From contig CBDUPA010000024.1 of assembly GCA_965368975.1 (NCBI GenBank), positions 16,790-80,789 on the forward strand: 64,000 bases of DNA, in the 5' to 3' direction. The stretch's first letter is position 1. Every line of letters starts with the position of its first letter. The position numbers and the translations under genes were made by a program. The notes below the pieces were generated by a model. That model did no database searches. It worked only from the letters and a program-made list of their open reading frames with translations, and was not told the origin of the DNA. The stretch comes from an uncultured bacterium. Lineage in GTDB: Bacteria > Acidobacteriota > Thermoanaerobaculia > Multivoradales > JAHZIX01. Below, in pieces: positions 1 to 64,000 of this stretch.

Positions 1-1189
1 ACGCTTCCAGGGACTGGCTGCCGTGTCGACGGCCGACGGTCAGTTCGGTCTGGATGTTCTGCAGGTTGTCCTTGCGGATGTGGTTGCGCACCGCGTAGTT
101 GGCCACCAGCATTTCGACTGCGGGCCGGCGGCCACCGCCGGGGCGGGGTACCAGCTGCTGGCAGACGACGGCATTCAGGCACAGTGCCAGCTGGTGGCGA
201 ATCTGTGCCTGCTGACCGGCGGGGAAGACGTCGACGATGCGGTGGACGGCCTGGGCGACGTCGTTGGTGTGCAGGGTGGAGAGGATCAGGTGGCCGGTTT
301 CGGCGGCGGTCAGAGCGGTGGCGATGGTCTCGAGGTCGCGCATCTCACCGACCAGGATGACATCCGGATCCTGGCGCAGGCAGGCACGCAGGGCACCGGC
401 GAAGTTACCGGCGTCGATGCCGATCTCGATTTGCTCGACGATGGCGCGCAGGTTGGCGTGCTCGTACTCGATCGGGTCTTCGATGGTCAGGATGTGTGCC
501 TCGCGGCTGCGGTTGATCTCGTGCACGAGGGCGGCCAGGGTCGAGGTCTTACCGGCACCGGTCGGACCGCAGATCAGCACCAGGCCGCGCAGCTTCTTGA
601 CCAGCTCGGCCATCGCCGGTGGCAGGTGAAGTTGGTCCAGCGTTGGCACTTCGGGCGGTAGGGCTCGCAGCGTGGCGGCCAGGCGTCCGCGCTGGCGGTG
701 CACGTTGACGCGGAAGCGACGGCGCTCGGGGCTGCCTTGCTTGCCACTCTCGAGGGTGGCAGAGGCGTCTTCGAGGCTGCAGGCGAGCGCGAAGTCGGCG
801 GCGCCGTGTTCGCGCAGCTGGTGGCGCAGGCGCTGGCTCAAGTGCGGCGCGAACAGCTCATCGACGCCGTCGCCTTCGAGGCGCGGCCGTTCGCTGCGCT
901 GCAGCCGACCGTCGATGCGCAGCACTGGTGGTTCACTTGCCACCAGTAGCAGGTCGCTGGCACCCCGCCGCACCATGTCGCGCAGCAGCGGAAACAGGGG
1001 GGAGTCCGGCTGCAGGTGGTGCAAACGCGGTGGGTCGAGCGGCGGCGTCGCTGCAACGGTGGTGGACGTCTGTGGGGCCACGGGGCTCTCCACATCGGCG
1101 TCTTGTGCACCGGCTTCCAGCGTGGAGGACCGTCGGTTGAGTTCGGCGACCAGGGCGTCGAGGCTGGTATCGCGGATCAGATCAGGCAT
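1..1189 (-). CDS. pilT: Type IV pilus retraction ATPase PilT-like (PilT/PilU family), truncated at window edge (C-terminus runs past position 1); roughly 60 aa N-terminal extension before the conserved PilT N-domain
   Basis: Minus-strand translation from the ATG at about 1187-1189 gives Walker A LICGPTGAGKTSTLAALV. It also gives HILTIEDPIEYEH, the PilT-characteristic FRVNVHRQRG, an Asp box and a His box (STLHTNDVAQAVHRIVDVFP). The plus-strand ORFs 23..661 and 237..629 are antisense artefacts of this gene. The gene is not in the ORF track because no stop codon lies inside the window. Confidence 0.75.
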   Translation of the reverse strand, partial: MPDLIRDTSLDALVAELNRRSSTLEAGAQDADVESPVAPQTSTTVAATPPLDPPRLHHLQPDSPLFPLLRDMVRRGASDLLLVASEPPVLRIDGRLQRSERPRLEGDGVDELFAPHLSQRLRHQLREHGAADFALACSLEDASATLESGKQGSPERRRFRVNVHRQRGRLAATLRALPPEVPTLDQLHLPPAMAELVKKLRGLVLICGPTGAGKTSTLAALVHEINRSREAHILTIEDPIEYEHANLRAIVEQIEIGIDAGNFAGALRACLRQDPDVILVGEMRDLETIATALTAAETGHLILSTLHTNDVAQAVHRIVDVFPAGQQAQIRHQLALCLNAVVCQQLVPRPGGGRRPAVEMLVANYAVRNHIRKDNLQNIQTELTVGRRHGSQSLEA

Positions 1190-1248
1190 GGTCTTGAGTC
1201 TACGGCCCTGGCTGGGGCCTTGTCACAGCTCGCCGTCACAACTCGCCG

Positions 1249-2061
1249 TCATAGCTCGATCACGCGCACCTGCCGGCGTTGCCAGTGTGCCTCGACCAGC
1301 GTCATGGTGAGGTCGCTGTCGCTGTCGTAGCGGCGATCGGGGATGCTGCGGCAGCGAATGGTGAAGGTCGTGCTGCCGGCGAGCGGGAACGGGGAAATGG
1401 CGAGCGTGTCGCCGTCGATCCGGAAGCGTGTGCCGTGACGCTCGATCTCGTGCGACCACTTGCCGAGACCACCGCTGCAGAGTGCCAGCGACATCAGGTC
1501 GGTCAGCTCCAGCCACACGTAGTCCGCGCGCACCTCGTCGAGCACCAGCTGGCGTGCTTCCTGGGCGTCGGCGTCGAGGTCTGTCTTCGCCCCTTCTGCG
1601 GCCGGCTCGATGCCGGCCACGCGGTCGAGCAGGGCGTCGTAGCGCGGGTCGAGGGCAGCGAAGAAGTCGTGGTAGGCGTCGTCCTGGCGTTCAGGAGTGT
1701 GCAAGCAGAGTGTGTGGTGCGCGATCAGCAGCGCGGCATAGGGGTGCTCGTCGGCGAATCGGTCCACCGCGCGCGCCCACAGCTCGGCACGCTCGTTCGT
1801 GGGATAAGTGTGTACGTTGTAGGGCACACCCGTGGCCGGGTCGACGCTGGGGGCGGCGTCCGGTTCGCGCCAGCCGTTGTCGTGCTCGCGTACCGCGAAC
1901 AGCAGTTCGGCGCGTCGCGGATGCTCGGGCAGACCGTCGCGGCGCCACAGGGATAGCAGCTCGGCGGCGAAGACCGCGTGCTCTGGTTGAGTGGTGAAAA
2001 CCAGCTGCGCGGTAGCAGGAAAGTCCGGGCGTGTCGCAGCGACCCTGTAGAAGATCATGTG
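1249..2061 (-). CDS. Hypothetical protein (about 270 aa), no confident family
   Basis: ORF 1249..2196 minus has protein-like composition (W, Y, H, F distributed; acidic and basic residues balanced). I placed the start at the only internal ATG (MIFYRVAAT...) because 2062..2196 is AT-richer leader-like sequence. The plus-strand ORFs on top of it are Arg/Ala/Gly antisense junk. Confidence 0.4.
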   Translation of the reverse strand, partial: HMIFYRVAATRPDFPATAQLVFTTQPEHAVFAAELLSLWRRDGLPEHPRRAELLFAVREHDNGWREPDAAPSVDPATGVPYNVHTYPTNERAELWARAVDRFADEHPYAALLIAHHTLCLHTPERQDDAYHDFFAALDPRYDALLDRVAGIEPAAEGAKTDLDADAQEARQLVLDEVRADYVWLELTDLMSLALCSGGLGKWSHEIERHGTRFRIDGDTLAISPFPLAGSTTFTIRCRSIPDRRYDSDSDLTMTLVEAHWQRRQVRVIEL

Positions 2062-2326
2062 CAAAAGCTCGGAATCGTTCGGCGGGGCTTCGAATCCATC
2101 GCGCTTTACGTTAGCATCTATCGTCGAATGGACTCTCGAGTGAGTTCGCCGAAGTTCCTTCGGTCGAACTGTCCCGCCAGGGTTCATTCCCGGCACTAGA
2201 GAAGTTGGTGCCCGGTGTGTGCGCGCAGCTGTCGAGACAACAGACCTCGGTGTGCGGATCTCCGGGTTGAAAAACTACCGAACCGATTACCAGCCCCGCG
2301 CAGCGGCGGTCATAGGAGGACTGAAA

Positions 2327-2578
2327 ATGGCCTGGGATGAGGAAGAGGACGACAAGACAATCTATCGTGTGGTGATCAACCACGAAGAGCAGTATTCCAT
2401 CTGGCCCGCGGATCGTGAGCTGCCTCTGGGGTGGAACGACGCTGGCAAGAGCGGCACCAAGCAGGAGTGCTTGGATCACATCGAAGAGGTGTGGACCGAC
2501 ATGCGCCCGCTCAGCTTGCGCAAGAAGATGGCAGAAGATGAGAAACGCCGCGCCGCTGAAGCTGCGCAGGAAAACTGA
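2327..2578 (+). CDS. MbtH-like protein (83 aa)
   Basis: Diagnostic MbtH motifs: [24 protein letters not shown] ... [19 protein letters not shown]. Strong RBS AGGAGGA 6 nt upstream of the ATG at 2327. The long ORF from 2219 is a 5' over-extension. Local GC is lower than the flanks. Confidence 0.75.
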
Positions 2579-2589
2579 GTGAGTTCACG

Positions 2590-2895
2590 ATGAGAAAATA
2601 CAGTAAGGCCTACTACCTGAAGGACCTGCGGGCCTTCCCGAACTGGAAGGAACTGGACCGCGAGGACAAGGACGAACTCAACGACGAGAGCATCGTCTAT
2701 GTGCAGGACAACCTGACCGTCGTGGTTGACGTCTTCAACGAGGAGGATTACCTCTACAACGACGTCAGCGACGATTGGAAGGCTTTCTGCAAGGACAAGC
2801 TCGAATTCGAGATCCCGGAAGACCTGCGCTATGCCTACGAGGAAGACGAAGAGGGTGGCGCGTCCGAAGGGAGTTCCGAGGGCGACGCCAACTGA
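2590..2895 (+). CDS. Small highly acidic hypothetical protein (101 aa), probably co-transcribed with the MbtH-like gene
   Basis: ORF 11 nt downstream of the MbtH-like stop on the same strand. Composition is dominated by D/E/Y/N/K (EDYLYNDVSDDWKAFCKDKLEFEIPEDLRYAYEEDEEGG). Lower GC than the surroundings. No recognisable family. Confidence 0.45.
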   Translation: MRKYSKAYYLKDLRAFPNWKELDREDKDELNDESIVYVQDNLTVVVDVFNEEDYLYNDVSDDWKAFCKDKLEFEIPEDLRYAYEEDEEGGASEGSSEGDAN

Positions 2896-3003
2896 GGCGT
2901 CCAGCGGACGAGCGTCTCGTGAGAGTTCGCCGTCGAAGCCTCCCCTCCCGGACCTGGGAGCGGGAGGCTTCTTGCTTTTTCGGGGTACTCGAGGACTGAA
3001 ACC

Positions 3004-3834
3004 ATGGCCACTTACGCGATCGGCGACATCCACGGCTGCTGGACCAGCCTGCGTACTCTGCTACGCCAGCTGCCGTTCGAACCGGCTCACGACCGGCTCT
3101 GGCTGGTCGGCGACCTGGTCAACCGCGGCCCGGACTCGCTGGCTGTGCTGCGCTGGGTCACCGAACTGTCGGCGGCGATGGGGGAGCGCCTGGTTGCGGT
3201 CTTGGGCAATCACGATCTACATCTACTGGCGCGCCACGCCGGACTGGTCGAGGCCAAGAACAAGGACACGCTGGAGACGGTGCTCGAAGCTCGTGACATC
3301 GACGATCTGGTTTCCTGGTTGCATGCGCGTCCCTTCCTGCACCTGGGTGGTGTCCACGCCGCCGCCGACCATCTGCTCGTGCATGCCGGCCTGCGTCCCA
3401 AGTGGACGGTGTCGAAGGCGATGGCCGCGGCGCGCAAGCTGGAAGCCGCCCACCGCGAGCCACGGCGGGCACGCGCGCTGCTGCAGCGCGATGCCAGCGG
3501 CGATCAGGCCGCTGGGCTGGCTGCAGGCCGGCGCAAGGCACAGGAGGCCTTCACCCTACTGCGCACGTGCACCGTGGACGGTGAGCTGTGCCACGGATTC
3601 AGCGGTCCGCCGCGAGAGGCGCCGAAAGGCTGCTTGCCTTGGTTCGACGTGCCGGGCCGGCGATCGACGCTGGAGCAGGGGGGTGTTGCCGTGGTGTGTG
3701 GCCATTGGGCGGCGCTCGGTCGGCTGCTGCGCAAGGATCTCGTGGCGCTCGACAGTGCTTGTGTCTGGGGCGGTGCACTGACCGCCGTGCGTCTCGACGA
3801 CCGAAGGGTCTTCAAGCAGAAGGCGCTGGAGTAG
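3004..3834 (+). CDS. apaH: Bis(5'-nucleosyl)-tetraphosphatase (symmetrical), ApaH
   Basis: N-terminus MATYAIGDIHGCWTSL...WLVGDLVNRGPDSL...LGNHDLHLL matches the ApaH metallophosphatase motifs (GDxHG, GDxxxRG, GNH[DE]) almost residue for residue with enterobacterial ApaH. The C-terminus has the ApaH-type GHWA...CxWGG. RBS GAGGA 8 nt upstream. Confidence 0.85.
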   Translation: MATYAIGDIHGCWTSLRTLLRQLPFEPAHDRLWLVGDLVNRGPDSLAVLRWVTELSAAMGERLVAVLGNHDLHLLARHAGLVEAKNKDTLETVLEARDIDDLVSWLHARPFLHLGGVHAAADHLLVHAGLRPKWTVSKAMAAARKLEAAHREPRRARALLQRDASGDQAAGLAAGRRKAQEAFTLLRTCTVDGELCHGFSGPPREAPKGCLPWFDVPGRRSTLEQGGVAVVCGHWAALGRLLRKDLVALDSACVWGGALTAVRLDDRRVFKQKALE

Positions 3835-5296
3835 CCGCCGCCCGCACCGCCGCTAGCAGCGCCTCGTCGTCGTCCGGGTCGACGGTGCGTAGGTCGAGGA
3901 TCAGTACCTCTCCGCGCACGTAGCCCATCACCGGTGTTGCTCCCTGCCGCAGCCGTGCCGCGAACTCGTTCGGAGAGACGCGGCTGTCGGCAGATCCTGG
4001 CTTTTGGCCAGCTCCCTGTTCCTTGCGAAGGGGGGCTCGCACACCCAGAGCCTGGCCTGGGATCGGGCTCTCGGGCGCTGAGCCGCCACCGAGGTAGGCG
4101 TCGGCCTGCAAGATCTCCGTCTCGACGCCGCCGCGGCGCAGTGTCTCGGCGGCACGTTGCAGCCGCTCCTGGTGGGCCTCGGTGTCCGGCCACAGGCGAT
4201 CGAGGGGCATCGGTGCACCCGCCAGGTGCCGGCGCAGGACGGCCTCCAGCGTCGCCAGCACCGTGCGGTCCGGGCGTAGCGCTCGGTACAACGGGTGCTG
4301 GCGGCAGCGCCGGACCAGGTCTGCGCGACCGACCAGCAAGCCGGCCTGCGGTCCGCCGAGCAGCTTGTCGCCACTGCCGCAGGCCAGGTCGCAGCCATCG
4401 GCGATCAACTGTTGCAGGCTGGCGTGATCCCGCAGCTGTGGTGACGCGTGCGGGCGCGGCAGGCCGCTGCCTTCGTCGACCAGCAGAGGCACGTCGTGGC
4501 GCCGGGCCAGCTCGGCCAGCTGGCGTGGCGACGCGGCCTGCGTGAATCCCTCGATCCGGTAGTTGCTCGGGAAGACCTTGAGCAGCAGGCCGGTGTCGTC
4601 ATGCAGGCGTGCTGCGTAGTCGCCCAGACGCGTGCGATTGGTGGTCCCGACCTCAGCCAGGCGGGCACCGGACATCTCGAGGATGTCCGGGATGCGAAAC
4701 GAGCCGCCGATCTCCACCAATTCGCCGCGCGACACCAGCACCTCGCGCCCCTTGGCCAGCGTGCTCAGCACGAGCACCATGGCAGCGGCGTTGTTGTTGA
4801 CCACGAGGCCGGCGTCGGCGCCGGTGAGTGCGGCGAGTAGCTGCCCGACCCGCTGGTTCCGGTCGCTGCGGCGGCCGGTGGATAGATCGACCTCGAGGTC
4901 ACAGTAGGCGTCGAGGAAGGGGGGCAGAGAGGCCGTTACTGCACGCGGCAGCGGAGCACGGCCGAGGTTGGTGTGCAGCAGGATGCCGGTGGCGTTGAGC
5001 ACGCGGCGCAGCGGCGTTCCGAGGGCTGCCTCCAGGCGCCGTGCCAGCACTTGCGCGGGAGTCCGTTCGAGTTCACGCAAGGCGTCGCCCGCGTCACCTC
5101 CCTGCTGCAACGTGCGGCGCAAGGCGTCGAGTTCGAGTCGAGCTTGGACCCGTACTTGGTCCCGACCGTATAATGCTACGAGGTTCGCCACCGCCGGATC
5201 GTCGAGCAGCCGGTTGACCGCCGGCAAATGCCGACGCCGGTCGTCGGTTCTCGCCGATTCGGTGTCCGTAGAAATCTCGCTCATCGCTTGAGGCAT
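3812..5296 (-). CDS. selA: L-seryl-tRNA(Sec) selenium transferase (selenocysteine synthase) SelA
   Basis: Contains the SelA hallmarks NATGILLHTNLGRAPL and VVNNNAAA, plus the PLP-lysine region. Length about 490 aa. Overlaps the apaH 3' end convergently by 23 bp. Start could instead be the ATG at 5284 (MSEIS). Confidence 0.85.
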   Translation of the reverse strand: MPQAMSEISTDTESARTDDRRRHLPAVNRLLDDPAVANLVALYGRDQVRVQARLELDALRRTLQQGGDAGDALRELERTPAQVLARRLEAALGTPLRRVLNATGILLHTNLGRAPLPRAVTASLPPFLDAYCDLEVDLSTGRRSDRNQRVGQLLAALTGADAGLVVNNNAAAMVLVLSTLAKGREVLVSRGELVEIGGSFRIPDILEMSGARLAEVGTTNRTRLGDYAARLHDDTGLLLKVFPSNYRIEGFTQAASPRQLAELARRHDVPLLVDEGSGLPRPHASPQLRDHASLQQLIADGCDLACGSGDKLLGGPQAGLLVGRADLVRRCRQHPLYRALRPDRTVLATLEAVLRRHLAGAPMPLDRLWPDTEAHQERLQRAAETLRRGGVETEILQADAYLGGGSAPESPIPGQALGVRAPLRKEQGAGQKPGSADSRVSPNEFAARLRQGATPVMGYVRGEVLILDLRTVDPDDDEALLAAVRAAATPAPSA

Positions 5297-5304
5297 TGTA
5301 GATC

Positions 5305-5976
5305 ATGGACCCATACAAGCCCTATCGGTCGCAGAACGCGCCCGCGCCCGCCGGCTACGATCCGACCAAGCCGTATCGCCAGCAGCTGCACGACGAGCAG
5401 CAGCAGCGCAAGGATTCTCTGGGGCGCCCCATCCACATGGGAGAGATCGAGGCGCTGGAGCGAGCCTTCAAGGAGCTGCAGGTCGAGTACGAGAAGTTCT
5501 TCAATGGGGCGAGCGAGATTCCACCCGAAGAGATGCGCCAGAAGCTGCAGACGCAGCTGCGCCGCTTGCGCAACCAGCCTCTGAGTTCGACCGAGAGCTT
5601 CCGTCTCGGCACTTTCGAGGGCAAGTTCAACAGCTACACCGAGATGTTCAACCGCCGCATGCGCCTGATGGAAGAAGGCCGCACGCGGATTGGTACCGTG
5701 CGCACGACGGCGGTGTCCAAGGAGCGTGCGGCACACGATCCACAGCGCGGTGTCGTCATTGGCGACAGCGTCGATGCCGGCGCCGCGGAGGCGCTCTATA
5801 GTGGTTTGGCGGCCGGCTCCAATCCGCCGAAGTTCGACCTCGACAGCTTCAACACCTATCTCCAGCGTCAAGCCGAGCAGATTCGCCAGAAGACGGGTGC
5901 CGCTCAGGTGCAGTTCCGGCTGGAGCAGGACGATGGCGGCAAGATGCGCCTGAAGGCGCGGCCGCTGCGTTCTTGA
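5305..5976 (+). CDS. Hypothetical protein (223 aa), Gln/Glu/Lys-rich, probably helical
   Basis: Coding-like composition (K, E, Q, F, Y, N, M), in contrast to the overlapping minus ORF 5281..6168, which is Arg/Leu/Ala antisense junk. Diverges from selA with only 8 bp between the two start codons. Confidence 0.5.
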   Translation: MDPYKPYRSQNAPAPAGYDPTKPYRQQLHDEQQQRKDSLGRPIHMGEIEALERAFKELQVEYEKFFNGASEIPPEEMRQKLQTQLRRLRNQPLSSTESFRLGTFEGKFNSYTEMFNRRMRLMEEGRTRIGTVRTTAVSKERAAHDPQRGVVIGDSVDAGAAEALYSGLAAGSNPPKFDLDSFNTYLQRQAEQIRQKTGAAQVQFRLEQDDGGKMRLKARPLRS

Positions 5977-6079
5977 AAGCCCGTTCCTGAATCGATCCAA
6001 GATGATCCGAGTTGCTACATCGCGATCCGAGAAATGAGAGTTCGGCGCCCCGGTGCCGGCCGATAGGAGATCTCCTCCC

Positions 6080-7072
6080 TTGCGTAAAATCATCCTCCGT
6101 ACCTGCTGCCTCGCCGCCGGTTTCGGCCTTGCCGTCTCCCTGACGGTGGCCTCGCCGGCGCCACCCAACCTCCAACGTGCGCTGGAAGTTCAGCAGACTC
6201 TGGCCGCGCAGCGTCCAAGCGATGCCGACACGCTCAACGACCTGGGCAATCTGCTACTTCTGGCCGGCCGCCTGGGCGAGGCCGAGAGTGCCTACCGCCG
6301 CGCCATCGAGCTCGATGCCCAGCACGCTGGCTACTATTACAACCTGGCGTTGTTGCTCGACCGTCGCGGGGATGGTGCCGGCGCGCGCAAGGCCCTGGAA
6401 GAAGCGGTTCGGCTCGATCCCGAGCACGCTTGGGCGTTCTACCAGTTGGGCACCGTGCTGCACGGGCAGGGTCTGGTCAACGCCGCGGTGAAGGCCTACG
6501 CCGAGGCGCTCTTCCTCGACCCCAACCTGGCGTCCAGTCGCGTCAATCCGCACGTGATCGAGAATCCCCTGCTCACCGAGGCCATGATCTTGGCCTACCG
6601 CAAGACCTCGACGCAGCCGCTGGCACCGCGGGACTACGAAGATCCGCAGCGCATTGCCGAGCTGATGGTGCAGTTGGAGTTCACCGACGACCAGCGGGCG
6701 GCGGGGGAGCCAGCCAGCGACACCAGCGCGCGGCCTGATCGGCCACGTTCGACGATGGCGCCAGGCGACGAGGAGGCAGAGGGTGCACTCGATGAAGATG
6801 CAGAGGAGCGGGCACGCTCGGGTGGCGGTTCCCTGACCGTCAGCGGTAGCACGGTAGGTGCCGATGCTGCGACCAGTGACACGGCTCCCGGCACGCGCGT
6901 GCGTGGCCTGACCACGCGCAGCCTACGCACCGAACCGAATGCCGGTGGCGCAGCTCCCAATGCCGTGCGTCCGCCGCGCGGTACACGCTACGTGCCGCGC
7001 AGCACGGGCAGCCTGGAACTGCAGTTGCTACCCGGACCAGGCCAGCAGAAAGACGAAGATCGGCAGACGTGA
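6080..7072 (+). CDS. Secreted tetratricopeptide-repeat protein with disordered acidic C-terminal tail
   Basis: TTG start at 6080 with RBS AGGAGA 9 nt upstream gives the signal peptide MRKIILRTCCLAAGFGLAVSLTVASPA. Three to four TPR units follow (LNDLGNLLLLAGRLGEAESAYRRAIELDAQHAGYYYNLALLL..., AWAFYQLGTVLHGQG...AVKAYAEAL). The C-terminal third is low complexity. Confidence 0.6.
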   Translation: MRKIILRTCCLAAGFGLAVSLTVASPAPPNLQRALEVQQTLAAQRPSDADTLNDLGNLLLLAGRLGEAESAYRRAIELDAQHAGYYYNLALLLDRRGDGAGARKALEEAVRLDPEHAWAFYQLGTVLHGQGLVNAAVKAYAEALFLDPNLASSRVNPHVIENPLLTEAMILAYRKTSTQPLAPRDYEDPQRIAELMVQLEFTDDQRAAGEPASDTSARPDRPRSTMAPGDEEAEGALDEDAEERARSGGGSLTVSGSTVGADAATSDTAPGTRVRGLTTRSLRTEPNAGGAAPNAVRPPRGTRYVPRSTGSLELQLLPGPGQQKDEDRQT

Positions 7073-7151
7073 GTTCCGGCTCCGAGGAAACTCCCCTCTG
7101 GGTAGGGGTACCCCCGTGTGGGTGCCCCACGGTATAGCCACATCCGATATC

Positions 7152-8024
7152 TCACTCCAGCGCGTCGAGGAACTTCAGCAGATCTCGCACGAACGCGTCC
7201 GGCTGATCCAGGAAGGGCCAGTGGCCGGCATGCGCGATCGGCCAGTACTCGACGCCCGCCTCGCGCAGCCGCGAGCGCGAGAACTCGCCGGTGCCGCGTG
7301 GATCGCCGAGCAGGTAGATCTGCGGCAGCGTCAGATTCGCCAGGCGTGCCGCCAACTCGCCGGTGTCGGACACCGCGGCGCCGGGTTCGGCCGCCTTCGA
7401 CAGGGCGACCAGGTCCAGGCTGTTGCGGTGGTACTGCCGCGGGTCGCACAGGCGCAGGCTCGGGTAGTAGGTGCGTAGCGCCAGGTCTTCGACGCCGTCG
7501 AGATAGAGCTGCTGGGCGATCGCCGCGAAGCCGTTGTTCACGAAATCGGCCAGCGAGTAGGCTGCCGCCTTGCTGCTGAAGCCGCAATCGTCGAGCGAGA
7601 TGTTGCCCTCGACGTTGACGAAGGCGCGTACCAGCTCCGGTGCGCGCTCGCACAGCAGCAACCCGAGGACGCCGCCCATCGAATGTCCGACCAGTACCAC
7701 CGGTGCCTCACCGCGGCCGCGCAGCCAGGCGGCGAGGAGGTCGGCGAGGCCGTCGAGGTCGAGGGGCTGCTCGCGCCAGGGGGTCTTGCCATAGCCCGGC
7801 AGGTCGACCGCCAGCTGCCGCCAAGCTGCCAGCCGCGGATCGGCCAGCTGGTTCTCGAAGCCAAGGCCGGATTCTCCCAGGCCATGGATGTAGAGCAGCG
7901 TGCCGAGGGGTTGGGTGCCGAGGGGCTGCGCATCCGCGGCAGCGGCCTCGCACGTGCTGCGCAAGTAGAGGCCGTCTGTGAAGCCATGCTGTACCAGGCC
8001 GTTTCGTACCTTGATCGACTCCAA
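7152..8024 (-). CDS. Alpha/beta-fold hydrolase
   Basis: Nucleophile elbow VGHSMGG, HG oxyanion motif (LLYIHGLGESG), and a C-terminal His (AHAGHWPF). The start is a TTG with RBS AAGGAG 7 nt upstream. Confidence 0.7.
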   Translation of the reverse strand: MESIKVRNGLVQHGFTDGLYLRSTCEAAAADAQPLGTQPLGTLLYIHGLGESGLGFENQLADPRLAAWRQLAVDLPGYGKTPWREQPLDLDGLADLLAAWLRGRGEAPVVLVGHSMGGVLGLLLCERAPELVRAFVNVEGNISLDDCGFSSKAAAYSLADFVNNGFAAIAQQLYLDGVEDLALRTYYPSLRLCDPRQYHRNSLDLVALSKAAEPGAAVSDTGELAARLANLTLPQIYLLGDPRGTGEFSRSRLREAGVEYWPIAHAGHWPFLDQPDAFVRDLLKFLDALE

Positions 8025-8352
8025 GAGTGAACTCCTTTCGCAGCGATTCTACCGGTGTGGCCTCGAAGATGACACGATTCCTTGCTTCATGAATAGTCTT
8101 ATGCTAATTTCTCTATGTCTCATCCTCTCCGACGAGTCACCCGAAGCTGGTTCGAGGCTTCGTGTCTGGGAGGAGGGACCCCATACAGTCATCCCACCCC
8201 GTTTCCTGCCCCATCCGGCGGCGAGCGTCAGGCTTCATTGTCTGGCTCGCCGCTCTTGCCGTATGCCTGGGAATCGCCGCGCTTGCATCGAAGGTTCCGG
8301 CGCGGGCGCCGTGGCCGCAGGTGGAATCGAGGTTTGCTAAGCTGTCGCGGCC

Positions 8353-9750
8353 ATGCGCGTCTGTTTCACCAACCTCGGCTGCAAGCTCAACCAGGCGGAG
8401 CTGGAGAAGATGGCGCGGCAGTTTCATGCCGCCGGCCACCAAGTCGTAGCGACGCTCGACCGTGCCGACCTGCACGTCATCAACACCTGCACCGTCACCC
8501 ACATGGCCGCCCGTGGCTCGCGCAAGCTCGCGCGCCGCGGCAGCCGCCACCATCCGGGCCTGCGCACCGTGCTCACCGGTTGCTATGTGAGCGAGCAGCC
8601 GGAGCAAGCCGCCGAATTGGCCGGCGTCGACCTGGTGGTGCCCAACGACGTCAAGGATGAACTCTTGGCGCGCGTTCACGCCGCCTTCCCGGACGAGGTC
8701 CCCGAGCAGCTGCACGGGCACCTGCAGGGACGTCCCGGCGACCTGCCCTACCTGCCCGAAGTCGCAGGCACCTGGGGGCCGCTCGAGTTCGGCAACACGC
8801 GCGGCCTGGTGAAGGTCGAGGACGGCTGCAACATGCGCTGCTCCTTCTGCATCATCCCGTTCACTCGCGGACGCCAGCACAGCCGTCCGTTGACCGACTG
8901 TGTTGCCGAAGTGCAGGCGCTGGCCGAAGGTGGCTACCAGGAAGTCGTCGTCACTGGCGTCCAGATCTCCTCCTACCGCACCCCCGAGGGTGAACGCCTC
9001 TACGACCTCGTGCACGCCCTGCTCGCCGACACCGACATCCCGCGCCTGCGCCTGACCTCCATCGCCCCCTGGCAGCTCGACCGTCGATTGCTGCGCCTCT
9101 GGTCCGAAGCCGGCAGCGCGCGTGGCGGTCGCCAGGGGACAAGCCACCACGGAGCAAGCCACCAGGGGACGAGCCACAGGGGCACCCGACTGTGCCGTCA
9201 CGTCCACTTCTCCCTGCAGAGCGGCAGCACCGAAACCCTGCATCGCATGCGCCGCCCCTACACGGCCGAGCAGTACGCCGACCTGCTGGCCGAAGTGCGC
9301 GACGCCGTCCCCGGCATGGCCGTCACTACCGACGTCATCGTCGGTTTCCCGGGCGAGACCGACGCGGAGTTCGATGACAACCTCGCCTTCACCCAGCGCA
9401 TGGTCTTCGCCAAGGTCCACGCCTTCCCCTACTCCAGCCGCCCCGGCACCCTCGCCGCCAACCTGCCGGACCACGTCGAGCACAGCGTCAAGCGCGAACG
9501 CATGGCCCGCATGTTGGCGGTCACCGAGGCTGCGGAAGAAGACTTCCGCCGTGCCCAGTTGGGGCAAACAGCGGAAGTGTTGTGGGAGGGAGCGAGAGAG
9601 GGAGTGTGGCAGGGGATGACCGACAACTACCTGCGTGTCTTTACTGAGAGTAGCGAGGATCTGGGGAATCGTCTGCTGCCGGTGCAGCTGGAAGAGATGG
9701 TCGATGGGGGCGTCAAGGGACGGGTGCTCAGCGGTAGACGAGCTGCGTAG
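8353..9750 (+). CDS. Radical-SAM methylthiotransferase of the MiaB/RimO/MtaB family (MtaB-like), with an unusual low-complexity insertion
   Basis: N-terminal MTTase domain (MRVCFTNLGCKLNQAELE), radical SAM CxxxCxxC (GCNMRCSFCIIPFTRG), the HVHFSLQSGS motif, and a C-terminal TRAM-like region. The opposite-strand ORF 8137..9960 (607 aa) is an antisense artefact. A 25-30 aa Gly/Ser/His-rich insert (GSARGGRQGTSHHGASHQGTSHRGT) is encoded by three 15-nt tandem repeats at 9121..9195. Confidence 0.8.
   Translation: MRVCFTNLGCKLNQAELEKMARQFHAAGHQVVATLDRADLHVINTCTVTHMAARGSRKLARRGSRHHPGLRTVLTGCYVSEQPEQAAELAGVDLVVPNDVKDELLARVHAAFPDEVPEQLHGHLQGRPGDLPYLPEVAGTWGPLEFGNTRGLVKVEDGCNMRCSFCIIPFTRGRQHSRPLTDCVAEVQALAEGGYQEVVVTGVQISSYRTPEGERLYDLVHALLADTDIPRLRLTSIAPWQLDRRLLRLWSEAGSARGGRQGTSHHGASHQGTSHRGTRLCRHVHFSLQSGSTETLHRMRRPYTAEQYADLLAEVRDAVPGMAVTTDVIVGFPGETDAEFDDNLAFTQRMVFAKVHAFPYSSRPGTLAANLPDHVEHSVKRERMARMLAVTEAAEEDFRRAQLGQTAEVLWEGAREGVWQGMTDNYLRVFTESSEDLGNRLLPVQLEEMVDGGVKGRVLSGRRAA
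9121..9195 (+). repeat. Three tandem 15-nt repeats inside the MTTase gene encoding a Gly/Ser/His insertion
   Basis: Units of about 15 nt (aagccaccacggagc / aagccaccaggggac / gagccacaggggcac) seen directly in the sequence. They are in frame and produce GTSHHGASHQGTSHRG. Confidence 0.6.
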
Positions 9751-11581
9751 CTTTGGGTAAGGGTGGCGGCGCGTCGGGCTGGGCGAGCAGCATGTAGGCG
9801 AGCCACGCCGTGCCGCCCTTGCGCGCCACCACCCAGCGTGCGATACGTAGGGCACGAGCGACTGTCCGGCCGCCGGCGATGGCCCGGTAGAAGACGCGGG
9901 CCAAGATGGCCGCTTGACTATCCGGAACTTCCCAGCGAGTGCCGATGAAAGCGGCGGCACCGACCTCGAGGAAGCGCTCGGCGAAGCCGACGTCCCGGGT
10001 CAGGGCGAGGCCGGCTTGCCCGGACTTGCAACCGTTGAGGAAGACTAGGGGGTGACCGAGGCCCAGATCTCCGGCGCTACCGTTGAGGTCGACAGGGGTA
10101 AACTCTTCGCTGGCTTCCAGATGTAAGGCGTTGCGCAGCGGGTTAGTACTGGAAGCGGTCGCATGACCAGCGTAGTGAATGAGGTGGAAGTCGCCTCTCG
10201 ACAGGGCGCTGGTCACCGCGTTGCGGCGCGCCACCACGTGCTGCCACTCGGGAGGATCTGCCAGGCCAAAAGATGCGGGTGTCAGGCGTGAGGCTTCCGG
10301 AAGCTTCGAGTCACCGGGCACGATGAGCAGAGCCTTGCGCCAGCGCGCTAGTTTGTAGGCCTGGGCCTTGGAGTGCCAGCGCGTCACCTCGAAGCGTTCA
10401 CACAGCATGCCGAAGACTTCCACTCGACCCTGTGCATTCTTGCTCTGCAAGGTGCAAAGTTCCCAGGGGACCCAGCTCTCGTCCGAGTGAATGTGCAGCG
10501 TCCGAATGTGATTACGGTGCTGCCATAGGAGGGCCTGGATTTCTGCCGGGAGCAGTTGATCGGTCAACTCGAAGCCCAGGTTGCGCAGATGCTGGCGAGA
10601 CGGTTGCTTCAAGTCTTGCAGGTCCCGCAACAGTGGCCTCAGGAACTCCTGCGGATCTTGAGTCAACCACAAGGGCTCGGAGGCTTCGAAGTGAAATCCG
10701 ATTGGCTGCGAGTGAGCGCGGACCACCCAGCCTTGACGTCCGTGTCGCCAGGTCCGACGAATGATCAGGTCGATGTCGGGTGCTGCGTTGCGCAGGCCGT
10801 CGAGATCTACGGACGACAAGGTTGCATTGTGCGTAGAGTGGCTTGCCGCCCGCATCTGCTTCGGCTCCGCCGTTACCTCCACCCTCAGCGTCAACTTGCC
10901 CAGTGCTTGACCCTCGTGAAAGGCATAGATCAGGACCTTCGTGTTTCCGGTCTTCACGGCTCTGATCTTGAATTGCTCTGCGGGGGAATCTTTATCGGCA
11001 TCGAAGATCAGAGTTGCCTCCCGCCGTTTGCCCCGCTCCAGTCCCGGTTCGACCTCGATCACTACGTCGACCTCGGCGCCCGGTGGCAAGTAGATCGGCA
11101 TGGCGTCGAAGGCGTAGACGACCTCGGGTGTGAGGTAGACGAGGAGAGATGCAGTGTCACCGAGAACAAGCTGCTGCGGGAATTTCGCGTGCAGCGAGCC
11201 CGACACCCTCCCGCCGCTGCGCGCGCTGCGCGTCGGCCCCAGGGACCGCAGCTCGGGCGCGAGAAAGCCATAGACCTCACCGTCGTCATCGAGCACAACG
11301 CAAGTCTCGAGGGCCTGCTCGATCGGCAGGTTCCACGAGACCTGTTCTACTGCCTGTAGCTGGCCGAGTTGCAGCGCCTGCGCCAGTGGCTCATCAGTGT
11401 CGAGACGCAGGTGGCGCAGTGTCCGCCGGCTGAGCAGGTAGTAGAGCGCTCCGTGCTCGTCCTGCCGGCGCACGAGGACGTGGGTGAAGTCGACCTCTAC
11501 CAGCCACTGCCCCAGACGCCGAGCCAGTTCGTCGGCGTCCAGGAGCAGGAAGCTGTGGTGCGCGGCTGTGCGTAGGGTCAT
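9728..11581 (-). CDS. CHAT-domain (caspase-fold, clan CD) putative peptidase, cytoplasmic, with about 330 aa N-terminal region of unknown function
   Basis: C-terminal half carries the CHAT catalytic dyad context: HLIHYAGHATASS (His), VFLNGCKSGQAG (Cys), then AAFIGTRWEVPD. Start ATG overlaps the stop of the upstream gene (ATGA). Convergent 23-bp overlap with the MTTase gene. Confidence 0.7.
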   Translation of the reverse strand: MTLRTAAHHSFLLLDADELARRLGQWLVEVDFTHVLVRRQDEHGALYYLLSRRTLRHLRLDTDEPLAQALQLGQLQAVEQVSWNLPIEQALETCVVLDDDGEVYGFLAPELRSLGPTRSARSGGRVSGSLHAKFPQQLVLGDTASLLVYLTPEVVYAFDAMPIYLPPGAEVDVVIEVEPGLERGKRREATLIFDADKDSPAEQFKIRAVKTGNTKVLIYAFHEGQALGKLTLRVEVTAEPKQMRAASHSTHNATLSSVDLDGLRNAAPDIDLIIRRTWRHGRQGWVVRAHSQPIGFHFEASEPLWLTQDPQEFLRPLLRDLQDLKQPSRQHLRNLGFELTDQLLPAEIQALLWQHRNHIRTLHIHSDESWVPWELCTLQSKNAQGRVEVFGMLCERFEVTRWHSKAQAYKLARWRKALLIVPGDSKLPEASRLTPASFGLADPPEWQHVVARRNAVTSALSRGDFHLIHYAGHATASSTNPLRNALHLEASEEFTPVDLNGSAGDLGLGHPLVFLNGCKSGQAGLALTRDVGFAERFLEVGAAAFIGTRWEVPDSQAAILARVFYRAIAGGRTVARALRIARWVVARKGGTAWLAYMLLAQPDAPPPLPKATQLVYR

Positions 11582-13197
11582 GGCTCGAGGTCAGGTGAAC
11601 CTGAAAGCGGCACTGTCTGATGGTAGCCCGCTCGCTTCAGATGTCCGCCAAGCAACCGGGTCGCCGGATCGCCCAGTAGTACGAAGTTGCGCGCGTCGTT
11701 GTTGGCCAGCCACAGCGCGTTCTCATCACGCGCAACCAATTGGGTGTTGCGGTTGGGGTCGATCTCGGCGTTGAGCATCGTGGAAAGCTGAGAGTGACGC
11801 GAGTTCAGCCATTCCATGGCGTAGCCGGTGGTGTAGCCCATCATCAGGGAACGCAACACGGCTTCGTAAGTGATCAGCTCACTGCTTTCGCCGAGGAACG
11901 AGAATGAGGTCTCCCAGGCGCGATCGACGTGGCCGATGAAGGCGGTCGCACCGTTGGCGAGCAGCTCTTGTGGCAGCTTGGCCAGGAAGGGCTCTTCGGC
12001 GCTGAAGTCGGTGCCGTGGCGGTTCTGCTGTCGGAAGTGGTCATAGTTCGGGGTGCCGGCGCCGAAGCAGCTGAACTGGAAGAACACCCGTCCCAGCAAC
12101 TCCATGTCTCGGCTGAGATCGCCGGCATGGAAGCACTGTCCCACTTCGGGTGGGTGACCGAGGCCGGGCCAATCCTGGCACAGCAAGGCACCTTGCTGGC
12201 TTTGCTGCAAGGGGTGGCTGCGCGGGTAGGCGAGACCATGCCCACCGAGGAAAGTACAAGCGGAGTTGCTGCTGCCAGCGAGCAATGACGCAAGTTGCTG
12301 CTTAGAAGCCTGATCCCCGAGGTAGCGGTGAATTTCCCACGCTTCCGGGATCTTCTCCAGGCGTTGGATGAGCGGAAGGATCAACTCCGCTTGCATCAAC
12401 TGAGTCGCCACGTCACGGGGGTTGCGAGCGGCAAAAAAGTCAATTCCCGGTTCGAGAGGACACCGTTGCTGTTCCGCACGCACGATGTTCTGCGCGTAGC
12501 GGGCGTAGTCCTCGATATCGTCGAAGTGCAGTCGGCCGACGGCATATTGGACGTCGAGTTCGAACTGTAGCTGATAGGGAATTTCGGCTGGACTTCCGAC
12601 CAGTAGGATGAAGTAGGGCAGAGTCTCGGCATCCGGCGGACCCAAGCCGACGCCGACACGGCGCAGGAACTGGAAGGTCGATTCTCCTGGGCGGTAGCCG
12701 TCCGGCCCACTCCAGATCTTGTAGCGCTTTCCAGCTTCGTCTTCTCGATGGTCCAGCAGGCGCCGGAGCTTGTGCTCGATCTTGGGATCAGCATGTTGAG
12801 GGATGACCACGGCCCAGCCCGCTTCGTCCAGCCGCTGGTGGTTCACCCACGGCACGGGTGCACGCCTGGGCTCTAGCTTGGTGAGACGGTGTATCCGCTC
12901 GACCCAGCGCCGGATCCAGTCCAGGATCGTCTTATCTTTGGGTGGGGGAGTGCCGAAGCGGGCAGCATGAATCTCGTCCCAGCTCAAGGGGGGAGCCAAG
13001 TACTCGCCACACCGGGCGTCGATGCCATTGAGATAGACCCACTCGCCGGGGGGAGGGAAGTCGAGATACGCAGCTTGCGGGTCTTCGCCTTCCCCCTTCG
13101 GGGTCTCTTCGATTGAGCCGGGATCTTCGCGCCAACGTTTGCGCCACGTTGGGAGGACCGATCGAAACTCCTTCTCTGACGGTTCCTGCATCATCGC
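11578..13197 (-). CDS. CHAT-like caspase-fold putative peptidase (divergent paralogue), cytoplasmic
   Basis: Has the His-Gly ... Cys arrangement typical of clan CD peptidases (FLGGHGLAYP ... FFQFSCFGAGTP), followed by the same post-Cys AFIGHVDRAW element seen in the two flanking CHAT proteins. Preferred start is the ATG pair at about 13194-13197 with RBS GGAGAGG 9-12 nt upstream; the TTG ORF start at 13212 is an over-extension. That ATG overlaps the upstream stop (ATGA), and the 11578-11581 stop/start overlap with the next gene is a second ATGA. Confidence 0.6.
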   Translation of the reverse strand, partial: AMMQEPSEKEFRSVLPTWRKRWREDPGSIEETPKGEGEDPQAAYLDFPPPGEWVYLNGIDARCGEYLAPPLSWDEIHAARFGTPPPKDKTILDWIRRWVERIHRLTKLEPRRAPVPWVNHQRLDEAGWAVVIPQHADPKIEHKLRRLLDHREDEAGKRYKIWSGPDGYRPGESTFQFLRRVGVGLGPPDAETLPYFILLVGSPAEIPYQLQFELDVQYAVGRLHFDDIEDYARYAQNIVRAEQQRCPLEPGIDFFAARNPRDVATQLMQAELILPLIQRLEKIPEAWEIHRYLGDQASKQQLASLLAGSSNSACTFLGGHGLAYPRSHPLQQSQQGALLCQDWPGLGHPPEVGQCFHAGDLSRDMELLGRVFFQFSCFGAGTPNYDHFRQQNRHGTDFSAEEPFLAKLPQELLANGATAFIGHVDRAWETSFSFLGESSELITYEAVLRSLMMGYTTGYAMEWLNSRHSQLSTMLNAEIDPNRNTQLVARDENALWLANNDARNFVLLGDPATRLLGGHLKRAGYHQTVPLSGSPDLEP

Positions 13198-16100
13198 GTT
13201 TTTCCTCTCCAATCGCCGAGGTGGATAAAGCCCGCCCAGTGTGACACTGGCATGCCGTTCTCAATCAGCTGCTTCTGCGCTGCCCGCAGCGCTGCGGCGG
13301 GGCGCAGGCCCTGCTGGTACATGCCGCTGTAGAAGCGCGTCATCAAGTCTGCTGTGGCGTTGTCATCGACCTTCCACACACTCACCACCAGACGCGGTGC
13401 GCCGGCAACCAGGAAGGCGTGTGCCAGGCTCTGGACGCCTTCGCCGCGTAGCTCTCTGCCCTGGCCCGTATCGCATGCGCTGAGCACCACCAAGTCTGCT
13501 CGCAACCGAAGGCGGGCGATCCGCTGGACATAAAGGTAGCCGTCCTGGGCTTCGCCTTGTTCGTTCCACAGCGACAACACCAGTCCGGAGAGTTCCGGAT
13601 GCTGGTTGTGTACTAGGCCGTGCGTAGCGAAGTGCAGGATCCGGAAGTCGTCTAGCTGAACTCGGTCGAGGGTGGTTCGGCTGGCTGTAAAGCCCAGAGC
13701 CGAGAACGCGGGCCGGTCCCCGATCAGCGCGAGTATGGCTTCTGCCTCGCGCCGGGTACCAGGTAGGCGCGGCAAAGTGACGCGCCCATCGCTCAAGGCC
13801 CCGCGCAGGCGTTCACTCGGGATGTCTAGCTTTGTCGCAGTGTTACCGTTCCGTGGGTCGCTGGAGGAGTACACCGCGTCGGCGAGCAAGAACAAGTCCT
13901 GAGAAGGGGTCGTACGCTGCTCCAGGATGGGTTGTAGTGCGGCGAGGACGGTCACTGATGGAACCTGGACTACTTCGTAATCCTGGATCAGGAAGTTGCT
14001 TCCGCCACCAGGGGCGCGGAGGGCAGCGAAGGGGAGAGCGTGTAGCGGCCCGTCTGCACTGATCACCAAGCGAGATTTTGGCGCCCAGCGCGCTAGCGGG
14101 CCGAGCAGGATCGTGCTGAGGTCGGCTTCCAATGCTCCCGCGGTAGTTGCGCCCTGACTCCAAGCATCGTGCAGTCGACGAACCTTCTGTTCCAACTCGG
14201 AGCGAGGTGGTAACCGAGCGTGTTGGAATTGGTGGTCGTCGATGTACCAAAGGTGACTTTGGTTTTCTCCAAGCTGATAGCTGACGAGGGCGGTGTCTTC
14301 GTTGAGCCAGTCTGCGCGTAGCTGTTGCAGTGTCAGAGAAGGTGGGTCGTTGAGATTCCGATAGTGGCGGCTGTCGACGCGGATCTCTGCATCGAGCATC
14401 TTGTACTGGTGCTGGACGGCGGTCAGTTGCGTCTCGATGGCCTCACGCTGCTCGGCAGGTACCTGCGGGCGCATCGTCCTCAAGCGTCGCTCCTGGAGCT
14501 CGTCGATCTCGGTCTCCAGGTCGCGCAGCCGGGCCAGAGTTGCCGGGGCGACATCGCTGTAGAGATCGACGTGCTGTTCCTGGAGCTGGTCGAGAAGGAG
14601 ACGGGCCTTGGCACGGTCGGAGGCCTGCCAGGCGAGAACGCTGTAGTCCGGCAAGTCCGGACCGCTTTCGGCGATTACCACTGCTTCGGCCTCGAGTCGG
14701 ATTCGATCGTCCATCGGAGGAGACGGTTGACCGAGTTCCGCCAAGACCTCGACGTGGAGCTCGTGGTAATGGTGCTTGATCGCCTGGAGCTCGCCGCGCA
14801 GCTGGCGATTCGGGTGTTGCTGGCGCAGTTGCTCCGTGAGTCCTAGGGCGCGCTCGATGTGATGGAGTGCCGTCTGGAGGTCACGCTGCTGGCGTTGAAC
14901 CCAAGCGAGGCCGAAGTGGCAGGATGCTTGGACTTGAAGGATTTTTTGCTCTTCGGCGAGTTTCAGGGCCGAGTCGAAATGGGCAATCGACCCTTCGAGG
15001 TCGCCGGTCAAGCCGAGCGTTCGGCCCAGGTTGGCTCGAGCCAAGGCGATTCCAGGTGGAAATTTCGCCTTCTCAGCCAGTTCGACGGCCTGTTGGAGGT
15101 ACCGAACGCTTTCGTCGTAGCCACCGAAGCGTCGGTACAGCTGGCCCAGGCTGTTGAGCGCCTGCAGCTGACCAGCAACCAGCCCATGCTGGCTGAAGAA
15201 ATCCAGGGCCTGGCGATGGCTGGCTGCGGCGGTGCGCAGGTTGTTTCCCGCTTCTGCCAGGCGGGCGCGCGCTAGGATCACCTCGTCGCGAAGGGTAGGA
15301 GGCAAGCTCTCCAGGTCGGCGATAGGGTCGAGTAGATGGGCCGCATCGTCTGCCAGGTTGAGGGTCAGGTAGACGTTGGCGGCGCGAACGCGCAGGCGGA
15401 TCTCCATCTCCCGCCTCGCCGGCTGCATTTCGGCTCGTGCGAGGGCGTCGAGATAGAGGCGCAAGGCCTGTTCCTGCTCGCCGAAGAGTTCGCGTACCTG
15501 CCCCTCGTTCTGCAGGGCAGCCGCAAGGCCGGCTTCATCTTGGTGCTGGGTCGCAAGCTGGCCGGCCTGTTGGAAGTGCGCGATGGCGGTGGTCGCATCT
15601 CCGGCCTTGCGCAGTGCCTCACCGAGATCGTTGTGGATGGTCACGAGCCAGATCTCACCCTCTGTGCCCAACTCTTCGAAGTGACCGCGTGCTGCCTCCA
15701 GTGGCACCAGGGCGGCCCCGCTCTGGTTGGCTCGCAGCAGTGCCTTTCCTTGCGCGCGCAAACTGAAGGCCAACCAGTCGCGCACCTGCAATTGCTGCCA
15801 GAGTTCGGCGGCAACGGCGAACTCGCTGGCTGCGACTAGATGATCGGTAGCTCGAAGCAGGCGTCCACGCGCGTAAGCCCTCTCGGCGTCCTGCTGTTGA
15901 TGATGAACAGGGCCAACCGGGCTTTCGATTCGCAACGTGATCCGGCAGGTTCCGCTGCTGACTGCCGTCGAGGCGATGCGCAGTTGACGGCGGATCGTCT
16001 GTGCCCCATGGTGAACCACAGACAGCCTCTCGGTGCCACGGATGCTGGTCGGACGGTCCACCTCGATCTCGACGTTGCCCTCGGCATCGAGCAATCGGAG

Positions 16101-16352
16101 CGCGACATCTACTCCTTGTTGTTCCGCCTCGATTTGACCAAAGGTGTTCGGTGGTAGGTCGAATTCGAAGTCCTGCCTGTCTTCGGCTGCGAAAGCAGTC
16201 GTAACAGGGGTGTCGGGAAGCAGCAGCATAGACTCCTCCGAAAGGGAACGCGAAGAGTGGTCTCCAGGCACACCTGGAACAATGCTGGCCAACGCTAGGA
16301 ACAGACCGCCCGCCAGCTGCGAGAACGAAAACCGAATCGGGAATACACGCAT
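13191..16352 (-). CDS. Large TPR-repeat + CHAT-domain protein (about 1010-1050 aa)
   Basis: Many TPR-like repeats across residues about 170-560, coiled-coil rich in the middle. C-terminal CHAT domain with FRILHFATHGL (His) and LVVLSACDTGQG (Cys), then AFLVAGAPRLVVSVWKVDD. The alternative start ATG at 16232 has a strong RBS (GGAGGAG, 5 nt spacer) and would remove the signal-peptide-like first 40 residues. The ORF start at 16352 has no RBS. Confidence 0.75.
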   Translation of the reverse strand: MRVFPIRFSFSQLAGGLFLALASIVPGVPGDHSSRSLSEESMLLLPDTPVTTAFAAEDRQDFEFDLPPNTFGQIEAEQQGVDVALRLLDAEGNVEIEVDRPTSIRGTERLSVVHHGAQTIRRQLRIASTAVSSGTCRITLRIESPVGPVHHQQQDAERAYARGRLLRATDHLVAASEFAVAAELWQQLQVRDWLAFSLRAQGKALLRANQSGAALVPLEAARGHFEELGTEGEIWLVTIHNDLGEALRKAGDATTAIAHFQQAGQLATQHQDEAGLAAALQNEGQVRELFGEQEQALRLYLDALARAEMQPARREMEIRLRVRAANVYLTLNLADDAAHLLDPIADLESLPPTLRDEVILARARLAEAGNNLRTAAASHRQALDFFSQHGLVAGQLQALNSLGQLYRRFGGYDESVRYLQQAVELAEKAKFPPGIALARANLGRTLGLTGDLEGSIAHFDSALKLAEEQKILQVQASCHFGLAWVQRQQRDLQTALHHIERALGLTEQLRQQHPNRQLRGELQAIKHHYHELHVEVLAELGQPSPPMDDRIRLEAEAVVIAESGPDLPDYSVLAWQASDRAKARLLLDQLQEQHVDLYSDVAPATLARLRDLETEIDELQERRLRTMRPQVPAEQREAIETQLTAVQHQYKMLDAEIRVDSRHYRNLNDPPSLTLQQLRADWLNEDTALVSYQLGENQSHLWYIDDHQFQHARLPPRSELEQKVRRLHDAWSQGATTAGALEADLSTILLGPLARWAPKSRLVISADGPLHALPFAALRAPGGGSNFLIQDYEVVQVPSVTVLAALQPILEQRTTPSQDLFLLADAVYSSSDPRNGNTATKLDIPSERLRGALSDGRVTLPRLPGTRREAEAILALIGDRPAFSALGFTASRTTLDRVQLDDFRILHFATHGLVHNQHPELSGLVLSLWNEQGEAQDGYLYVQRIARLRLRADLVVLSACDTGQGRELRGEGVQSLAHAFLVAGAPRLVVSVWKVDDNATADLMTRFYSGMYQQGLRPAAALRAAQKQLIENGMPVSHWAGFIHLGDWRGKTR

Positions 16353-16412
16353 CGCTAGACTACGCGAGATCGGCGTCCGAAAGAGACCAGACCCGGCATG
16401 CCCCCCTCGTGT

Positions 16413-17470
16413 TCAGGATCTAGGCGGAGTCGGCTCGACCCCTGGTGGCAGCAGTCGTATCCGTAGGTCCAGAGGTTCCGGTTCGCCGGAGAGTCGCAGG
16501 CGCAGCAGACCATCGTCTTGCAACAGCGACCGAGGGAGGTTGACGTTGAGCTGGTCGTTCTTGGGCCAGTGCTCAGCAAGACTCAAGAGAACTGTGCCGT
16601 CTGCAGCAAGGAGCTGTAACTCTAGGGTTGGGGCCACGGTGGGCAGAATCGGCAGCTCGATGTTGACGGAGGCCACCGGCCTGCTGCTGTGCGGAACCTG
16701 GACCTCACCGATCTCTGCGCGCTGACCCGCAAAGCGCGCGATCGTCTCCGGTTGGATGCTGACAGCCTGGTATTCCCCCAACTCCCGCTGCGCTCCCCAC
16801 CATCCCCATCCCACCCCCACCAACGCCACGGCCAGCACCGCCGCCAACGCCCGCAGCCACACCGGGGACGTCGGTGTCCGGCGCGCTGCCAGGTTGACGA
16901 CGTTGTCGACGCGACCAGCGCCTCCGCCGCCAGCCGTGTGCGCGGCTAGAGCCGTCAGGGCGGGGCGAATGGCCTCTTGGATCCAGTCCTGGTACAGGGG
17001 ATCGAAATCGTCGTCTTCCTGGCGTGCCGAGGGGTCCAAGGTGCCGGATTCGAAGGCTTCGTGCACTTCGACGGCTCGTCGAAGCAAGGCTGCCGGCAAC
17101 TGGCCGACACAGTGAGCATCGGCCAGGGCCGGGGTGCGGGCCTCGGTTTCGGCGAGGAAGGCACAGCGGAGCGTGAGGGGGCCGGGGAAGAAATCGGCCG
17201 GAACGCGCAGGTCGCTGATTCCAGTCCACTCCCGGTCGTCTGCTGGAATCAGGGTCAGCGCTTGGTCCTGCGTTTTCAAGACCAGCCACCAGAGCGCCGC
17301 TTCGCAGGTCGGAAGGACCAGCAGGTCTCCCGGCTGCAGGGTGGCGCCGTGCCGCTGTGCCGGGCGGCTGAGCCGCAGTGCAGCCTCGCCGGTCTGCAGA
17401 CGCAGACGCTCTCGACGCTCAGCGGCGTAAGGGCTCGAGGGGGGTAGGCCTCCTTGCTTCAAACTCGTCT
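16413..17470 (-). CDS. Single-pass membrane protein, putative anti-sigma factor for the upstream ECF-like sigma
   Basis: Lies immediately downstream of the sigma-like gene on the same strand. Predicted cytoplasmic N-domain, one TM helix (VWLRALAAVLAVALVGVGWGWWG) and a periplasmic C-domain. The start is uncertain: the first 70 codons of the ORF overlap the sigma gene, so I placed it near the TTG after the sigma stop. No family-level homology recognised. Confidence 0.4.
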
Positions 17471-17476
17471 CCCCGG

Positions 17477-18592
17477 TCAGTTGGGTGGCTCTCGCCGGCA
17501 GCCTTGGAGTAGCCGTCCGAGAGTGGCGTAGAGCTCCGCCAGCCGGTCGCGGGGGATGTCGAGCAATTCCGACACCTTGCGCCGCGACGGGAAGTCGTCG
17601 AGATCTTCCAGGCTGGCGGTGCGGCCATTCGGCAGTCTCAGCTCTCCGGCGGTACTCTCGGCACTGAACACACACAGGAAGCGCCAAAGGCGGTGTAGGT
17701 AGTCCAGGGTGCGGTGGCGAGCAGGCAGGTTGTCGATGGCGTCCTCGACGCAGCGTACCAGGGCGCGGAAGACGTTGTGGGCTTCGAAGTCGCAGGCCTC
17801 TGGCTGGACTTGGCGCAGGATCTGACCCAGGTCACTGTCCGCGTGCTCCTGGGGGACCACTTCACCGGCTTCGTAGAGCAGGGTGCTCCAGTGCGAGCGC
17901 ACGTAGCGCTTGATGACGTCGAGCAGCTGCTTGACGGTGAAGCCGTGGATGCCTTCCGAGCGCAGTTGGGGCAGTTGGGAACGCAGCCTCTCGGCGACTT
18001 GCCGTCGCCGCTTGCCACGCGCGGTGATCAGGTCGGGCAGCAGGTCCTGAGCCCACACGGGCACGACCCGGTCGAGGCTCTGTTCGATGTCGGGCTCGAT
18101 GACGCCGCTGTCCGTGAAGCTGAGCCGCGTGTCGTTGCGCAGCACGCTGGTGCCGCCCAGGACGCGCAGCTGGCCGGCGTCGACAGCGCCCTTGAGCGCG
18201 GAGTGTGCCACCTCGAAGACCCGGTAGCCCAGGGGGTCGTTGGTGCGTTGACGCTCGAAGACGAAGTGCTTGATGTTGAGCCGGACGAGGCCGTCGATGT
18301 CGTCTTTGACTTCGAGCTGGTGGAGTAGCGCGTTCAGCCGATCTAGAAAGATGTAGGTATACGCATCCGCCGTCAGCTCTTCCAGCGCGTCGCCGCGCTC
18401 GCTGTGTTCATACCAGTGGCCATAGCCATGTACGCCCAGGTAGCTGGGTGGGCTTTCCCACAGTCCACGGCGATTCAGTTCGCGCTTCAGCCAGGCACGT
18501 AGGGCCTGCCAGACGAGGCGAAAAGTTTCGTTGTCGGGTGGCTCGCCCTGTGGGTCGAGCTGCCGCACGTAATCGGTAAATAGACCGTCCAA
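17477..18592 (-). CDS. Atypically long ECF-like sigma factor (371 aa) with a roughly 150-aa insertion between sigma2 and sigma4
   Basis: N-terminal region resembles ECF sigma2 (FRLVWQALRAWLKRELNRRG; DALEELTADAYTYIFLDRLNAL; LVRLNIKHFVFERQR). The C-terminus resembles sigma4 (LPARHRTLDYLHRLWRF ... SRRKVSELLDIPRDRLAELYATLGRLL). Start codon is TTG. The assignment is by motif pattern only. Confidence 0.5.
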   Translation of the reverse strand: MDGLFTDYVRQLDPQGEPPDNETFRLVWQALRAWLKRELNRRGLWESPPSYLGVHGYGHWYEHSERGDALEELTADAYTYIFLDRLNALLHQLEVKDDIDGLVRLNIKHFVFERQRTNDPLGYRVFEVAHSALKGAVDAGQLRVLGGTSVLRNDTRLSFTDSGVIEPDIEQSLDRVVPVWAQDLLPDLITARGKRRRQVAERLRSQLPQLRSEGIHGFTVKQLLDVIKRYVRSHWSTLLYEAGEVVPQEHADSDLGQILRQVQPEACDFEAHNVFRALVRCVEDAIDNLPARHRTLDYLHRLWRFLCVFSAESTAGELRLPNGRTASLEDLDDFPSRRKVSELLDIPRDRLAELYATLGRLLQGCRREPPN

Positions 18593-18821
18593 ATGAACTC
18601 CCTCCGAACAAGGGCTCCCCGCAGGGATCCTACAGCATCCCGCGTCGACGAAATTCTTTTCCTCCGTTTCCGGCCAAAGTTGATTGTTAGTGCGTTAGGC
18701 AGGGGTGAGTCGAAAAAATAGATTGACTCGCGTTTCGAAGTTCAGAAGCAGTGCCTGAGGCCCGTGAATAAGGGGCTTTGGGGAAAATTACAGAGGTTCT
18801 CTGTTAACCGGAGGTTTGTCA

Positions 18822-19925
18822 ATGTTTGGAAGTAGTTCATTTGGTGTATTTGTTTCCGTGCGTGTTTTTCTAGTGTCTTGCGTGGTGGTTGTGGGGGTCG
18901 GGCTCTCGGGTGCTGAGCTGCTGGCTCAGAGCTCGGAGCCCGGCCCTGGTCTCAGCCGACACGCGCTAGGCACTTCCCCACTCGGCATCTCGGCCGACGG
19001 GCTGCGCACGGTACGTGGGGCTGAAGGCCCCGAGAGTGACTCGGGAGTTTGTGTTGCCACCGCGGCGGCGCAGCTGAACCGCATCCTGCCGCACTACGAG
19101 GGCATGATCCGGCGACCGGGTGACGCGTCGAGTCTCGACAAGTCGACCACGACCTACAGCGCGGACGTCATCACCTTCACCGCTTCGCCTACCGGCGGTT
19201 GCTCGGCGCATGTGGTGGAAGATGTCGACGAGTACGACGCTGACCTGGTGTCGATCTCCTTCAGCCCGCTGTGTGGTTCCAGCGTTACTCAGGAGACCGG
19301 TAGTGAAGACGACTACCTGACGCTCGATCCCACCGCCACCAGCGGCTGTACCGCGCACGTGGTGGAGGATGTCGACGAGTACGATGCTGACCTGGCGCAG
19401 GTCACCTTCGATGGCGGTGGCTGTGACGGCACGCTGACGGAGAGCTCGTCGAGCATCTACGTGCTGGACGGCACGGCCGGTTTCGACGCCGAGGTGCTGG
19501 CCATCCGCTTCGCCCGGACCTGCAGCGCCACCATGGCGCCGATCGCCGGCTTCGGCCCGCGCCTGGCGCTCACCTTCGATGGCGGCTGCAGTGCCAGCCT
19601 GGCAGACGACATCGATGCGGCACAGGTCGACGTCGTCACCCTGACCGTGCTCAGCGCCGGCTTCCTGCGCCTGCAGGCCGACGGTGCCGAGCTCGACGCG
19701 GTGCTCTTCGACGCCGGCGATTGGCTGGACGGCGCGCCGTTCTCCGAGGATGCGGCGGTGAGTGCGGGACGTCTGAGCCGCGACGGCAGCCTCTTCCTGC
19801 CGGTGGTGCCGGGCGCCTACACGCTGCACCTGCGCGGGGCGGCCGGCTTCGCTGGCGCCTACGAACTGCAGGCTGATTTGTTCGACGCTCCGGCGCCGGA
19901 CGGTGGTCTCTGCGGCGACCGCTGA
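18822..19925 (+). CDS. Secreted hypothetical protein with internal about 48-aa tandem repeats
   Basis: ATG at 18822 with RBS GGAGG 7 nt upstream. Signal peptide MFGSSSFGVFVSVRVFLVSCVVVVGVGLSGAELLAQ. Two near-identical segments (GGCSAHVVEDVDEYDADLVSISF / SGCTAHVVEDVDEYDADLAQVTF) with several conserved Cys. Transcribed divergently from the sigma/CHAT operon. Confidence 0.55.
   Translation: MFGSSSFGVFVSVRVFLVSCVVVVGVGLSGAELLAQSSEPGPGLSRHALGTSPLGISADGLRTVRGAEGPESDSGVCVATAAAQLNRILPHYEGMIRRPGDASSLDKSTTTYSADVITFTASPTGGCSAHVVEDVDEYDADLVSISFSPLCGSSVTQETGSEDDYLTLDPTATSGCTAHVVEDVDEYDADLAQVTFDGGGCDGTLTESSSSIYVLDGTAGFDAEVLAIRFARTCSATMAPIAGFGPRLALTFDGGCSASLADDIDAAQVDVVTLTVLSAGFLRLQADGAELDAVLFDAGDWLDGAPFSEDAAVSAGRLSRDGSLFLPVVPGAYTLHLRGAAGFAGAYELQADLFDAPAPDGGLCGDR
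19186..19440 (+). repeat. Intragenic direct repeat (two copies about 144 bp apart) in the secreted protein gene
   Basis: 19196-19253 and 19340-19398 are about 85% identical at the DNA level and encode ...AHVVEDVDEYDADL... twice. Confidence 0.55.
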
Positions 19926-19971
19926 CGCTATCGACGTGCACCGGTGTGCGCGCCGGTCGTGTGCAACTCGA

Positions 19972-20006
19972 TCCCCCCTCGGCCTCAGGTCGAGGGGGAG
20001 TTTCTG
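19972..20006 (+). terminator. Putative rho-independent terminator downstream of the secreted protein gene
   Basis: GC stem cccccctcg / cgaggggg(ag) separated by a 9-nt loop, followed by tttctg. Located 47 nt after the stop at 19925. Confidence 0.4.
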
Positions 20007-20033
20007 CGTAGGCTCTATGACAGACTGAGGGCC

Positions 20034-20249
20034 ATGGAGAAGACGCAGCCTTCGCCGCCATGGAACCCAGTGGTACCGAACGCGCCGCCATCGAAGTCAG
20101 CAGCGGAGCAGCAACGTATCGAGCGCGTCGCCCGCTCGGCGGTCGAGCTGCACCCGTGCGTGTGGGCGGAGTTTATCGAGCACGCTTGCGGTGACGACCG
20201 ACTGCTGGAGCGCGATGTCGTGCGCCGTCTCGAGCTGCGCTTGAAGTAG
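20034..20249 (+). CDS. Possible small protein (71 aa) resembling the helical N-terminal module found in front of many bacterial Ser/Thr kinases and ECF sigma-associated proteins
   Basis: RIERVARSAVELHPCVWAEFIEHACGDDRLLERDVVRRLE fits the pattern (ERV..LF..ALEL.P..RA.FL..ACAGD..LR.EVE.LL) I recognise from kinase N-termini. ATG at 20034 lies just after the terminator with GAGGG upstream. Could equally be a non-coding remnant. Confidence 0.25.
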   Translation: MEKTQPSPPWNPVVPNAPPSKSAAEQQRIERVARSAVELHPCVWAEFIEHACGDDRLLERDVVRRLELRLK

Positions 20250-20274
20250 AAGGTAGCGCCCGCGAGAGAAGGCC

Positions 20275-21252
20275 TTACCAGTTCAGCAAGCGGGCGAAGA
20301 TCAACGGTGCGACGATGGTGGCATCGGACTCGATGATGAACTTCGGCGTGTCCACCTCCAGCTTGCCCCAGGTGATTTTCTCGTTGGGCACGGCGCCGGA
20401 GTAGGAGCCGTAGCTGGTCGTCGAGTCGCTGATCTGGCAGAAGTAGCCCCACATCGGGATGTCTTCCAGGTCCAGATCCTGGTGCAACATCGGCACCACG
20501 CAGATCGGGAAGTCACCGGCGATGCCGCCGCCGATCTGGAAGAAGCCGATCGAACCTTGTTCGCTGGTCGCCTGGTACCAGCGTGCCAATTGCATCATGT
20601 ACTCGATGCCGCTGCGCACGGTGCGCGGGTCTTTCAGCTCGCCGGCCAGGCAGGCGGCTGCGAAGAAGTTGCCGAGCGTCGAGTCTTCCCAACCAGGGAC
20701 GAAGATCGGCAAGTCCTTCTCCGCGGCGGCGACCATCCAGCTGTTCCTCGGGTCGATCTGGTAGTGCTCTTCGAGACTGCCCGAGCGCAGAACCCGGTAC
20801 AGGAACTCATGCGGGAAGTGGCGCCGCCCTTCTTGGTCCGCGGCGCACCACTCGCGCTTGACGTGCACCTCCAGCCGCCGCATCGCTTCTTCCTCGGGGA
20901 TGCAAGTATCGGTGACCCGGTTGAGGTGACGGTCGAGGAGCTCCTGCTCCTGCTGTGGCGTCAGATCCCGGTAGTGGGGCACGCGCACGTAGTGGTCGTG
21001 GGCCACCAGGTTGAACAGATCTTCCTCCAGGTTGGCACCGGTGCAGCTGATGGCGTGGACCTTGTCTTGGCGGATCAGCTCGGCCAAGGACAGCCCGAGC
21101 TCAGCGGTACTCATCGCACCGGCCAGGCACACCAGCATCTTGCCGCCATCCTCGAGGTGTGCGGCGTAGGCGTCAGCGGCGTCGACCAGGGCAGCGGCGT
21201 TGAAGTGGCGGTAATGGTGGTGGATGAACTGGGTAACGGGACCTTGGCTCAT
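20275..21252 (-). CDS. Deoxyhypusine synthase-like (DHS / homospermidine synthase family) protein
   Basis: DHS-family motifs MLVCLAGAMSTAELG, ISCTGANLEEDLF, GGGIAGDFP, and the conserved catalytic-lysine context EKITWGKL (WGK). ATG at 21252 with RBS GAGGAGA 5 nt upstream; the ORF start at 21303 is an over-extension. Same strand as, and directly downstream of, epmB. Confidence 0.75.
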   Translation of the reverse strand: MSQGPVTQFIHHHYRHFNAAALVDAADAYAAHLEDGGKMLVCLAGAMSTAELGLSLAELIRQDKVHAISCTGANLEEDLFNLVAHDHYVRVPHYRDLTPQQEQELLDRHLNRVTDTCIPEEEAMRRLEVHVKREWCAADQEGRRHFPHEFLYRVLRSGSLEEHYQIDPRNSWMVAAAEKDLPIFVPGWEDSTLGNFFAAACLAGELKDPRTVRSGIEYMMQLARWYQATSEQGSIGFFQIGGGIAGDFPICVVPMLHQDLDLEDIPMWGYFCQISDSTTSYGSYSGAVPNEKITWGKLEVDTPKFIIESDATIVAPLIFARLLNW

Positions 21253-21347
21253 GATCTGTCTCCTCGGCGGATCGTCGGACCGGCTGGGCGCTAGCTTCCG
21301 CACTGGGGCCAGCGAGCTCTGAAGAAGGAAACCCTATCAAGAATTTT

Positions 21348-22424
21348 TCAGGGTTGGTGTTCGGCCTGCTGGCGGTTCTGCTGCATCTGTAGCGGTACCT
21401 TCGATGCGGCACCAGGGATCTCGCGCACCAGCTTGGGGACCAGGTAGCCCGGTAAGCGGGCCAGTAAGCCGCCGTAGAGACCCAGGGCCTCGAGCTCGGG
21501 AACATCGAAGTGGTGTGCGCCCTGCACTGGGTCGAGCAGGTTGAGGTAGTAGGGCAGCGCGCCGCATTCGAAGAGGCGTTCACTCAGCCGGGCCAGGGTC
21601 TCGACGTTGTCGTTGACGCCGCGCAGCAGTACTGCCTGATTTAGCACCGTGACGCCGGAAGCGCGCAGGCGACCGATGGCGGCGGCGACCTCGGCATCCA
21701 GCTCTCGAGCATGGTTGGCATGGAGCACCAGCACCGGCGTCAAGCGTCCGCCGGTCAGCCAGGCGAGCAGCGCATCGTCGACGCGCGCGGGCAGCACCAC
21801 GGGCTGGCGGCTGTGTACGCGCAAGCGCCGCAGGTGCGGGATGGCGGCCAGTTCGCCAGCCAGCCGCGCCAGGGTGTCGTCGTGCAGCGACAGTGGATCG
21901 CCGCCGCTGAGCAGAACTTCCGTGATCGACGGGTCGGCCGCCAGGTAGTCGAGGGCTGCTTGGTGCTGCGAGCGGTGGACGGCCTGGTCAGCGTAAGGAA
22001 AGTGGCGGCGGAAGCAGTAGCGGCAGTGGATGGCGCAGGCACCGGTGAGCACCAGCAGGGCACGCCCACGGTACTTGTGGAGCAGGCCGGGGACGCCGGG
22101 GCTCGCCTCGGTCTCGGCCTTCGAGGTTCCGACCTCGGCCAAGGGGTCGCGAGAAAAACCCGCCACGGCCTCCTGCTCGACGTCTCGCGGCAATACCTGC
22201 AGCAGCAGCGGATCGCGTGCATCACCCCGCCGCATGCGAGCGACGAAGCCACGCGGCACGCGCAACGGGAATTGCTGCTGCGCACCACGGGTGGCCAGCA
22301 CGGAAGGCACGTCGACATCTTGGCGGTCGAGGTCGAGCAGGCTCAGTAGCTCGTCGAGGTCGGTGACGGCGTCCGCCAGCTGGCGCTGCCAGAGTGGTAC
22401 ATCCCGGTGTGCACGCGATATCAT
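21348..22424 (-). CDS. epmB: EF-P beta-lysylation protein EpmB (lysine 2,3-aminomutase-like radical SAM enzyme, YjeK)
   Basis: [32 protein letters not shown] at the N-terminus, radical-SAM CxxxCxxC ([13 protein letters not shown]), and the KAM-family C-terminal region. Start chosen at the ATG at 22424 by N-terminal conservation with YjeK. Confidence 0.8.
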
Positions 22425-22569
22425 GAGCGGCCGTCCCGTGGACGCAAGAGATCTTCGACTTCCCGGACGCTCACGGTACGGTCCAGCCCCCATCGAGACA
22501 GCGGTCGAAGAGCATCCCGTTCAAGAAACACCATCGCGGTGCAAGCATAGCGGCAACGCAGGAGGAATG

Positions 22570-23133
22570 ATGGCCACCTACAACACCAATCAGCTACGCA
22601 ACGGCCTCAAGCTGTTGATCGACGGCGAACCGTGCAACATCGTCGACATCGATTTCGTCAAGCCGGGCAAGGGCCAGGCGTTCGCGCGTGTCAAGATTCG
22701 CAACCTGCTCAACGGCCGTGTGCTGGAGAAGACGTTCAAGTCGAGCGAGTCGCAGGAAGGCGCCGACGTCATGGAAACCAACATGCAGTACCTGTACAAC
22801 GACGGCGAGTACTGGCACTTCATGGATCCCAACAGCTACGAGCAATACCAGGCCGACGAGACCGCCTGCGCCGACGCCAAGCAGTGGATCTTGCCTGAGG
22901 ACGTGTGCACCGTCACGCTGTGGAACAGCTCGCCGATCTCCGTGGCGGCGCCCAATCACGTCGAGCTGACCATCACGCAGAGTGACCCGGGCGTCAAGGG
23001 CGATACGTCTTCGGGTGGCACCAAACCGGCGACCCTGGAGACTGGCGCGGTGGTCAAGGTGCCGCTGTTCGTGCAGGAAGGCGAGAAGATCAAGGTCGAT
23101 ACCCGCACTGGTGAGTACCTCTCGCGAGCCTGA
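22570..23133 (+). CDS. efp: Elongation factor P
   Basis: [47 protein letters not shown]... is near-identical in pattern to enterobacterial EF-P, including the modified-Lys loop KPGKGQA. RBS GGAGG 4 nt upstream. The ORF from 22030 is a 5' over-extension. Confidence 0.9.
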
Positions 23134-24193
23134 CGCCTCCTCGGGCGCGTGCCGCGCACCGAGGTGGCGCCCGACGGCGACGCTCGAGACGCTGCGCCAG
23201 CGTGGCGCCATCTTGGCCGAGCTGCGAGCCTTCTTTGCCGAGCGTGGTGTGCTCGAGGTCGAGACGCCGCTGCTCGGCCGCGCCAGCGTGACGGCCGTGC
23301 ACTTGCACAGCTTTTCCTGCACCTATCAGCCGCCCTTCGGCCAGGATCTCCCGGGCGAGCGGCTCCCTCCTGACGAGTCGCGCCTCTACCTGCAGACTTC
23401 CCCCGAGTACGCGCTCAAACGCCTGCTGGCCGCCGGCGCGGGGGCCATCTACCAGCTCGGCAAGGTGTTTCGCGACGGTGAGGCCGGCAGCCGTCACAAC
23501 CCCGAGTTCACCATGTTGGAGTGGTACCGCCCGGGCTGGGACTACCACCGCTTGATGGATGAGGTCGACGAGCTGCTACAGCGTATCCTGGGCACGCGCC
23601 CGGCCGAGCGTGCCAGCTACCGCGACGTCTTCCGGCGCCATCTTGGCCTCGATCCACACCAAGCAACGGGGGCTGAGCTGCGCGCCGTGGCGGCGCGCGC
23701 CGGCCTCGACGTCGAGGCGCTAGGACTCGAGGCGGACGACCGGGACGGTTGGCTCGATGCCCTGATGAGCTTGGTCGTCGAGCCGCGCTTGGGGCTCGAC
23801 GTGTCCGGGGGCAGGCAGCCTCTCCTGCTGCACGGCTACCCGGCGTCGCAGGCCGCGCTGGCGCGCCTCGGCCGCGACGAGGAGGGAACGCTGGTGGCCG
23901 AGCGCTTCGAAGCGTATGTCGACGGTGTCGAACTGGCCAACGGCTACCAGGAGTTGACCGACGCCGCTGAGCTGCGCCGCCGCTTCGAGGACGACCTCGA
24001 ACAGCGACGCCTCCGGGGCCTGCCCGCGGTGCCGCTCGACGAGCGGTTGCTGGCGGCCCAGGAGGCGGGCTTTCTGGAGGTCGGTCTGTCGGCGTGTGCC
24101 GGTGTGTCGGTCGGCGTCGATCGTCTGGTGATGCTGGCTGTCGGTGCCCGTCGCATCGAGGACGTGCTCACCTTTCCGATCGACCGCGCCTAG
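23110..24193 (+). CDS. epmA: EF-P--(R)-beta-lysine ligase EpmA (PoxA/GenX, truncated class II LysRS paralogue)
   Basis: [37 protein letters not shown], class II aaRS motifs ([20 protein letters not shown]; motif 3 [15 protein letters not shown]). The start is uncertain. The first in-frame candidate is GTG at about 23110, inside the efp 3' end. Confidence 0.75.
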
Positions 24194-24205
24194 CTGCCAA
24201 TGGTT

Positions 24206-25522
24206 TCAGTTGTTGCGCTGGCGCGCCGTGTCCGAGTGCTGCGGCATGATCTTGTCCTTGCGGCTGAGGGTCGTCGCCTGCGCCGCGGCCAGTGCAGCCG
24301 GGTTCAGCATTGCCGCCTGCACGCCGGAGCCAAACTCGAACTCGCTGCCGCGCTCGGTGTCCTGCACGTGCTGGCGCCGGAAGGCCGGCGGCTCGCCATC
24401 GAGGCGGCCAGCCAGCAGCAACACGCGGGCGTTGCTGTCGTCGATGCGTCGAGCGCGGCGCAGCATCTTCTTGGCCAGTCGTTCGTCGCCTGCCTGTGCC
24501 GCCCACCAGCCGAGTGCGGCGTGGGTTTCCGCCAAGTCATCGTCCAGACGCAGCGCCTTGCGGTAGAAGTCCTCCGCCGTTTCTAGGTCGCCCATCTGCA
24601 TGCTGATGTCGCCCAACTCCATGTAGGTGAAGGGGTTGCGGTTGTCACGCTGGTTGGCCAGCAAGAGGACGTCGGTGGCGATCTCCTGGCGGCCGTGCTG
24701 CTGGTAGAGCGCGGCCAGATTCTGGTACGCCGTCGACGCTGACGGGTCCACCGCCAGTGCCTGCCGGTAGGAGCGCTCGGCGCCCGCGATGTCGCCTTGA
24801 CGGCGCTTGATCACACCCAGGTTGATCCAGCCATCGACCATCTGCGGGTCCAGCTGCACCGAAATGTCGGCCAGTTCGCGGGCTCCGTCCAGATCGCCAG
24901 CGCGGAGCAGCTCTGTGCCGCGATTCGAGTAGTAAAGGGCCAGCGCGGTGATGTCGTCGAGGCGCTGCATGTAGCGATAGTCGATGCCTTCGATCTCGGT
25001 GAACTCCAGGATGATGCGGTTCTGCTCCGGCCCGGTGCCGGCCGTCACGTGCCCGGAGTTGATTACCAGGTCGCCTTCCTGGCGGAAGCTCTGCAGGTCG
25101 CGCACCTGCAGGAAGTAGACGTCGAGGTCCATCTCGCGCGCCAGCGCCACGAACAGCTGCGTGAAGCCCAGGCAGTTGGCCTTGCGGGTACGGAAGACTT
25201 CCTCGGCGGTACCGGTGACGTCGTTCTGGTATTCCAGTGCCAGCCCGTCCTCGCCCAGGATCGCCTGCAACAGACCCTTGAGCTTCTTCTGCGTCATGCC
25301 CCGCTGCGGCACGTTCTCTTCCAGCCAGGCACGCATCTCGTCGGTCACGTGCAGCGGATGAGAAACCTCTCGTGGATCGAAGCCGCGTTCGCGGATCTGC
25401 TGATCCAGTTCGCGCTCGGACACAGCGCCGACGGGCGCGGCGAGTGTCAAGCCGAGGCTGATCAGAGCCAGGGCGGTCAGGATAGTGCGGGGTGCGGCGG
25501 GGAATCGGCTGGTTCGAGTCAT
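24206..25522 (-). CDS. Secreted transglutaminase-like cysteine peptidase domain + TPR repeat protein
   Basis: Signal peptide (RTILTALALISLGLTLAAPVGA), transglutaminase-like core (KANCLGFTQLFVALAREMDLDVYF...SGHV), then four to five TPR units. RBS GGAGGA 6 nt upstream of the ATG. Confidence 0.65.
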   Translation of the reverse strand: MTRTSRFPAAPRTILTALALISLGLTLAAPVGAVSERELDQQIRERGFDPREVSHPLHVTDEMRAWLEENVPQRGMTQKKLKGLLQAILGEDGLALEYQNDVTGTAEEVFRTRKANCLGFTQLFVALAREMDLDVYFLQVRDLQSFRQEGDLVINSGHVTAGTGPEQNRIILEFTEIEGIDYRYMQRLDDITALALYYSNRGTELLRAGDLDGARELADISVQLDPQMVDGWINLGVIKRRQGDIAGAERSYRQALAVDPSASTAYQNLAALYQQHGRQEIATDVLLLANQRDNRNPFTYMELGDISMQMGDLETAEDFYRKALRLDDDLAETHAALGWWAAQAGDERLAKKMLRRARRIDDSNARVLLLAGRLDGEPPAFRRQHVQDTERGSEFEFGSGVQAAMLNPAALAAAQATTLSRKDKIMPQHSDTARQRNN

Positions 25523-25609
25523 AGCGGTCCTCCAGTGTGTCTCGCTATAGGTACGAACAGCGGCGCTGTCGGTTTTCTTCCGAGCTCACTTCCGAACTCA
25601 CTTCCGAGC

Positions 25610-25903
25610 TCACTGTCCCCGCGTCGCTTTCCACCTCGCCCGCAGCTCGGCGTGCAGCCGGCTCTGGAACTCGATGGGGATCTCGTAGACCTCGTTCTCT
25701 TTGTACAGGCGGATCGTCTTGCGGATGTTGTCCACCACCACCTGGCACGGGTTGCAGCCTTCCAAATGCGCTTCCAGGTCGTCGCAGACAGCGGGATCGA
25801 TGTCGCCGTCGACATAGTCGTTGAGCGCGCGCAGTAGGTCGTCACACTTCATCGTTGTTCCCTGGATCTTGCAGGCCGGCCGATCGAGTTTGTTGATGCT
25901 CAT
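25610..25903 (-). CDS. Zinc-finger (ZAS-type, HxxxCxxC) anti-sigma factor
   Basis: MSINKLDRPACKIQGTTMKCDDLLRALNDYVDGDIDPAVCDDLEAHLEGCNPCQ has the ZAS H-x3-C-x2-C motif. ATG at 25903 with GGAG 9 nt upstream. Overlaps the 3' end of the ECF sigma gene. The ORF start at 26011 is an over-extension. Confidence 0.6.
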   Translation of the reverse strand: MSINKLDRPACKIQGTTMKCDDLLRALNDYVDGDIDPAVCDDLEAHLEGCNPCQVVVDNIRKTIRLYKENEVYEIPIEFQSRLHAELRARWKATRGQ

Positions 25904-26579
25904 GGCCGTCTCCGTCATGCTGATCCGACTCGTCGTGCTTATGGGGCAGGAGTCGAGTGGACGGATCGCCGAAGCGGCGGGTGAGGATCTCGCGCAGGGC
26001 CAGGCGGGCACGCAGCAGGCGTACTTTGACGTTGCCCTCGGTGATGCCCAGGATCGATGCGGTCTCCTTGACGCTCAACTCGCGTACGTCGCGCAGCAGG
26101 AAGATGATGCGGTAAGACTCGGGCAACTCGGCGGCGGCCTGTTCGAGGAACGTGCGCACCTGGGAGCGCTGTGCCAGCTCGGACGGGTCCTGGCTCCAGT
26201 CGGCGATGTACTCTGGGTGCGGGATGCTGCCTTCGCTGTTCGGCTCGGTGGCGGCGTCGAGAGAGACGGTGGGCAGTCCCTTGCGCTTGCGGATCACCTT
26301 CAGCGCGGTATGGGTGGTGATACGTGTGATCCAGGTGGCAAAGGAGGCTTCTTCGCGGAAGCCGTCGAGGTGTTCCAGGGCGTTGAGCAAGGCTGTCTGG
26401 ACGGCCTCCTCGGCGTCTGGTGGGTTGCGCAGCAGGGTCATCGCCAGGGCGTACAGCCTGCGCTCGTGACGCCGGACCAGGGTGTCGAAGGCCTCGAAGT
26501 CGCCGGCCTTGGCCTGCTGGACGAGGACTTCGTCGGTCACTTCTGGGGCGGAGGGTGGAGTGGGGGGCGACGTGTTCAT
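25842..26579 (-). CDS. RNA polymerase ECF-family sigma factor (sigma-24-like) with His/Asp-rich C-terminal tail
   Basis: sigma2 (FEAFDTLVRRHERRLYALAMTLL...AEEAVQTALLNALEHLDGF...FATWITRITTHTALKVIRKR) and sigma4 (LPESYRIIFLLRDVRELSVKETASILGITEGNVKVRLLRARLAL). C-terminal HKHDESDQHDGDGHEH. Confidence 0.8.
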   Translation of the reverse strand: MNTSPPTPPSAPEVTDEVLVQQAKAGDFEAFDTLVRRHERRLYALAMTLLRNPPDAEEAVQTALLNALEHLDGFREEASFATWITRITTHTALKVIRKRKGLPTVSLDAATEPNSEGSIPHPEYIADWSQDPSELAQRSQVRTFLEQAAAELPESYRIIFLLRDVRELSVKETASILGITEGNVKVRLLRARLALREILTRRFGDPSTRLLPHKHDESDQHDGDGHEHQQTRSAGLQDPGNNDEV

Positions 26580-26602
26580 GCGCCCCTGAGCCTACCGCAG
26601 CT

Positions 26603-29600
26603 TTACTCCTCATCACCGGCCTCCTCGGGATCGGGTTCGCTCTGTATCTTGGGTGCGGGCATCTCGCGTGCCACCTCGCTCTTCTCGAGCATGGCGTAGA
26701 TCAGCGGCACGACGACCAGCGTCAAGGCGGTCGAGGCCAGGGTGCCGGTCATCAGGGAGATGGCGAGGCCCTGGAAGATGGGGTCGAAGAGGATGACGAA
26801 AGCACCCACGACGACGGTACCGGCCGTCAGCAGGATGGGGCGCAGACGCACGGCGCCGGCTTCGAGCAGGGCGTCGTGGAGGCCGCGGCCGCGGTCGAGG
26901 GCGAGGTGGACGAAATCGATCAGCAGCACGGAGTTGCGCACCATGATGCCGGCCAGGGCGATGAAGCCGATCATCGAGGTGGCGGTGAAGAAGGCGCCGA
27001 ACAGCCAGTGTCCGGGCAGGATACCTACCAGGCTCAGGGGGATGGCGACCATCATGACGACCGGCGTGCGGAAGGAGCCGAACCAGCCGATCAGCAGCAG
27101 GTAGATGAGCACCAGCACCGCGCCGAAGGCGGCGCCGAGGTCGCGGAAGACCTCGTAGGTGATCTGCCACTCGCCGTCCCACTTGAGGCTCGGCTGCTCC
27201 TCGGACAGTGGCTGTGCGGTGTACAGCTGCGCGACCTGCGAGCCGTCCGGTGCGTGCAGCTCTTCGACCTGCTTGGCGAGGTCGAGCATGGCGTAGACCG
27301 GGCTCTCGACCTCCACCGCGACGTCAGCGGTGACGTAGACCACCGGCTGCAGATTCTTGCGGTAGCGGCTGGGCGGTGCCGGGCTGTCGTCAACGGTGAC
27401 CAGGTCGGCCAGTGGCACCAGGGCGCCGGTGCTGGGTGAGGCGATGCGCAGCTGGCGCAGTTGATCGAGACCGGCGCGCTGGGCTCGCGGCAGCTCGAGG
27501 CGTAGCGGCACGGCGGCTGTCTCACGCGGGTCGTGCAGGCTGCCGGCGTCGAGGGCGCCGAAGGCGAGGCTCAGCATGCCGGCGATCTGCGCCGGGCTGA
27601 TGCCGTGCAGCGCCGCCTTCTGACGGTCGACGCCGAAGCGCAGGCGCGGCTGCGGGTCTTCGACCATCCAGTCGACGTCGACCACGCCCGGCGTCTGCTC
27701 GAACAGCTCGCGCACCTGCTCGGCCAGCGCCAGGCGGCTGTCCATGTCGGGGCCGTAGACCTCCGCCACCAGGGTCGACAGCACCGGCGGTCCTGGCGGC
27801 ACCTCGACCACCTTGACGCGGGCGCCGTGCCGTTCGGCGATGGCTTCTAGCGGCGGCCGCAGGCGCTTGGCGATGTCGTGGCTCTGCTCGTCTCGGTGTT
27901 CCTTGTGCACCAGGTTGACCTGGATGTCGGACAGGTTGCTGCCCTGACGCAGGTCGTAGTAGCGCACCAGGCCGTTGAAGTTGATCGGTGCCGCGGTGCC
28001 GGTGTAGAGCTGCAGGTGGGTGACCTCGGGCACGGTGCGCAGGTAGTCGGCCGCCTCGCGGGTCACGCGTGCGGTGGTCTCGAGCGTTGTGCCCTCGGGC
28101 AGGTCGAAGAGGACTTGTAGCTCGCTCTTGTTGTCGAATGGCAGCATCTTGACAGTCACCAGCTGCAGCGGGAAGAGAGCCAGTGACGCCAGCAGCAGCA
28201 GCCCGACGACGCCAAGAGTGGCCCAGCGCAGCAGAGGACGCTCGAGCAGCGGACCGAGGATGCGTCGGTAGAGGCGGTAGGTGCGCGTGTTGCGGATGCC
28301 CGCGCCTTCGTCGGCCTCTCCCTGCAGATGCCCCTCCTCCTGCAGATGACCCGTCGCGCGCAGCAGGCGGTAGCCGAACCACGGTGCGGCGATCAGCGCG
28401 ACGCCGAGCGAGAACAGCATGGCCAGTGAGGCGCCGATCGGCATCGGTCGCATGTACGGGCCCATCAGGCCGCGCACGAAAGCCATCGGCAGCACCGAGC
28501 CGATAACCGTCAGGGTCGCCAGAATGGTCGGGTTGCCGACCTCGTTGACCGCTTCGATGGCGGTGCGCAGGCGGCTCTTGCGGTCGCTGCCGCGCTCCTG
28601 TGCCAGGTGGCGCACGATGTTCTCGACCACGATGATCGAGTCATCGACCACGATGCCGGTGACGAAGACCAGGGCGAAGAGGGTGACACGGTTGAGCGTG
28701 TAGCCGAAGGCGTAGTAGACGAAGAGGGTGAGCGCGAAGGAGATCGGTACCGAGATCAGCACCACCAGCGCGCCGCGCCAGCCGAGGGCGAAGCCAATGA
28801 CGATGGTGACCGCCAGGATGGCGAGCGTCAGGTGCATCAGCAGCTCGTCGGCCTTCTCGGTGGCCGTAGCGCCGTAGTTGCGGCTCACCGTCAGCTCGAC
28901 GCCGGGCGGCAGCAGGTGCGCTTCTAGCACTTCGAGCTTGGCGTTCACCTGGTCGACCACGTGTTGCGCGTCGGCGCCCTGACGCTTGGCCAGGGCCAGG
29001 GTCACGGCCGGATGCGGCACGGAAGCCGCGCCCTCACCCTGGACGGGCACGTGTTCGACGTAGCTAGTCGCGTCGGCCGGACCGTCGAGGATCGTGGCGA
29101 TATCTTGCAGGTAGATGGGCTGGAGCCCTGAGTGGACGCCGACCACCAGCCGGCGCAGTTCGTCGGCATCGGTCAGGAAGGCACCGGTCTCGACCAGCAC
29201 TTCCTGGTTGCCGGACTCGAAGCGACCGGCCGGGCCCCCCGCGTTCTGACGGCGCAGAGCGCTGGCGATCTGCAGGGGGTCGAGGCCGAAGCCCGCCAGG
29301 CGGCTGGCGTCGAGCTGCACGCGGAGGGTGCGGGTCTGGCCGCCGTGCAGGCGAATGTCGGACACGTCCGGCAGCTTGCTCAGCTCCGTCGCCAGCTCGC
29401 TGGCCAGCCGCCGCAGCTGGTAGCCGTCGTAGCTGCTACCACGATAATTGCCTCCACTGTAATCGTCGCCACTGGGGCCATCAACGTCGCTGGCCCACAG
29501 CGTCAGCGTGTAGACGGGGACGTCGTCGATGGTGCGGTGCTTGATCAGTGGTGGCGTGGCGCCGTCCGGCATGCGGTCGAGGCCCGAGGTGACCTTCTCG

Positions 29601-29959
29601 TAGACACGCACCAGCGCGCGCTCGGGGTCGTCGCCGACGTGGAAGCGAGCGGTGACGACGGCGCCGTGCGCGCGCGCCGCCGAGTAGACGTACTCGACGC
29701 CCGGAATCTCCCACAGGCGCTTCTCGAGCGGGATGACCAGCCGGTTCTCGACCTCCTCGGGCGTTGCGCCGGGCAGGCCGAGGTAGAGGTCGACGATCGG
29801 CACCACGATCTGTGGCTCCTCTTCGCGCGGCGTCAGCTCGATGGCGGCGACGCCGAGCAGCAGCGCGGCGAGCACCAGCAGCGGTGTCAACTTGGAGTCG
29901 ATGAAGAAACTGCCCAAGCGGCCCGCGGGGCCCAGGTGAGAGGTGTCAGGATGACGCAC
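26603..29959 (-). CDS. RND-family efflux transporter permease (AcrB/HAE1-like, about 1118 aa)
   Basis: 12-TM RND architecture and the conserved TM4 motif VVDDSIIVVENI. GTG start with RBS AAGGAG 9-10 nt upstream, 6 nt after the MFP stop. Confidence 0.85.
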   Translation of the reverse strand: MRHPDTSHLGPAGRLGSFFIDSKLTPLLVLAALLLGVAAIELTPREEEPQIVVPIVDLYLGLPGATPEEVENRLVIPLEKRLWEIPGVEYVYSAARAHGAVVTARFHVGDDPERALVRVYEKVTSGLDRMPDGATPPLIKHRTIDDVPVYTLTLWASDVDGPSGDDYSGGNYRGSSYDGYQLRRLASELATELSKLPDVSDIRLHGGQTRTLRVQLDASRLAGFGLDPLQIASALRRQNAGGPAGRFESGNQEVLVETGAFLTDADELRRLVVGVHSGLQPIYLQDIATILDGPADATSYVEHVPVQGEGAASVPHPAVTLALAKRQGADAQHVVDQVNAKLEVLEAHLLPPGVELTVSRNYGATATEKADELLMHLTLAILAVTIVIGFALGWRGALVVLISVPISFALTLFVYYAFGYTLNRVTLFALVFVTGIVVDDSIIVVENIVRHLAQERGSDRKSRLRTAIEAVNEVGNPTILATLTVIGSVLPMAFVRGLMGPYMRPMPIGASLAMLFSLGVALIAAPWFGYRLLRATGHLQEEGHLQGEADEGAGIRNTRTYRLYRRILGPLLERPLLRWATLGVVGLLLLASLALFPLQLVTVKMLPFDNKSELQVLFDLPEGTTLETTARVTREAADYLRTVPEVTHLQLYTGTAAPINFNGLVRYYDLRQGSNLSDIQVNLVHKEHRDEQSHDIAKRLRPPLEAIAERHGARVKVVEVPPGPPVLSTLVAEVYGPDMDSRLALAEQVRELFEQTPGVVDVDWMVEDPQPRLRFGVDRQKAALHGISPAQIAGMLSLAFGALDAGSLHDPRETAAVPLRLELPRAQRAGLDQLRQLRIASPSTGALVPLADLVTVDDSPAPPSRYRKNLQPVVYVTADVAVEVESPVYAMLDLAKQVEELHAPDGSQVAQLYTAQPLSEEQPSLKWDGEWQITYEVFRDLGAAFGAVLVLIYLLLIGWFGSFRTPVVMMVAIPLSLVGILPGHWLFGAFFTATSMIGFIALAGIMVRNSVLLIDFVHLALDRGRGLHDALLEAGAVRLRPILLTAGTVVVGAFVILFDPIFQGLAISLMTGTLASTALTLVVVPLIYAMLEKSEVAREMPAPKIQSEPDPEEAGDEE

Positions 29960-29964
29960 GGCGC

Positions 29965-31101
29965 TCAGCTCCTTCCTACCTGTGCCGCCACCGGGAGTTC
30001 CGTGACGGGGGCGCCGTCGGTCAGCGTGGCCGGCGGTGCGACGACATAGTGCTCCCCGGCTTCGAGGCCGGACAGCACCTCGACGCTGCCGTCACGGCTG
30101 CCGCCGATGCGCACCCAGCGCAGGCGGGCGTGCCCGTCCGCGACCACGTAAAGGCCATCGAGTTGCCCGCGGCGCACCAGCGCCGAGGCCGGAACGAACA
30201 AGGCCTGCTGGTCCAGGGTGGTGGCGGCCGGCACCTCGACGCGCACGAACATGCCGGACTTCAGCCGGCCATCGGGATTGGCGACGCGCGCTTGGAGCTG
30301 GAAGGTGCGTGCCCGGCTGTCGGCGGCGGGCAGCAGGCGTTCGAGGGTGGCGTCCAGCGTCAAGCCGAGGGCGTCGACCTCGATCCGCAGCGCCGGCGTC
30401 TCGCTCTCGCGGGTCAGCGCTGCCACGTTCTGTTCCGGAATCTCGGCGACGATCTTGGCTGGATCCATGTCTTCGATCACGAACAACGGTTGACCGGGCG
30501 CCACCATGTCGCCGATCTCGACGTGCTTGGCGCTCACCCAGCCGGCGAAGGGACTGGCGACGCGGGCGTAGCTCAGCGTCACGCGCGCCGCCTCCAGGTT
30601 GGCCTCGGCCTGGGCCACGGCGGCGTCGGCGGTGCGGAAGGCTGCGGTGGCGTCTTCCAGATTCTTCGCCGTCACGGCGCCACGTTCGAGCAGCGTTTGC
30701 ATGCGCTCATGCTGGGCGCGAGCATTCTCGCGCTGCGCCTCGGCCATAGTCACCGCGGCCTCGGCTTGCGCCACCGCGGCACGCAGGTCGCGATCGTCGA
30801 GCCGAACCAGCAACTGGCCGGTGGTCACACGTTCGCCCTCGCGCACGGGGACGGCGGCGGCACGGCCCAGGATCTTGGTGCCGGGCAGGGCTCGCCGTGA
30901 CGGCTGCACGCTGCCGGTCGCGGTGATCGTGCTGGCGACAGCCTGCAGGCTCGCCTCCGCGGTGCGCACCGAGATCGGCTGCGCGGGTGTGCCGGCGGTC
31001 GCGGTCGGGGCTTCGCCGCCGCCACAGCCGGAGAGGCCGAGCAGCAGTACGAGTGCCCCGAGGGCGGGAAGAGTGAAGGTCTTCAGGGTTGGGCGTGTCA
31101 T
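29965..31101 (-). CDS. RND efflux periplasmic adaptor (membrane fusion protein, HlyD family) lipoprotein
   Basis: Start at the ATG at 31101 gives a lipoprotein signal with lipobox (LLLGLSGC), followed by coiled-coil and beta-barrel MFP regions. The ORF start at 31260 is an over-extension into the TolC gene. Confidence 0.8.
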   Translation of the reverse strand: MTRPTLKTFTLPALGALVLLLGLSGCGGGEAPTATAGTPAQPISVRTAEASLQAVASTITATGSVQPSRRALPGTKILGRAAAVPVREGERVTTGQLLVRLDDRDLRAAVAQAEAAVTMAEAQRENARAQHERMQTLLERGAVTAKNLEDATAAFRTADAAVAQAEANLEAARVTLSYARVASPFAGWVSAKHVEIGDMVAPGQPLFVIEDMDPAKIVAEIPEQNVAALTRESETPALRIEVDALGLTLDATLERLLPAADSRARTFQLQARVANPDGRLKSGMFVRVEVPAATTLDQQALFVPASALVRRGQLDGLYVVADGHARLRWVRIGGSRDGSVEVLSGLEAGEHYVVAPPATLTDGAPVTELPVAAQVGRS

Positions 31102-31102
31102 G

Positions 31103-32563
31103 TCATTTTCCTCGGGCCACATGGCTTCGTACCGACTCATCTCGTGCCCCAGATCCTCTAGAAAGCGTGAGGGCCGCTTCGGCCAGCTGCCAGTCGCGGG
31201 AAGCGCGCAGGTACGCAAGGCGGGCGCCGCGCAAGGTGGTCTCGCTTTGCAGCAACTCAACGATGGTGGTCAATCCTTCTTGGTAGCGATCGCGGACGAT
31301 CTGCGCGTTGCGCTCGGCCAGTTGCACGGCACGCCTGGCCTGCGCGTCGCGCCGGATCGCTGCTTCCAGCAGCCGGAATGCCTGTTCGACTTCCAGGTCG
31401 ACGCGCTGCTGCTGCAGGCGCAGCATCTGCTCGGCGCGGTCCACATGGGCGCGCGCCTGTCGTTGCCGCGCCGCTCGTGCGCCACCGTCGAAGGCGGTCC
31501 AGCGCAATCCGACGGCGACGCTCCAGTTCGTGCCGGCATCGTCGAAGCTATCGCTCAGATCTCCGGCATGGCGCTCGTAGCTACCACTCCAACCCAGCTG
31601 CGGCCAATCGTCGCGCTCGGCCCGGTGCAACGCTTGGCGCGCCGCCGCCACTTGCGCCTCGGCGGCGCGCAGGTCGGGGCGCTGCTGCCTCGCCTCGTTG
31701 CGCAGGCCACTCAAGGTCGAGGAGGTGCCGATCGAGGAGGTGCCGATCGACTCCTGAGAAGCGTCCGCCGGATCCGGCAGCGGAGCCAGGGTAGGCGGTT
31801 CCGCCAACTCTAGTGGTGTGTCGAGGTCGCGACCCAACTCCAGGTTGAGTGCCGCTCGTGCCACCGCCAGATCCGCTTCCGCCGCCGCCAGCTCGGCGTC
31901 ACGACGGCTCACCTCCACCGCCGCCTGCAAGGGGTCCGACTCGACCACCAGGCCGCCGTCGAACAGCGCGCGCACCATCTCCTCGTGCCGCCGCGCCGTC
32001 TCGAGGCTCTCCTGCGCCAGTTCCAGGGCCTGCTCGGCCAGACGCAGGCCGGTGTAGCGCTCGGTGACGCGGTAGATCAAAGCATGCCGCGCCCGTTCCT
32101 GCGCCGCGGCGGCCGCGTCGTGCTGGTAGCTCGCGGCCCGAATGCCGGCCTGCAGGCGTCCACCGGTCCAGATCGGCTGGCGCACCGTCAGGCGCTGCAG
32201 GAGGTCGTCGGTGGCCGGCGGCTGGTTGAGGAAGTTCGGGTCGAAGTTGGGTTCGGCGAAGCGCTCCTGGTTGAGCAGACTGCCGAACACCTGCACCGGA
32301 TTCGTCGTCCGTGCCGCACCCGCCTCCAGCTCCACCGTGGGCCACCACGCCGCCTTCGCCTCGTCCACTCCACTCCCGGCCGCCTCGACCGTCGCGGCCC
32401 CGGCGGCCAGATGGGCGTTGTGCTCGATCGCCAGCGCAAGGGCGGCGTCGAGGGTGAGCGGGGCGGTGCCACTGGGCGTCGCAACCGGCTGCGCCGCGAG
32501 GCTTGCTGTGGTGAGCAGAACTGCCAGCAAGAGCAGCAGCAACGGCAGTTCAATGTGTCGAGT
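31103..32563 (-). CDS. TolC-family outer membrane efflux protein
   Basis: Signal peptide (MTRHIELPLLLLLLAVLLTTASLAA) and two repeats of the OEP helix-strand pattern. The stop is 1 nt before the MFP start. Contains an in-frame 15-nt tandem duplication (IGTSSIGTSS). Confidence 0.75.
   Translation of the reverse strand, partial: TRHIELPLLLLLLAVLLTTASLAAQPVATPSGTAPLTLDAALALAIEHNAHLAAGAATVEAAGSGVDEAKAAWWPTVELEAGAARTTNPVQVFGSLLNQERFAEPNFDPNFLNQPPATDDLLQRLTVRQPIWTGGRLQAGIRAASYQHDAAAAAQERARHALIYRVTERYTGLRLAEQALELAQESLETARRHEEMVRALFDGGLVVESDPLQAAVEVSRRDAELAAAEADLAVARAALNLELGRDLDTPLELAEPPTLAPLPDPADASQESIGTSSIGTSSTLSGLRNEARQQRPDLRAAEAQVAAARQALHRAERDDWPQLGWSGSYERHAGDLSDSFDDAGTNWSVAVGLRWTAFDGGARAARQRQARAHVDRAEQMLRLQQQRVDLEVEQAFRLLEAAIRRDAQARRAVQLAERNAQIVRDRYQEGLTTIVELLQSETTLRGARLAYLRASRDWQLAEAALTLSRGSGARDESVRSHVARGK
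31715..31752 (+). repeat. 15-nt tandem duplication inside the TolC gene (tcgaggaggtgccga x2)
   Basis: Seen directly in the sequence. It is in frame and produces a duplicated IGTSS pentapeptide in a predicted loop. Confidence 0.5.
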
Positions 32564-32621
32564 CATTCTCGGAACCTCCATAGCGTTCTCCATGGGCATA
32601 GAGCCGCGGGGAGCTTGGAGG

Positions 32622-33389
32622 TTACAGCTGTAGGTCGACGACCCAAGCCTCCGGCACTGACGCTTGCACTACCTCCCACGCCAGGTTGACCCACCGCACG
32701 GCCATCTTCTGCTGCCCCGGAGCCTCGATCCGTTCGCTCGCCAGGATCGAGCTGTCCAAGATGGCACTATCCGCCGTCGCGATGATCTCGGACGTGCGCT
32801 TGAGCAGGTGGTCGGGGTTGGGTACGAGTTCGACGCTCCACGGCCAGCCGTGTTGTTCAGCGACTTCGAGCATCAGGCCGCGCAAGCGACTGCTGTTGGA
32901 GACGGGGCGGTCGAGGTACCAGGTGGTGTGCCGGCAGCGATTCGTCTCGAGGAAGCGACCGATCAACTCCAGTGCCGGCAGCGTCTGGTGCACGCGGCGG
33001 TAGTGCCCCTGCATGGAGGCCAGATCGCGCGCGGTGCCGTCGAAGGCGTGGAAGACGACCCCACCACCGAGGGCGGATTCGACGGTGAGCAGGACGTTGT
33101 AGCCGTCGACATGCAGGGGCTGGTCACGTAGGGCTTTGGCTTCGACCCGCCGAGCTCGCCGCGACGCCACCGCGTCGGCGGACGCGACGCAGCGCTGCAG
33201 CGCCTGGCGTTGACGTTGCCGCAGGCGGTGGCGGTCGCCCACCAGCTTGAGCGAAGCCCTGGTCGAATAGTCGCGGCTGAGCAGCCAGGCATAGTCGGCT
33301 GCCGCCCGGCGCAATACGCCTAGCTCGGCGTCGGCGAAGTCGTGGGCGTCCTTGGGATGGGCGCCGCGGTTGGTCCTGGTGTCGGGCAT
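32622..33389 (-). CDS. Hypothetical protein with DUF434-like N-region and a PIN/NYN-like (YacP-type) putative nuclease core
   Basis: LKLVGDRHRLRQRQRQ segment followed by LHVDGYNVLLTVESAL, the YacP/NYN-style VDGYNV motif with downstream acidic residues. The assignment is tentative. Confidence 0.45.
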   Translation of the reverse strand: MPDTRTNRGAHPKDAHDFADAELGVLRRAAADYAWLLSRDYSTRASLKLVGDRHRLRQRQRQALQRCVASADAVASRRARRVEAKALRDQPLHVDGYNVLLTVESALGGGVVFHAFDGTARDLASMQGHYRRVHQTLPALELIGRFLETNRCRHTTWYLDRPVSNSSRLRGLMLEVAEQHGWPWSVELVPNPDHLLKRTSEIIATADSAILDSSILASERIEAPGQQKMAVRWVNLAWEVVQASVPEAWVVDLQL

Positions 33390-33410
33390 GAATCCACCGC
33401 AGGCAGGTTT

Positions 33411-34061
33411 CTAGGACTTGTCCTCGCCTACAGCCTCCTGCGCGACGACATTCTGCAAGTCGAAGCGGAAGGGAGTGGCGCTGGCTCCGGGACCGCCACC
33501 GGTCATGACGATGTCGGCGGAGGCGACGCCCAACAGCGAGATCTCGGTGTTGATCGTCGACACGATCGCCGAGTTCAGTACTTCCCCTTCCTGCACTTGC
33601 GATACAACGCCAATGTACAGCGAGCGATTGAACTGGAACACGGCTCGCTGTTGGGGGACGACGTTGGGCCACAGCGCCAGCCTCTTGCCGTCCCGAAAGA
33701 TGTGGGCGTCGATCACTCCCTGTTGCAGGGCATTGAGGATCGCGACCTCGCTGGGCTCGGGAGCCGGGTGCTGGCTGCGTTGCAGGACGGTGCCGGTGGC
33801 GGTTTGCACCATGTCCCACTGCTCGCCGGCGTGGACGTCCATCAGGGGCGTGAAGTTGCCGTAGGCATCGCTGGCGCTGGCCTGGATCTGCATCGGGAAG
33901 GCGAAGGGGTGGAAGTCGCCGATGCCGAGGTTCTGGACGACGCGCCAAGCGATCGGGCTTGGGTCGTTGCTGAGCGCGAGATTCTTCTGAAAGATCACGA
34001 TCTCGACGTCGCCCGAGTCTTGCGACCGGTTGATCAGGTTGAGTTGAGTGGCGGTGTGCAT
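33411..34061 (-). CDS. Hypothetical protein (about 216 aa), two-lobed beta-rich, divergent from a Ser/Thr kinase gene
   Basis: ATG at 34061 with RBS GGAGAG 3 nt upstream (MHTATQLNLINRSQDSGDVEIVIFQ...). The ORF start at 34130 is an over-extension. No family recognised. Confidence 0.4.
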   Translation of the reverse strand: MHTATQLNLINRSQDSGDVEIVIFQKNLALSNDPSPIAWRVVQNLGIGDFHPFAFPMQIQASASDAYGNFTPLMDVHAGEQWDMVQTATGTVLQRSQHPAPEPSEVAILNALQQGVIDAHIFRDGKRLALWPNVVPQQRAVFQFNRSLYIGVVSQVQEGEVLNSAIVSTINTEISLLGVASADIVMTGGGPGASATPFRFDLQNVVAQEAVGEDKS

Positions 34062-34117
34062 GGTCTCTCCTTGTGTTTCCCTACTTCGGGCTCTTGAACG
34101 GTAAGATCTGCGCCAGC

Positions 34118-36778
34118 ATGAGCACCACACGTCACTTGAGGGAATCTCCCTCCGAACCGCCGAACTCGGACCTGATCAGTGACGAGGTCAGCAGCTCGGG
34201 CTGGCCGGAGCGCCTGGGGGCGTACCGAGTGCAGCGGTTGCTCGGACGCGGCGGCATGGGGGAAGTGTACCTGGCTTGGGATCAGAGACTCGAGCGGCAC
34301 GTGGCGATCAAGAGGTTGCGGCCGGAGCGGGTGACGGATGCGCAGCGGGAGCGGTTCCGGCGCGAGGCGCGGGCGGCGGCGCAACTGCAGCATCCTTCGG
34401 TGGTGCAGGTGTTCGACATCCTGGAGCTCGACGAAGGCGACGGCATCGTCATGGAGTACGTGCCCGGGCGGACGGTGGCGGAGCTGGTGCGCCACGGACC
34501 GCTGGCGATGCCGCTGGCGATGCGCTTGGCACAGCAGGTGGCGGAAGGCCTGGCGGCAGCGCATGCGCGCGGGCTGGTGCACCGCGATCTGAAGGCCGAG
34601 AACGTCATTCTCACCGAGTCGCTGGACGCCAAGATTCTCGACTTCGGCCTGGTCACGACGCGCGCGCCGACGGTCGCGGAAACCACCCTCACCGAACCGG
34701 GCGCGGTGCTGGGGACGGCGTCGGCGATGGCGCCGGAGCAGGCGCGCGGTGAGGCGACGGACGCGCGCACGGACTTGTTCGCGCTCGGCGTGCTGCTCTA
34801 CCGCATGCTGTGCGGCGCGGCGCCCTACGCGGGAGCCGACTCGGCCGATACGTTGCGCCGGCTGCGCGACGAGACGGCGATTCCGCTCTCCGAGCGGCGC
34901 TCCGAGGTGCCGGCACCGCTGGCGCGGCTGGTCGACCGGCTGTTGTCGAAGAATCCGGATCGGCGGCCGCAGAGCGGGCAAGAGGTGGCACAGTCACTGG
35001 CCGCCATGACTGGCAGTGCGGTGGTGCCGGAAGCCGACACGGGCGGCAGTACCTCGACCCTGCTGCTGCCCCCGGCGCGGCGCCGCCAGGTCCAGCACCA
35101 GGTGCGGCAACGTCGCCGTCGGTGGCTGCGCTGGATCGGCGTGGTACTGGCCGCTACGGTGGTACTGGCGGGGCTTTTCGCCTGGCTGCTGTCGTCGAGA
35201 GTGTCGCCCCCGCTGCGCGTCCTGGTGCTGGAGCCGGAGGTGACCGTGCGCGACGAGGTCGAGCGCCAGCGCCTGCAGGCGGTGGCCTCGGCCGTGCTGA
35301 CCGCGTCGCTGAGCGGTCTGGGTGGCCTGGACGGCGTTCAAGCGCTGGACCCGGCGCTGGCGGCTGAGGCGCAAACGCCTGTGTTGCAGGCGCGGGCGGC
35401 GGCGGCGGACGAGTTGCTCTACGCCGAGGTGGCGCCAGAGCCCTTCGGCGGTGGCGGGCGGGTGTCTCTGCGGCGCCTGGATGGGGCTACGGGTGCGGTT
35501 CTCTGGGCGGACAGCTTCGCGGTGCCGACCGATCGACTGGAGTTGCGCCTGACGGCGGACAGCGTTGCCGCCTACCTGCAGCGGGCCTGGCCGCATCAGC
35601 GGCCGCGCGAGGGCGTGCCGGTGCTCGACGTGCGACCGTTGGACTACGCGGCCTTTCTGGATCTACGCCGGCAGTTCGTCGCCGAGCGCCTGGTCGAGCC
35701 GTCGCAGCTCGACACCATCGAGACCATCCTCGAGAACTCGCCGCGTTTCTACAGCGGCTACCTCCTGGCGGTCACGATGCACTTGCAGCGTTTCACCTCC
35801 AGCCGCCGCGTCGAGCACTTGCAGCACGCCTCCGATCAGCTCGACCGCGCCGCCGAGCTGGCACCGGAGGCCCCGGAGGTGCTGTCCCTGCGCTTCGTCG
35901 TCCAGCGCCTGGGTGGCCAGCTCGAAGAAGCCGGCGCGACCCTCGACCGGCTGACCCGCCTGACGCCCGCCGATGTCAACCTGCTGTCGATGCGCGCTGA
36001 TCTGGCGCGTCAGCAGGGTGACACGGAGGTCGCGCTGACCTTCCTGCGCAAGGCGGTCGAGCGGGTGCCGTCCTGGGAACTGCGCTACCGACTGGCTTCC
36101 CTGGCGTCCAGAACCGGCGATCTGGCGACCGCGCGCGAACAGCTGCAGCACATCCTCGAACAGCAGCCGCAACACCCGCGGGCGCTGGCCCGCTTGGCCG
36201 ACGCGGAGCTGCTCTACGGTGACGTGGGGGCCGCGGTCGAGCTCTACCAGCAACTGGTGGTAGCAGCACCGCGGCGCAGTCTGCTGACCAATCTGGGGCT
36301 GGCGCAGTACCTGCTGGGCCGCTACGACGACGCCGTCGACAGCTACCAGCAAGCCCTGGAACTGGATGCCGAACATCCGATCGTGCTGCTCAACCTGGCG
36401 GATGCCGAGACGGCCTTGGGGCACGCGGACGAGGCGCGGGAGATCTACCAGCGTCTGCTGCAGCGGCTCGATGCCGCGGGTACAGACTTGCCGTTGAACT
36501 ACCGCATGGTGCGGGCACAGTGCCTGGCCCACCTGGGGCAGGTGCAGTCGGCGCTGGAAGTCGTGCAGCGTACCTGGCAGCAGGATCAGGACAACCCGGA
36601 CCTGGCCTACCAGGCGGCCGTGGTCTATGCCGTTGCCGGTGAACGGGCGTCGGCGCTGCTGGCGGCGCGCCAGGCGATCGAGCGCGGACTGCAGCCGCGC
36701 TGGTTGCGCGTGCCGGTGTTCGACAAGCTGGCGGCGCAGCCCGGGTTCCAGGACTTGTTGGCCTCGCCAGCGCTCTAG
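34118..36778 (+). CDS. Serine/threonine protein kinase with C-terminal TPR repeats (about 886 aa)
   Basis: YRVQRLLGRGGMGEVYLAWD, VAIKRL, HRDLKAENVIL, DFGL, APE motifs. A TM segment (WIGVVLAATVVLAGLFAWLL) sits after the kinase domain. Long TPR region with repeated LGLAQYLLGRYDDAVDSYQQALELD-type units. Confidence 0.8.
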   Translation: MSTTRHLRESPSEPPNSDLISDEVSSSGWPERLGAYRVQRLLGRGGMGEVYLAWDQRLERHVAIKRLRPERVTDAQRERFRREARAAAQLQHPSVVQVFDILELDEGDGIVMEYVPGRTVAELVRHGPLAMPLAMRLAQQVAEGLAAAHARGLVHRDLKAENVILTESLDAKILDFGLVTTRAPTVAETTLTEPGAVLGTASAMAPEQARGEATDARTDLFALGVLLYRMLCGAAPYAGADSADTLRRLRDETAIPLSERRSEVPAPLARLVDRLLSKNPDRRPQSGQEVAQSLAAMTGSAVVPEADTGGSTSTLLLPPARRRQVQHQVRQRRRRWLRWIGVVLAATVVLAGLFAWLLSSRVSPPLRVLVLEPEVTVRDEVERQRLQAVASAVLTASLSGLGGLDGVQALDPALAAEAQTPVLQARAAAADELLYAEVAPEPFGGGGRVSLRRLDGATGAVLWADSFAVPTDRLELRLTADSVAAYLQRAWPHQRPREGVPVLDVRPLDYAAFLDLRRQFVAERLVEPSQLDTIETILENSPRFYSGYLLAVTMHLQRFTSSRRVEHLQHASDQLDRAAELAPEAPEVLSLRFVVQRLGGQLEEAGATLDRLTRLTPADVNLLSMRADLARQQGDTEVALTFLRKAVERVPSWELRYRLASLASRTGDLATAREQLQHILEQQPQHPRALARLADAELLYGDVGAAVELYQQLVVAAPRRSLLTNLGLAQYLLGRYDDAVDSYQQALELDAEHPIVLLNLADAETALGHADEAREIYQRLLQRLDAAGTDLPLNYRMVRAQCLAHLGQVQSALEVVQRTWQQDQDNPDLAYQAAVVYAVAGERASALLAARQAIERGLQPRWLRVPVFDKLAAQPGFQDLLASPAL

Positions 36779-36833
36779 GGCTCTCGCTCCAATCGGCTGC
36801 GGCAGCTTGCCGCCCTACGGGCGCCACGGGCGC

Positions 36834-37643
36834 CTACGGGCGGATCGAGGGCGAGATCGGGCCGACCAGTTCACCGTCGTTGTCGATCGCTGGGTCTTCG
36901 CTCGACAGTGCCATCAGGCCGTCGACGGTACGGATGCGCACCAGGTAGCCGAAGCTGCCACGTTGCCCGCTGTCACCGCTCAGCACGACCTGGGCCGGTA
37001 CGTCGAGGAAGGACGTCACGTTCTTGAACGGCCCCAGGATCGGCTGGTCTCCCGGGAAGGCCACCTCGGGGATCCAGCGCGCGTCTTGGCCGAAGAAGTC
37101 GGGCGCGATGTTGAACTCGAAGACGGCCGTGTCGCCCGGTTGAATCGACAGGTTTGGAGGGTCGAGCGCCAGGGTCAGTGGCAGTCGGATCGACTTGTTG
37201 CTGCCGCTACCGGCCAGCTCGGCGCGTACCGTGACCTTGATGCGCTTGCCGGCGGCGAATGTACCCATGCGGTTGGCGGGCGTCAGAGTGATGCGGCCTC
37301 GGTTGCTGCGCTTGACGGCGCGGATGCGCCAATCTTCGCTGCGCGGCACGAGGGCGGCGTGATAGTCGAAGCGCAAGGGTTTCTTCGGCGCGCAGGGGTC
37401 GAGGAAGTGTTCGAAGCCCTCGAGGATCACGGTACTTCCGGAGACGGAAATGCGCGTGAAGGTCCCGCTGGGGGACAGCACCGTAGGGGCGAATTGCTCG
37501 TTGTTCAGCAGAGCTTGGTCGAACTCCCAGATCAGGCTGTCGCCAGCACGGAACTGATTGATCACAGTGTTCGTGGGGATCTTCGGCGTACCGGGCTGGC
37601 TCCGGTCGTTTTCGACCTGGATCCGGAAGTACTGAGAACTCAT
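36834..37643 (-). CDS. Hypothetical beta-rich protein (about 270 aa) immediately downstream of a Dam-like DNA methyltransferase
   Basis: Second ATG (MSSQYF..., 37643) has GGAG 9 nt upstream. The 537-aa ORF from 38447 is an upstream over-extension through the gap and the MTase 3' end. Composition is coding-like, while the opposite-strand ORF 36627..37739 is Arg/Gly-rich junk. No nuclease motif recognised. Confidence 0.4.
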   Translation of the reverse strand: MSSQYFRIQVENDRSQPGTPKIPTNTVINQFRAGDSLIWEFDQALLNNEQFAPTVLSPSGTFTRISVSGSTVILEGFEHFLDPCAPKKPLRFDYHAALVPRSEDWRIRAVKRSNRGRITLTPANRMGTFAAGKRIKVTVRAELAGSGSNKSIRLPLTLALDPPNLSIQPGDTAVFEFNIAPDFFGQDARWIPEVAFPGDQPILGPFKNVTSFLDVPAQVVLSGDSGQRGSFGYLVRIRTVDGLMALSSEDPAIDNDGELVGPISPSIRP

Positions 37644-37735
37644 GACGGTCATCTCCGTGAAGCGAGCGCGCCGAGGCGCTGCGGGAAAGAAATCGAGGAT
37701 GTGAAGAAGTCCAGTGTATCTCAGCGTGACGTCGG

Positions 37736-38782
37736 CTAGCTCCGTCCCACCAGCACGTACTCGCGCACTAGCGTGCGCTTGCGGTCGACGCCGGCGTGGT
37801 TGCCGAAGTGGTAGCGATGCGGCCGCTCGTGCACGTCGACGCGCGGCTTGTGACGCTGCAGCAGGTCGCACAGCACGTCGAGGTCGGGGAAGCCGTTGGA
37901 GGAGTAGGAGAGCACGACGGTGGCATCGCGGAACTGCGCGAACAGGCGCTCGAAGGCGTCGAGGGCGGTGCGCTTGGAACCGAATGGGGTGCGCCTCTTT
38001 TTGAGTTTCTTGACCCGGCTGGTGCTCAGGATTTCGGCGTCTGGTGCCCGCCACCAGGACATCAAGCCCTCGACGAAGTGGTAGCGCTTGATGTAGCAGT
38101 TGTCGTCGGCGCGTGGCACGTAGGGCGGGTCGAGGTAGACCAGGTCGATGTCCTCCAAGGTCTTGCCCAGCACTTCCGGTAGCGCGAAGACGTCGGCGCG
38201 CAGCGCTCGGTTGTCGCGGCCGTTGTCGAAGACCGCCCCCTGGAACACGTCCAGCGACTCCCGGAACAGCTGCGACAAGGGCAGGCGCAGATCGCGACGA
38301 CCGTCCTTGTAGCGCTCCGGGTCCCCAGCAACGGTGAACACGCCGCGCGGTTGACGCTTCATGCAGGCGCGGGCCAGCGCCGCGAGCACCAGGGCACGTG
38401 CGTGGTGGTGCTCGGCCGTCGTCTCCCAGGTGTCGATGCGAGCCCACACCGTGTCCAGGAAGCGCAGGTCGTCGAGAGTGAAGAAGATGCCGCCGAAGGT
38501 CTCTTCGATGAAGCGTCGAGGTGGCTGGTCGGGCCGCGCCGAGGGTGGCGTCAGCAACGCCTCGACCTGCGCCTCGTCGAGCCGGCGGTGCGAGTTCTCG
38601 ACGGTGGCGCGCGCGATCTGGTGTCCCAGTTCCAGGGTGTCGGCGGCGTGGACCTGCTTGCCCATGCGCTTGAGCAAGTAGGGCACGCAGCCACTGCCGC
38701 AGAACGGGTCGAGTGCGCTGTCGAAGTCGAGATCGGCGAAGATCTCGTGCAGCCAGGTCAGCAGCCGATGCTTGCTGCCCAT
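37736..38782 (-). CDS. DNA N6-adenine methyltransferase, D12 class (Dam-like)
   Basis: RYMGSKHRLLTWL (Dam N-terminal motif), FxGxG AdoMet motif DPFCGSGCV, and catalytic DPPY (LVYLDPPYV) in Dam order. Start set at the ATG at 38782 (MGSKHRLL); the ORF start at 38962 is a 60-codon over-extension. Confidence 0.75.
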   Translation of the reverse strand: MGSKHRLLTWLHEIFADLDFDSALDPFCGSGCVPYLLKRMGKQVHAADTLELGHQIARATVENSHRRLDEAQVEALLTPPSARPDQPPRRFIEETFGGIFFTLDDLRFLDTVWARIDTWETTAEHHHARALVLAALARACMKRQPRGVFTVAGDPERYKDGRRDLRLPLSQLFRESLDVFQGAVFDNGRDNRALRADVFALPEVLGKTLEDIDLVYLDPPYVPRADDNCYIKRYHFVEGLMSWWRAPDAEILSTSRVKKLKKRRTPFGSKRTALDAFERLFAQFRDATVVLSYSSNGFPDLDVLCDLLQRHKPRVDVHERPHRYHFGNHAGVDRKRTLVREYVLVGRS

Positions 38783-39095
38783 GTAGCGCAGGCGTGGAAA
38801 GCGACCGGCGTCGCGCAGGATGGCTGGCGAAGCGGAGTTGGATGCAGGTGGTGGATCGGCGGCGGGCGCTGGCGAGGACGTCACGCCGCCGATCCTAGCA
38901 GGGCGCTGGCTTGCTCGTGGCGCGAGCCTGTGGGGAATGCCGAGGACCGAAACAACACTCATAGGACGGAAAGACCGCTGGATCCGTATGACTAGATAGA
39001 TTTCCCGTCCAGCTCACTTGCCTTCAACTTGCAGCATGGTGGAGTACCCAACCCGGCTCCGAGAGCCGTCACAATTTTCCCTCGGGAGACGAAGC

Positions 39096-42000
39096 ATGAA
39101 GCGAGCACTGCGATCCGCACTGCACAACCTGCTGCTGGTGGCACTGGCCCTGGTCCAGCCCTGGGATTCGATACCGTTGGCAGCACAAGAGCTGTCGATT
39201 TCCGGCCGCATCCTGGACGACACCGGGCAACCCCTGGCGGCCGCGACGCTGGAGCTGGTGGCGGAACCGACGGCTTACGAGAGGTCGCAGTTGCTGGCCG
39301 AGGGGCGGGCGTATCCGGCACCGACGGTGCAGACGCGCAGTGCCGCGGACGGTCGTTTCCGCCTGGTCGCTCCGCAAGCCGGAATGTGGGTCGTGCTGGC
39401 CAAGGCGCCTGGACGGGGGACACAGGAGTTCGCGCTCCACCCGCTCGTACACTCGATGGCACTGCCGGACGTCGAGTTACAGCCGGTGACCTGGTTGGTG
39501 GTGCGTGGTTTGCCGGCGTCGGCCCGGGTCTTGGGGCAAGGCTGGATGCTGCGCGCCAATCCCTTCCAGTTGCAAGCCTGGGGGATGGCGACGCGTGTGG
39601 TGTCGGCGCCGCGGGCAGGTGGCCCGGTACAGGTGCCGGTCGACGCTGGTGAGCGGCTGCGCCTGGAGGCCTGGGCGCCTGGGTATTCGAGCGCCATGGT
39701 GGACGCGACGGGGCGCGATAGCTCCGTGACGCTGACCTTGCAGCCGCTGGGCGCGCGCTCCGTGGTGGTCAAGGATGCTCGGGGGCAGGTGGCCGCTGGT
39801 GTTGTGCTGCGGCTCGGGGAGGCTGGCTGGCCGGCCGCCGAAACCGATGCCGAGGGACGGTGCGCGCTGGCGCCACCGATGGGTGTCGAGAGCTTGTGGA
39901 TCGAGCTGCTGGCGCCCGATGGTCGCCGGGGACGCACCGCGCTGGAAGCGCCTCCTGACAATATGCCCCTGGAGCTCACCCTGCCGGCCTTGGTACGCAC
40001 TCGTGGCCGGGTACTGGTCAAAGACAGTCGCCAGCCGATCGCGGGAGCCTGGGTCTGGTATTCCGGGCGTGAAGCCGAAGTGGTGCGCACAGGGGCGGGG
40101 GGTACCTTCGACATGGAGACCGGAACCTTGTCACCCGGCACCGGGCGCGCGCAGAGTGTCCTGCAGGCCGCCGCGGCTGGGTACTTGAACTCCTTCGATG
40201 GGGTGGCTCGCAGGGGCGGCCCGCGCACGGTCCAGATTGCCGACGATACGGAGTCCACCTTGACCCTGCTGCCGGCGGTGCAGGTGCACGGCAGGGTGGT
40301 CGATACTCAGGATCGCGGGCTCGCCGGTGTTCGTGTGAGTGCTCGGCCGGATCTGGTGCGGCGGCAGTTCCAGACACTGTCGGGGGACGGGGCGGTTACC
40401 GATGCCCAGGGCCGATTCGTCCTGGCTGCCCTGGGTCCTGAGAGCGCTTACGAGATCAGCTTGCAGGCCGAGGGGTATGCGCGGATGTCGCAAACCCTGA
40501 CCACACTGCCCGCTGGCCAGGAGCAGCCGCGGCCGACCTTCACGCTGCAGCGTGGCCGTCGCATCTTCGGTTGGATTCTCGACGTCGAAGGGACGCCAAT
40601 CGCCGGTGCCGGCGTGGTCCTGGCCGAGAGCCAGCCGGCCATGCAGCGGACGTATCGCCGAAGTCTGCGCTTCCTGCAGGGGGCACCCGAGAAAGGACTG
40701 GAAGCCTTCACCGATGCCGAGGGCCGCTTCGAGTTCGTACACGTACCCGCCGGCACCTACGATCTGGAGGCCGACGCGGTCGGGTTTGTCGCCACGACGG
40801 TTCCGGGCTTGGAGGTCGCGCCGGGAACGGACGATCTGGACCTGGGAGACATCTATCTGGACCCGGGCGTGACGATCAGCGGCCGGGTGACCGATGCGCA
40901 GGGCCAGCCGCTGGCGGAAGTGTCCGTAACGGCCCGGCCGGTTGGGCAAGTGGGGGGCAGCCTGGTCAGAGATCTCATGCGGAGGCGACTCGGTGGCGAA
41001 GACGGTGGGATTCGCAGCGCCGTGGATGGTGTCTTCGAAGTGCCGGATCTGGCGCTCGGCAGCAAGGTGAATCTGCACTTCGATCGCGAGGGCTACCAAG
41101 GGGTGGAGATCCCCGGCGTCGAAGTGCCGCCGGCCCTGCCGGTCGAAGCCGTGATGCAGGCGTCGAGCCAGGTGCGTGGCCGCGTCGAGACCGAGCAGGG
41201 AGAGCCGGTGGAGCGAGCGCGGGTGATGCTGGTGACGCGTGGTAGGACCGATCGCTTCCGGGGACCGCTGTTCCATGTGACCGAGCTGGATGGAACCTTC
41301 ATCCTCGATCAGGTGCCGCCGGGCACCTACCAATTCAACGTCGCTGGGGAGAGCTTCTTGCCCTACCAGGGAGCTGACGTCGAAGTGACGGCGGGCAGCG
41401 ATGTCGAGGGCTTGGTAGCGGTGCTGCAGCCGGGTTCTGAGGTCGCTGGTCGCGTGCTCGATCCGCAGGGACGCCCCGTTGCCGGAGCCCTCGTCCAGCT
41501 GATGGTCGAGTCTGAGAGCAATCCCTTCGTGCGCGGCGTGATGAACACGGCGCAGGCCAGTACCGATGGCGATGGCCGCTACCGGTTGCAGGGCCTGCCA
41601 CCCGGTCGCCAATCGATCGAGGCGAGGCACGAGGCGTACCGCCGTGTGGTGGCCGATCTCGAGGTTCGAACGGGCACCAACGCGCTCGATCTGCACCTCG
41701 AGACCGGCTTCGAGATTCGAGGTCGCGCGGTCGATGCATTCGGCACCCCGCTGTCGGGCGTGGGCGTGCGGTCGTTCCCCACGGGGGGTGGCGATTTTCG
41801 CGAAACGGTAAGCGATCGTGCCGGTAGCTTCGTGCTCAGCGGTCTGCCCGAAGGCATGTTCCGGCTCAGTGCGGAACTCGAGGGCTACACGTCGGACGAG
41901 CGTTACACCCAAGTCCAGCTGGTGGGAGCGTCGGTCGATGGTGTCGAGCTCGTGCTGCGCCAGGGAGGCGCCATCGTCGGCACCATCAGCGGTCTCGAGT

Positions 42001-43259
42001 TCTTCGAGCTGTCCCAACTGCGCGTCAACGCCCGCCGTGCCCGTAGCAACGGTGGCGACGGCACGGTCAATCACCAGGGGGACTACCGCATCGACTCCCT
42101 GGCTCCCGGTACCTGGACAGTGGTCGCCTCTCTCGACGGACAGGGACGTACAGTGCAGGGAGACATTGAGCTGCCCGAAGGGGCGACCGAAGTGCGGCTC
42201 GACCTCGAGTTCACGCCGGGCTTCGAGGTGACGGGGATGGTCGTGCAGGGTGGGCAGCCGGTGACCGATGCCAGGGTCAACTTCGTGCCCAGCGGCGAAG
42301 GCGCCGAAGAGCGGATCGGCGCATCCGTATCCACCGACTACCAGGGCCGCTTCCGGCTCGAAGTATCGGCTCCCGGCACCTACACCGCCAGCATCCACCA
42401 CTTCGACAGCGGCATCCAGCACAACGAGGACGTCGAGGTGAGTCATGGCAGCGACCTGACCATCGAGCTGCCCACCAACCTCCTCGCAGGCCAGGTCCGC
42501 GACGCCAGCAGCCGCGAGCCGTTGGCCGACGCGCGGGTCGAGCTGCAGTCAGAGGGAGAACGGCGTTTGCCCGGTGGTCGCGTGACCACCGATGGCGAAG
42601 GCCGTTTCCGTTTCGAGGGCGTGGCCGCTGGAGACTGGACCGTCCGTGCCAGCAAGGACGGTTACGCCCCAGCTGAGCGGCGGGTGACTCTGGCGTCCGG
42701 GGACACCGTCGATGACGTGGTGCTCGACCTCAGCGCCACCGAGGGCCTGACCCTCGACGTCCTGCTGCCTTCCGGCGAAGCTGCCGATCAAGTCACGGTG
42801 GCGGTGGTCGACACCGGCAATCGCCCCAGCTTCACCGGCAACTACGGCACGGGTGAAGGAGGTCGCGTGCACGTCCCCTCGGCGCCGCCCGGGCAATGGG
42901 ACGTCCTGGTCAGCGGCAATGGTGGTGCCACCGTGCGCATCAGTGCGAGTATTCCCGGTCCACCGATTGCCATCCGCCTGCCCTACGCCGGCAGCGTCGA
43001 GGTGATCGTGCCCGAACTCGACGGTGGCAGCGTGCAGCAACCGGTCAAGGCCGAGCTCGTGAGCGCTGACGGCCGTGCCCACGCCGCCGTCTACCGCTTC
43101 GGAGCACCGCGCTCCGCCTGGACGCTGCGCGGTAGCCAGGTGCGCATCGACTCCGTGCCCGTCGGGTCGTGGCGGGTCAACGTCACGGCCGCTGATGGCA
43201 CCAGCTGGAGCGGTAGTGTGACCGTCACCCCGGGGGGTGTCGCGCAGCTGGTGCTCTAG
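39096..43259 (+). CDS. Very large secreted protein (about 1388 aa) composed of about 12-14 carboxypeptidase-regulatory-like (CarbopepD_reg / transthyretin-like) beta-sandwich repeats
   Basis: Signal peptide MKRALRSALHNLLLVALALVQPWDSIPLAAQ. Then a reiterated pattern every 85-100 aa (G[RT]V.D..G.P[LV]A.A.V...). No C-terminal TonB-dependent barrel. The opposite-strand 771-aa ORF is an antisense artefact. Confidence 0.65.
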   Translation: MKRALRSALHNLLLVALALVQPWDSIPLAAQELSISGRILDDTGQPLAAATLELVAEPTAYERSQLLAEGRAYPAPTVQTRSAADGRFRLVAPQAGMWVVLAKAPGRGTQEFALHPLVHSMALPDVELQPVTWLVVRGLPASARVLGQGWMLRANPFQLQAWGMATRVVSAPRAGGPVQVPVDAGERLRLEAWAPGYSSAMVDATGRDSSVTLTLQPLGARSVVVKDARGQVAAGVVLRLGEAGWPAAETDAEGRCALAPPMGVESLWIELLAPDGRRGRTALEAPPDNMPLELTLPALVRTRGRVLVKDSRQPIAGAWVWYSGREAEVVRTGAGGTFDMETGTLSPGTGRAQSVLQAAAAGYLNSFDGVARRGGPRTVQIADDTESTLTLLPAVQVHGRVVDTQDRGLAGVRVSARPDLVRRQFQTLSGDGAVTDAQGRFVLAALGPESAYEISLQAEGYARMSQTLTTLPAGQEQPRPTFTLQRGRRIFGWILDVEGTPIAGAGVVLAESQPAMQRTYRRSLRFLQGAPEKGLEAFTDAEGRFEFVHVPAGTYDLEADAVGFVATTVPGLEVAPGTDDLDLGDIYLDPGVTISGRVTDAQGQPLAEVSVTARPVGQVGGSLVRDLMRRRLGGEDGGIRSAVDGVFEVPDLALGSKVNLHFDREGYQGVEIPGVEVPPALPVEAVMQASSQVRGRVETEQGEPVERARVMLVTRGRTDRFRGPLFHVTELDGTFILDQVPPGTYQFNVAGESFLPYQGADVEVTAGSDVEGLVAVLQPGSEVAGRVLDPQGRPVAGALVQLMVESESNPFVRGVMNTAQASTDGDGRYRLQGLPPGRQSIEARHEAYRRVVADLEVRTGTNALDLHLETGFEIRGRAVDAFGTPLSGVGVRSFPTGGGDFRETVSDRAGSFVLSGLPEGMFRLSAELEGYTSDERYTQVQLVGASVDGVELVLRQGGAIVGTISGLEFFELSQLRVNARRARSNGGDGTVNHQGDYRIDSLAPGTWTVVASLDGQGRTVQGDIELPEGATEVRLDLEFTPGFEVTGMVVQGGQPVTDARVNFVPSGEGAEERIGASVSTDYQGRFRLEVSAPGTYTASIHHFDSGIQHNEDVEVSHGSDLTIELPTNLLAGQVRDASSREPLADARVELQSEGERRLPGGRVTTDGEGRFRFEGVAAGDWTVRASKDGYAPAERRVTLASGDTVDDVVLDLSATEGLTLDVLLPSGEAADQVTVAVVDTGNRPSFTGNYGTGEGGRVHVPSAPPGQWDVLVSGNGGATVRISASIPGPPIAIRLPYAGSVEVIVPELDGGSVQQPVKAELVSADGRAHAAVYRFGAPRSAWTLRGSQVRIDSVPVGSWRVNVTAADGTSWSGSVTVTPGGVAQLVL

Positions 43260-43732
43260 CTGGTCTGCGCGGGAGAGTCTGCCCCACGCTGGGATCTCAA
43301 CTGCTCGACCATCACCGCCGCATCGAACGTGACCGGGAGCTGCTTCTGCAGGCTACCGTCCGGGCGCAGCACGAAGAGACGGGGAAAGCCCGCCGCCTCG
43401 TGCTGCTCCAGGAAGGCCTCGCCCTCGTCGGACTCGTACTCCAGTCGCACGACTTTCCACCGCGCCAGCTCGCTGCGCACGTCGGCATCCGCGAACACGC
43501 TCTGGTCCAGCTTGCGGCAGCTCGGGCACCAGATCGCCGAGACGTTGACCAGGATCGGCGAGCCGTCCTGCAAGGCTGCGGCTTGGGCGGCGTCGAGGGA
43601 TAGGAATTCGAGTTCCGTCTCGGCCAACGCTTGACGGCCGAGGTAGCTCTGCACCTCGACGTTGACGAAGTACGCGGCCAGAACGACGACGGCGATGATC
43701 GCGAGCTTGACGAGATTCGAACGCTGGAACAC
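43256..43732 (-). CDS. Thioredoxin-fold protein (TlpA/DsbE-like, CxxC), membrane anchored
   Basis: GTG start at 43732 with RBS AGGAG 8 nt upstream. N-terminal TM helix (LVKLAIIAVVVLAAYF), thioredoxin-like NVSAIWCPSCRKLD active site. Overlaps the big-protein stop by 4 nt convergently. Confidence 0.6.
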   Translation of the reverse strand: MFQRSNLVKLAIIAVVVLAAYFVNVEVQSYLGRQALAETELEFLSLDAAQAAALQDGSPILVNVSAIWCPSCRKLDQSVFADADVRSELARWKVVRLEYESDEGEAFLEQHEAAGFPRLFVLRPDGSLQKQLPVTFDAAVMVEQLRSQRGADSPAQTS

Positions 43733-43775
43733 GGGGATCTCCTGACTGGATGTGACGTCGAGGGGCTGCGTGGAT

Positions 43776-44213
43776 TTAGCAGCGGTGGTGGTCCGGCGTC
43801 CAGGTACGGATGCGTTTCTTGATTTCGCCGCGATCCCGGATGCCTTCGTCGAGTACTTGCCGCACCAACTCCGGCAGCTCTTCGTCACTGGCGAAGCGTA
43901 GCGCCACCATCTGGCCCGGCGTCAGCTCGGCGATGCGCGGGCGCAGGTCGTCGGACACCAGGTCTTGCAGGCGTAGCCGCATCTCCAGGCGGATCAAGCG
44001 GTCCTGCACCTGGAGCGCGAAGACACGGGCGTAGAGCAGCGTGCCGAGCAAGACGAACGCCAACACCACCATCGCTGCGCTATGGATCGATGGCTGGCGG
44101 ATCAACTCCCAGACGGCCAGGCCGAGGAGCAGCATGCCCAAGGGGAACAGGACGAAGTGGTAGGCGGGGACGAACTTGGCGTGTTGTGCCAGAGATTGTT
44201 TCTGTTCGGACAT
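43776..44213 (-). CDS. Small inner-membrane protein (2 TM helices), function unknown
   Basis: MSEQKQSLAQHAKFVPAYHFVLFPLGMLLLGLAVWELI... RBS GACAGGAGG upstream. Followed 43 nt later by the thioredoxin-like gene. Confidence 0.45.
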   Translation of the reverse strand: MSEQKQSLAQHAKFVPAYHFVLFPLGMLLLGLAVWELIRQPSIHSAAMVVLAFVLLGTLLYARVFALQVQDRLIRLEMRLRLQDLVSDDLRPRIAELTPGQMVALRFASDEELPELVRQVLDEGIRDRGEIKKRIRTWTPDHHRC

Positions 44214-44276
44214 AGTGGCCTCCTGTCAAGTCCGTCCAGCCGGTGCTGGATCGGCACCTGTTGTTCTAGGCGGACG

Positions 44277-44807
44277 TTACTTTCCGGGTCGGGTGACCGC
44301 TCCCGTGCCCTGCAACTGGACGATACGGTACGGACCATCTCCGAGGCTCTCCGGGTCGAATTCCAGACCCTGCTCTTCCGCCACGTGGCGCTGCCAGCCT
44401 TCGTAGTCTTCACGGCTGAGGTCGAAGATGCGGATGGTGCCCTGAGCGGCGGCCTGGCGGCCGTTCTCGCCCTGCGGGAAGATGATGACGTCATCCTGTA
44501 CCTTGACGCGTAGCAGATTGCCTTCGCCATCTGCGACCATCATCCAGCAGCCTTTCTTCTTGCACACCTCGGTGACGAGACCTTCGACGCGGACTGTCTT
44601 GTCAGCGTAAGCGTCGGGGTCAGCGAGGATGTCAGCGATCGGAGTCGCCTGCTCGACGGTGACGCCCTCGCCATAGCTGGCGTCACCAGAGGGTGTTTCT
44701 TGGGCTCCGGGATAGTCTTGCGCTGTGACGGTGGTGGCGACAGGTAGCAAGAGGAGGAAGCAGAGGGAGAGGCACGAGAGGGTTTGATTCACGGTCTTTG
44801 TCTCCAT
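44277..44807 (-). CDS. Secreted DUF4920-family protein
   Basis: Signal peptide and the DUF4920 signature VTEVCKKKGCWMMVADG. Confidence 0.6.
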   Translation of the reverse strand: METKTVNQTLSCLSLCFLLLLPVATTVTAQDYPGAQETPSGDASYGEGVTVEQATPIADILADPDAYADKTVRVEGLVTEVCKKKGCWMMVADGEGNLLRVKVQDDVIIFPQGENGRQAAAQGTIRIFDLSREDYEGWQRHVAEEQGLEFDPESLGDGPYRIVQLQGTGAVTRPGK

Positions 44808-44934
44808 GTAGTTTCCCGTATCCTCGGCGAAGCATCGTTCGGATGCAACCTCCTACCGCTGGCGAGGAGCGTCCAGGATTCGCGAGAGGCGTCGACGAGC
44901 TGGGCTGAGAAGGTGAGGGGGAGTCAGGTCTCCG

Positions 44935-47307
44935 CTACACCGGAGGCGGTTCGCCGCCGCTCAGGGTCCCGCTCAGGCCGATACGCTCCAGGAGTTCCTG
45001 GAAGCGGGTCTCACCGCGCAGCGGGTCGAAGTACGGCCGTACATGCGTCCACACCAGGTCGGCGGCGCGGGCTTCGACGGCGTCGTCGAGGGCGTCCAGA
45101 GCCTCGGCGATGCGGCCCAGGCCGGTGTAGCAGCAGGCGAAGAGCGTGGGGGCGACGTAGCGCAAGGTGGCGGTGGTACGCAGGGCGTCGAGCAATTCTT
45201 CGGCGCGCTGGGTTTGGCCCATGCGGCCGTACGTGTGGGCCAGCGCCGAGGTGATCTCCAGGCTACCGCCGCTCAGCCGAGCCGCTTGCTTGTGTTCCTT
45301 GACGGCTTCGTCGTACATGCCGACCTGCTCGTAGGCCTGGGCCAGGAAGCAGTGTGCCATGGCGAAGCTGCCGTCCATGTCGATGCAGGTGCGGTAGGCC
45401 TCGGTGGCTTCGCGGTAGCGACGGGAGTAGAAGTACAAGAGGCCGAGGCTGATCTGGATGGCGGGTGATAGCGGGTCGAGTTGTTGCGCGCGCTTGAGGG
45501 CTTCGCCGGCCTGTGCGACGTAGCCCAGGGGCAGCAGGCAATTCATGGCGTACCACTGGTGTGTGGTGGCGTAGTTGGGGTCCAGCTCCAGGCCGCGGCG
45601 GAAGTCTTGGCGGGCGCCCGCGAAGTCCCAGTCGTAGTTGGCGCGCACGCAGCCGAGGGCGGTGTAGACCTCGGCCTGGTTCGGGTTGAGCGCCAGCGCC
45701 TGCTCGCCATAGGCCTTGGCGCGTGGCATGACGTCTCGTGGTCGCGCGGCGCCGTAGATGCCGAGGATGGCGTAGGAGTCGGCGAGGCCGGCGTAGGCTC
45801 GGCTGTAGTCGGGGTTGCTCTCGAGCGCTTGCTGGAAGTAGCCGATACCCTTGTGCAGGTCATCTTCGGTGCGCTTGTTCCAGCAGAAGCGGCCCTTCAG
45901 GTAGAGGTTGTAGGCCTCGAGGCTGGCGGTGTCGCGACCGGCGGTGGTGCGGGGCGGTGCTTTGATCAAGGTGGTCTCGAGGGCTTCGGCGATCTCGGCG
46001 GCGATCTCGTCCTGGATGTCGAATAGGTCGCGTAGCTCGCGGTCGTAGCGGCTGGACCACAGGTGGTAGCCGTCGGCGACCTTGGTCAGTTGGGCGCTGA
46101 TGCGCAGTCGCGAGCCAGCCTTGCGCACGCTGCCTTCGAGCACCCAGTCGACGTTCAGCTTGCGGCCGATCTTGCGGATGTCTTCGGAGCGGCCGAGGAA
46201 CTGGAAGGCCGAGGTCCGCGACGCTACGCGCAGGCCGGGGACGCGGGTCAGCAGGTTGATCAGCTCCTCGGCCATGCCGCAGCAGAAGTACTCTTGGTCT
46301 TGCTCGGCGCTGAGGTCGGCGAAGGGCAGCACGCCGACGGACGATTCTCCGTCGCTCTGCTGGGGCGGCAGACTGGCGGGCGGGTACGCGGGAGTGATCA
46401 AGGTCACCGAGGTGCTGGCCTGGCGCAGCACGTGCAGCTCGTTGAGCATCTCGGTGGCATCTTGGTACCGGTCGGACGTTTCCTTGGCCAGCGCGCTGTC
46501 GAGGATCAGGTCGAGATTGCCGCGGTCGCCGTCGCCCAAGTTGTCGATCGGCTCGATCTCTTCGTGCAGGATCGAGTGCAGAGCCGCCATGTGGCTGTCA
46601 CCACGGAAAGGGACCTTGCCGGTCAACATCTCGTAGAACACGACGCCGAGGGACCACAGATCGCTGCGGTGGTCGACGCCCAGTCCGCGCACCTGCTCGG
46701 GCGACATGTAGGTGACGGTACCGACGGCGGTGCCTTCCTGGGTCAAGCGGTCACCGGGATCGGGAGTGGAGCCGAGCTTGGCGACGCCGAAGTCGAGGAT
46801 CTTGACCACGCGGTCGGGGGTGATCATCAGGTTCGCGGGCTTGACGTCACGGTGCACGATGCCGTGCTTGTGAGCGGCGCCGAGGCCGTGTGCCGCCTGG
46901 ATTGCCACGTCGACCGCCTCGGACACGGGCATTGCGCCACGCGCGATTCGCCGGTCGAGCGTCTCGCCCGGGTAGTAGGCCATGACGATGAACAGCTGCC
47001 CTTCCGGGGTCTCGTCGATCTCGTAGATGGTGCAGATGTTGGGGTGGTCGAGAGCGGACGCGCTCTGAGCTTCCTGGAAGAAGCGGCGACGAGCGGTGGT
47101 CTCGTCGAGCATGCCCAGGGGCAGGAATTTCATCGCCACCTGGCGCCGCAGCCAGGTGTCCTCGGCCAGGTAGACCACGGCCATGCCGCCGCGACCCAGT
47201 TGTTCCTGGATGCGATAGTGCGAGATCTTGCGCCCGATGAGCGCTCCGGTATTGCCCTGCTTCATGGATCGCCGCGTCTTTGAGGAGGGAAGTATACCCC
47301 TACTCAC
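44935..47307 (-). CDS. Serine/threonine protein kinase with sensor-like middle domain and C-terminal TPR repeats
   Basis: ISHYRIQEQLGRGGMAVVYLAED, HRDVKPANLMI, DFGVAK, SPEQ motifs. A VGVLPFADLSAEQDQEYFCCGMAEELINLLTRVPGLRVASRTS module sits after the kinase. Then six or more TPRs. The start is a GTG at 47307; an alternative is the ATG at 47265. Confidence 0.8.
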   Translation of the reverse strand: MSRGILPSSKTRRSMKQGNTGALIGRKISHYRIQEQLGRGGMAVVYLAEDTWLRRQVAMKFLPLGMLDETTARRRFFQEAQSASALDHPNICTIYEIDETPEGQLFIVMAYYPGETLDRRIARGAMPVSEAVDVAIQAAHGLGAAHKHGIVHRDVKPANLMITPDRVVKILDFGVAKLGSTPDPGDRLTQEGTAVGTVTYMSPEQVRGLGVDHRSDLWSLGVVFYEMLTGKVPFRGDSHMAALHSILHEEIEPIDNLGDGDRGNLDLILDSALAKETSDRYQDATEMLNELHVLRQASTSVTLITPAYPPASLPPQQSDGESSVGVLPFADLSAEQDQEYFCCGMAEELINLLTRVPGLRVASRTSAFQFLGRSEDIRKIGRKLNVDWVLEGSVRKAGSRLRISAQLTKVADGYHLWSSRYDRELRDLFDIQDEIAAEIAEALETTLIKAPPRTTAGRDTASLEAYNLYLKGRFCWNKRTEDDLHKGIGYFQQALESNPDYSRAYAGLADSYAILGIYGAARPRDVMPRAKAYGEQALALNPNQAEVYTALGCVRANYDWDFAGARQDFRRGLELDPNYATTHQWYAMNCLLPLGYVAQAGEALKRAQQLDPLSPAIQISLGLLYFYSRRYREATEAYRTCIDMDGSFAMAHCFLAQAYEQVGMYDEAVKEHKQAARLSGGSLEITSALAHTYGRMGQTQRAEELLDALRTTATLRYVAPTLFACCYTGLGRIAEALDALDDAVEARAADLVWTHVRPYFDPLRGETRFQELLERIGLSGTLSGGEPPPV

Positions 47308-47387
47308 CGGACTTCATTCTCGCCGGACTGCATTGTTTGGAGAGGAAGAGTGGTGCCGCGACGGCAGGCTGTAGACGCCGGCGGCCC

Positions 47388-47954
47388 TTAGGCGCGGGGA
47401 TCGTCGAGATGGCGTGCCAGGTCGCGGGCACGCAAGCGGGCGTGGTAGCAGCGCTGCTTGAGGTTGCGCGCCAGATCGCCGCTGTCGGCGGCCAGCTCGG
47501 AGAAGGTGTAGCCGTACCGGTAGTACCTCTGCAGCAGCTCCTGGTTGCGTGGTGGCAGGTCACGCAGCAGCCGGTTGAGGTCGCACCGGAGCTCTACCTG
47601 ATCCTGCTCGGGGCGCTGGCCGCCGGCGACCGCCTCGATGTGCTCTATCTCGGTCGGCTCATCGTGGCGTCCGTAGACCTTGCGCCAGTACATCAGGCAG
47701 CGGTTGCGCACGACGGCCATCAGGTAGGCCGCCGGTTCGTCCAGATGCTGTTTGCCCAGCAGGAGGAGAAGCGACTCCTGGACAATATCTTCGCGATCTT
47801 GCTGCGGGATACGGAAACGGTAGAGCATGCGCCGCAGTTCGGGTTGCAGCCGCTGCAGGAAGTCGCACCAGGGTTCACCGAGATCGAGCAGGGGCTGCGC
47901 CTCGATCTCGGGCCGCTGGCTGCCGGTCGTGGAGCAAGGTGTCGCAGGGCGCAT
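47388..47954 (-). CDS. ECF-family sigma factor located directly upstream of the Ser/Thr kinase
   Basis: sigma2-like (DIVQESLLLLLGK...YLMAVVRNRCLMYWRK) and sigma4-like (LPPRNQELLQRYYRYGYTFSELAADSGDLARNLKQRCYHARLRAR). No anti-sigma gene between it and the kinase. Confidence 0.7.
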   Translation of the reverse strand: MRPATPCSTTGSQRPEIEAQPLLDLGEPWCDFLQRLQPELRRMLYRFRIPQQDREDIVQESLLLLLGKQHLDEPAAYLMAVVRNRCLMYWRKVYGRHDEPTEIEHIEAVAGGQRPEQDQVELRCDLNRLLRDLPPRNQELLQRYYRYGYTFSELAADSGDLARNLKQRCYHARLRARDLARHLDDPRA

Positions 47955-48223
47955 GGTGTCTTTCCGGGCGACAAATAAAGCCTTCTAGGGTGACGAAATC
48001 GTGCCTGCGAAGTCTTTGGCTCTTCGTCGCTTCCGAGAGCAATTATAGCCATACAAGATGGGTTGATCGGATCCTTAGAGGCCATTTTTTGTCTATAGGG
48101 ATCCCGGAGCGACCACGTACGGCCAAGCGAGAAATATGCGTATGCTTGCCGAGACAATTGCTCTGTGAGACAAGGTCGGGGATCACGTTTGCCCATGCGG
48201 TGGTTTGGTAGGGTGGCCGCGTC

Positions 48224-48772
48224 ATGGGCCAGGATGACGACGAACGTGCCGACGATACGGAGCGATCTCTCTTTCTCGACGCCATGCGGGGTGTGCAGCC
48301 GCTGGCGGAGCGTCGCCGTGGTCCGGGTTTGGCGTTGCTCGATGCGGCGCGTACGGCGCGGCGCTCGCGCCCGGTTGCCGGGCCTCGAGCGAGCCGGCGG
48401 ATCGAAGTCGAGGCGCTGGGCGAGGAGGTGCGCGGTGTCGCCGCGGGCGTCGACGAGCGGGTGGTCTGGCGACTGCGCGACGAGGGGCGGTTCGATCTGC
48501 GTCTCGACCTGCACGGACTCGACCGCGAAGGCGCGCGCGAGTGGATCGAGCGTCGGCTGTTGCAGGCATACCTGGCGGGCGAGCGCCGGGTGCTCCTGGT
48601 GCACGGTCGTGGCCTGCGCTCGGCGGCCGGGCCGGTGCTCAAGCGCTGGTTGCCGCAGTGTCTTTCGTCATCGCCGCTCGACAAGTTGGTCCTGGCTTTC
48701 ACCACCGCCGGTGCGCGTCAAGGTGGCAGTGGTGCGACGCTCGTTCTGCTGCGCAAGCGCCGACGCGGGTGA
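48224..48772 (+). CDS. Smr-domain protein (MutS2 C-terminal-like small nuclease/nickase domain)
   Basis: LDLHGLDREGAREWIERRL...LLVHGRGLRS...PVLKRWLPQCL fits the Smr motif (LDLHG ... HGkG). Confidence 0.65.
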   Translation: MGQDDDERADDTERSLFLDAMRGVQPLAERRRGPGLALLDAARTARRSRPVAGPRASRRIEVEALGEEVRGVAAGVDERVVWRLRDEGRFDLRLDLHGLDREGAREWIERRLLQAYLAGERRVLLVHGRGLRSAAGPVLKRWLPQCLSSSPLDKLVLAFTTAGARQGGSGATLVLLRKRRRG

Positions 48773-48919
48773 CTCGGGCTGGCGTCCTGCCAGATCTGCT
48801 AGCATGCGCGGCGAACGACCGCGTTCGCGCGGCGTCCCGCCACCGTTCCTCCATCTCCTCACCGGAGATTCGATCATCCGCAAGAACCCGTTCCTTTGAC
48901 GACACCGTCCGGAGCCGCC

Positions 48920-51145
48920 ATGAAACGCCCTCCTCTGATGCAACGTCCAGTTTTCCAGTTCACCGCCCTCTTGCTGGGTGGCCTGCTCGTCACCCTGCTG
49001 CTGCCCGCGATCGCCACCGCTCAGGACGCCACCGCCCAGGACGCCACCGCCCAGGACGGTATCGCCCAGGATGGGCGGCGCGTGATCGTCCTCGGCTTCG
49101 ATGGTGCCGACGGCAACAAAGCCCGTCAGTGGATGGACGAGGGGTACCTGCCGCACATGGCTGAGCTGGCGGAGCAAGGTACCTTCGCGCCCATGCGCGT
49201 GACCATCCCGTCGCAGACGCCGGTGGCCTGGTCGACCTTCTCGACCGGCCTCAACCCCGGACGGCACACCATCTTCGACTTCCTGCGTCGCGATCCGGCC
49301 ACCTACCAGCCGGCTTTCGGCTTCGCCGACGCCATCCAGGTACCCTTCCTGTGGGGCGAGCGCAATGGTCTGATGATCGGCCTGATGGTCGGCGCCGGCC
49401 TGCTGCTGGTCCTGGTGCTACTGCTCAAGCTGTTGCGCCTCAAGTGGCTGACCGCCGCCATCGCGGCCCTGGTGCTCGGCGTGCTCGGCGGTGTCGCCGC
49501 CGGCATGGCGGCCGAGCGGTACTTGCCCAAGGAGCGGCCGGAGGCGATCAACTACCAGCAAGGCGAGACCTTCTGGGAGACGCTCGGCAACGCTGGCAAG
49601 CGCGTCAAGGTGATCCGCATGCCGGTGACCTTCCCGCCCAAGCCGTTCAGCCACGGCCAGCTGCTCACCGGCCTGGGAACCCCCGATCTGTCCGCGCGCA
49701 TCGGCAAGCCCTTCTACTTCACCTCCGAGCTGTTCCTGACGCCCAAGTTCGGCAATGACTTCTCGATCGAGGTGGTGGAGCTGTACGACAACCAGGGTGA
49801 GCTGATCACCGAGATCAAGGGCCCGCCGAACAAGCTCTTCCCGGAGCAGAGTGACTACATCTACCAGCCGATGAAGCTGACCGTCGCCGAAGACCGCTCG
49901 CGTCTCGACATCGACGTCTCGGGCCAACAGCTGAGCCTCGAGCCCGGGCAGTGGAGTGATTGGGTGCGCCTGGAGTTCCCCTTCAACGACCTGATCTCGC
50001 TCCACGGCATGGGTCGCTTCCACCTGCTATCGCTGGAACCGGAAGTGCGGCTCTACCTGTCGCCGGTGCAGTTCGACCCGGAGAACCTGCCGGAAATCGT
50101 CGACATCAGCACGCCGCGTCAGCTGGCGCCTGACCTGGCGGCGCAGTTCGGTCTCTACAAGACCATCGGTTGGGCGACCGACACCTGGTCGCTGTCCGAG
50201 GGCACGATCGACGAAGAGGTCTTCATGCAAGACGTCGAGAACACGGTGAGCCAGTACGAGAAGATGCTCTACGGCCTGCTCGACGACGACGATTGGGACG
50301 TGCTGTTCTTCTACTTCGAGTTCACCGACCGCGTGCAGCACATGATGTACCGCTACTTCGACCCCGAGCATCCGCTCTACGACGCCGACAAGGCGGCCAA
50401 GTTCGCCGGCACCATCCTGGAGTCCTACCAGCGCATGGACGCGATCATCGGCAACGTCCTGGAGCAGAAGCCCCAGGGCTCGGACCTGATCGTCGCCTCG
50501 GACCACGGTTTCGCCAGCTTCCGCCACAGCGTCAACTACAACACCTGGCTGGTCGAGAACGGTTACATGACGCTCAAGGGGCAGGACGCCGAGAAGCGCA
50601 ACCTGGAGCAGCTGTTCGAGAAGAGCGGCGACTTCCTGAGCAACGTCGACTGGAGTCAGACCAAGGCCTACGCCCTGGGACTGGGCCAGATCTACATCAA
50701 CCTGCAGGGCCGCGAGCGTGACGGCATCGTCAAGCCCGAGGAATACGATGCCCTGGTGCAGGAATTGAAGCTGGCGCTCGAGGCCTACGTCGACGAGGAG
50801 ACCGGCGAGAACCCGGTGGCCTACGTCTTCACGCGCGACGAGGCGTTCGGCACCTACGATCCCAACCACGTGCCCGACCTGGTGCCGTCCAACAACGACG
50901 GCTACCGCGTCGGCTGGCAGGACAGCCTGGGCGGCTTCGGCACCTCGGTGATCGAGCCCAACACGCGGCCGTGGAGCGGCGATCACTGCTCCGTCTACCC
51001 GCCGCTGGTGCCGGGCATCCTGTTCAGCACGCTGCAGCTGGACACCGAGGACCCCTACATGGCGGACGTCATGCCGACCCTGCTGGAACTCTATGGCGTC
51101 GAGCCGCCGGTGCAGCTCGATGGCAAGAGTCTGCTGGTGAACTGA
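48920..51145 (+). CDS. Alkaline-phosphatase-superfamily (type I phosphodiesterase / nucleotide pyrophosphatase-like) secreted or membrane protein
   Basis: ATG at 48920 with GGAG 5 nt upstream. Signal peptide, then VIVLGFDGADG and TPVAWSTFSTG (metal-binding Asp / nucleophile Thr context), a later SDHGF, and an internal TM segment. N-terminal (AQDAT)x4 repeat. The 744-aa opposite-strand ORF is antisense. Confidence 0.65.
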   Translation: MKRPPLMQRPVFQFTALLLGGLLVTLLLPAIATAQDATAQDATAQDGIAQDGRRVIVLGFDGADGNKARQWMDEGYLPHMAELAEQGTFAPMRVTIPSQTPVAWSTFSTGLNPGRHTIFDFLRRDPATYQPAFGFADAIQVPFLWGERNGLMIGLMVGAGLLLVLVLLLKLLRLKWLTAAIAALVLGVLGGVAAGMAAERYLPKERPEAINYQQGETFWETLGNAGKRVKVIRMPVTFPPKPFSHGQLLTGLGTPDLSARIGKPFYFTSELFLTPKFGNDFSIEVVELYDNQGELITEIKGPPNKLFPEQSDYIYQPMKLTVAEDRSRLDIDVSGQQLSLEPGQWSDWVRLEFPFNDLISLHGMGRFHLLSLEPEVRLYLSPVQFDPENLPEIVDISTPRQLAPDLAAQFGLYKTIGWATDTWSLSEGTIDEEVFMQDVENTVSQYEKMLYGLLDDDDWDVLFFYFEFTDRVQHMMYRYFDPEHPLYDADKAAKFAGTILESYQRMDAIIGNVLEQKPQGSDLIVASDHGFASFRHSVNYNTWLVENGYMTLKGQDAEKRNLEQLFEKSGDFLSNVDWSQTKAYALGLGQIYINLQGRERDGIVKPEEYDALVQELKLALEAYVDEETGENPVAYVFTRDEAFGTYDPNHVPDLVPSNNDGYRVGWQDSLGGFGTSVIEPNTRPWSGDHCSVYPPLVPGILFSTLQLDTEDPYMADVMPTLLELYGVEPPVQLDGKSLLVN
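49016..49075 (+). repeat. Four tandem 15-nt repeats (gcccaggacgccacc-like) encoding AQDATAQDATAQDGIAQDG after the signal peptide
   Basis: Seen directly in the sequence. Confidence 0.6.
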
Positions 51146-51169
51146 GGACGCGGGGGGGACGGCGACTCG

Positions 51170-52369
51170 ATGCGGGCACCTGGGTGGCTCGATAAGCGAT
51201 GCGCGGGGCGGCTGCTGATCGCGGTCGCCGCCGTGCTGCTGTCGCTGCCCGTCGCCACCCAACCCGAGCCGTCGCAGCGCCAGCGCGATCTCGAACGCCT
51301 GCGCTCCGACGTCGCGGACCTGGAACAGCAGCTGCAGGACGTGCAGGCCAGCGCCCAGGGCCTGGCCGGCGAACTGGAGAGCACCCGGGTCGAGTTGCAG
51401 CTGCAGCGCAAGCGCGTCGCCGAAGCGGAGGCGGCGCGCGACGTCGCGGTCGAGCAGGTCGAGAGCCGCCGTCGCCGCGTCGAAGACCTCGAAGGCCGGC
51501 TGGCCACGACGCGCGAAGAACTGCAGCAGCGCTTGGCCGGACTCTACCGGCTCGGTCGCTGGGGCTACCTGCGCCTGCTGCTGTCGATCGAAGACGCCGC
51601 GGATCCGCTGCGCGGCGTGCGGGCGTTGCGCTACCTGGCGCGTCGTGACGCCGAGGCGATCGATCGTTACGCCGATGGCCGCGATCGCCTGCGTCAGGAA
51701 GTCGCCGAGCTGGAAGAGCAGCGCCGGCAGGTCGAGGCCTGGGCGCAGCAAGAAGAAGAGCGCCGGCGTCAACTCAGCCGCCTGCGCCAGCGTCAAAGCC
51801 GCTTGCTGGCACAGCTGCAGCAGGAGCGCGAGCAGCTGGCCGAGCGGGCCGAGGCCCTGCGCGAGAAAGAGCGCAAGCTGGGCCGTCTGATCGACACCCT
51901 GGCTGGCACCGATCCCGTCGCGACCCAGGGCGAGGCCCAAGCTCGAGCTGGCGACGCACCGGCCGTCGCCGCCGAGCCGATTCAGCAGTTCCGTGGCGTG
52001 CTCGACTGGCCCCTGCGGGGCGAGATCGTCGAGGGCTACGGCACCCGGCGCGATCCGCGCTACGGCACCGAAGTGCCGCACAACGGCATCGAGATCGCGG
52101 TTCCCGAGGGCGATCGAGAGGCCGCCGAAGTGCGCGTCGTCTACCCGGGGCAGGTCCTCTTCGCCTCGCCCTTCGAAGGCTACGGCACGATGGTCGTGGT
52201 CGTGCATCCTGACCGCGTATTCTCGATCTACACCGGTCTCGACGAGCTGCAAGTGGCCCAAGGCGATGTGCTATCGTTGGCCTCCGTGGTGGGACGGGCC
52301 GGCGACCGCCTCTACTTTGAAATCCGCGTCGAAAACCGTCCCGAAGACCCTCAGCAGTGGCTGCGCTGA
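51170..52369 (+). CDS. envC: Murein hydrolase activator EnvC-like protein (coiled-coil + M23/LytM peptidase domain)
   Basis: Signal peptide, long coiled-coil (LERLRSDVADLEQQLQDVQ...), and a C-terminal LytM domain (PHNGIEIAVPEG...YGTMVVVVHPDRVFSIYTGL). Occupies the envC position upstream of ctpA and yibQ. Confidence 0.75.
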   Translation: MRAPGWLDKRCAGRLLIAVAAVLLSLPVATQPEPSQRQRDLERLRSDVADLEQQLQDVQASAQGLAGELESTRVELQLQRKRVAEAEAARDVAVEQVESRRRRVEDLEGRLATTREELQQRLAGLYRLGRWGYLRLLLSIEDAADPLRGVRALRYLARRDAEAIDRYADGRDRLRQEVAELEEQRRQVEAWAQQEEERRRQLSRLRQRQSRLLAQLQQEREQLAERAEALREKERKLGRLIDTLAGTDPVATQGEAQARAGDAPAVAAEPIQQFRGVLDWPLRGEIVEGYGTRRDPRYGTEVPHNGIEIAVPEGDREAAEVRVVYPGQVLFASPFEGYGTMVVVVHPDRVFSIYTGLDELQVAQGDVLSLASVVGRAGDRLYFEIRVENRPEDPQQWLR

Positions 52370-52536
52370 CGCTCCGGTAGGGGCTCTGTCAATTCAGGTG
52401 ACACCCAGCAAATCGGACGCCACTCCAGGAATGGCCGCTCCGGTGTCCTGGTTAGCAGCACTGAGGGGGTACAGGCCCCAAGCCGCGGACGCGCCGTGCG
52501 CCGTGCTCCCGCCCGCCATCCCACAGCCAGAGGTCG

Positions 52537-53772
52537 ATGCCCATGCCCGCCAGACCCGTCCCCAGCCGCTCTCTCATCCCCAGCCGAGCTGTCTTTCTCG
52601 TCCTCTCTCTCGCCGTCCTCGGTGGCCTTTTCGCCGCCGGCTACAGTGCCGCTGCCGCGCGCGACGACGGTGCCGACGAAGACTCGTTCATCAAACACCT
52701 GGCGATGTTCACCGAAGTGATGGGCCTAGTGCGTCAGGGCTACGTCGACGAAACCGGCTCCGACGACCTGATGCTGGGGGCTCTCGACGGTGCCACGGAC
52801 GCTCTAGATCCGTTCTCGATCTACGTGCCGGCCGAGGGCTCCGACCAGTACGCCGAGGCACGCCGCATCGGCGCTCGCCACAGCGGTTTGATGCTGCTGC
52901 GCGAACGTGGCTTCGTCTACGCCGTGGCCGTGCAGCCGGAAAGCCCGGCCGCCAAGGCTGGCGTGTTGGTGGGCGATATCATCGGGGAAATCGACGGTGA
53001 CCTCAGTCAGAGCCTGCCCATGTGGGCGATCCAGCACCGGCTCAGCCAGCCTCCCGGTACCGAGGTACGCCTCGAGCTGCTGCGCGGTCAGCGTCACATC
53101 CCGGTGGCACTCGAGCTGGGTGTCTTCCCGCGGCGCGCAGCCGAGTATGCTTCCGAAGACGGCGTCGCCACCCTGCGCATGCACCACCTCGATGGCGACA
53201 GCGCCAGCGAAGCGCGCCGTGCTCTCGACTGGGCGGCGCGCCAGCACGATCGCCTGCTGCTCGACCTGCGCGGTGTCGCTGGCGGTGACATGAATGCTGC
53301 CTACCAGGTCGCGGCCCTGTTCGCTGACGGTCAGCTGGGCATCCTGCGCGGCCGCGGCGGTGAAGTCGAGACCTTCGAAGGTGACGCGCCCAGTTGGCAC
53401 GGTCGCCTCGTCGTGCTGATCGACCGCGGCACGCTCGGCGCTGCCGAGATTCTGGCCACCGTGCTGCGGCAGAAAGTCGACGCCGAACTGGTCGGGGAAC
53501 CGAGCTTCGGCTACGCTGGTCGGCAGACCCGCGTCGAGATTCCCTCCGGCGGCGACCTCTGGATCACCGACGCCTTTTACACGGGTCCGGACGGGGAACC
53601 GGTCAACCAGGGTCTCGTGCCCGACCTGCGCGTCGCCGACACCATCCGTCGTGCCCTGGCCGACGAAGAGCGCGACCCCAGCGAAGCCCCCGAAGACGCC
53701 ATCCGCAAGCGCGGCCTGGAGCGCCTGCTGAGCGACGAACCGTTGGCAGAGCCCGAAGCCGCCGTGGCCTGA
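52537..53772 (+). CDS. ctpA: Carboxyl-terminal processing protease, S41 family (CtpA-like) with PDZ domain
   Basis: TM/signal (AVFLVLSLAVLGGLFAAG), PDZ (AGVLVGDIIGEIDG), and S41 catalytic region (VVLIDRGTLGAAEILATVL ... the G[ST]ASA-like Ser context and the Lys region). Confidence 0.8.
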   Translation: MPMPARPVPSRSLIPSRAVFLVLSLAVLGGLFAAGYSAAAARDDGADEDSFIKHLAMFTEVMGLVRQGYVDETGSDDLMLGALDGATDALDPFSIYVPAEGSDQYAEARRIGARHSGLMLLRERGFVYAVAVQPESPAAKAGVLVGDIIGEIDGDLSQSLPMWAIQHRLSQPPGTEVRLELLRGQRHIPVALELGVFPRRAAEYASEDGVATLRMHHLDGDSASEARRALDWAARQHDRLLLDLRGVAGGDMNAAYQVAALFADGQLGILRGRGGEVETFEGDAPSWHGRLVVLIDRGTLGAAEILATVLRQKVDAELVGEPSFGYAGRQTRVEIPSGGDLWITDAFYTGPDGEPVNQGLVPDLRVADTIRRALADEERDPSEAPEDAIRKRGLERLLSDEPLAEPEAAVA

Positions 53773-53854
53773 GGCACGCGCCCGTTCCGAACGTTACCGC
53801 GACTGGCCCCGATCGAACCACGACGAGCAGCCTCTCAGGAATTTCAGCCCTCAC

Positions 53855-54865
53855 ATGCCCCGCAACTCCGTACGCCCGAGTCACCCCCCCGTTCCCCGGG
53901 TCGTCGTGCTGGTCGCTGTCGCCGTCGTCCTGCTGGGCGTCGGCTACCTGGTGGGTCGCTACTTCACCTCGGCGCCACCCGTGTCGCCGCCTGCACCGGA
54001 GTCGCCTATAGACGCTTCCGGACTGCCGTCTGCGACCTCGTCGACGAACGGCACGGGTCCAGGTGACGCCGTGCGTCCGTACGACGTCGACCGCCCGTAC
54101 GAAGAAGACCTGCCTGACGAGCTGAACGGGGCGGCCACCGGCACCGATGCCGACCTACCGACCGAGATCGTGCTGCCGCCGTCCGGCAACGGTGCGCGCA
54201 TCGCCCTGGTCATCGACGACCTCGGCCGCGACCTGCGCGACCTCGACATCCTGCGCGACCTCGGCGTCCCCGTGACCTACTCGGTGCTACCGTTCGAGAT
54301 CCGCACCTCCGAGGTCATCGACGTGCTGCGCGCTCGCGGTGCCGAGATTCTCTGCCACCTCCCCATGGAAGCCTCCGGCGGCGCCAATCCCGGTCCGGGC
54401 GCCCTGGTGCGCAGCATGACACGCGAGGAACTGGTCGACGCCACGCGTCAAGCCCTACTCGCCACCCCCGGTGCCGTCGGCGTCAACAACCACATGGGCT
54501 CGCAACTCACTTCCGACGCGCAAGCCCTGCGCCCGGTGCTCGAGACCCTGCTCGAGGAAGGTCTCTTCTTCCTCGACTCACGCACCAGTGCCCAGAGCGC
54601 CGGCTACCGTCTCGCCTCAGAATTGGGCATCGCCACCGCCCGCCGTCACGTCTTCCTCGACCCCGACCCCTCCCTCGAAGCCATCCGCTTCCAATGGCGC
54701 CGCCTGCTCGACCTAGCTCACCGTCAAGGCGCCGCCATCGCCATCGGTCACCCCTACGACCACACCTTCCAGGTGCTGCAAGAAGAAGTCGCCGCGGCGC
54801 GCGAGAAGGGCTACGAGTTCGTGCCGGTCAGTTACTTGCTCGAGCGTCCGGGGGGGCCGGAGTAG
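53855..54865 (+). CDS. yibQ: Divergent polysaccharide deacetylase family protein YibQ-like
   Basis: TM anchor, Pro-rich linker, then the YibQ/DUF610 core (ARIALVIDDLG...VTYSVLP...HLPME...NNHMGS...FLDSRTS). Same envC-yibQ synteny as in enterobacteria. Confidence 0.75.
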   Translation: MPRNSVRPSHPPVPRVVVLVAVAVVLLGVGYLVGRYFTSAPPVSPPAPESPIDASGLPSATSSTNGTGPGDAVRPYDVDRPYEEDLPDELNGAATGTDADLPTEIVLPPSGNGARIALVIDDLGRDLRDLDILRDLGVPVTYSVLPFEIRTSEVIDVLRARGAEILCHLPMEASGGANPGPGALVRSMTREELVDATRQALLATPGAVGVNNHMGSQLTSDAQALRPVLETLLEEGLFFLDSRTSAQSAGYRLASELGIATARRHVFLDPDPSLEAIRFQWRRLLDLAHRQGAAIAIGHPYDHTFQVLQEEVAAAREKGYEFVPVSYLLERPGGPE

Positions 54866-54944
54866 GAAGACAGGGCTTCAGCATAGCCCCGTCGAGAAGC
54901 CATGCCTGAGATTCCTAGGCTCGCTAATCAGTGCGCACCAGAGG

Positions 54945-56315
54945 TTACGTTGCGTTTATTGGCCGCGGTTCAATCCAAGTTGCCACCGCTATTAGAAGTG
55001 CGAATGTTGCTAGAATTCTGTCGGCTGTTCGGTTCCAGGTCATGCGCACATGAAAGTTAATATGAAAAACTGCTCCGTTCTCAGTTGATAGTATCAAGCC
55101 TGAACCTTTCTTTACGACGGCAAGGATTCTAGGCGTTTGCTCAATTAGGTAGCATGGGGTGCCGTTGTGTCGCTTTGGCCTGCAGCCGTATATTGCGTTG
55201 TCGGAGTTTGAGATTAGAATGTTTTGGCCGTAGATGTCTTCGACTATGAAATCCGATTTGAATCCAGAGTAGATAGCGTTGGATTCTTCGCGGGTGGCAA
55301 GATTAATAGCAGATATGTCTCCATTTTCCTGGATAGCAAGTAGGTTATTTCTCTCGGTCAACATCAGGGAGCAAATCGGGCTAGCCCTTGAGGTAGGGAA
55401 CCGAAAATGTTTGAACGGGACAAAATCTTTGGCTGTATTTTTTTGTAGTATTAGAGGCTCATCCGTATTGAGGTCGAGGAAAGTGTGGCCCAAGTAGACG
55501 TGGCCAAGGTTGTTCGCTAGGATAAAGTCCATGTCTAGATCTTGACTAGGAGAGATTAGAAAATAGCGTGCGCACTCTGTTTCATCTGACGCGCGCTCTA
55601 GCCTTCCTGCTGTTGCTGCTTCTCTTCCGGTCTCAGCATCGATAAAACTGTAGCTGCCGTCGATTAGGACTAGACAGATGATAAGGCGATTTTCAACTAT
55701 CAGAGTTCCCAGTAGTGCTATGTCCTCAGTTCTGATGTCAGCTAGAGAAAAGTAGTCATTAGCAAGCTCCGAGATGACATGGAATTGATCCTTATGGCTT
55801 TCGTTCGGAGTGTCTGAGCTACCTGCTGAAGTGTAGGCAAGGCGTCCAGCCAAAATTGAGTCCTCGTTCAGCAGTACTATGCGATTCTGATCCAACCTGT
55901 GATTTGAAAATGCGAATGGTTGGCCTCCTTGTGATGCTACGACTGTAGGATCTTCTTCGAGACTTATCTCTCTGTGCTTCGCGGAGTGGTCATTGCTCGC
56001 AGATGCTGGGCTCCATAACGAGTAACTAATGATGCCCTTGTAGGCATTGAAAGACGTTCCATAGATTCGGTCGTTCTGTAGCCAGAGATCTTGATAAGCA
56101 GCCTTATGTGTATCCGCTCCGGTTGGATGGATGAGGTCATGACTAGTTACTATCAGGGATCTGTCCGTGCCCTTGGTGTAAATTAGTGCTACGAGCACGG
56201 TTATTGCCGATGCTCTGGAAATTACTCTGAATCTGTTTCGGATTTTAGCACTGCTTGCGTTTAGCCTGGCGAAAGCGTGGGTGTTGTGTAAGTAGTAGTG
56301 GAGTATGTGTCGCAT
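54945..56315 (-). CDS. Hypothetical protein (456 aa) on the low-GC island, N-terminal signal anchor, no recognisable family
   Basis: Long ORF with AT3-rich codon usage and a hydrophobic N-terminal segment (ITVLVALIY). No motifs recognised. Confidence 0.45.
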   Translation of the reverse strand: MRHILHYYLHNTHAFARLNASSAKIRNRFRVISRASAITVLVALIYTKGTDRSLIVTSHDLIHPTGADTHKAAYQDLWLQNDRIYGTSFNAYKGIISYSLWSPASASNDHSAKHREISLEEDPTVVASQGGQPFAFSNHRLDQNRIVLLNEDSILAGRLAYTSAGSSDTPNESHKDQFHVISELANDYFSLADIRTEDIALLGTLIVENRLIICLVLIDGSYSFIDAETGREAATAGRLERASDETECARYFLISPSQDLDMDFILANNLGHVYLGHTFLDLNTDEPLILQKNTAKDFVPFKHFRFPTSRASPICSLMLTERNNLLAIQENGDISAINLATREESNAIYSGFKSDFIVEDIYGQNILISNSDNAIYGCRPKRHNGTPCYLIEQTPRILAVVKKGSGLILSTENGAVFHINFHVRMTWNRTADRILATFALLIAVATWIEPRPINAT

Positions 56316-56324
56316 TGAATATGT

Positions 56325-56999
56325 CTAGTGATCTAGGTTCTCTGTTGCCCAGGAGGTGCAGGTGCCGCAAGCGGTTCTCACAGATGCTGCACAAATATAG
56401 ACCTCTTGACAACGAACACAACAGACGCTCCTCTCAGATCGCTTCCAATGTTGCGCGCTTTGGACTTGGGTCATGAAGCTACCTTCACCTTCCCGGAGTT
56501 GGATAGAGAGTTCAATATCGAGAAGTGAGTCGAATACTATTCTCCCTTCCAGGATCCTTTGGAAGGGGGCAATGACCGCGGCTTCGCCCGAGGGGTGAGC
56601 AAGTTGTTGTAGTGGAGTCCAAGTTCCGATTTCTATTTCCTGCCTGCTGCCAACCGACATATAGCCTTCAGCTCCCGTCTTAGAAACCAGTCCAAGCTTG
56701 GCAGAGACCTTTGCCGAACCCCCAGAGTTACGTTCGAACAGCACGACTCCAATCTGGTAGTTTGGATCAGATCCAGGGTCAATTATCAATACTGTGCTGT
56801 CAATGATCTCAAATTCGATCTCCAGCATTCCTGGCAAGTCTAGTCTTCCAGAGATCAATCTGTCTTGCTCCGCTAGGTGCCGGTAAGTGGGCAAGGTGTC
56901 TTGGGCTGAAAGGCTGTCAGGTAAGAAGACAAGCGACATGGCTAGAATGGCTTTTGCAACGCTGTTGCCTGTGATTGCGGTGGCCTTGTTCTTGGACAT
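56325..56999 (-). CDS. Hypothetical secreted protein (about 224 aa) on the low-GC island
   Basis: ATG at 56999 gives the signal peptide MSKNKATAITGNSVAKAILAMSLVFLPDSLSAQD; the ORF start at 57098 is an over-extension. The Cys-rich extreme C-terminus (CCVRCQEVYICAASVRTACGTC) is compositionally odd and may reflect a frame problem. Confidence 0.4.
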   Translation of the reverse strand: MSKNKATAITGNSVAKAILAMSLVFLPDSLSAQDTLPTYRHLAEQDRLISGRLDLPGMLEIEFEIIDSTVLIIDPGSDPNYQIGVVLFERNSGGSAKVSAKLGLVSKTGAEGYMSVGSRQEIEIGTWTPLQQLAHPSGEAAVIAPFQRILEGRIVFDSLLDIELSIQLREGEGSFMTQVQSAQHWKRSERSVCCVRCQEVYICAASVRTACGTCTSWATENLDH

Positions 57000-57079
57000 T
57001 GCCTTCTCTTTCTGCCAAGGGTGTGAGCAGTGTAGTTTTGGTGGTGAAGCTTGCCCTTTGGAGCTAAAACCAAAGTGGT

Positions 57080-57739
57080 CTAACTTGAGCCTGACCACAT
57101 TCTACCTGAGTTTAGGTGAGACGATGCGATCCCTTTAGTAGTGACAATCTGGAGTTCCTGTGGAAGGTCGCGGTCCCTGTTGAATCCCCGCTCTTGGATC
57201 AACTGCGCGGCTCGTCTTGCATCGGCAAGGTCTTCTTCGGTAGCCACTTGCAGCAGACTCTTGATGTCCATCGCGTCCTGAGGTCGGTTCTCATCGTCGC
57301 GCGCAAGAAGCTTCAGCGAGAGCAGATGTCCCACCCGCGCTACGGGCAGTAGCAATCCCGGGAAGACTTCTAATACCCGAGCCTGGGCCACGATCTCTGG
57401 CTCTATGCCCGAGGATGCGAACAGCAAGTCCAGAATGGCCTCGTTCCCAGTTGCTTCTGGCGGTAGTAGTCGAACCGTAGATAGCCGCAGGGTAGCCTTT
57501 TGCTCGACCACGGCAACGACCTGATAACCTTCACCCTGAAGTTCTCGGATCAGGTGCTCGGCATCCGCGTCGCTCGCTACGGCAAGTGCCAAGTCGACAT
57601 CCCGCGTAAAGCGTGGTTCTGTTTGGGCTGAGACGGCCAAGCCACCGACGAGCGCCCAAGGATGGCCAAATCGCTTCAGGCGCTTCTGCGCTCGTCGCAG
57701 AAGCGCTTCTAGGTCGCTACATGTTTCTTGCGTGGCCAT
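57080..57739 (-). CDS. Nucleotidyltransferase-fold toxin-like protein (AbiEii/MenT-like)
   Basis: NTase signature ALVGGLAVSAQTEPRFTRDVDLALAV (hGG[S] ... DxD). About 219 aa. Preceded by a small overlapping ORF, the typical type IV/VII toxin-antitoxin layout. Confidence 0.55.
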   Translation of the reverse strand: MATQETCSDLEALLRRAQKRLKRFGHPWALVGGLAVSAQTEPRFTRDVDLALAVASDADAEHLIRELQGEGYQVVAVVEQKATLRLSTVRLLPPEATGNEAILDLLFASSGIEPEIVAQARVLEVFPGLLLPVARVGHLLSLKLLARDDENRPQDAMDIKSLLQVATEEDLADARRAAQLIQERGFNRDRDLPQELQIVTTKGIASSHLNSGRMWSGSS

Positions 57740-57936
57740 TCGATCGGTTCTCCAGGCCCGTCCCCGAATTCGGCCCCAGGTCGTTCGTGCAGCCAGGCCC
57801 GGAGCCGCTGGTGGAGTTCTTCCTCAGGGGCTTCTGGATGCCGTCTCTTCAAAGTCTGAAGCATCATCCGGCGACCGGCGATGTGAAGGTCGAAGGCGGT
57901 TCGCAGCTTGGCCGCGGCGATTTCTTCCTGAGTCAT
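57709..57936 (-). CDS. Small (75 aa) putative cognate antitoxin of the NTase toxin
   Basis: Overlaps the start of the NTase gene by 31 nt on the same strand. Small, charged and helical. No family-level match recognised. Confidence 0.35.
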   Translation of the reverse strand: MTQEEIAAAKLRTAFDLHIAGRRMMLQTLKRRHPEAPEEELHQRLRAWLHERPGAEFGDGPGEPIEWPRKKHVAT

Positions 57937-58000
57937 GCCGATATTCTACCGGACAGGCTTGGGAAAGGCTCTTGCGCTAGACTGGTGGCTTGAGGTGCCC

Positions 58001-58375
58001 ATGTCGAGTCGCTTGCAAGAGATCATCGAGTACCACCGCCGTCGCGATGCCCAAGAGCACGCGCGTCGAGAAGCGTTACGCTCGACAGTCCTGGCTGATG
58101 CTCGGGCAGCGATCCGAGAGATCGGTCCTGAGTTCCCGGCGATCCAGACGGTCTACCTCTTCGGTTCGATTCTTCGTCCAGGAAAGTTCAGCGAGCATTC
58201 GGACATCGACGTAGCGATTGATTGCGCGGATGTCTTCGTCGAGAGCCGCTTTCGGCGTGAACTGGAGCGCCGCTGCCACCGGCAGGTTGACGTGCGTCCG
58301 TGTGTCGAACGAGTGGCGGAAGCAGTCGAGCAGACCGGAGAGAAGGTCTATGAACGAAAAGTACCTGCTGCTTGA
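58001..58375 (+). CDS. Minimal nucleotidyltransferase (MNT, HI0073-like) of an MNT/HEPN toxin-antitoxin pair
   Basis: IQTVYLFGSILRPGKFSEHSDIDVAID is the classic GS...DhD MNT motif. ATG at 58001 (MSSRLQEII...). Confidence 0.65.
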   Translation: MSSRLQEIIEYHRRRDAQEHARREALRSTVLADARAAIREIGPEFPAIQTVYLFGSILRPGKFSEHSDIDVAIDCADVFVESRFRRELERRCHRQVDVRPCVERVAEAVEQTGEKVYERKVPAA

Positions 58376-58826
58376 GCGACAGATCGAGCGCGACTGGGAG
58401 GCTGTGGAGCGGTTCCTGGACCAGCTCGCGGAGGTCTCGGTCGATAGCGATACCGAGGAAGGGCCGCTGATCATCACAGGCTATCGCCTCCATCACCTCT
58501 ATACGGCGATCGAGAATCTCTTCTTCAACATCGCTCGCGGCTTCGAGAATCAGCTGGAGAAGGACAAGGGCTGGCACAGTCAGTTGTTGCAGCGCATGGT
58601 CTTGGATCTGCAGCCGATTCGGCCGGCAGTGATCGATCAAGCCTCTTTCGAGCTACTCGACGAGTTGCGCGGATTCCGGCATGTCTTTCGCACCAACTAC
58701 GGCACGCGGCTGCAAGGTGAGCGTATGAAGCCGGCACTGAAGGCAGCGCAGCGGCTGCGTCAGGGTCTACCGGCGCAGGTCGAGCAGTTCATGGGCGTCG
58801 TCCATGCCCTGGCCACGGAGGGGTGA
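58350..58826 (+). CDS. HEPN-domain / nucleotidyltransferase-substrate-binding (HI0074-like) protein, partner of the MNT
   Basis: Overlaps the MNT 3' end by about 25 nt. About 158 aa, helical, with an R-x(3-5)-H-like motif (ELRGFRHVFRTNYG). ATG at 58350 (MNEKYLLLERQ...). Confidence 0.55.
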   Translation: MNEKYLLLERQIERDWEAVERFLDQLAEVSVDSDTEEGPLIITGYRLHHLYTAIENLFFNIARGFENQLEKDKGWHSQLLQRMVLDLQPIRPAVIDQASFELLDELRGFRHVFRTNYGTRLQGERMKPALKAAQRLRQGLPAQVEQFMGVVHALATEG

Positions 58827-59924
58827 AGGCACCCGGAACTCCTCCATCCGCCGGATCAACGTATCTCCGAACAGTGTCTCGACGACGTGCCCCTGGTCCG
58901 GCACGATCTCCAGCGTCGAGTTGACGCCTAGCTCTTGCAGCTTCTCGTGCGCACGCTTGGCGGCACCGACCCAGGGGCCGTCGTGCTCGCCGACGTACAT
59001 GGCGACATGCATGCCCTGAAGCCGTTCCAGGAGGTCGGTGCTGGTGCTCCCGGGGATGACGGTCAAGGAGTGGAAGCGACTCGGTAGGTGCTGCGCCAAG
59101 TGGAAGGCGCTGTTGCCGCCGTTGCTGCAGCCGCCAAGGTGGAACTTGCCGCTTTCGACCTTGTAGTTCTCGGCCATCGAGTCGAGGAAGGATCCCATGG
59201 CGCGCACACCTTCGGGACCGCGCCAACCGCTGCTGGGGCGAGCGGGTGCCAGCACGATCCAGCCGAGACGAGCGGCTTGTTCACCCCAGTAGTTGCTGAG
59301 CACGAAGTCGGTGGCGGCCAGGCTCTCGGAGCCGGGGCCGAGGGCGAGCAGGACGGGGTAGGTCTTGGACGCGTCGTAGCCGTGCGGGAGTACCCGGACG
59401 TACTCGATCTCGACGCCGAGCGGAGTTCTAAAGCGGTGCGTGGTGCGCGGGCTGGGCAGCTCGAAGCGTGGGTCGTCGCGCAGGCTGGCGAGATCGGGGT
59501 CGTCGCGCATGCCGTCGTGGTCGGAGAAGCCGAGCCAGCGGGCGCGGTCGAGGGCGGCGAAGGCGGCGTCTGGGTTGCCGGCCCGGGCCAGGCTGCAGGC
59601 GATGTTGTAGAAGGCAGTAGCAGCCATGCGCGGTGACAGTCTGGCGGCCTTCTCGTAGGCCGGGATGGCGTCGGCGTAGCGGCCTTGACCGTGGCGTGCG
59701 ATGCCGAGCCCGAACCAGACGGTTGCCCGATCCGGCGTCTCGCGGCTCAGGCGTTCGGTGAGCTGAGCGGCTTCGTCGTACTTCTCGTCCGCGAGCAGTC
59801 GCTGCACACGACGCTCATCGGCGGACAGCTGCTGGGCGTCGAGGGGCCCGGGCTGGTACAAGGCGATCACGAGGATGGGGACGAGGTGGACTAGGCAACG
59901 GAAGGGGTGAGGTCGATGGGTCAT
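58767..59924 (-). CDS. Secreted alpha/beta hydrolase (esterase / depolymerase-like) with N-terminal TPR-like helical region
   Basis: ATG at 59924 gives MTHRPHPFRCLVHLVPILVIALY (signal). A helical TPR-like stretch, then an esterase core with the GxSxG elbow GGCSNGGNSA and HG/His motifs. The 3' end overlaps the HEPN gene by about 60 nt convergently. Confidence 0.6.
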   Translation of the reverse strand: MTHRPHPFRCLVHLVPILVIALYQPGPLDAQQLSADERRVQRLLADEKYDEAAQLTERLSRETPDRATVWFGLGIARHGQGRYADAIPAYEKAARLSPRMAATAFYNIACSLARAGNPDAAFAALDRARWLGFSDHDGMRDDPDLASLRDDPRFELPSPRTTHRFRTPLGVEIEYVRVLPHGYDASKTYPVLLALGPGSESLAATDFVLSNYWGEQAARLGWIVLAPARPSSGWRGPEGVRAMGSFLDSMAENYKVESGKFHLGGCSNGGNSAFHLAQHLPSRFHSLTVIPGSTSTDLLERLQGMHVAMYVGEHDGPWVGAAKRAHEKLQELGVNSTLEIVPDQGHVVETLFGDTLIRRMEEFRVPSPLRGQGMDDAHELLDLRR

Positions 59925-60047
59925 GGAAGCCTCCTGCATCGAATGTACGCTGACAGCTGGCGTAGGTTCCGGGGCGCAGCTCCATTTTGCGGCTTTTTGC
60001 TGTTCCTTTGCACGTCTGGACATCCTGGGAGCGCGGGCCACGCTGGT

Positions 60048-63000
60048 CTAGGTGCACGGTTCCAGGCGGCATTCTCGGCCACCGTCACCGGTCACGGTGA
60101 TCACCACGCTGGCGGCCGCCTGCGCCCCGTGCTGGTCGGTGACCAGGACGCTGACCGGGTAGCTGCCGGCACTAGCGAAGGTGTGGCTGACCGCTGCTCC
60201 CACCGCGCTGGCACCGTCGGCGAAGAGCCAGCTGAAGCGTAGACTGTCCCCGTCGGGGTCGAGGCTGCCGCTGGCGTCGAAGTAGACCGTCAGCGGGGCG
60301 GCACCGCTGGTGACGTCGGCGATGATGACGGCGAAGGGGGCCTGATTGTCGAGCGCCAGGCTGACGCGATTGTTGGTCTCGAGCAACTCGTCGATCTCGT
60401 CCGCGGCATCGACGACCGCGACCAGCTCGGCGTCGCCGGCCGGCTGGACGTAGCCGAGGCTCACCTCGACCGTGGCACCACCGACCAGTGGACCGTCTAC
60501 GCGCTGCTCGGCGACCTGCACGCCCGCGGCGTCTGGATCTCCGACATACAGGCGCACGTCGAAGGCGCCGGTAGCCAGGGCGCCCGTGTTGTGCACCTGC
60601 AGGGTTGCCTGCACGGAGTCGCCGACGGCCGGGGTCGCTGGCGAGGTGTGCAAGTCACCCTCGGCCACCGTCAGGTCGGCGTCCAGGTGGTGTTCGAGCA
60701 GGCGCAGATCGGTGCGGCCGGCGTCGGGAAGGTTGTCGAAGGTCACCGGCACGCCGTCGAGAACTTCGGTGTCTTCGGTGCGCAGGATCTGGGTGCGCAG
60801 GTAGGCGGCGCGCAGCACGCCATCCGTGCCGTAGGTGGCGGTGAGATCGTGGTGCGTGGCGTCGGACTCGCTGGTCAGGCGGAGATCTTCACTCCAGCTC
60901 TGCCATCCAGGATCGTAGATCTGCGCCCATAGGTTAGCGGGACCATCGTCGGTGACTTCCTGCCACAGCAGCGTCAGGTGACCTTGTGGCTGGCGCAGCA
61001 GGCGCAGGTCGTCGAAGGTCGCGGAAGAGCTGCCGGTGCGCACCGGCCGAGGCGTCTTGTCGTCCAGCGTCGCTTGCACCAGGTTGTCACCGCGCAGCCA
61101 GACCATGTGCCCCGTACCACTGTGGTCGTAGGCGGCTTGCGGCGCGCGGTTGCCGCCGCCACCGGCCGCCCAGCGCGGGTTGGCGAGCCAGCGTATGCCG
61201 TCCCAGGTGTAGAGGCGCAGGACTTCGTCACCGCCCGTTGTCGGGTCGGGGTCGAGGGACAGCACGGCGAAGGCCTCGTCGCCACGGTAGGCAGCCGCGT
61301 GTCGGGTGACTCCGACCAGGCCGGAGGCCACCGTCTGTGCCGGCCCCCATGTGCGCGTGGCGGCATTCCAGAAGCGGACCCGCAGGGTCGCCGGGTGGGC
61401 CGCGTCGGAAGTGAAGAGACCGCCCGGCTGCTGCAGCCAGCTGAGCATCAGCCGTCCGTCTGTCGCGCGGGACAGCTGGACGTCGGTGTCGTGCAGGGCG
61501 TTGTTGGTGAGCACCACGGGGGTGCTCCAGAAGCCGGTGGCCGTGTTGTAGAAGGCACTCACCACGTCCAGGCGGCTGAGGAAGGCCGGCAAGTCTTCCA
61601 GCTCTTCGATCGGGCTGTCGAAGCGAGCGTCTCGGACGCGCGTCCAGACGGCGACCGCGTTGCCGCGAGAGTCGGATGCCAGCTGTGGTGCCAGGTCGGC
61701 CCGACGATCGTCGGTGAGTTGCAGGGGGGCGGCCCAACCGGCGCCGTAGTTGCGCGAGAAGTACAGCTCGGTCGACTGCGGAGTCGGCAGGGAAGGATCC
61801 TGGGACAACCACAGCAGCAGGTGGTCGCCACCGGGCAGTTCCGTGAAGGCCGGCGACGCCTGGGCGTAGACGTTCTCGAGCAGCGTCACCTCTTGCACCG
61901 CGTGCGGCAGTAGGGCGCGCGGTCGCGACACGGACCCACCGTCGCCGTAGAGCGGTCCGTCGGGGCGCAAGCGTGGGGCCTCGACGAAGCGGGACGGCTC
62001 ACCGAAGCGGCGGATATCGGTTGCGATCAGGTGCAGTCTCGGTGTTTCCGGGGCGCTCTTGCTACGGCCGCAGCGGAACTCGCCGCTGCGCTTGTAGGTG
62101 CACTGATACCGTGCTTTGGCCGTGAAGTCCCAGAACCAGACCACGAGCTTGACGCCGGCCTCCACGTGCATCTCGGCCTGGCGGAAGATCGGCGTCGGCA
62201 GGCCGGCGGTGACGCTGCCCCCGCCGCTGGCCCAGCCGGTGAGGTCGAGGCTGCGGCAGATGTTGACGTCGAGCACCGCTGTGAGATCGAGACCGAGGGT
62301 GCCGGTGATCTCGTCGAAGTGCAGCAAGTCGTCTTCCTTCTCGGCGAAGACCACCATCAATGTGATGGACGGCCGGATCTCGCCGCGTAGCGTCACCTTC
62401 TTGTTGATCGTGCTGAGGACCGGCAGACCAGAGAGGCTCTGCAAGCCGGGAATCGCGTCGAAGATGCCAGCCTCTGCCGCCAGCACTCCGACGATCTTCA
62501 GCTCACCGGTCGCCTTGATCAGGTCGAGGCCGTCGATCACCGCCAGCCGAAATTCGCCCTTACCGCTGGCTGAACCTTCTACGCCTCCACCAGCTTTGCC
62601 ACCACCGAGGGCGAAGAATCCAGTCTTGGCGTCGAAGCTCAAGCTGCCCGTTCCCACGCTCGACACCGACCCCTCGACGCTGAGCTGTGTCTCCAGCAGG
62701 TCGAAGGTACCTCCGAAGAGGGGCACCCACTTGGGAACCTGGATGCACTTCGGGCAATTGCTCAACGCACAGCCAATGTCACAGCCCTTGCTGATGGGTT
62801 CTTTGGGGTACTTGTAGAGCAGGCCGAAGACGATCTCACCATCACCCGCTCGGGCGGTGACGGTGCCGCCGATCTCGGTCGCGATCTTCAGCCATTCCGG
62901 ATAGGGGAAGACGTACACCTTCTCGACCTGGGTGTCGCCGCGCACGCCCTCGCCGTTGGTGGGCGTCAGGCGCACCAGGCTCGGCTGGGTACTCTCCGGC

Positions 63001-63950
63001 AGCTTGCCGAGGTCGAGGTTGTAAATCACCGTTGGACCGCTGGCGCTGAGTACCGTCACCGGACCCTGGTTCACTTGCACTTCGAGCTTGCCCGGAGATC
63101 CCTGCCAATCGACCAACACGTCGAGGCGGTTGATCTGGTCGACGCCGTCGAGGAAGACGCCCTGGTACAGCCGGTCGACGCGCATCACGTGGGGCAAGGC
63201 ATTGACCACCACCACGTCGTAGGTCTGCGTGTCCTCGCCATAGGGGTTGCTGACTGTCAGCGTGACCGGGTAGGTGCCGGCGGTGGCGAAGGTGTGCACG
63301 GGGTCGGGCACGTCGTCGTCGATCACGCCGTCACCGTCGAAGTCCCAGGCGTAGACCAGTTCCGTGCCGCGCGACTGGTCGCTGAAGATCACCGGTGTGG
63401 CGGCGAGCGGCACCGGAGGCGCCCAGCGAAAGTCGGCGTTGGGAGCGAGGCCGGAGCACAGGGTCATGTCGTCGAAGCCGAACTCGTTGACCAGGGCTCC
63501 GGCCAGGGTGACACTGCGGATGTTGTTGACGTCCGAGGTCAGCATGAGCTTGTCCCACTTGCAGAAGACGCCGGTCGGATCGCCGGTGCATCCCACCGTG
63601 CCGTCGACGTTGCCCGTCGCCGTCGCGACCACCTGTCCGCTGCCGTTGGGTCCGTTCCACGCCGACAGGGTCACCGGCACCGAGAAGGGCGAGGCCGTAT
63701 ACCAGACCTCCACGGTGTGCACGAAGGTGTCAAAGGTGATCGGGTCGACTTCGGTCAGGAAGTGCGCCACGGTGCTCGGAGACGGTTCGTTGGCGAAGTC
63801 ACCGGTACCGCCGGCGTCCTGATCGACCAAGCCGAGCCATGACGGCCCGAAGGTCACGGCCGGCACGCCAGCGATGGTGCCTATGGGGGCGTTGTTGGCG
63901 ATGCCCTCGAAGCTGATCTCGGTGCACGAAGCGCCGTTCTTGGACATCAC
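60048..63950 (-). CDS. Giant secreted multidomain protein (about 1300 aa) with PKD domains, a CARDB domain and a beta-propeller/BNR-like central region
   Basis: PKD domains near the N-terminus (YAWDFDGDGVIDD...HTFATAGTYPVTLTVSNPYG) and the C-terminus (FSWLFADGASAVGAAVSHTFASAGSYPVSVLVTDQHG). A CARDB-like unit (FDVRLYVGDPDAAGVQVAEQRVDGPLVGGATVEVSLGYV). Repeated ...SDSRGNAVAVW.../...TDGRLMLSW... blades. The N-terminus may extend past 63950 toward the window edge. Confidence 0.65.
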   Translation of the reverse strand: MMSKNGASCTEISFEGIANNAPIGTIAGVPAVTFGPSWLGLVDQDAGGTGDFANEPSPSTVAHFLTEVDPITFDTFVHTVEVWYTASPFSVPVTLSAWNGPNGSGQVVATATGNVDGTVGCTGDPTGVFCKWDKLMLTSDVNNIRSVTLAGALVNEFGFDDMTLCSGLAPNADFRWAPPVPLAATPVIFSDQSRGTELVYAWDFDGDGVIDDDVPDPVHTFATAGTYPVTLTVSNPYGEDTQTYDVVVVNALPHVMRVDRLYQGVFLDGVDQINRLDVLVDWQGSPGKLEVQVNQGPVTVLSASGPTVIYNLDLGKLPESTQPSLVRLTPTNGEGVRGDTQVEKVYVFPYPEWLKIATEIGGTVTARAGDGEIVFGLLYKYPKEPISKGCDIGCALSNCPKCIQVPKWVPLFGGTFDLLETQLSVEGSVSSVGTGSLSFDAKTGFFALGGGKAGGGVEGSASGKGEFRLAVIDGLDLIKATGELKIVGVLAAEAGIFDAIPGLQSLSGLPVLSTINKKVTLRGEIRPSITLMVVFAEKEDDLLHFDEITGTLGLDLTAVLDVNICRSLDLTGWASGGGSVTAGLPTPIFRQAEMHVEAGVKLVVWFWDFTAKARYQCTYKRSGEFRCGRSKSAPETPRLHLIATDIRRFGEPSRFVEAPRLRPDGPLYGDGGSVSRPRALLPHAVQEVTLLENVYAQASPAFTELPGGDHLLLWLSQDPSLPTPQSTELYFSRNYGAGWAAPLQLTDDRRADLAPQLASDSRGNAVAVWTRVRDARFDSPIEELEDLPAFLSRLDVVSAFYNTATGFWSTPVVLTNNALHDTDVQLSRATDGRLMLSWLQQPGGLFTSDAAHPATLRVRFWNAATRTWGPAQTVASGLVGVTRHAAAYRGDEAFAVLSLDPDPTTGGDEVLRLYTWDGIRWLANPRWAAGGGGNRAPQAAYDHSGTGHMVWLRGDNLVQATLDDKTPRPVRTGSSSATFDDLRLLRQPQGHLTLLWQEVTDDGPANLWAQIYDPGWQSWSEDLRLTSESDATHHDLTATYGTDGVLRAAYLRTQILRTEDTEVLDGVPVTFDNLPDAGRTDLRLLEHHLDADLTVAEGDLHTSPATPAVGDSVQATLQVHNTGALATGAFDVRLYVGDPDAAGVQVAEQRVDGPLVGGATVEVSLGYVQPAGDAELVAVVDAADEIDELLETNNRVSLALDNQAPFAVIIADVTSGAAPLTVYFDASGSLDPDGDSLRFSWLFADGASAVGAAVSHTFASAGSYPVSVLVTDQHGAQAAASVVITVTGDGGRECRLEPCT

Positions 63951-64000
63951 GTGGAAGGGCGGAGCCGTGGTCGTCGGAGGGCCGGGCTCAGCGCTGGAAG

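Follow-up and report, generated by a model that had tools for sequence, protein, structure and literature searches.

A compact group of five genes in an acidobacterial genome raises the question of whether a regulator-like protein and its membrane-bound partner simply control the synthesis of three peptidases, or whether at least one of these peptidases acts on the pair itself. The genes lie in a stretch of 64,000 nucleotides (referred to as the window) and are arranged as follows:

17477-18592, minus strand: P1, 371 aa
16413-17462, minus strand: P2, 349 aa
13191-16352, minus strand: P3, 1053 aa
11578-13194, minus strand: P4, 538 aa
9728-11581, minus strand: P5, 617 aa

The first-pass annotation of this DNA had described five co-directional, tightly spaced genes, and its coordinates are borne out, with gaps of 14 nt between P1 and P2 and of 60 nt between P2 and P3. 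The ATG/TGA overlaps it placed at both protease junctions are genuine as well: the start of P4 lies over the stop of P3 in an ATGA at 13194-13191, and that of P5 over the stop of P4 in another one at 11581-11578 (read directly). As judged from these overlaps, P4 and P5 are translationally coupled to P3, and no terminator-like site breaking the operon above chance level was found within it. Housekeeping genes flank the operon, CBASS and CRISPR genes being absent from these flanks, and the earlier statement that CRISPR is not involved holds for the entire 64-kb window, in which neither arrays nor Rfam CRISPR repeats were detected. Genes for vWA, MoxR AAA+ or VMAP proteins are absent among the operon genes and the ten flanking genes scanned, and a PADLOC search returned just generic TPR proteins and a weak BovA match.

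A view on the neighbourhoods of related genes shows that these genes should be regarded as one unit, in line with the first description. The P1-P2 family comprises 861 clusters at 50% identity, and the 67 named genome loci recovered come almost exclusively from Thermoanaerobaculia and other Acidobacteriota. In almost all of some 69 modules, P2 comes after P1. Fusions of P1 and P2 in one chain account for about 29% of the 150 top-scoring family representatives: 43 of these are 677-833 aa long, of which 42 align with both proteins, while the remaining one, P0121, is a P1-P1 tandem. According to these gene orders and fusions, P1 and P2 make up an obligate pair. All five genes are found again in the same order in a close relative (locus L070) and in a distant locus (L040), and the order P1-P2-TPR-CHAT-C25 in about 10 loci; by this comparison, the arrangement is far beyond chance, being found in L070 and many distant loci. 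Among the 40 modules with both flanks available, a CHAT gene is present in 28, a canonical ECF sigma gene in 26, and none lacks both.

The protein encoded by the first gene was originally called an ECF-like sigma factor, an assignment which could not be confirmed in this form. P1 is an all-alpha cytoplasmic protein containing the following segment:

about 17540-17587, minus strand: C-terminal HTH-like segment of P1

Searches of P1 against Pfam, NCBIfam and PADLOC gave nothing significant; no sigma-70 profile is matched significantly, and for region 2 neither P1 nor any of 49 homologues has a Pfam hit. Among the weak matches, those of P1 in NCBIfam are to sigma models only (E 0.1-0.15; 0.04-0.15 across the searches with the P1 family, below the curated cut-offs), and in Pfam the weak match seen most often is Sigma70_r4, with 4 of 49 family members and a best E of 0.015, a rank it shares with DUF6616. 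Weak hhalign similarities connect a sub-region of P1 with sigma regions 2.2-2.4 (P 0.022) and the protein with the sigma 4.2 HTH (P 0.018), and no Sigma70_r4, NCBIfam sigma or hhalign 4.2 match passes a curated cut-off. A whole-profile hhalign comparison with 41 ECF sigmas was not significant (P 0.07), profile searches of the P1 and fusion families against PDB sequences yielded no sigma factor and nothing else meaningful, and when the P1 model was compared with PDB structures by Foldseek, E values were 0.6 or worse. No relatives of P1 were found on viral contigs. The structural and profile hints of a sigma-like fold are weak and mutually consistent, and P1 may represent a very divergent sigma-70/ECF-like regulator; in any case, it is a regulator not described before, and the P1-P2 family as a whole is invisible to current profile libraries.

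The second gene starts with an in-frame TTG and a GGGGAG ribosome-binding site, and an identical 349-aa protein is present in a public protein collection. The first-pass annotation had placed P2 in the position of an anti-sigma factor, of which the single-pass membrane partner coupled to gene 1 has stood, and an assignment to a known anti-sigma domain has not. Its parts are:

about aa 43-137, nt 17052-17336, minus strand: cytoplasmic MazF/CcdB-like domain of P2, as seen in the model of a homologue
aa 201-224, nt 16791-16862, minus strand: the one transmembrane helix of P2
aa about 225-349, minus strand: periplasmic domain of P2

Pfam, NCBIfam and PADLOC searches with P2 yielded no significant match, to a known anti-sigma domain or otherwise, and its sequence lacks the HxxxCxxC zinc motif. 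As judged from the sequence, it is neither a class I/ZAS anti-sigma factor nor one of any other known type; in functional terms, it shows the features of one, being encoded directly downstream of P1, spanning the membrane once and occurring in natural fusions to P1. Judging from a modelled homologue, the cytoplasmic domain is beta-rich with a MazF/CcdB-like fold, and the outer part, likewise taken from a model, is a small periplasmic beta-sandwich. Profile searches gave no sequence-level match of the cytoplasmic domain to MazF/PemK, and hhalign comparisons with approximate sequences of MazF, Kid and EndoA were not significant (P 0.06-0.09). We know of no MazF-like anti-sigma domains. The P2 homologues considered here were drawn from the loci and the fusion proteins; a word-indexed search with P2 matched just two proteins.

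The three remaining genes had been described as CHAT paralogues. They do encode three clan-CD peptidases with conserved dyads; only P3 and P5, however, are CHAT proteins, sharing this domain at 29% identity (E 2e-6), whereas P4 belongs with the C25 peptidases. The relevant features are:

about 14814-15833, minus strand: TPR repeats of P3, matching many Pfam TPR families
13212-14123, minus strand: CHAT domain of P3 (Pfam CHAT, E 6.6e-63)
13620-13622, minus strand: His911 of the P3 catalytic dyad
13473-13475, minus strand: Cys960 of the P3 catalytic dyad
12238-12240, minus strand: His319 of the P4 catalytic dyad
12067-12069, minus strand: Cys376 of the P4 catalytic dyad
11273-11557, minus strand: TCAD7 domain of P5 (Pfam, E 2e-5, 25.2 bits at a cut-off of 24 bits)
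9821-10234, minus strand: CHAT domain of P5 (Pfam CHAT, E 6.5e-22, 78.7 bits against a 24-bit cut-off)
10163-10165, minus strand: His473 of the P5 catalytic dyad
10028-10030, minus strand: Cys518 of the P5 catalytic dyad

P3 scores 213 bits with Pfam CHAT (PF12770), compared to a 24-bit cut-off, and the proposed His/Cys dyads are indeed conserved in the homologues, with 33/33 and 32/33 for CHAT, 13/13 for P4 and 6/6 for P5. The N-terminus of P3 resembles a signal peptide and is followed by a conserved N-domain, and its TPR-CHAT homologues carry Sec signals or lipoboxes; P3 is therefore predicted to be exported and to share the compartment of the outer domain of P2. P4 and P5 are predicted to stay in the cytoplasm, and a signal sequence is absent from P4 and its homologues. 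P4 itself scores 19.8 bits with Pfam Peptidase_C25, under the 23-bit cut-off, yet it can be placed in this family through its 2443 homologues: among those aligning at about 40% identity across 86% of the protein, the majority have PF01364, and several bear the name 'C25 family cysteine peptidase'. An identical 538-aa protein is found in a public collection. P4 is thus a member of the widespread gingipain-type Peptidase_C25 family of clan CD rather than a CHAT protein: Pfam gave no CHAT match, and a pairwise comparison with P5 showed no similarity. By hhalign, P4 is related to CHAT at P 0.0025 with His and Cys aligned. P5 also matches Pfam C25 (E 1.5e-5).

Upstream of the operon, a further feature was recognized:

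18673-18697, minus strand: promoter-like bipartite element TAACG-N16-TTGGC, at a distance of 81-105 nt ahead of the start codon of P1

This element has a single match in the whole window, and its more general form TAAC-N16/17-TGG[CG] precedes P1 in the sense orientation in 48 of 67 loci, that of the window among them, compared to a mean of 0.9 and a maximum of 3 in shuffled controls and 0 on the reverse strand. The copy in L070 has both blocks identical to those of the window with a diverged spacer. The window contains the weakest instance, scoring 13 bits, while the 31 instances building the PWM have a median of about 44 bits. The element is specific to this family, its two halves are asymmetric and their spacing is fixed, an indirect hint at a role of P1 in promoter-specific initiation. 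Reading the TGGC block as part of a sigma-54 promoter was rejected, as a TTGC is missing at the distance required.

We tentatively regard the operon as a trans-envelope signalling module working by regulated proteolysis, with a probability of roughly 0.45. P2 would hold P1 inactive at the inner membrane, and a periplasmic, probably proteinaceous signal would be sensed by the TPR array of P3, activating its CHAT domain. P3 would then clip the outer domain of P2, as proposed for the built-in TPR-CHAT of Myxococcus xanthus DdvA, and subsequent intramembrane and cytoplasmic proteolysis would free P1, which would act on the TAAC-N16-TGGC element ahead of its own operon in a positive feedback and may have further targets. 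P4 and P5 may complete the removal of the cytoplasmic domain of P2, or serve as effectors induced in response to conflict or for defence. The translational coupling of P3 and P4 despite their different predicted compartments is awkward for a simple relay of this kind. Further points against this reading are that P1 lacks a significant sigma-70 match and P2 a known anti-sigma domain, that the copy of the element in the window is so weak, and that the canonical ECF sigma often encoded beside sister modules could itself read the element.

The closest known system is DdvS/DdvA of M. xanthus, which consists of an ECF sigma factor and a transmembrane anti-sigma factor with a periplasmic TPR-CHAT part (PMC11506125, PMC6061681) and whose operon continues with an unknown gene and one for a C25-type peptidase (PMC11506125). 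The earlier claim that no such system had been described was therefore too strong. In both cases, a regulator gene is followed by that of a single-pass membrane partner, a TPR-CHAT part in the periplasm retains its His/Cys dyad, a C25-type peptidase gene lies downstream, and the proposed logic is the same, a CHAT protein serving as a signal-activated site-1 protease that frees the regulator; for DdvA, this role is still a hypothesis in the source paper (PMC11506125). In contrast, the TPR-CHAT is a separate exported protein here rather than the C-terminus of the anti-sigma factor, P1 is not recognizable as an ECF sigma, P2 appears to carry the MazF/CcdB-like domain in place of a zinc-binding anti-sigma domain, a TCAD7-CHAT gene is found in addition, the neighbourhood lacks CBASS and CRISPR genes, whereas control of an adjacent island of these belongs to the DdvS/DdvA type, and the host belongs to the Acidobacteriota instead of the Myxococcota. 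P1-P3 thus fall outside the DdvS/DdvA type, defined by a canonical ECF sigma and an anti-sigma ending in TPR-CHAT, and the operon looks like a split, strongly diverged cousin, by functional analogy only.

Other systems show more limited likeness. Type III-E Craspase consists of gRAMP/Cas7-11 and the TPR-CHAT protease Csx29, whose substrate Csx30 is connected with a sigma factor of the RpoE type. It shares with the operon a TPR-CHAT protease linked to a sigma/anti-sigma-like pair and proteolysis as the switch, but it is cytoplasmic, whereas P3 is predicted to be exported, and the window contains no CRISPR array, gRAMP or RNA guide; the operon does not belong to this type. Classical regulated intramembrane proteolysis of ECF anti-sigmas, represented by sigmaE-RseA-DegS-RseP and sigmaW-RsiW-PrsW, likewise combines a membrane-tethered regulator with stepwise proteolysis from the periplasmic side. 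Fusions of regulator and tether exist there as well, as in the natural sigma/anti-sigma fusion protein IutY of P. putida (PMC5411451). In the operon, however, a caspase-like CHAT protein equipped with a TPR sensor would take the part of the site-1 protease, the cytoplasmic domain of the tether has another fold, and no site-2 protease gene is present in the operon.

The main competitor of the signalling reading is that P1 and P2 form a sigma/anti-sigma pair answering an unrelated envelope stress, with the three proteases as purely transcriptional output, either as a cascade or as effectors. This idea, already contained in the first-pass annotation, is consistent with the co-transcription of the protease genes behind P1-P2 and a putative autoregulated promoter element. 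It also draws on the likeness of P4 and P5 to CHAT/C25 STAND/NTPase conflict systems (Kaur et al., 2020, PMC7159879): P4-family C25 genes adjoin those for CHAT-nSTAND1-WD40 or CHAT-SIR2 proteins in cyanobacteria (Anabaena) and Chloroflexota and resemble parts of a cascade or effectors in that setting, TIR fusions occur among the P4 homologues, and the TCAD7 domain of P5 owes its name to conflict systems. Unlike these systems, the operon contains no STAND, vWA, MoxR or GTPase component, and it lacks the vWA, MoxR and VMAP genes of the 'ternary' systems from which the name TCAD7 is derived; a link of CHAT to sigma factors is neither described by Kaur et al. (2020, PMC7159879) nor mentioned in the ECF reclassification paper. 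Because P3 is predicted to be exported into the compartment of the outer domain of P2, it looks more like a signal input on P2 than like a purely transcriptional output. The same is suggested by the divergence between the window and L070, in which P3 (36% identity) and the outer domain of P2 (unalignable) change together, while P1 remains at 92%; values for the flanking gene, aa 1-251 of P2 and P4 are 88%, 69% and 51%, respectively, and the pair L036/L060 exhibits the same gradient. Moreover, sister loci replace the protease by other TPR proteins: in the loci checked, an ECF sigma gene is followed by one for a membrane kinase with a TPR array, which is periplasmic, because a transmembrane helix precedes it in each of the three adjacent kinases checked; such pairs of a PF07638 ECF sigma and a Ser/Thr kinase are a known kind of system. 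This array resembles that of P3, and the proteases take the place of the sigma/kinase pair in the window, suggesting that the TPR protein provides the input. Since DdvA offers a precedent for a TPR-CHAT on the sensing side as well, we consider the output-only explanation unlikely.

The MazF/CcdB-like domain invites comparison with toxin-antitoxin systems such as MazEF, Kis-Kid and CcdAB. P2 would then be a membrane-parked toxin and P1 a DNA-binding antitoxin and autorepressor with the bipartite element as its operator, and infection would cause the clan-CD proteases to destroy P1 or release the toxin, leading to abortive infection. This appears improbable, since sequence-level homology to MazF/PemK is missing in the searches described above, and the asymmetric halves of the element are promoter-like rather than those of a dimer operator. 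A membrane anchor and a periplasmic domain would have no role in a simple pair, and the partner is a 371-aa protein, whose frequent covalent fusion to a toxin would be unusual.

Ranking below this, and to be viewed with considerable scepticism, is the proposal that P1 acts as a sigma mimic or partner-switching regulator in the style of PhyR-NepR-EcfG, so that P1-P2 would control an ECF sigma of the canonical PF07638 type, whose gene may lie close by or at another site, and this sigma instead of P1 would read the element. PhyR carries a degenerate sigma-like domain, and the sigma-like features of P1 are similarly degenerate. Canonical ECF sigma genes adjoin P1-P2 in the 26 of 40 fully flanked modules mentioned above, following P2 directly in 13 loci and diverging from P1 in about 10, and all five of those checked match PF07638. 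Against this, no PF07638 sigma is found near the operons of the window, L070 and several other protease-type loci, and the element follows P1 genes one-to-one without being found in front of ECF genes. In addition, control of PF07638 sigmas is generally ascribed to their kinases, with no anti-sigma involved. A chance juxtaposition of five unrelated genes is practically refuted by the synteny over dozens of loci and in the close relative, the natural fusions and the translational coupling.

If the signalling reading is correct, the switching of a cytoplasmic regulator by a periplasmic caspase-like TPR-CHAT would not be a Myxococcus oddity, but part of a wider modular design assembled from non-homologous parts. 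It would involve a large family of unannotated sigma-like regulators with their own cis element, a first role for a MazF-like fold as a regulator-holding domain, and a widespread, uncharacterized partnership of C25 and CHAT peptidases tied to signal transduction; the contrast between conserved cytoplasmic and hypervariable outer parts would allow the signals to which TPR-CHAT proteins respond to be sought directly. A more far-reaching version, which we regard as somewhat doubtful, is that P1-P2 constitute a new class of membrane-tethered initiation or regulatory factor, in which P1, as its own branch of the sigma-70 superfamily, would be held by a MazF/CcdB-fold domain and its release triggered from the periplasmic side by interchangeable TPR-array enzymes (CHAT protease or Ser/Thr kinase), with the fast-evolving outer parts serving as receptors in conflict or defence.

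Two minor observations concern the rest of the window. Ribosomal RNA was ruled out as the cause of a low-GC patch at 54-58 kb, which gave no Rfam matches, and the sole ECF sigma in the window, of the r2/r4_2 type, is encoded 7 kb away from the operon beside an AcrB-type gene.

The minus-strand block at 9728-18592 reads as five open reading frames, which are designated P1 to P5 in the order of transcription:

17477-18592, minus strand: P1, 371 aa, possible sigma-like regulator
16413-17462, minus strand: P2, 349 aa, membrane partner of P1
13191-16352, minus strand: P3, 1053 aa, TPR-CHAT protein
11578-13194, minus strand: P4, 538 aa, predicted C25-type peptidase
9728-11581, minus strand: P5, 617 aa, CHAT protein

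The P2 frame can be read in a long TTG-initiated version overlapping P1 by 210 nt, but starts at the in-frame TTG at 17462, just behind GGGGAG; the resulting 349-aa protein is identical to one in the public collection, as is the 538-aa P4 translated from the ATG at 13194. P1 and P2 are separated by 14 nt and P2 and P3 by 60 nt, while P3/P4 and P4/P5 overlap by ATGA (13194-13191 and 11581-11578), in agreement with the first-pass annotation, and terminator-like hairpins within the block do not exceed chance. The operon is flanked by housekeeping genes (an MtaB-like radical-SAM enzyme, deoxyhypusine-synthase-like and class II tRNA-synthetase-like proteins, an AcrB-type pump). Its GC content is 62-63% against 66-68% in the flanks, and its GC3 values are 0.71-0.79 against 0.83-0.88 in neighbouring housekeeping genes, which hints at acquisition or different constraints. 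No CRISPR array was found in the window, as the first reading had supposed.

The sigma-like nature of P1 is indicated by several weak signals. Neither P1 nor 49 of its homologues give a significant Pfam match, the family profile finds no sigma factor among the PDB sequences, a whole-profile hhalign comparison with 41 ECF sigmas yields P 0.07, and a Foldseek search with the confident AF2 model (pLDDT 87) returns nothing at E < 0.6. Judged by the matches to region 2 and region 4 profiles that the first-pass annotation itself had named as the test, the initial assignment of P1 as an ECF-like sigma fails, and P1 is not recognisable as an ECF sigma from its sequence. When the profile alignment is split, the N-terminal part aligns with sigma regions 2.2-2.4 (P 0.022) and the C-terminal part with the helix-turn-helix of region 4.2 (P 0.018), in the correct order, and the middle part (aa 140-268) does not align. 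NCBIfam reports two sigma models and nothing else for P1, and sigma models recur among the matches of its homologues. The commonest weak Pfam match of the family is Sigma70_r4, in 4 of 49 members, level with DUF6616, and weak but near-complete structural matches are obtained to the isolated sigma2 domain of SigC (76/88 residues) and the sigma4 domains of sigmaE (66/69) and SigD (68/68). These indications, weak as they are, all agree in direction, and we put the probability that P1 is a very diverged protein of the sigma-70 superfamily at roughly 60%.

P2 contains a single transmembrane helix (aa 201-224), and no family could be assigned to it from Pfam or NCBIfam, placing it outside every known anti-sigma class. 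An exhaustive profile search yielded 861 representatives of the P1 family at 50% identity; among the best 150, 43 have a length of 677-833 aa, and 42 of these 43 are, by alignment, P1 and P2 fused in one chain, the P2 part retaining invariant residues. The exception is the best-scoring representative, P0121 (742 aa), a P1-P1 tandem with a Gly/Asp-rich linker between the halves. P2 follows P1 almost without exception in the 67 genome loci, which come almost entirely from MAGs of Thermoanaerobaculia or other Acidobacteriota; several genomes have more than one copy. P2 is clearly the membrane-bound partner of P1, and the class or domain expected of a known anti-sigma is lacking. The AF2 model of one fusion (pLDDT 86, pTM 0.65) consists of the P1 part, a disordered linker, a helix and a seven-stranded beta domain with a C-terminal helix, followed by further helices, the transmembrane helix and an eight-stranded periplasmic beta-sandwich. 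A structural match to MazF/CcdB appears to belong to the cytoplasmic beta domain, the sole one combining strands and a helix; this placement is inferred from the fold and not read from aligned residues. The corresponding part of the model is 36% identical to aa 33-173 of P2 (E 4e-14). In a less likely rival reading, P2 would be a MazF-like toxin and P1 the matching antitoxin; hhalign could not demonstrate any link of P2 to MazF at the sequence level.

All three proteases have retained the His/Cys dyads reported in the first-pass annotation, with conservation in 33/33 and 32/33 of the CHAT homologues from related loci, 13/13 of the P4 homologues and 6/6 of the P5 homologues. P3 combines a CHAT domain (E 6.6e-63) with matches to many TPR families in Pfam. 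Because its N-terminus resembles a signal peptide and most of the 33 long TPR-CHAT frames listed from related loci carry a Sec signal or a lipobox (e.g. L-A-G-C), P3 is predicted to be extracytoplasmic; a strong hydrophobic segment is absent in five of the 33. P5 contains an N-terminal TCAD7 domain (25.2 bits, cut-off 24) and a C-terminal CHAT domain (Pfam, E 6.5e-22), and the CHAT cores of P3 and P5 share 29% identity (E 2e-6). P4, initially taken for a divergent CHAT protein, shows no detectable pairwise similarity to P5, and its own match is to Peptidase_C25, although below threshold (19.8 bits, cut-off 23). It has 2443 homologues; most of those with about 40% identity over 86% of the length carry PF01364, several bear the name 'C25 family cysteine peptidase', and TIR fusions occur among them, in some cases with the TIR domain at the N-terminus. 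A profile-profile comparison of the P4 and CHAT families (P 0.0025) pairs the His (GGHG with ATHG) and Cys residues (FSCFGAG with LSACDTG). P4 therefore falls in a family other than CHAT, with a caspase-like core of clan CD. Since signal sequences are absent from the P4 homologues, P4 and P5 are predicted to be cytoplasmic.

Of the 67 loci, 48 carry a sense-strand bipartite element, TAAC-N16/17-TGG[CG], in the 300 nt preceding P1, compared with a mean of 0.9 and a maximum of 3 in shuffled controls and none on the reverse strand; its fuller consensus is ACTAACGG-N-TTT-N-TTGGC(G/T)GGA. The blocks CCTAACG and CTTTGGCCGGAAACGGAG are identical between the window and the close relative L070, while the spacer has diverged; overall, the intergenic regions share 83% identity. 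Such a pair of dissimilar blocks, kept at constant spacing around a variable sequence, would be expected of a -35/-10 type promoter rather than of a symmetric operator. In a PWM scan of the loci the element occurs almost exclusively ahead of P1 genes, which suggests that the P1 system regulates its own expression. Nine loci additionally harbor an inverted copy, TAACGG-N16-TTGGC, at the 3' end of P1 and antisense into it, overlapping the codons for the conserved C-terminal tail CRxAxSGKxxVN; this copy might serve as an antisense promoter or as a further binding site. P1 of the window has a shorter tail without this copy. The positions are:

18673-18697 (window): single copy of the upstream element, its weakest instance
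L003 11060-11094, minus strand: inverted copy
L006 3944-3978, minus strand: inverted copy
L012 11090-11124, minus strand: inverted copy
L022 5950-5984, minus strand: inverted copy
L028 6408-6442, minus strand: inverted copy
L029 11012-11046, minus strand: inverted copy
L031 4460-4494, minus strand: inverted copy
L032 11174-11208, minus strand: inverted copy
L033 11018-11052, minus strand: inverted copy

The conserved neighbourhood anticipated for the operon was recovered, the five-gene order being repeated in L070 and in the distant locus L040 (P1 36% identical). A CHAT gene lies within 7 kb in 28 of the 40 P1-P2 modules with both flanks available, and a canonical ECF sigma nearby in 26; every module has at least one of the two. 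The following layouts recur:

P1-P2-TPR-CHAT-C25, with or without an ECF sigma or a P5-like gene
divergent ECF sigma beside P1-P2-TPR-CHAT
P1-P2-ECF-kinase
P1-P2-P5-like

All five linked ECF sigmas checked belong to PF07638, and in the three loci scanned the next gene codes for a TPR-array Ser/Thr kinase of about 860 aa:

L013 13068-15674: Ser/Thr kinase after the PF07638 sigma
L009 13012-15579: Ser/Thr kinase after the PF07638 sigma
L027 9790-12366: Ser/Thr kinase after the PF07638 sigma

A transmembrane helix right behind the kinase domain of all three should place the TPR array in the periplasm, as in the exported CHAT proteins. We infer from these examples that the common denominator of the partner sets is a periplasmic-TPR protein, whose TPR array is coupled with a CHAT protease in some sets and with a kinase in others. 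In a less likely rival reading, P1 would be a sigma mimic controlling a PF07638 sigma. In other lineages, P4-type C25 genes lie directly beside a giant CHAT-nSTAND1-WD40 gene in Anabaena cylindrica (L071/L072 7001-13622) and beside CHAT-SIR2 and nSTAND1-WD40 genes in a Chloroflexota MAG (L073 385-8440), so that the combination of C25 and CHAT extends more widely and is characteristic of conflict systems.

The proteins have diverged at sharply different rates between the window and L070.

Amino acid identity, window versus L070
P1: 92%
upstream divergent gene: 88%
P2, aa 1-251: 69%
P5, first 226 aa: 68%
P4: 51%
P3: 36%
P2, periplasmic domain: similarity not detectable

The same gradient is seen between L036 and L060 (P1 70%, P2 about 50%, N-terminal and TPR region of P3 about 32%, CHAT core 55-62%), whereas L019 and L025 are uniformly about 80-85% identical. 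In the two gradient pairs, the predicted non-cytoplasmic parts are thus those replaced or diversified, which is consistent with a sensor-receptor pair.

In the mechanism we propose, P2 would restrain inactive P1 at the membrane, the exported P3 would sense a periplasmic, probably proteinaceous, signal and cut off the outer domain of P2, and P1, set free by further proteolysis, would switch on its own operon via the bipartite element. P4 and P5 may either finish the removal of the cytoplasmic domain of P2 or act as induced effectors; in a competing explanation all the proteases would be pure output. The proposed mechanism mirrors that suggested for DdvS/DdvA of Myxococcus xanthus, a published CHAT-linked sigma/anti-sigma system that the first-pass annotation did not mention. 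DdvA joins an anti-sigma and a periplasmic TPR-CHAT in one polypeptide, with a C25-type peptidase further along the operon, and its mechanism is a proposed, still unproven model (PMC11506125, PMC6061681). More loosely, the logic resembles that of Craspase-Csx30-RpoE and classical regulated intramembrane proteolysis. The P1-P5 system differs from all three in defining features: P1 cannot be recognised as an ECF sigma, known anti-sigma domains are missing from P2, the TPR-CHAT is encoded separately and exported, and CRISPR/CBASS genes are absent. The P1 and P2 families lack Pfam domains, their named homologues are all 'hypothetical protein', and a narrow literature check found no papers describing them; it is quite possible, though less likely than not, that the pair represents a new class of membrane-tethered sigma-like factor. 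The chief points of note are the new protein families, the rule governing the partners, the element upstream of P1 and the marked contrast in rates.

Some further features of the window may be recorded. The gene divergent from P1 (18816-19925, plus strand) shares the intergenic region containing the cis element. Its product, of 369 aa, begins like a signal peptide, contains a duplicated motif, GGC/GC-[ST]-AHVVEDVDEYDADL, and has no Pfam match; the gene sits at the same position in L070 but in none of the other loci. A single canonical ECF sigma occurs in the window (25842-26591, minus strand; Sigma70_r2 and r4_2). It is not of the PF07638 type that accompanies P1-P2 elsewhere, follows immediately behind a same-strand AcrB-type transporter gene (26603-30091) and, at 7 kb from the operon, is probably unrelated to it. 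The MtaB-like gene (8353-9750, plus strand) is convergent with P5, their 3' ends overlapping by 23 nt, and contains a 15-nt tandem repeat of 3.5 copies (9132-9182) encoding a His/Ser/Gly-rich insert, GTSHHGASHQGTSHRGT, which breaks the radical-SAM domain match into two stretches. A low-GC patch at 54945-57739 (minus strand; 54-56% versus about 67%) was rejected as rRNA, since the window contains no Rfam match; of its three co-directional genes, two code for proteins without a Pfam match (456 and 257 aa) and one for an AbiEii-like nucleotidyltransferase toxin of 219 aa (E 2.3e-10), and the patch is probably a small acquired toxin-antitoxin or defence islet.

Follow-up and report, generated by a model that had tools for sequence, protein, structure and literature searches.

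An apparently solitary type II-lineage adenine methylase beside a probably kinase-linked gene for a predicted beta-sandwich protein in an uncultured Acidobacteriota bacterium

Layout of the locus and state of the methylase

The locus described here lies within a 64,000-nucleotide stretch of DNA, the whole of which was analysed and is called the window. On the minus strand it carries a gene for a D12-class N6-adenine methyltransferase (37736..38884 with its likely GTG start; the longest ORF runs over 37736..38962, from an ATG at 38962), followed by a gene for a predicted all-beta protein of 269 aa (36834..37643, minus strand; ATG at 37643, stop at 36834, GGAG 9 nt upstream). The spacer from the methylase stop to the start of the 269-aa gene is 92 nt long (37644..37735, minus strand) and holds the GGAG ribosome-binding site of the latter gene. 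Over the methylase stop codon lies the junction AGCTAGCCGAC (37731..37741, minus strand), which is the "empty site" of a DISARM-bounded insert carried by a sister strain. On one side, a plus-strand gene for a Ser/Thr protein kinase with a C-terminal TPR sensor region (34073..36778; Pkinase E 1e-47, plus TPR) is convergent with the 269-aa gene across a gap of 55 nt; on the other side, a plus-strand gene for a giant protein of 1413 aa with ten CarboxypepD_reg repeats (39018..43259) is divergent from the methylase.

This layout agrees with that given by the first-pass annotation of the window, which had described a D12-class methyltransferase with the motifs RYMGSKHRLL, DPFCGSG and DPPY, a same-strand protein of about 270 aa and of no recognisable family after 92 nt, and, as flanks, a convergent kinase gene and a divergent giant protein gene. 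Its headline was that methylase and neighbour form a restriction-modification (R-M) or other defence pair with a novel nuclease, and an orphan Dam-like methylase next to an unrelated gene was its fallback. Neither a terminator nor a sigma-70 promoter was detected in the 92-nt spacer, and since no terminator is detectable there, the methylase and the 269-aa gene may be co-transcribed here. The methylase locus was also found to hold no tRNA, Rfam family, intrinsic terminator or sigma-70 promoter, and nothing that would indicate mobility, such as an integrase, a transposase or a tRNA, was found near the methylase.

The methylase matched Pfam PF02086 (MethyltransfD12) with 47 bits (gathering score 22; E 3.7e-12; residues 60-288) and the PADLOC type II MTase model (MTase_II) with an E-value of 6e-78. 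In a 22-sequence alignment of its family it was found to keep all of the 100+ invariant residues, and the two motifs DPFCGSG and DPPYVP, both invariant, stand in the alpha-type order, the former about 190 residues N-terminal to the latter. The score with the Dam subfamily model (NCBIfam TIGR00571) was 28.9 bits, far below the curated cut-off of 114.85, and the family profile gave no sequence match in the PDB. The label "Dam-like" given earlier thus holds for the D12 class (PF02086) only, and the methylase is no orthologue of Dam.

Databases annotate the methylase from the methionine at 38782, which is Met61 of the longest ORF, and the earlier 5' limit of the gene had been placed at the same position; such a start cuts off the FPxLRY motif, which is conserved in the methylase family. 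In the closest relative, the sister-species contig L003, an AGGA-N8-GTG corresponding to that at 38884 is conserved and DNA homology with the window begins at 38901. Because of these two observations, and because FPxLRY falls upstream of 38782, the true start of the methylase is likely the GTG at 38884.

When compared with the 89%-identical orthologue of L003, the methylase showed a dN/dS of 0.17 at a dS of 0.39, which means purifying selection, and its GC3 (0.86) does not stand out from that of the host. The methylase is therefore maintained as an apparently solitary gene. Being intact under such selection, it is predicted to be most likely still active, and it would most likely still methylate a short adenine-containing site. 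GATC occurs across the window without bias (observed/expected 1.02), and the frequencies of GATC and other 4-bp palindromes in the window gave no clue to the specificity of the enzyme; by analogy with DpnII, its putative target could be GATC-like.

The methylase family and its usual endonuclease

Relatives of the methylase were found 4291 times in databases at E<=1e-10, and 538 relatives are encoded in species-representative genomes of Acidobacteriota, Planctomycetota, Alphaproteobacteria and other phyla. For the best 80 of these 538 loci, all ORFs up to 5 kb away from the methylase were clustered. In 68 of the best 80 (66 by BLASTP), the gene that directly follows the methylase, in the same orientation and at a median distance of 6 bp, encodes a protein of ~280 aa. 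This protein scored 30.1 and 28.4 bits against PF04556 (DpnII family; gathering score 23) and was assigned to REase_II by PADLOC; its DpnII match is weak and restricted to the catalytic core. With an HMM of this endonuclease, three further copies, truncated where contigs end, and one fragmented pseudogene came to light in the best 80 loci. A DpnII-like endonuclease is present in about 69 of the 79 informative loci (~87%), and the remaining ones among the best 80 comprise about nine solitary methylases, one uninformative locus and the locus with the pseudogene, in which the endonuclease is decaying. The same M-R arrangement was seen with two metagenomic methylases (P0010 and P0014, 61% identical). 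As a rule, then, a member of this family is one of the two genes of a type II R-M system, namely the M gene, and the first-pass annotation had sought the nuclease in the correct place.

No cognate endonuclease gene adjoins the methylase in the window. The endonuclease HMM was run against six-frame translations of the whole 64-kb window and found nothing at E<=10, and nothing was found either in the contigs of the closest relatives. In comparison with type II R-M systems of the DpnII/MboI type (PF04556 endonuclease), the methylase is a full-length family member with 55-63% identity, whereas the endonuclease is absent from the window and the resemblance to classical Dam/DpnM is low. With orphan Dam-like methyltransferases it has in common that it stands alone, is under purifying selection and has no cognate nuclease in the window, but it is no orthologue of E. 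coli Dam. The methylase would thus descend from a type II R-M lineage, and the DpnII-like endonuclease would have been lost in the present lineage. In the absence of cognate restriction, its role may be an epigenetic or a housekeeping one, or it may protect the host from incoming R-M systems that share its specificity.

Alternatively, the methylase may not be an orphan, its cognate endonuclease being encoded elsewhere, or it may have arrived recently on a mobile element. The former would be favoured by the endonuclease linkage of ~87% of the family members and by the extent of the window, which covers 64 kb of an 87.7-kb contig; however, the R and M genes of type II systems hardly ever lie apart in this family, the median gap being that given above. 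A recent arrival is contradicted by the methylase locus being syntenic in two species at dS 0.39, and also by the lack of an integrase, transposase or tRNA nearby and by the host-typical GC3. We consider this alternative, in the one form or the other, to be unlikely.

The 269-aa protein and the convergent kinase gene

The 269-aa protein had no match in Pfam, NCBIfam or PADLOC. A word-indexed search of 5.8 billion proteins returned only the protein itself and one 85% orthologue, and the same type of search with a 10-sequence profile of the family returned three proteins only. HMMER, run exhaustively over 1.84 billion cluster representatives, gave 13 matches, eight of which are proteins of 177-298 aa (mostly 244-298 aa) with 23-35% identity, the others being weak matches to single Ig domains of giant repeat proteins. 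The family is unnamed and very rare. The dN/dS of the gene was 0.15 at a dS of 0.53 when compared with the sister-species orthologue, so that this gene is under purifying selection as well.

An internal duplication became apparent from the family alignment, in which the pattern PGDxVxWxF ... GPF ... GxGxxGxxGxFxY occurs twice. AF2 prediction from a 2-sequence alignment reached a pLDDT of 31, and a 10-sequence alignment with remote homologues was used instead; the resulting model is all-beta with 19 strands and of moderate confidence (mean pLDDT 75.7, pTM 0.54). Foldseek matched this model to tandem Ig and multicopper-oxidase architectures, and no PD-(D/E)xK, HNH, GIY-YIG or PLD fold was among the matches. 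The sequence search of the PDB gave insignificant Ig light-chain matches only. The protein, which is without a signal peptide, is predicted to consist of two tandem cupredoxin/Ig-like beta-sandwich domains. The model has the Greek-key beta-sandwich fold of the cupredoxin superfamily, whereas the His/Cys/His/Met copper ligands of that superfamily are absent from the family: no His, Cys or Met occupies an invariant or near-invariant column of the alignment (A5), and a copper site is unexpected for this reason. From known copper-less cupredoxin-like domains (EfeO/FtrB-type; SO1698/DUF1888) the protein differs in its predicted tandem two-domain build, in the lack of a signal peptide and in its specific association with TPR Ser/Thr kinases.

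This association was revealed when the contexts of the family were compared, namely those of the window together with the sister species and of the homologues P0129, P0123, P0127 and P0128. In all five independent informative contexts, a gene for a TPR-sensor protein is convergent with the 269-aa family gene at a distance of 0-55 nt, and the C-terminal TPR sensor regions encoded by these genes are 37-46% identical to that of the window kinase. Four of the five convergent genes have Pkinase-TPR products 859-901 aa long; the product of the fifth retains the sensor region (39% identity over 491 aa, E 5e-73) and has an OmpR-type Trans_reg_C domain in place of the kinase head. A sixth context, that of P0124, is short and contains the matching C-terminal fragment only. 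Kinase and 269-aa genes, being convergent, are not co-transcribed.

Three lineages were found to have, in addition, a gene for an FHA-GAF-sigma54 activator upstream of and divergent from the 269-aa family gene, and a perfect sigma-54 promoter, TTGGCACGCACCTTGCT, is present upstream of P0123. No FHA-sigma54 activator is encoded in the window, and the only candidate sigma-54 site upstream of the window 269-aa gene is a 2-mismatch element at 37735..37749, which is at chance level; 93 sigma-54-like matches with two mismatches were found in the window against ~70 expected. Judged by gene neighbourhood, the 269-aa protein would most likely serve a Ser/Thr-kinase/FHA signalling module as an output or an accessory. 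The protein, which is predicted to be cytoplasmic, would belong together with the convergent TPR-sensor Ser/Thr kinase in one conserved module; in other lineages this module also takes in the divergent activator, together in one case with the perfect promoter.

The arrangement from which the idea of a pair had arisen is real: the 269-aa gene lies on the same strand as the methylase, 92 nt away and with no terminator between them, it sits where the endonuclease of the family normally does, and the lengths of the two products are similar (269 versus ~280 aa). On this basis, methylase and 269-aa protein could be a type II R-M or methylation-dependent pair with a beta-rich novel nuclease. However, neither Pfam nor the family endonuclease HMM detected any similarity of the 269-aa protein to the DpnII endonuclease (PF04556), its predicted cupredoxin/Ig-like fold has no nuclease match, and the invariant residues of its family include no acidic/lysine catalytic motif. 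The two genes are, moreover, decoupled across genomes. The 269-aa partner occurs in none of the best 80 methylase loci, where tblastn gave chance matches only (E>2), and the methylase is absent from all five other contexts of the partner family, which is conserved with the kinase gene instead; in the sister strain, DISARM genes separate the two. The first-pass annotation had itself held that a methylase conserved on its own in relatives that lack the neighbour, together with a neighbour of no nuclease-like fold, would refute a pair. Since the methylase family is without this neighbour in 80 of 80 loci and the neighbour family is without any methylase in 5 of 5 other contexts, with a fold prediction free of nuclease matches, the headline reading is largely refuted, and we regard any such pair as extremely improbable. 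Its fallback, an orphan Dam-like methylase with an unrelated neighbour, has gained support from the decoupling and from the absent endonuclease.

The 269-aa protein was also considered as a highly diverged copy of the endonuclease; this was rejected on the grounds that there is no profile match, that the fold class is all-beta and that its synteny is independent of the methylase.

A DISARM-bounded insert at the methylase 3' end

Sister-species sequence was available as three Logan contigs (L001, L002 and L003), which stem from two sister sequencing runs; the samples with the sister strain's locus are SRR16995658 and SRR16995659. Gene order in L003 follows that of the window through the giant protein gene (80% DNA identity) and the methylase (89%), and the homology ends at 37743; past the methylase, tail-to-tail with it, lie DrmC (PADLOC E 7e-60) and then the C-terminus of DrmB (E 1e-10). 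In L001, collinearity with the window starts at 37724 and extends over the 269-aa gene and the kinase gene (85%), and upstream of the 269-aa gene this contig carries a divergent gene for a DrmD SNF2 helicase (PADLOC E 5e-254). The DISARM-bounded insert is seen by these two ends, its middle being unassembled. L002 opens with 21 nt of the methylase 3' end, which run straight into the upstream region of the 269-aa gene as in the window. Because L002 and L001 share 99.85% identity across the 3891 bp that start at the breakpoint, they represent a single population in which the insert is either present or absent.

The breakpoints of the insert fall within 4 nt, GGGGCGA[AGCT]AGCC, which correspond to window positions 37738-37741 in the last codon and stop of the methylase. 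The window species and the sister species, at ~85% DNA identity and a dS of about 0.4-0.5, have the same empty junction AGCTAGCCGAC. As this junction is shared, the empty state would most parsimoniously be ancestral and the DISARM insert a recent gain. The 3' end of the methylase appears to be an insertion point for defence genes, and the accessory-looking context that had been noticed at this locus is justified in that one sense, namely that defence genes come and go there.

Class 1 DISARM is made up of DrmD, DrmMI, DrmA, DrmB and DrmC, and the sister strain has homologues of DrmD, DrmB and DrmC inserted at the stop codon of the methylase, no DrmA having been seen in the sister contigs. The window differs from this: tblastn with the sister strain's DrmD, DrmC and DrmB C-terminus found nothing in it, and its methylase is a D12-class protein of ~380 aa. 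Even so, the methylase could be a DISARM modification module left behind in a genome that lost the drmD...drmC cassette, as the 89%-identical sister methylase stands tail-to-tail with drmC at one end of the insert and a methyltransferase is required in DISARM operons (PMC9142583). The shared empty junction argues against such a remnant by making the empty state ancestral and DISARM the newcomer. The gene distributions point the same way, for no homologue of the window methylase was present in 80 DrmC-containing metagenome loci, in most of which DrmB lies directly upstream of DrmC, and neither DrmD nor DrmC was present in the best 80 methylase loci. The PADLOC matches of the window methylase do not include the DrmMI model, and the related cassettes L109 and L113 have a large DrmMI of their own upstream of DrmA (PADLOC E = 0; 1193-1345 aa), in agreement with the published composition of DISARM operons (PMC9142583). 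A remnant of this kind is judged to be very unlikely, and the methylase is probably not a DISARM component.

Taken over the whole locus, we consider it quite probable that a solitary methylase of type II lineage stands here beside an unrelated, kinase-linked gene for a predicted beta-sandwich protein, and that the 3' end of the methylase is an insertion point. The DISARM-bounded insert would later have been gained at this end in one sister-species strain. Such a locus is of a known kind, a type II methylase minus its endonuclease at a defence-gene insertion site. For annotation it follows that a methylase followed by a ~270-aa protein of no family was insufficient here for calling an R-M or defence pair, the usual position of the endonuclease having been taken by an unrelated kinase-linked gene. 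The locus may serve as a natural example of a type II methylase that persists under selection after the loss of its nuclease, and as an example of the strain-level gain of a DISARM insert beside a methylase, with the site resolved to a single nucleotide; it further provides a very rare beta-sandwich family for which strict association with TPR Ser/Thr kinases is the sole functional clue. None of these three examples overturns current understanding.

A bolder statement would be that the resident orphan methylase is both docking point and modification module for DISARM and, separately, that the 269-aa protein founds an undescribed copper-less tandem cupredoxin-like family of outputs of TPR-kinase/FHA-sigma54 signalling; we consider such readings unlikely. 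If the middle of the sister cassette should be without DrmMI, DISARM would have recruited for its self-marking a D12 methylase that remained from a decayed type II system. It was further observed that the closest DrmC relative adjoins a tyrosine integrase gene, which agrees with DISARM cassettes of this sort being mobile cargo.

Genes downstream of the methylase in relatives

The next-closest methylase clade, represented by P0005 (64-66% identical to the solitary methylase), is likewise solitary in the three loci L004 to L006. There, a convergent HTH_3 protein was found to occupy the place of the DpnII-like gene 3′ of the methylase, and it is followed by a variable gene encoding either a 246-aa unknown protein or a 314-aa AAA_31 protein. 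Because these genes stand instead of the DpnII-like gene, comparison of the loci suggests that the gene 3′ of the methylase has been replaced recurrently. In an Acidobacteriota MAG, the DpnII-like endonuclease was observed in two fragments (L008 10986..11492) 3′ of an intact methylase; this split gene may be endonuclease decay caught en route to an orphan methylase.

The closest relative found for DrmC, which is encoded in the sister-species strain carrying DISARM genes at the methylase stop codon, showed 57% identity (L092 10841..12013, minus strand) and belongs to a DrmA-DrmB-DrmC cassette with neither DrmMI nor DrmD directly upstream. After this relative comes a tyrosine integrase of the P4 type in convergent orientation (Arm-DNA-bind_3 and Phage_integrase), a gene order suggesting that this DISARM lineage is carried on integrative islands.

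Sigma-54 elements near partner genes

A perfect sigma-54 promoter, TTGGCACGCACCTTGCT, was present 5′ of P0123, a homologue of the beta-sandwich partner (L172 5878..6000; also in L173). Its locus holds a divergent FHA-GAF-sigma54 activator and a convergent TPR Ser/Thr kinase, with bpMoxR, fvmX7 and ivWA genes close by. In the window, a sigma-54-like -24/-12 element, TGGGACGGAGCTAGC (37735..37749, minus strand), keeps the GG and GC with two mismatches and spans the methylase stop codon, the partner ATG lying 92 nt downstream; by statistics the element stands at chance level, as the window holds 93 matches of this type where about 70 would be expected. The counterpart of its TGG has been lost from the DISARM-containing strain.

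Other genes in the window

Between the DUF434+DUF5616 gene (32622..33389) and the start of the first Pkinase+TPR kinase lies a coding-like 239-aa ORF (33411..34130, minus strand; GC3 0.82), the 5′ end of which overlaps the annotated kinase start; nothing matched it in Pfam, NCBIfam or PADLOC. A second Pkinase+TPR Ser/Thr kinase of 790 aa (44935..47307, minus strand) was located about 8 kb from the first, and the genes adjoining it include none of the partner family.

The GC content falls to 0.47-0.58 at 54945..58826, compared with about 0.66 elsewhere. Judged by sequence, this low-GC island looks like horizontally acquired accessory DNA. It contains two minus-strand ORFs of 456 and 257 aa, both without a Pfam match. 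Also encoded there are a nucleotidyltransferase toxin of the AbiEii type (57080..57739) and a toxin-antitoxin pair resembling MNT/HepT, composed of a Polbeta/NTP_transf_2 member (57935..58375) and a HepT-like_2 member (58218..58826).
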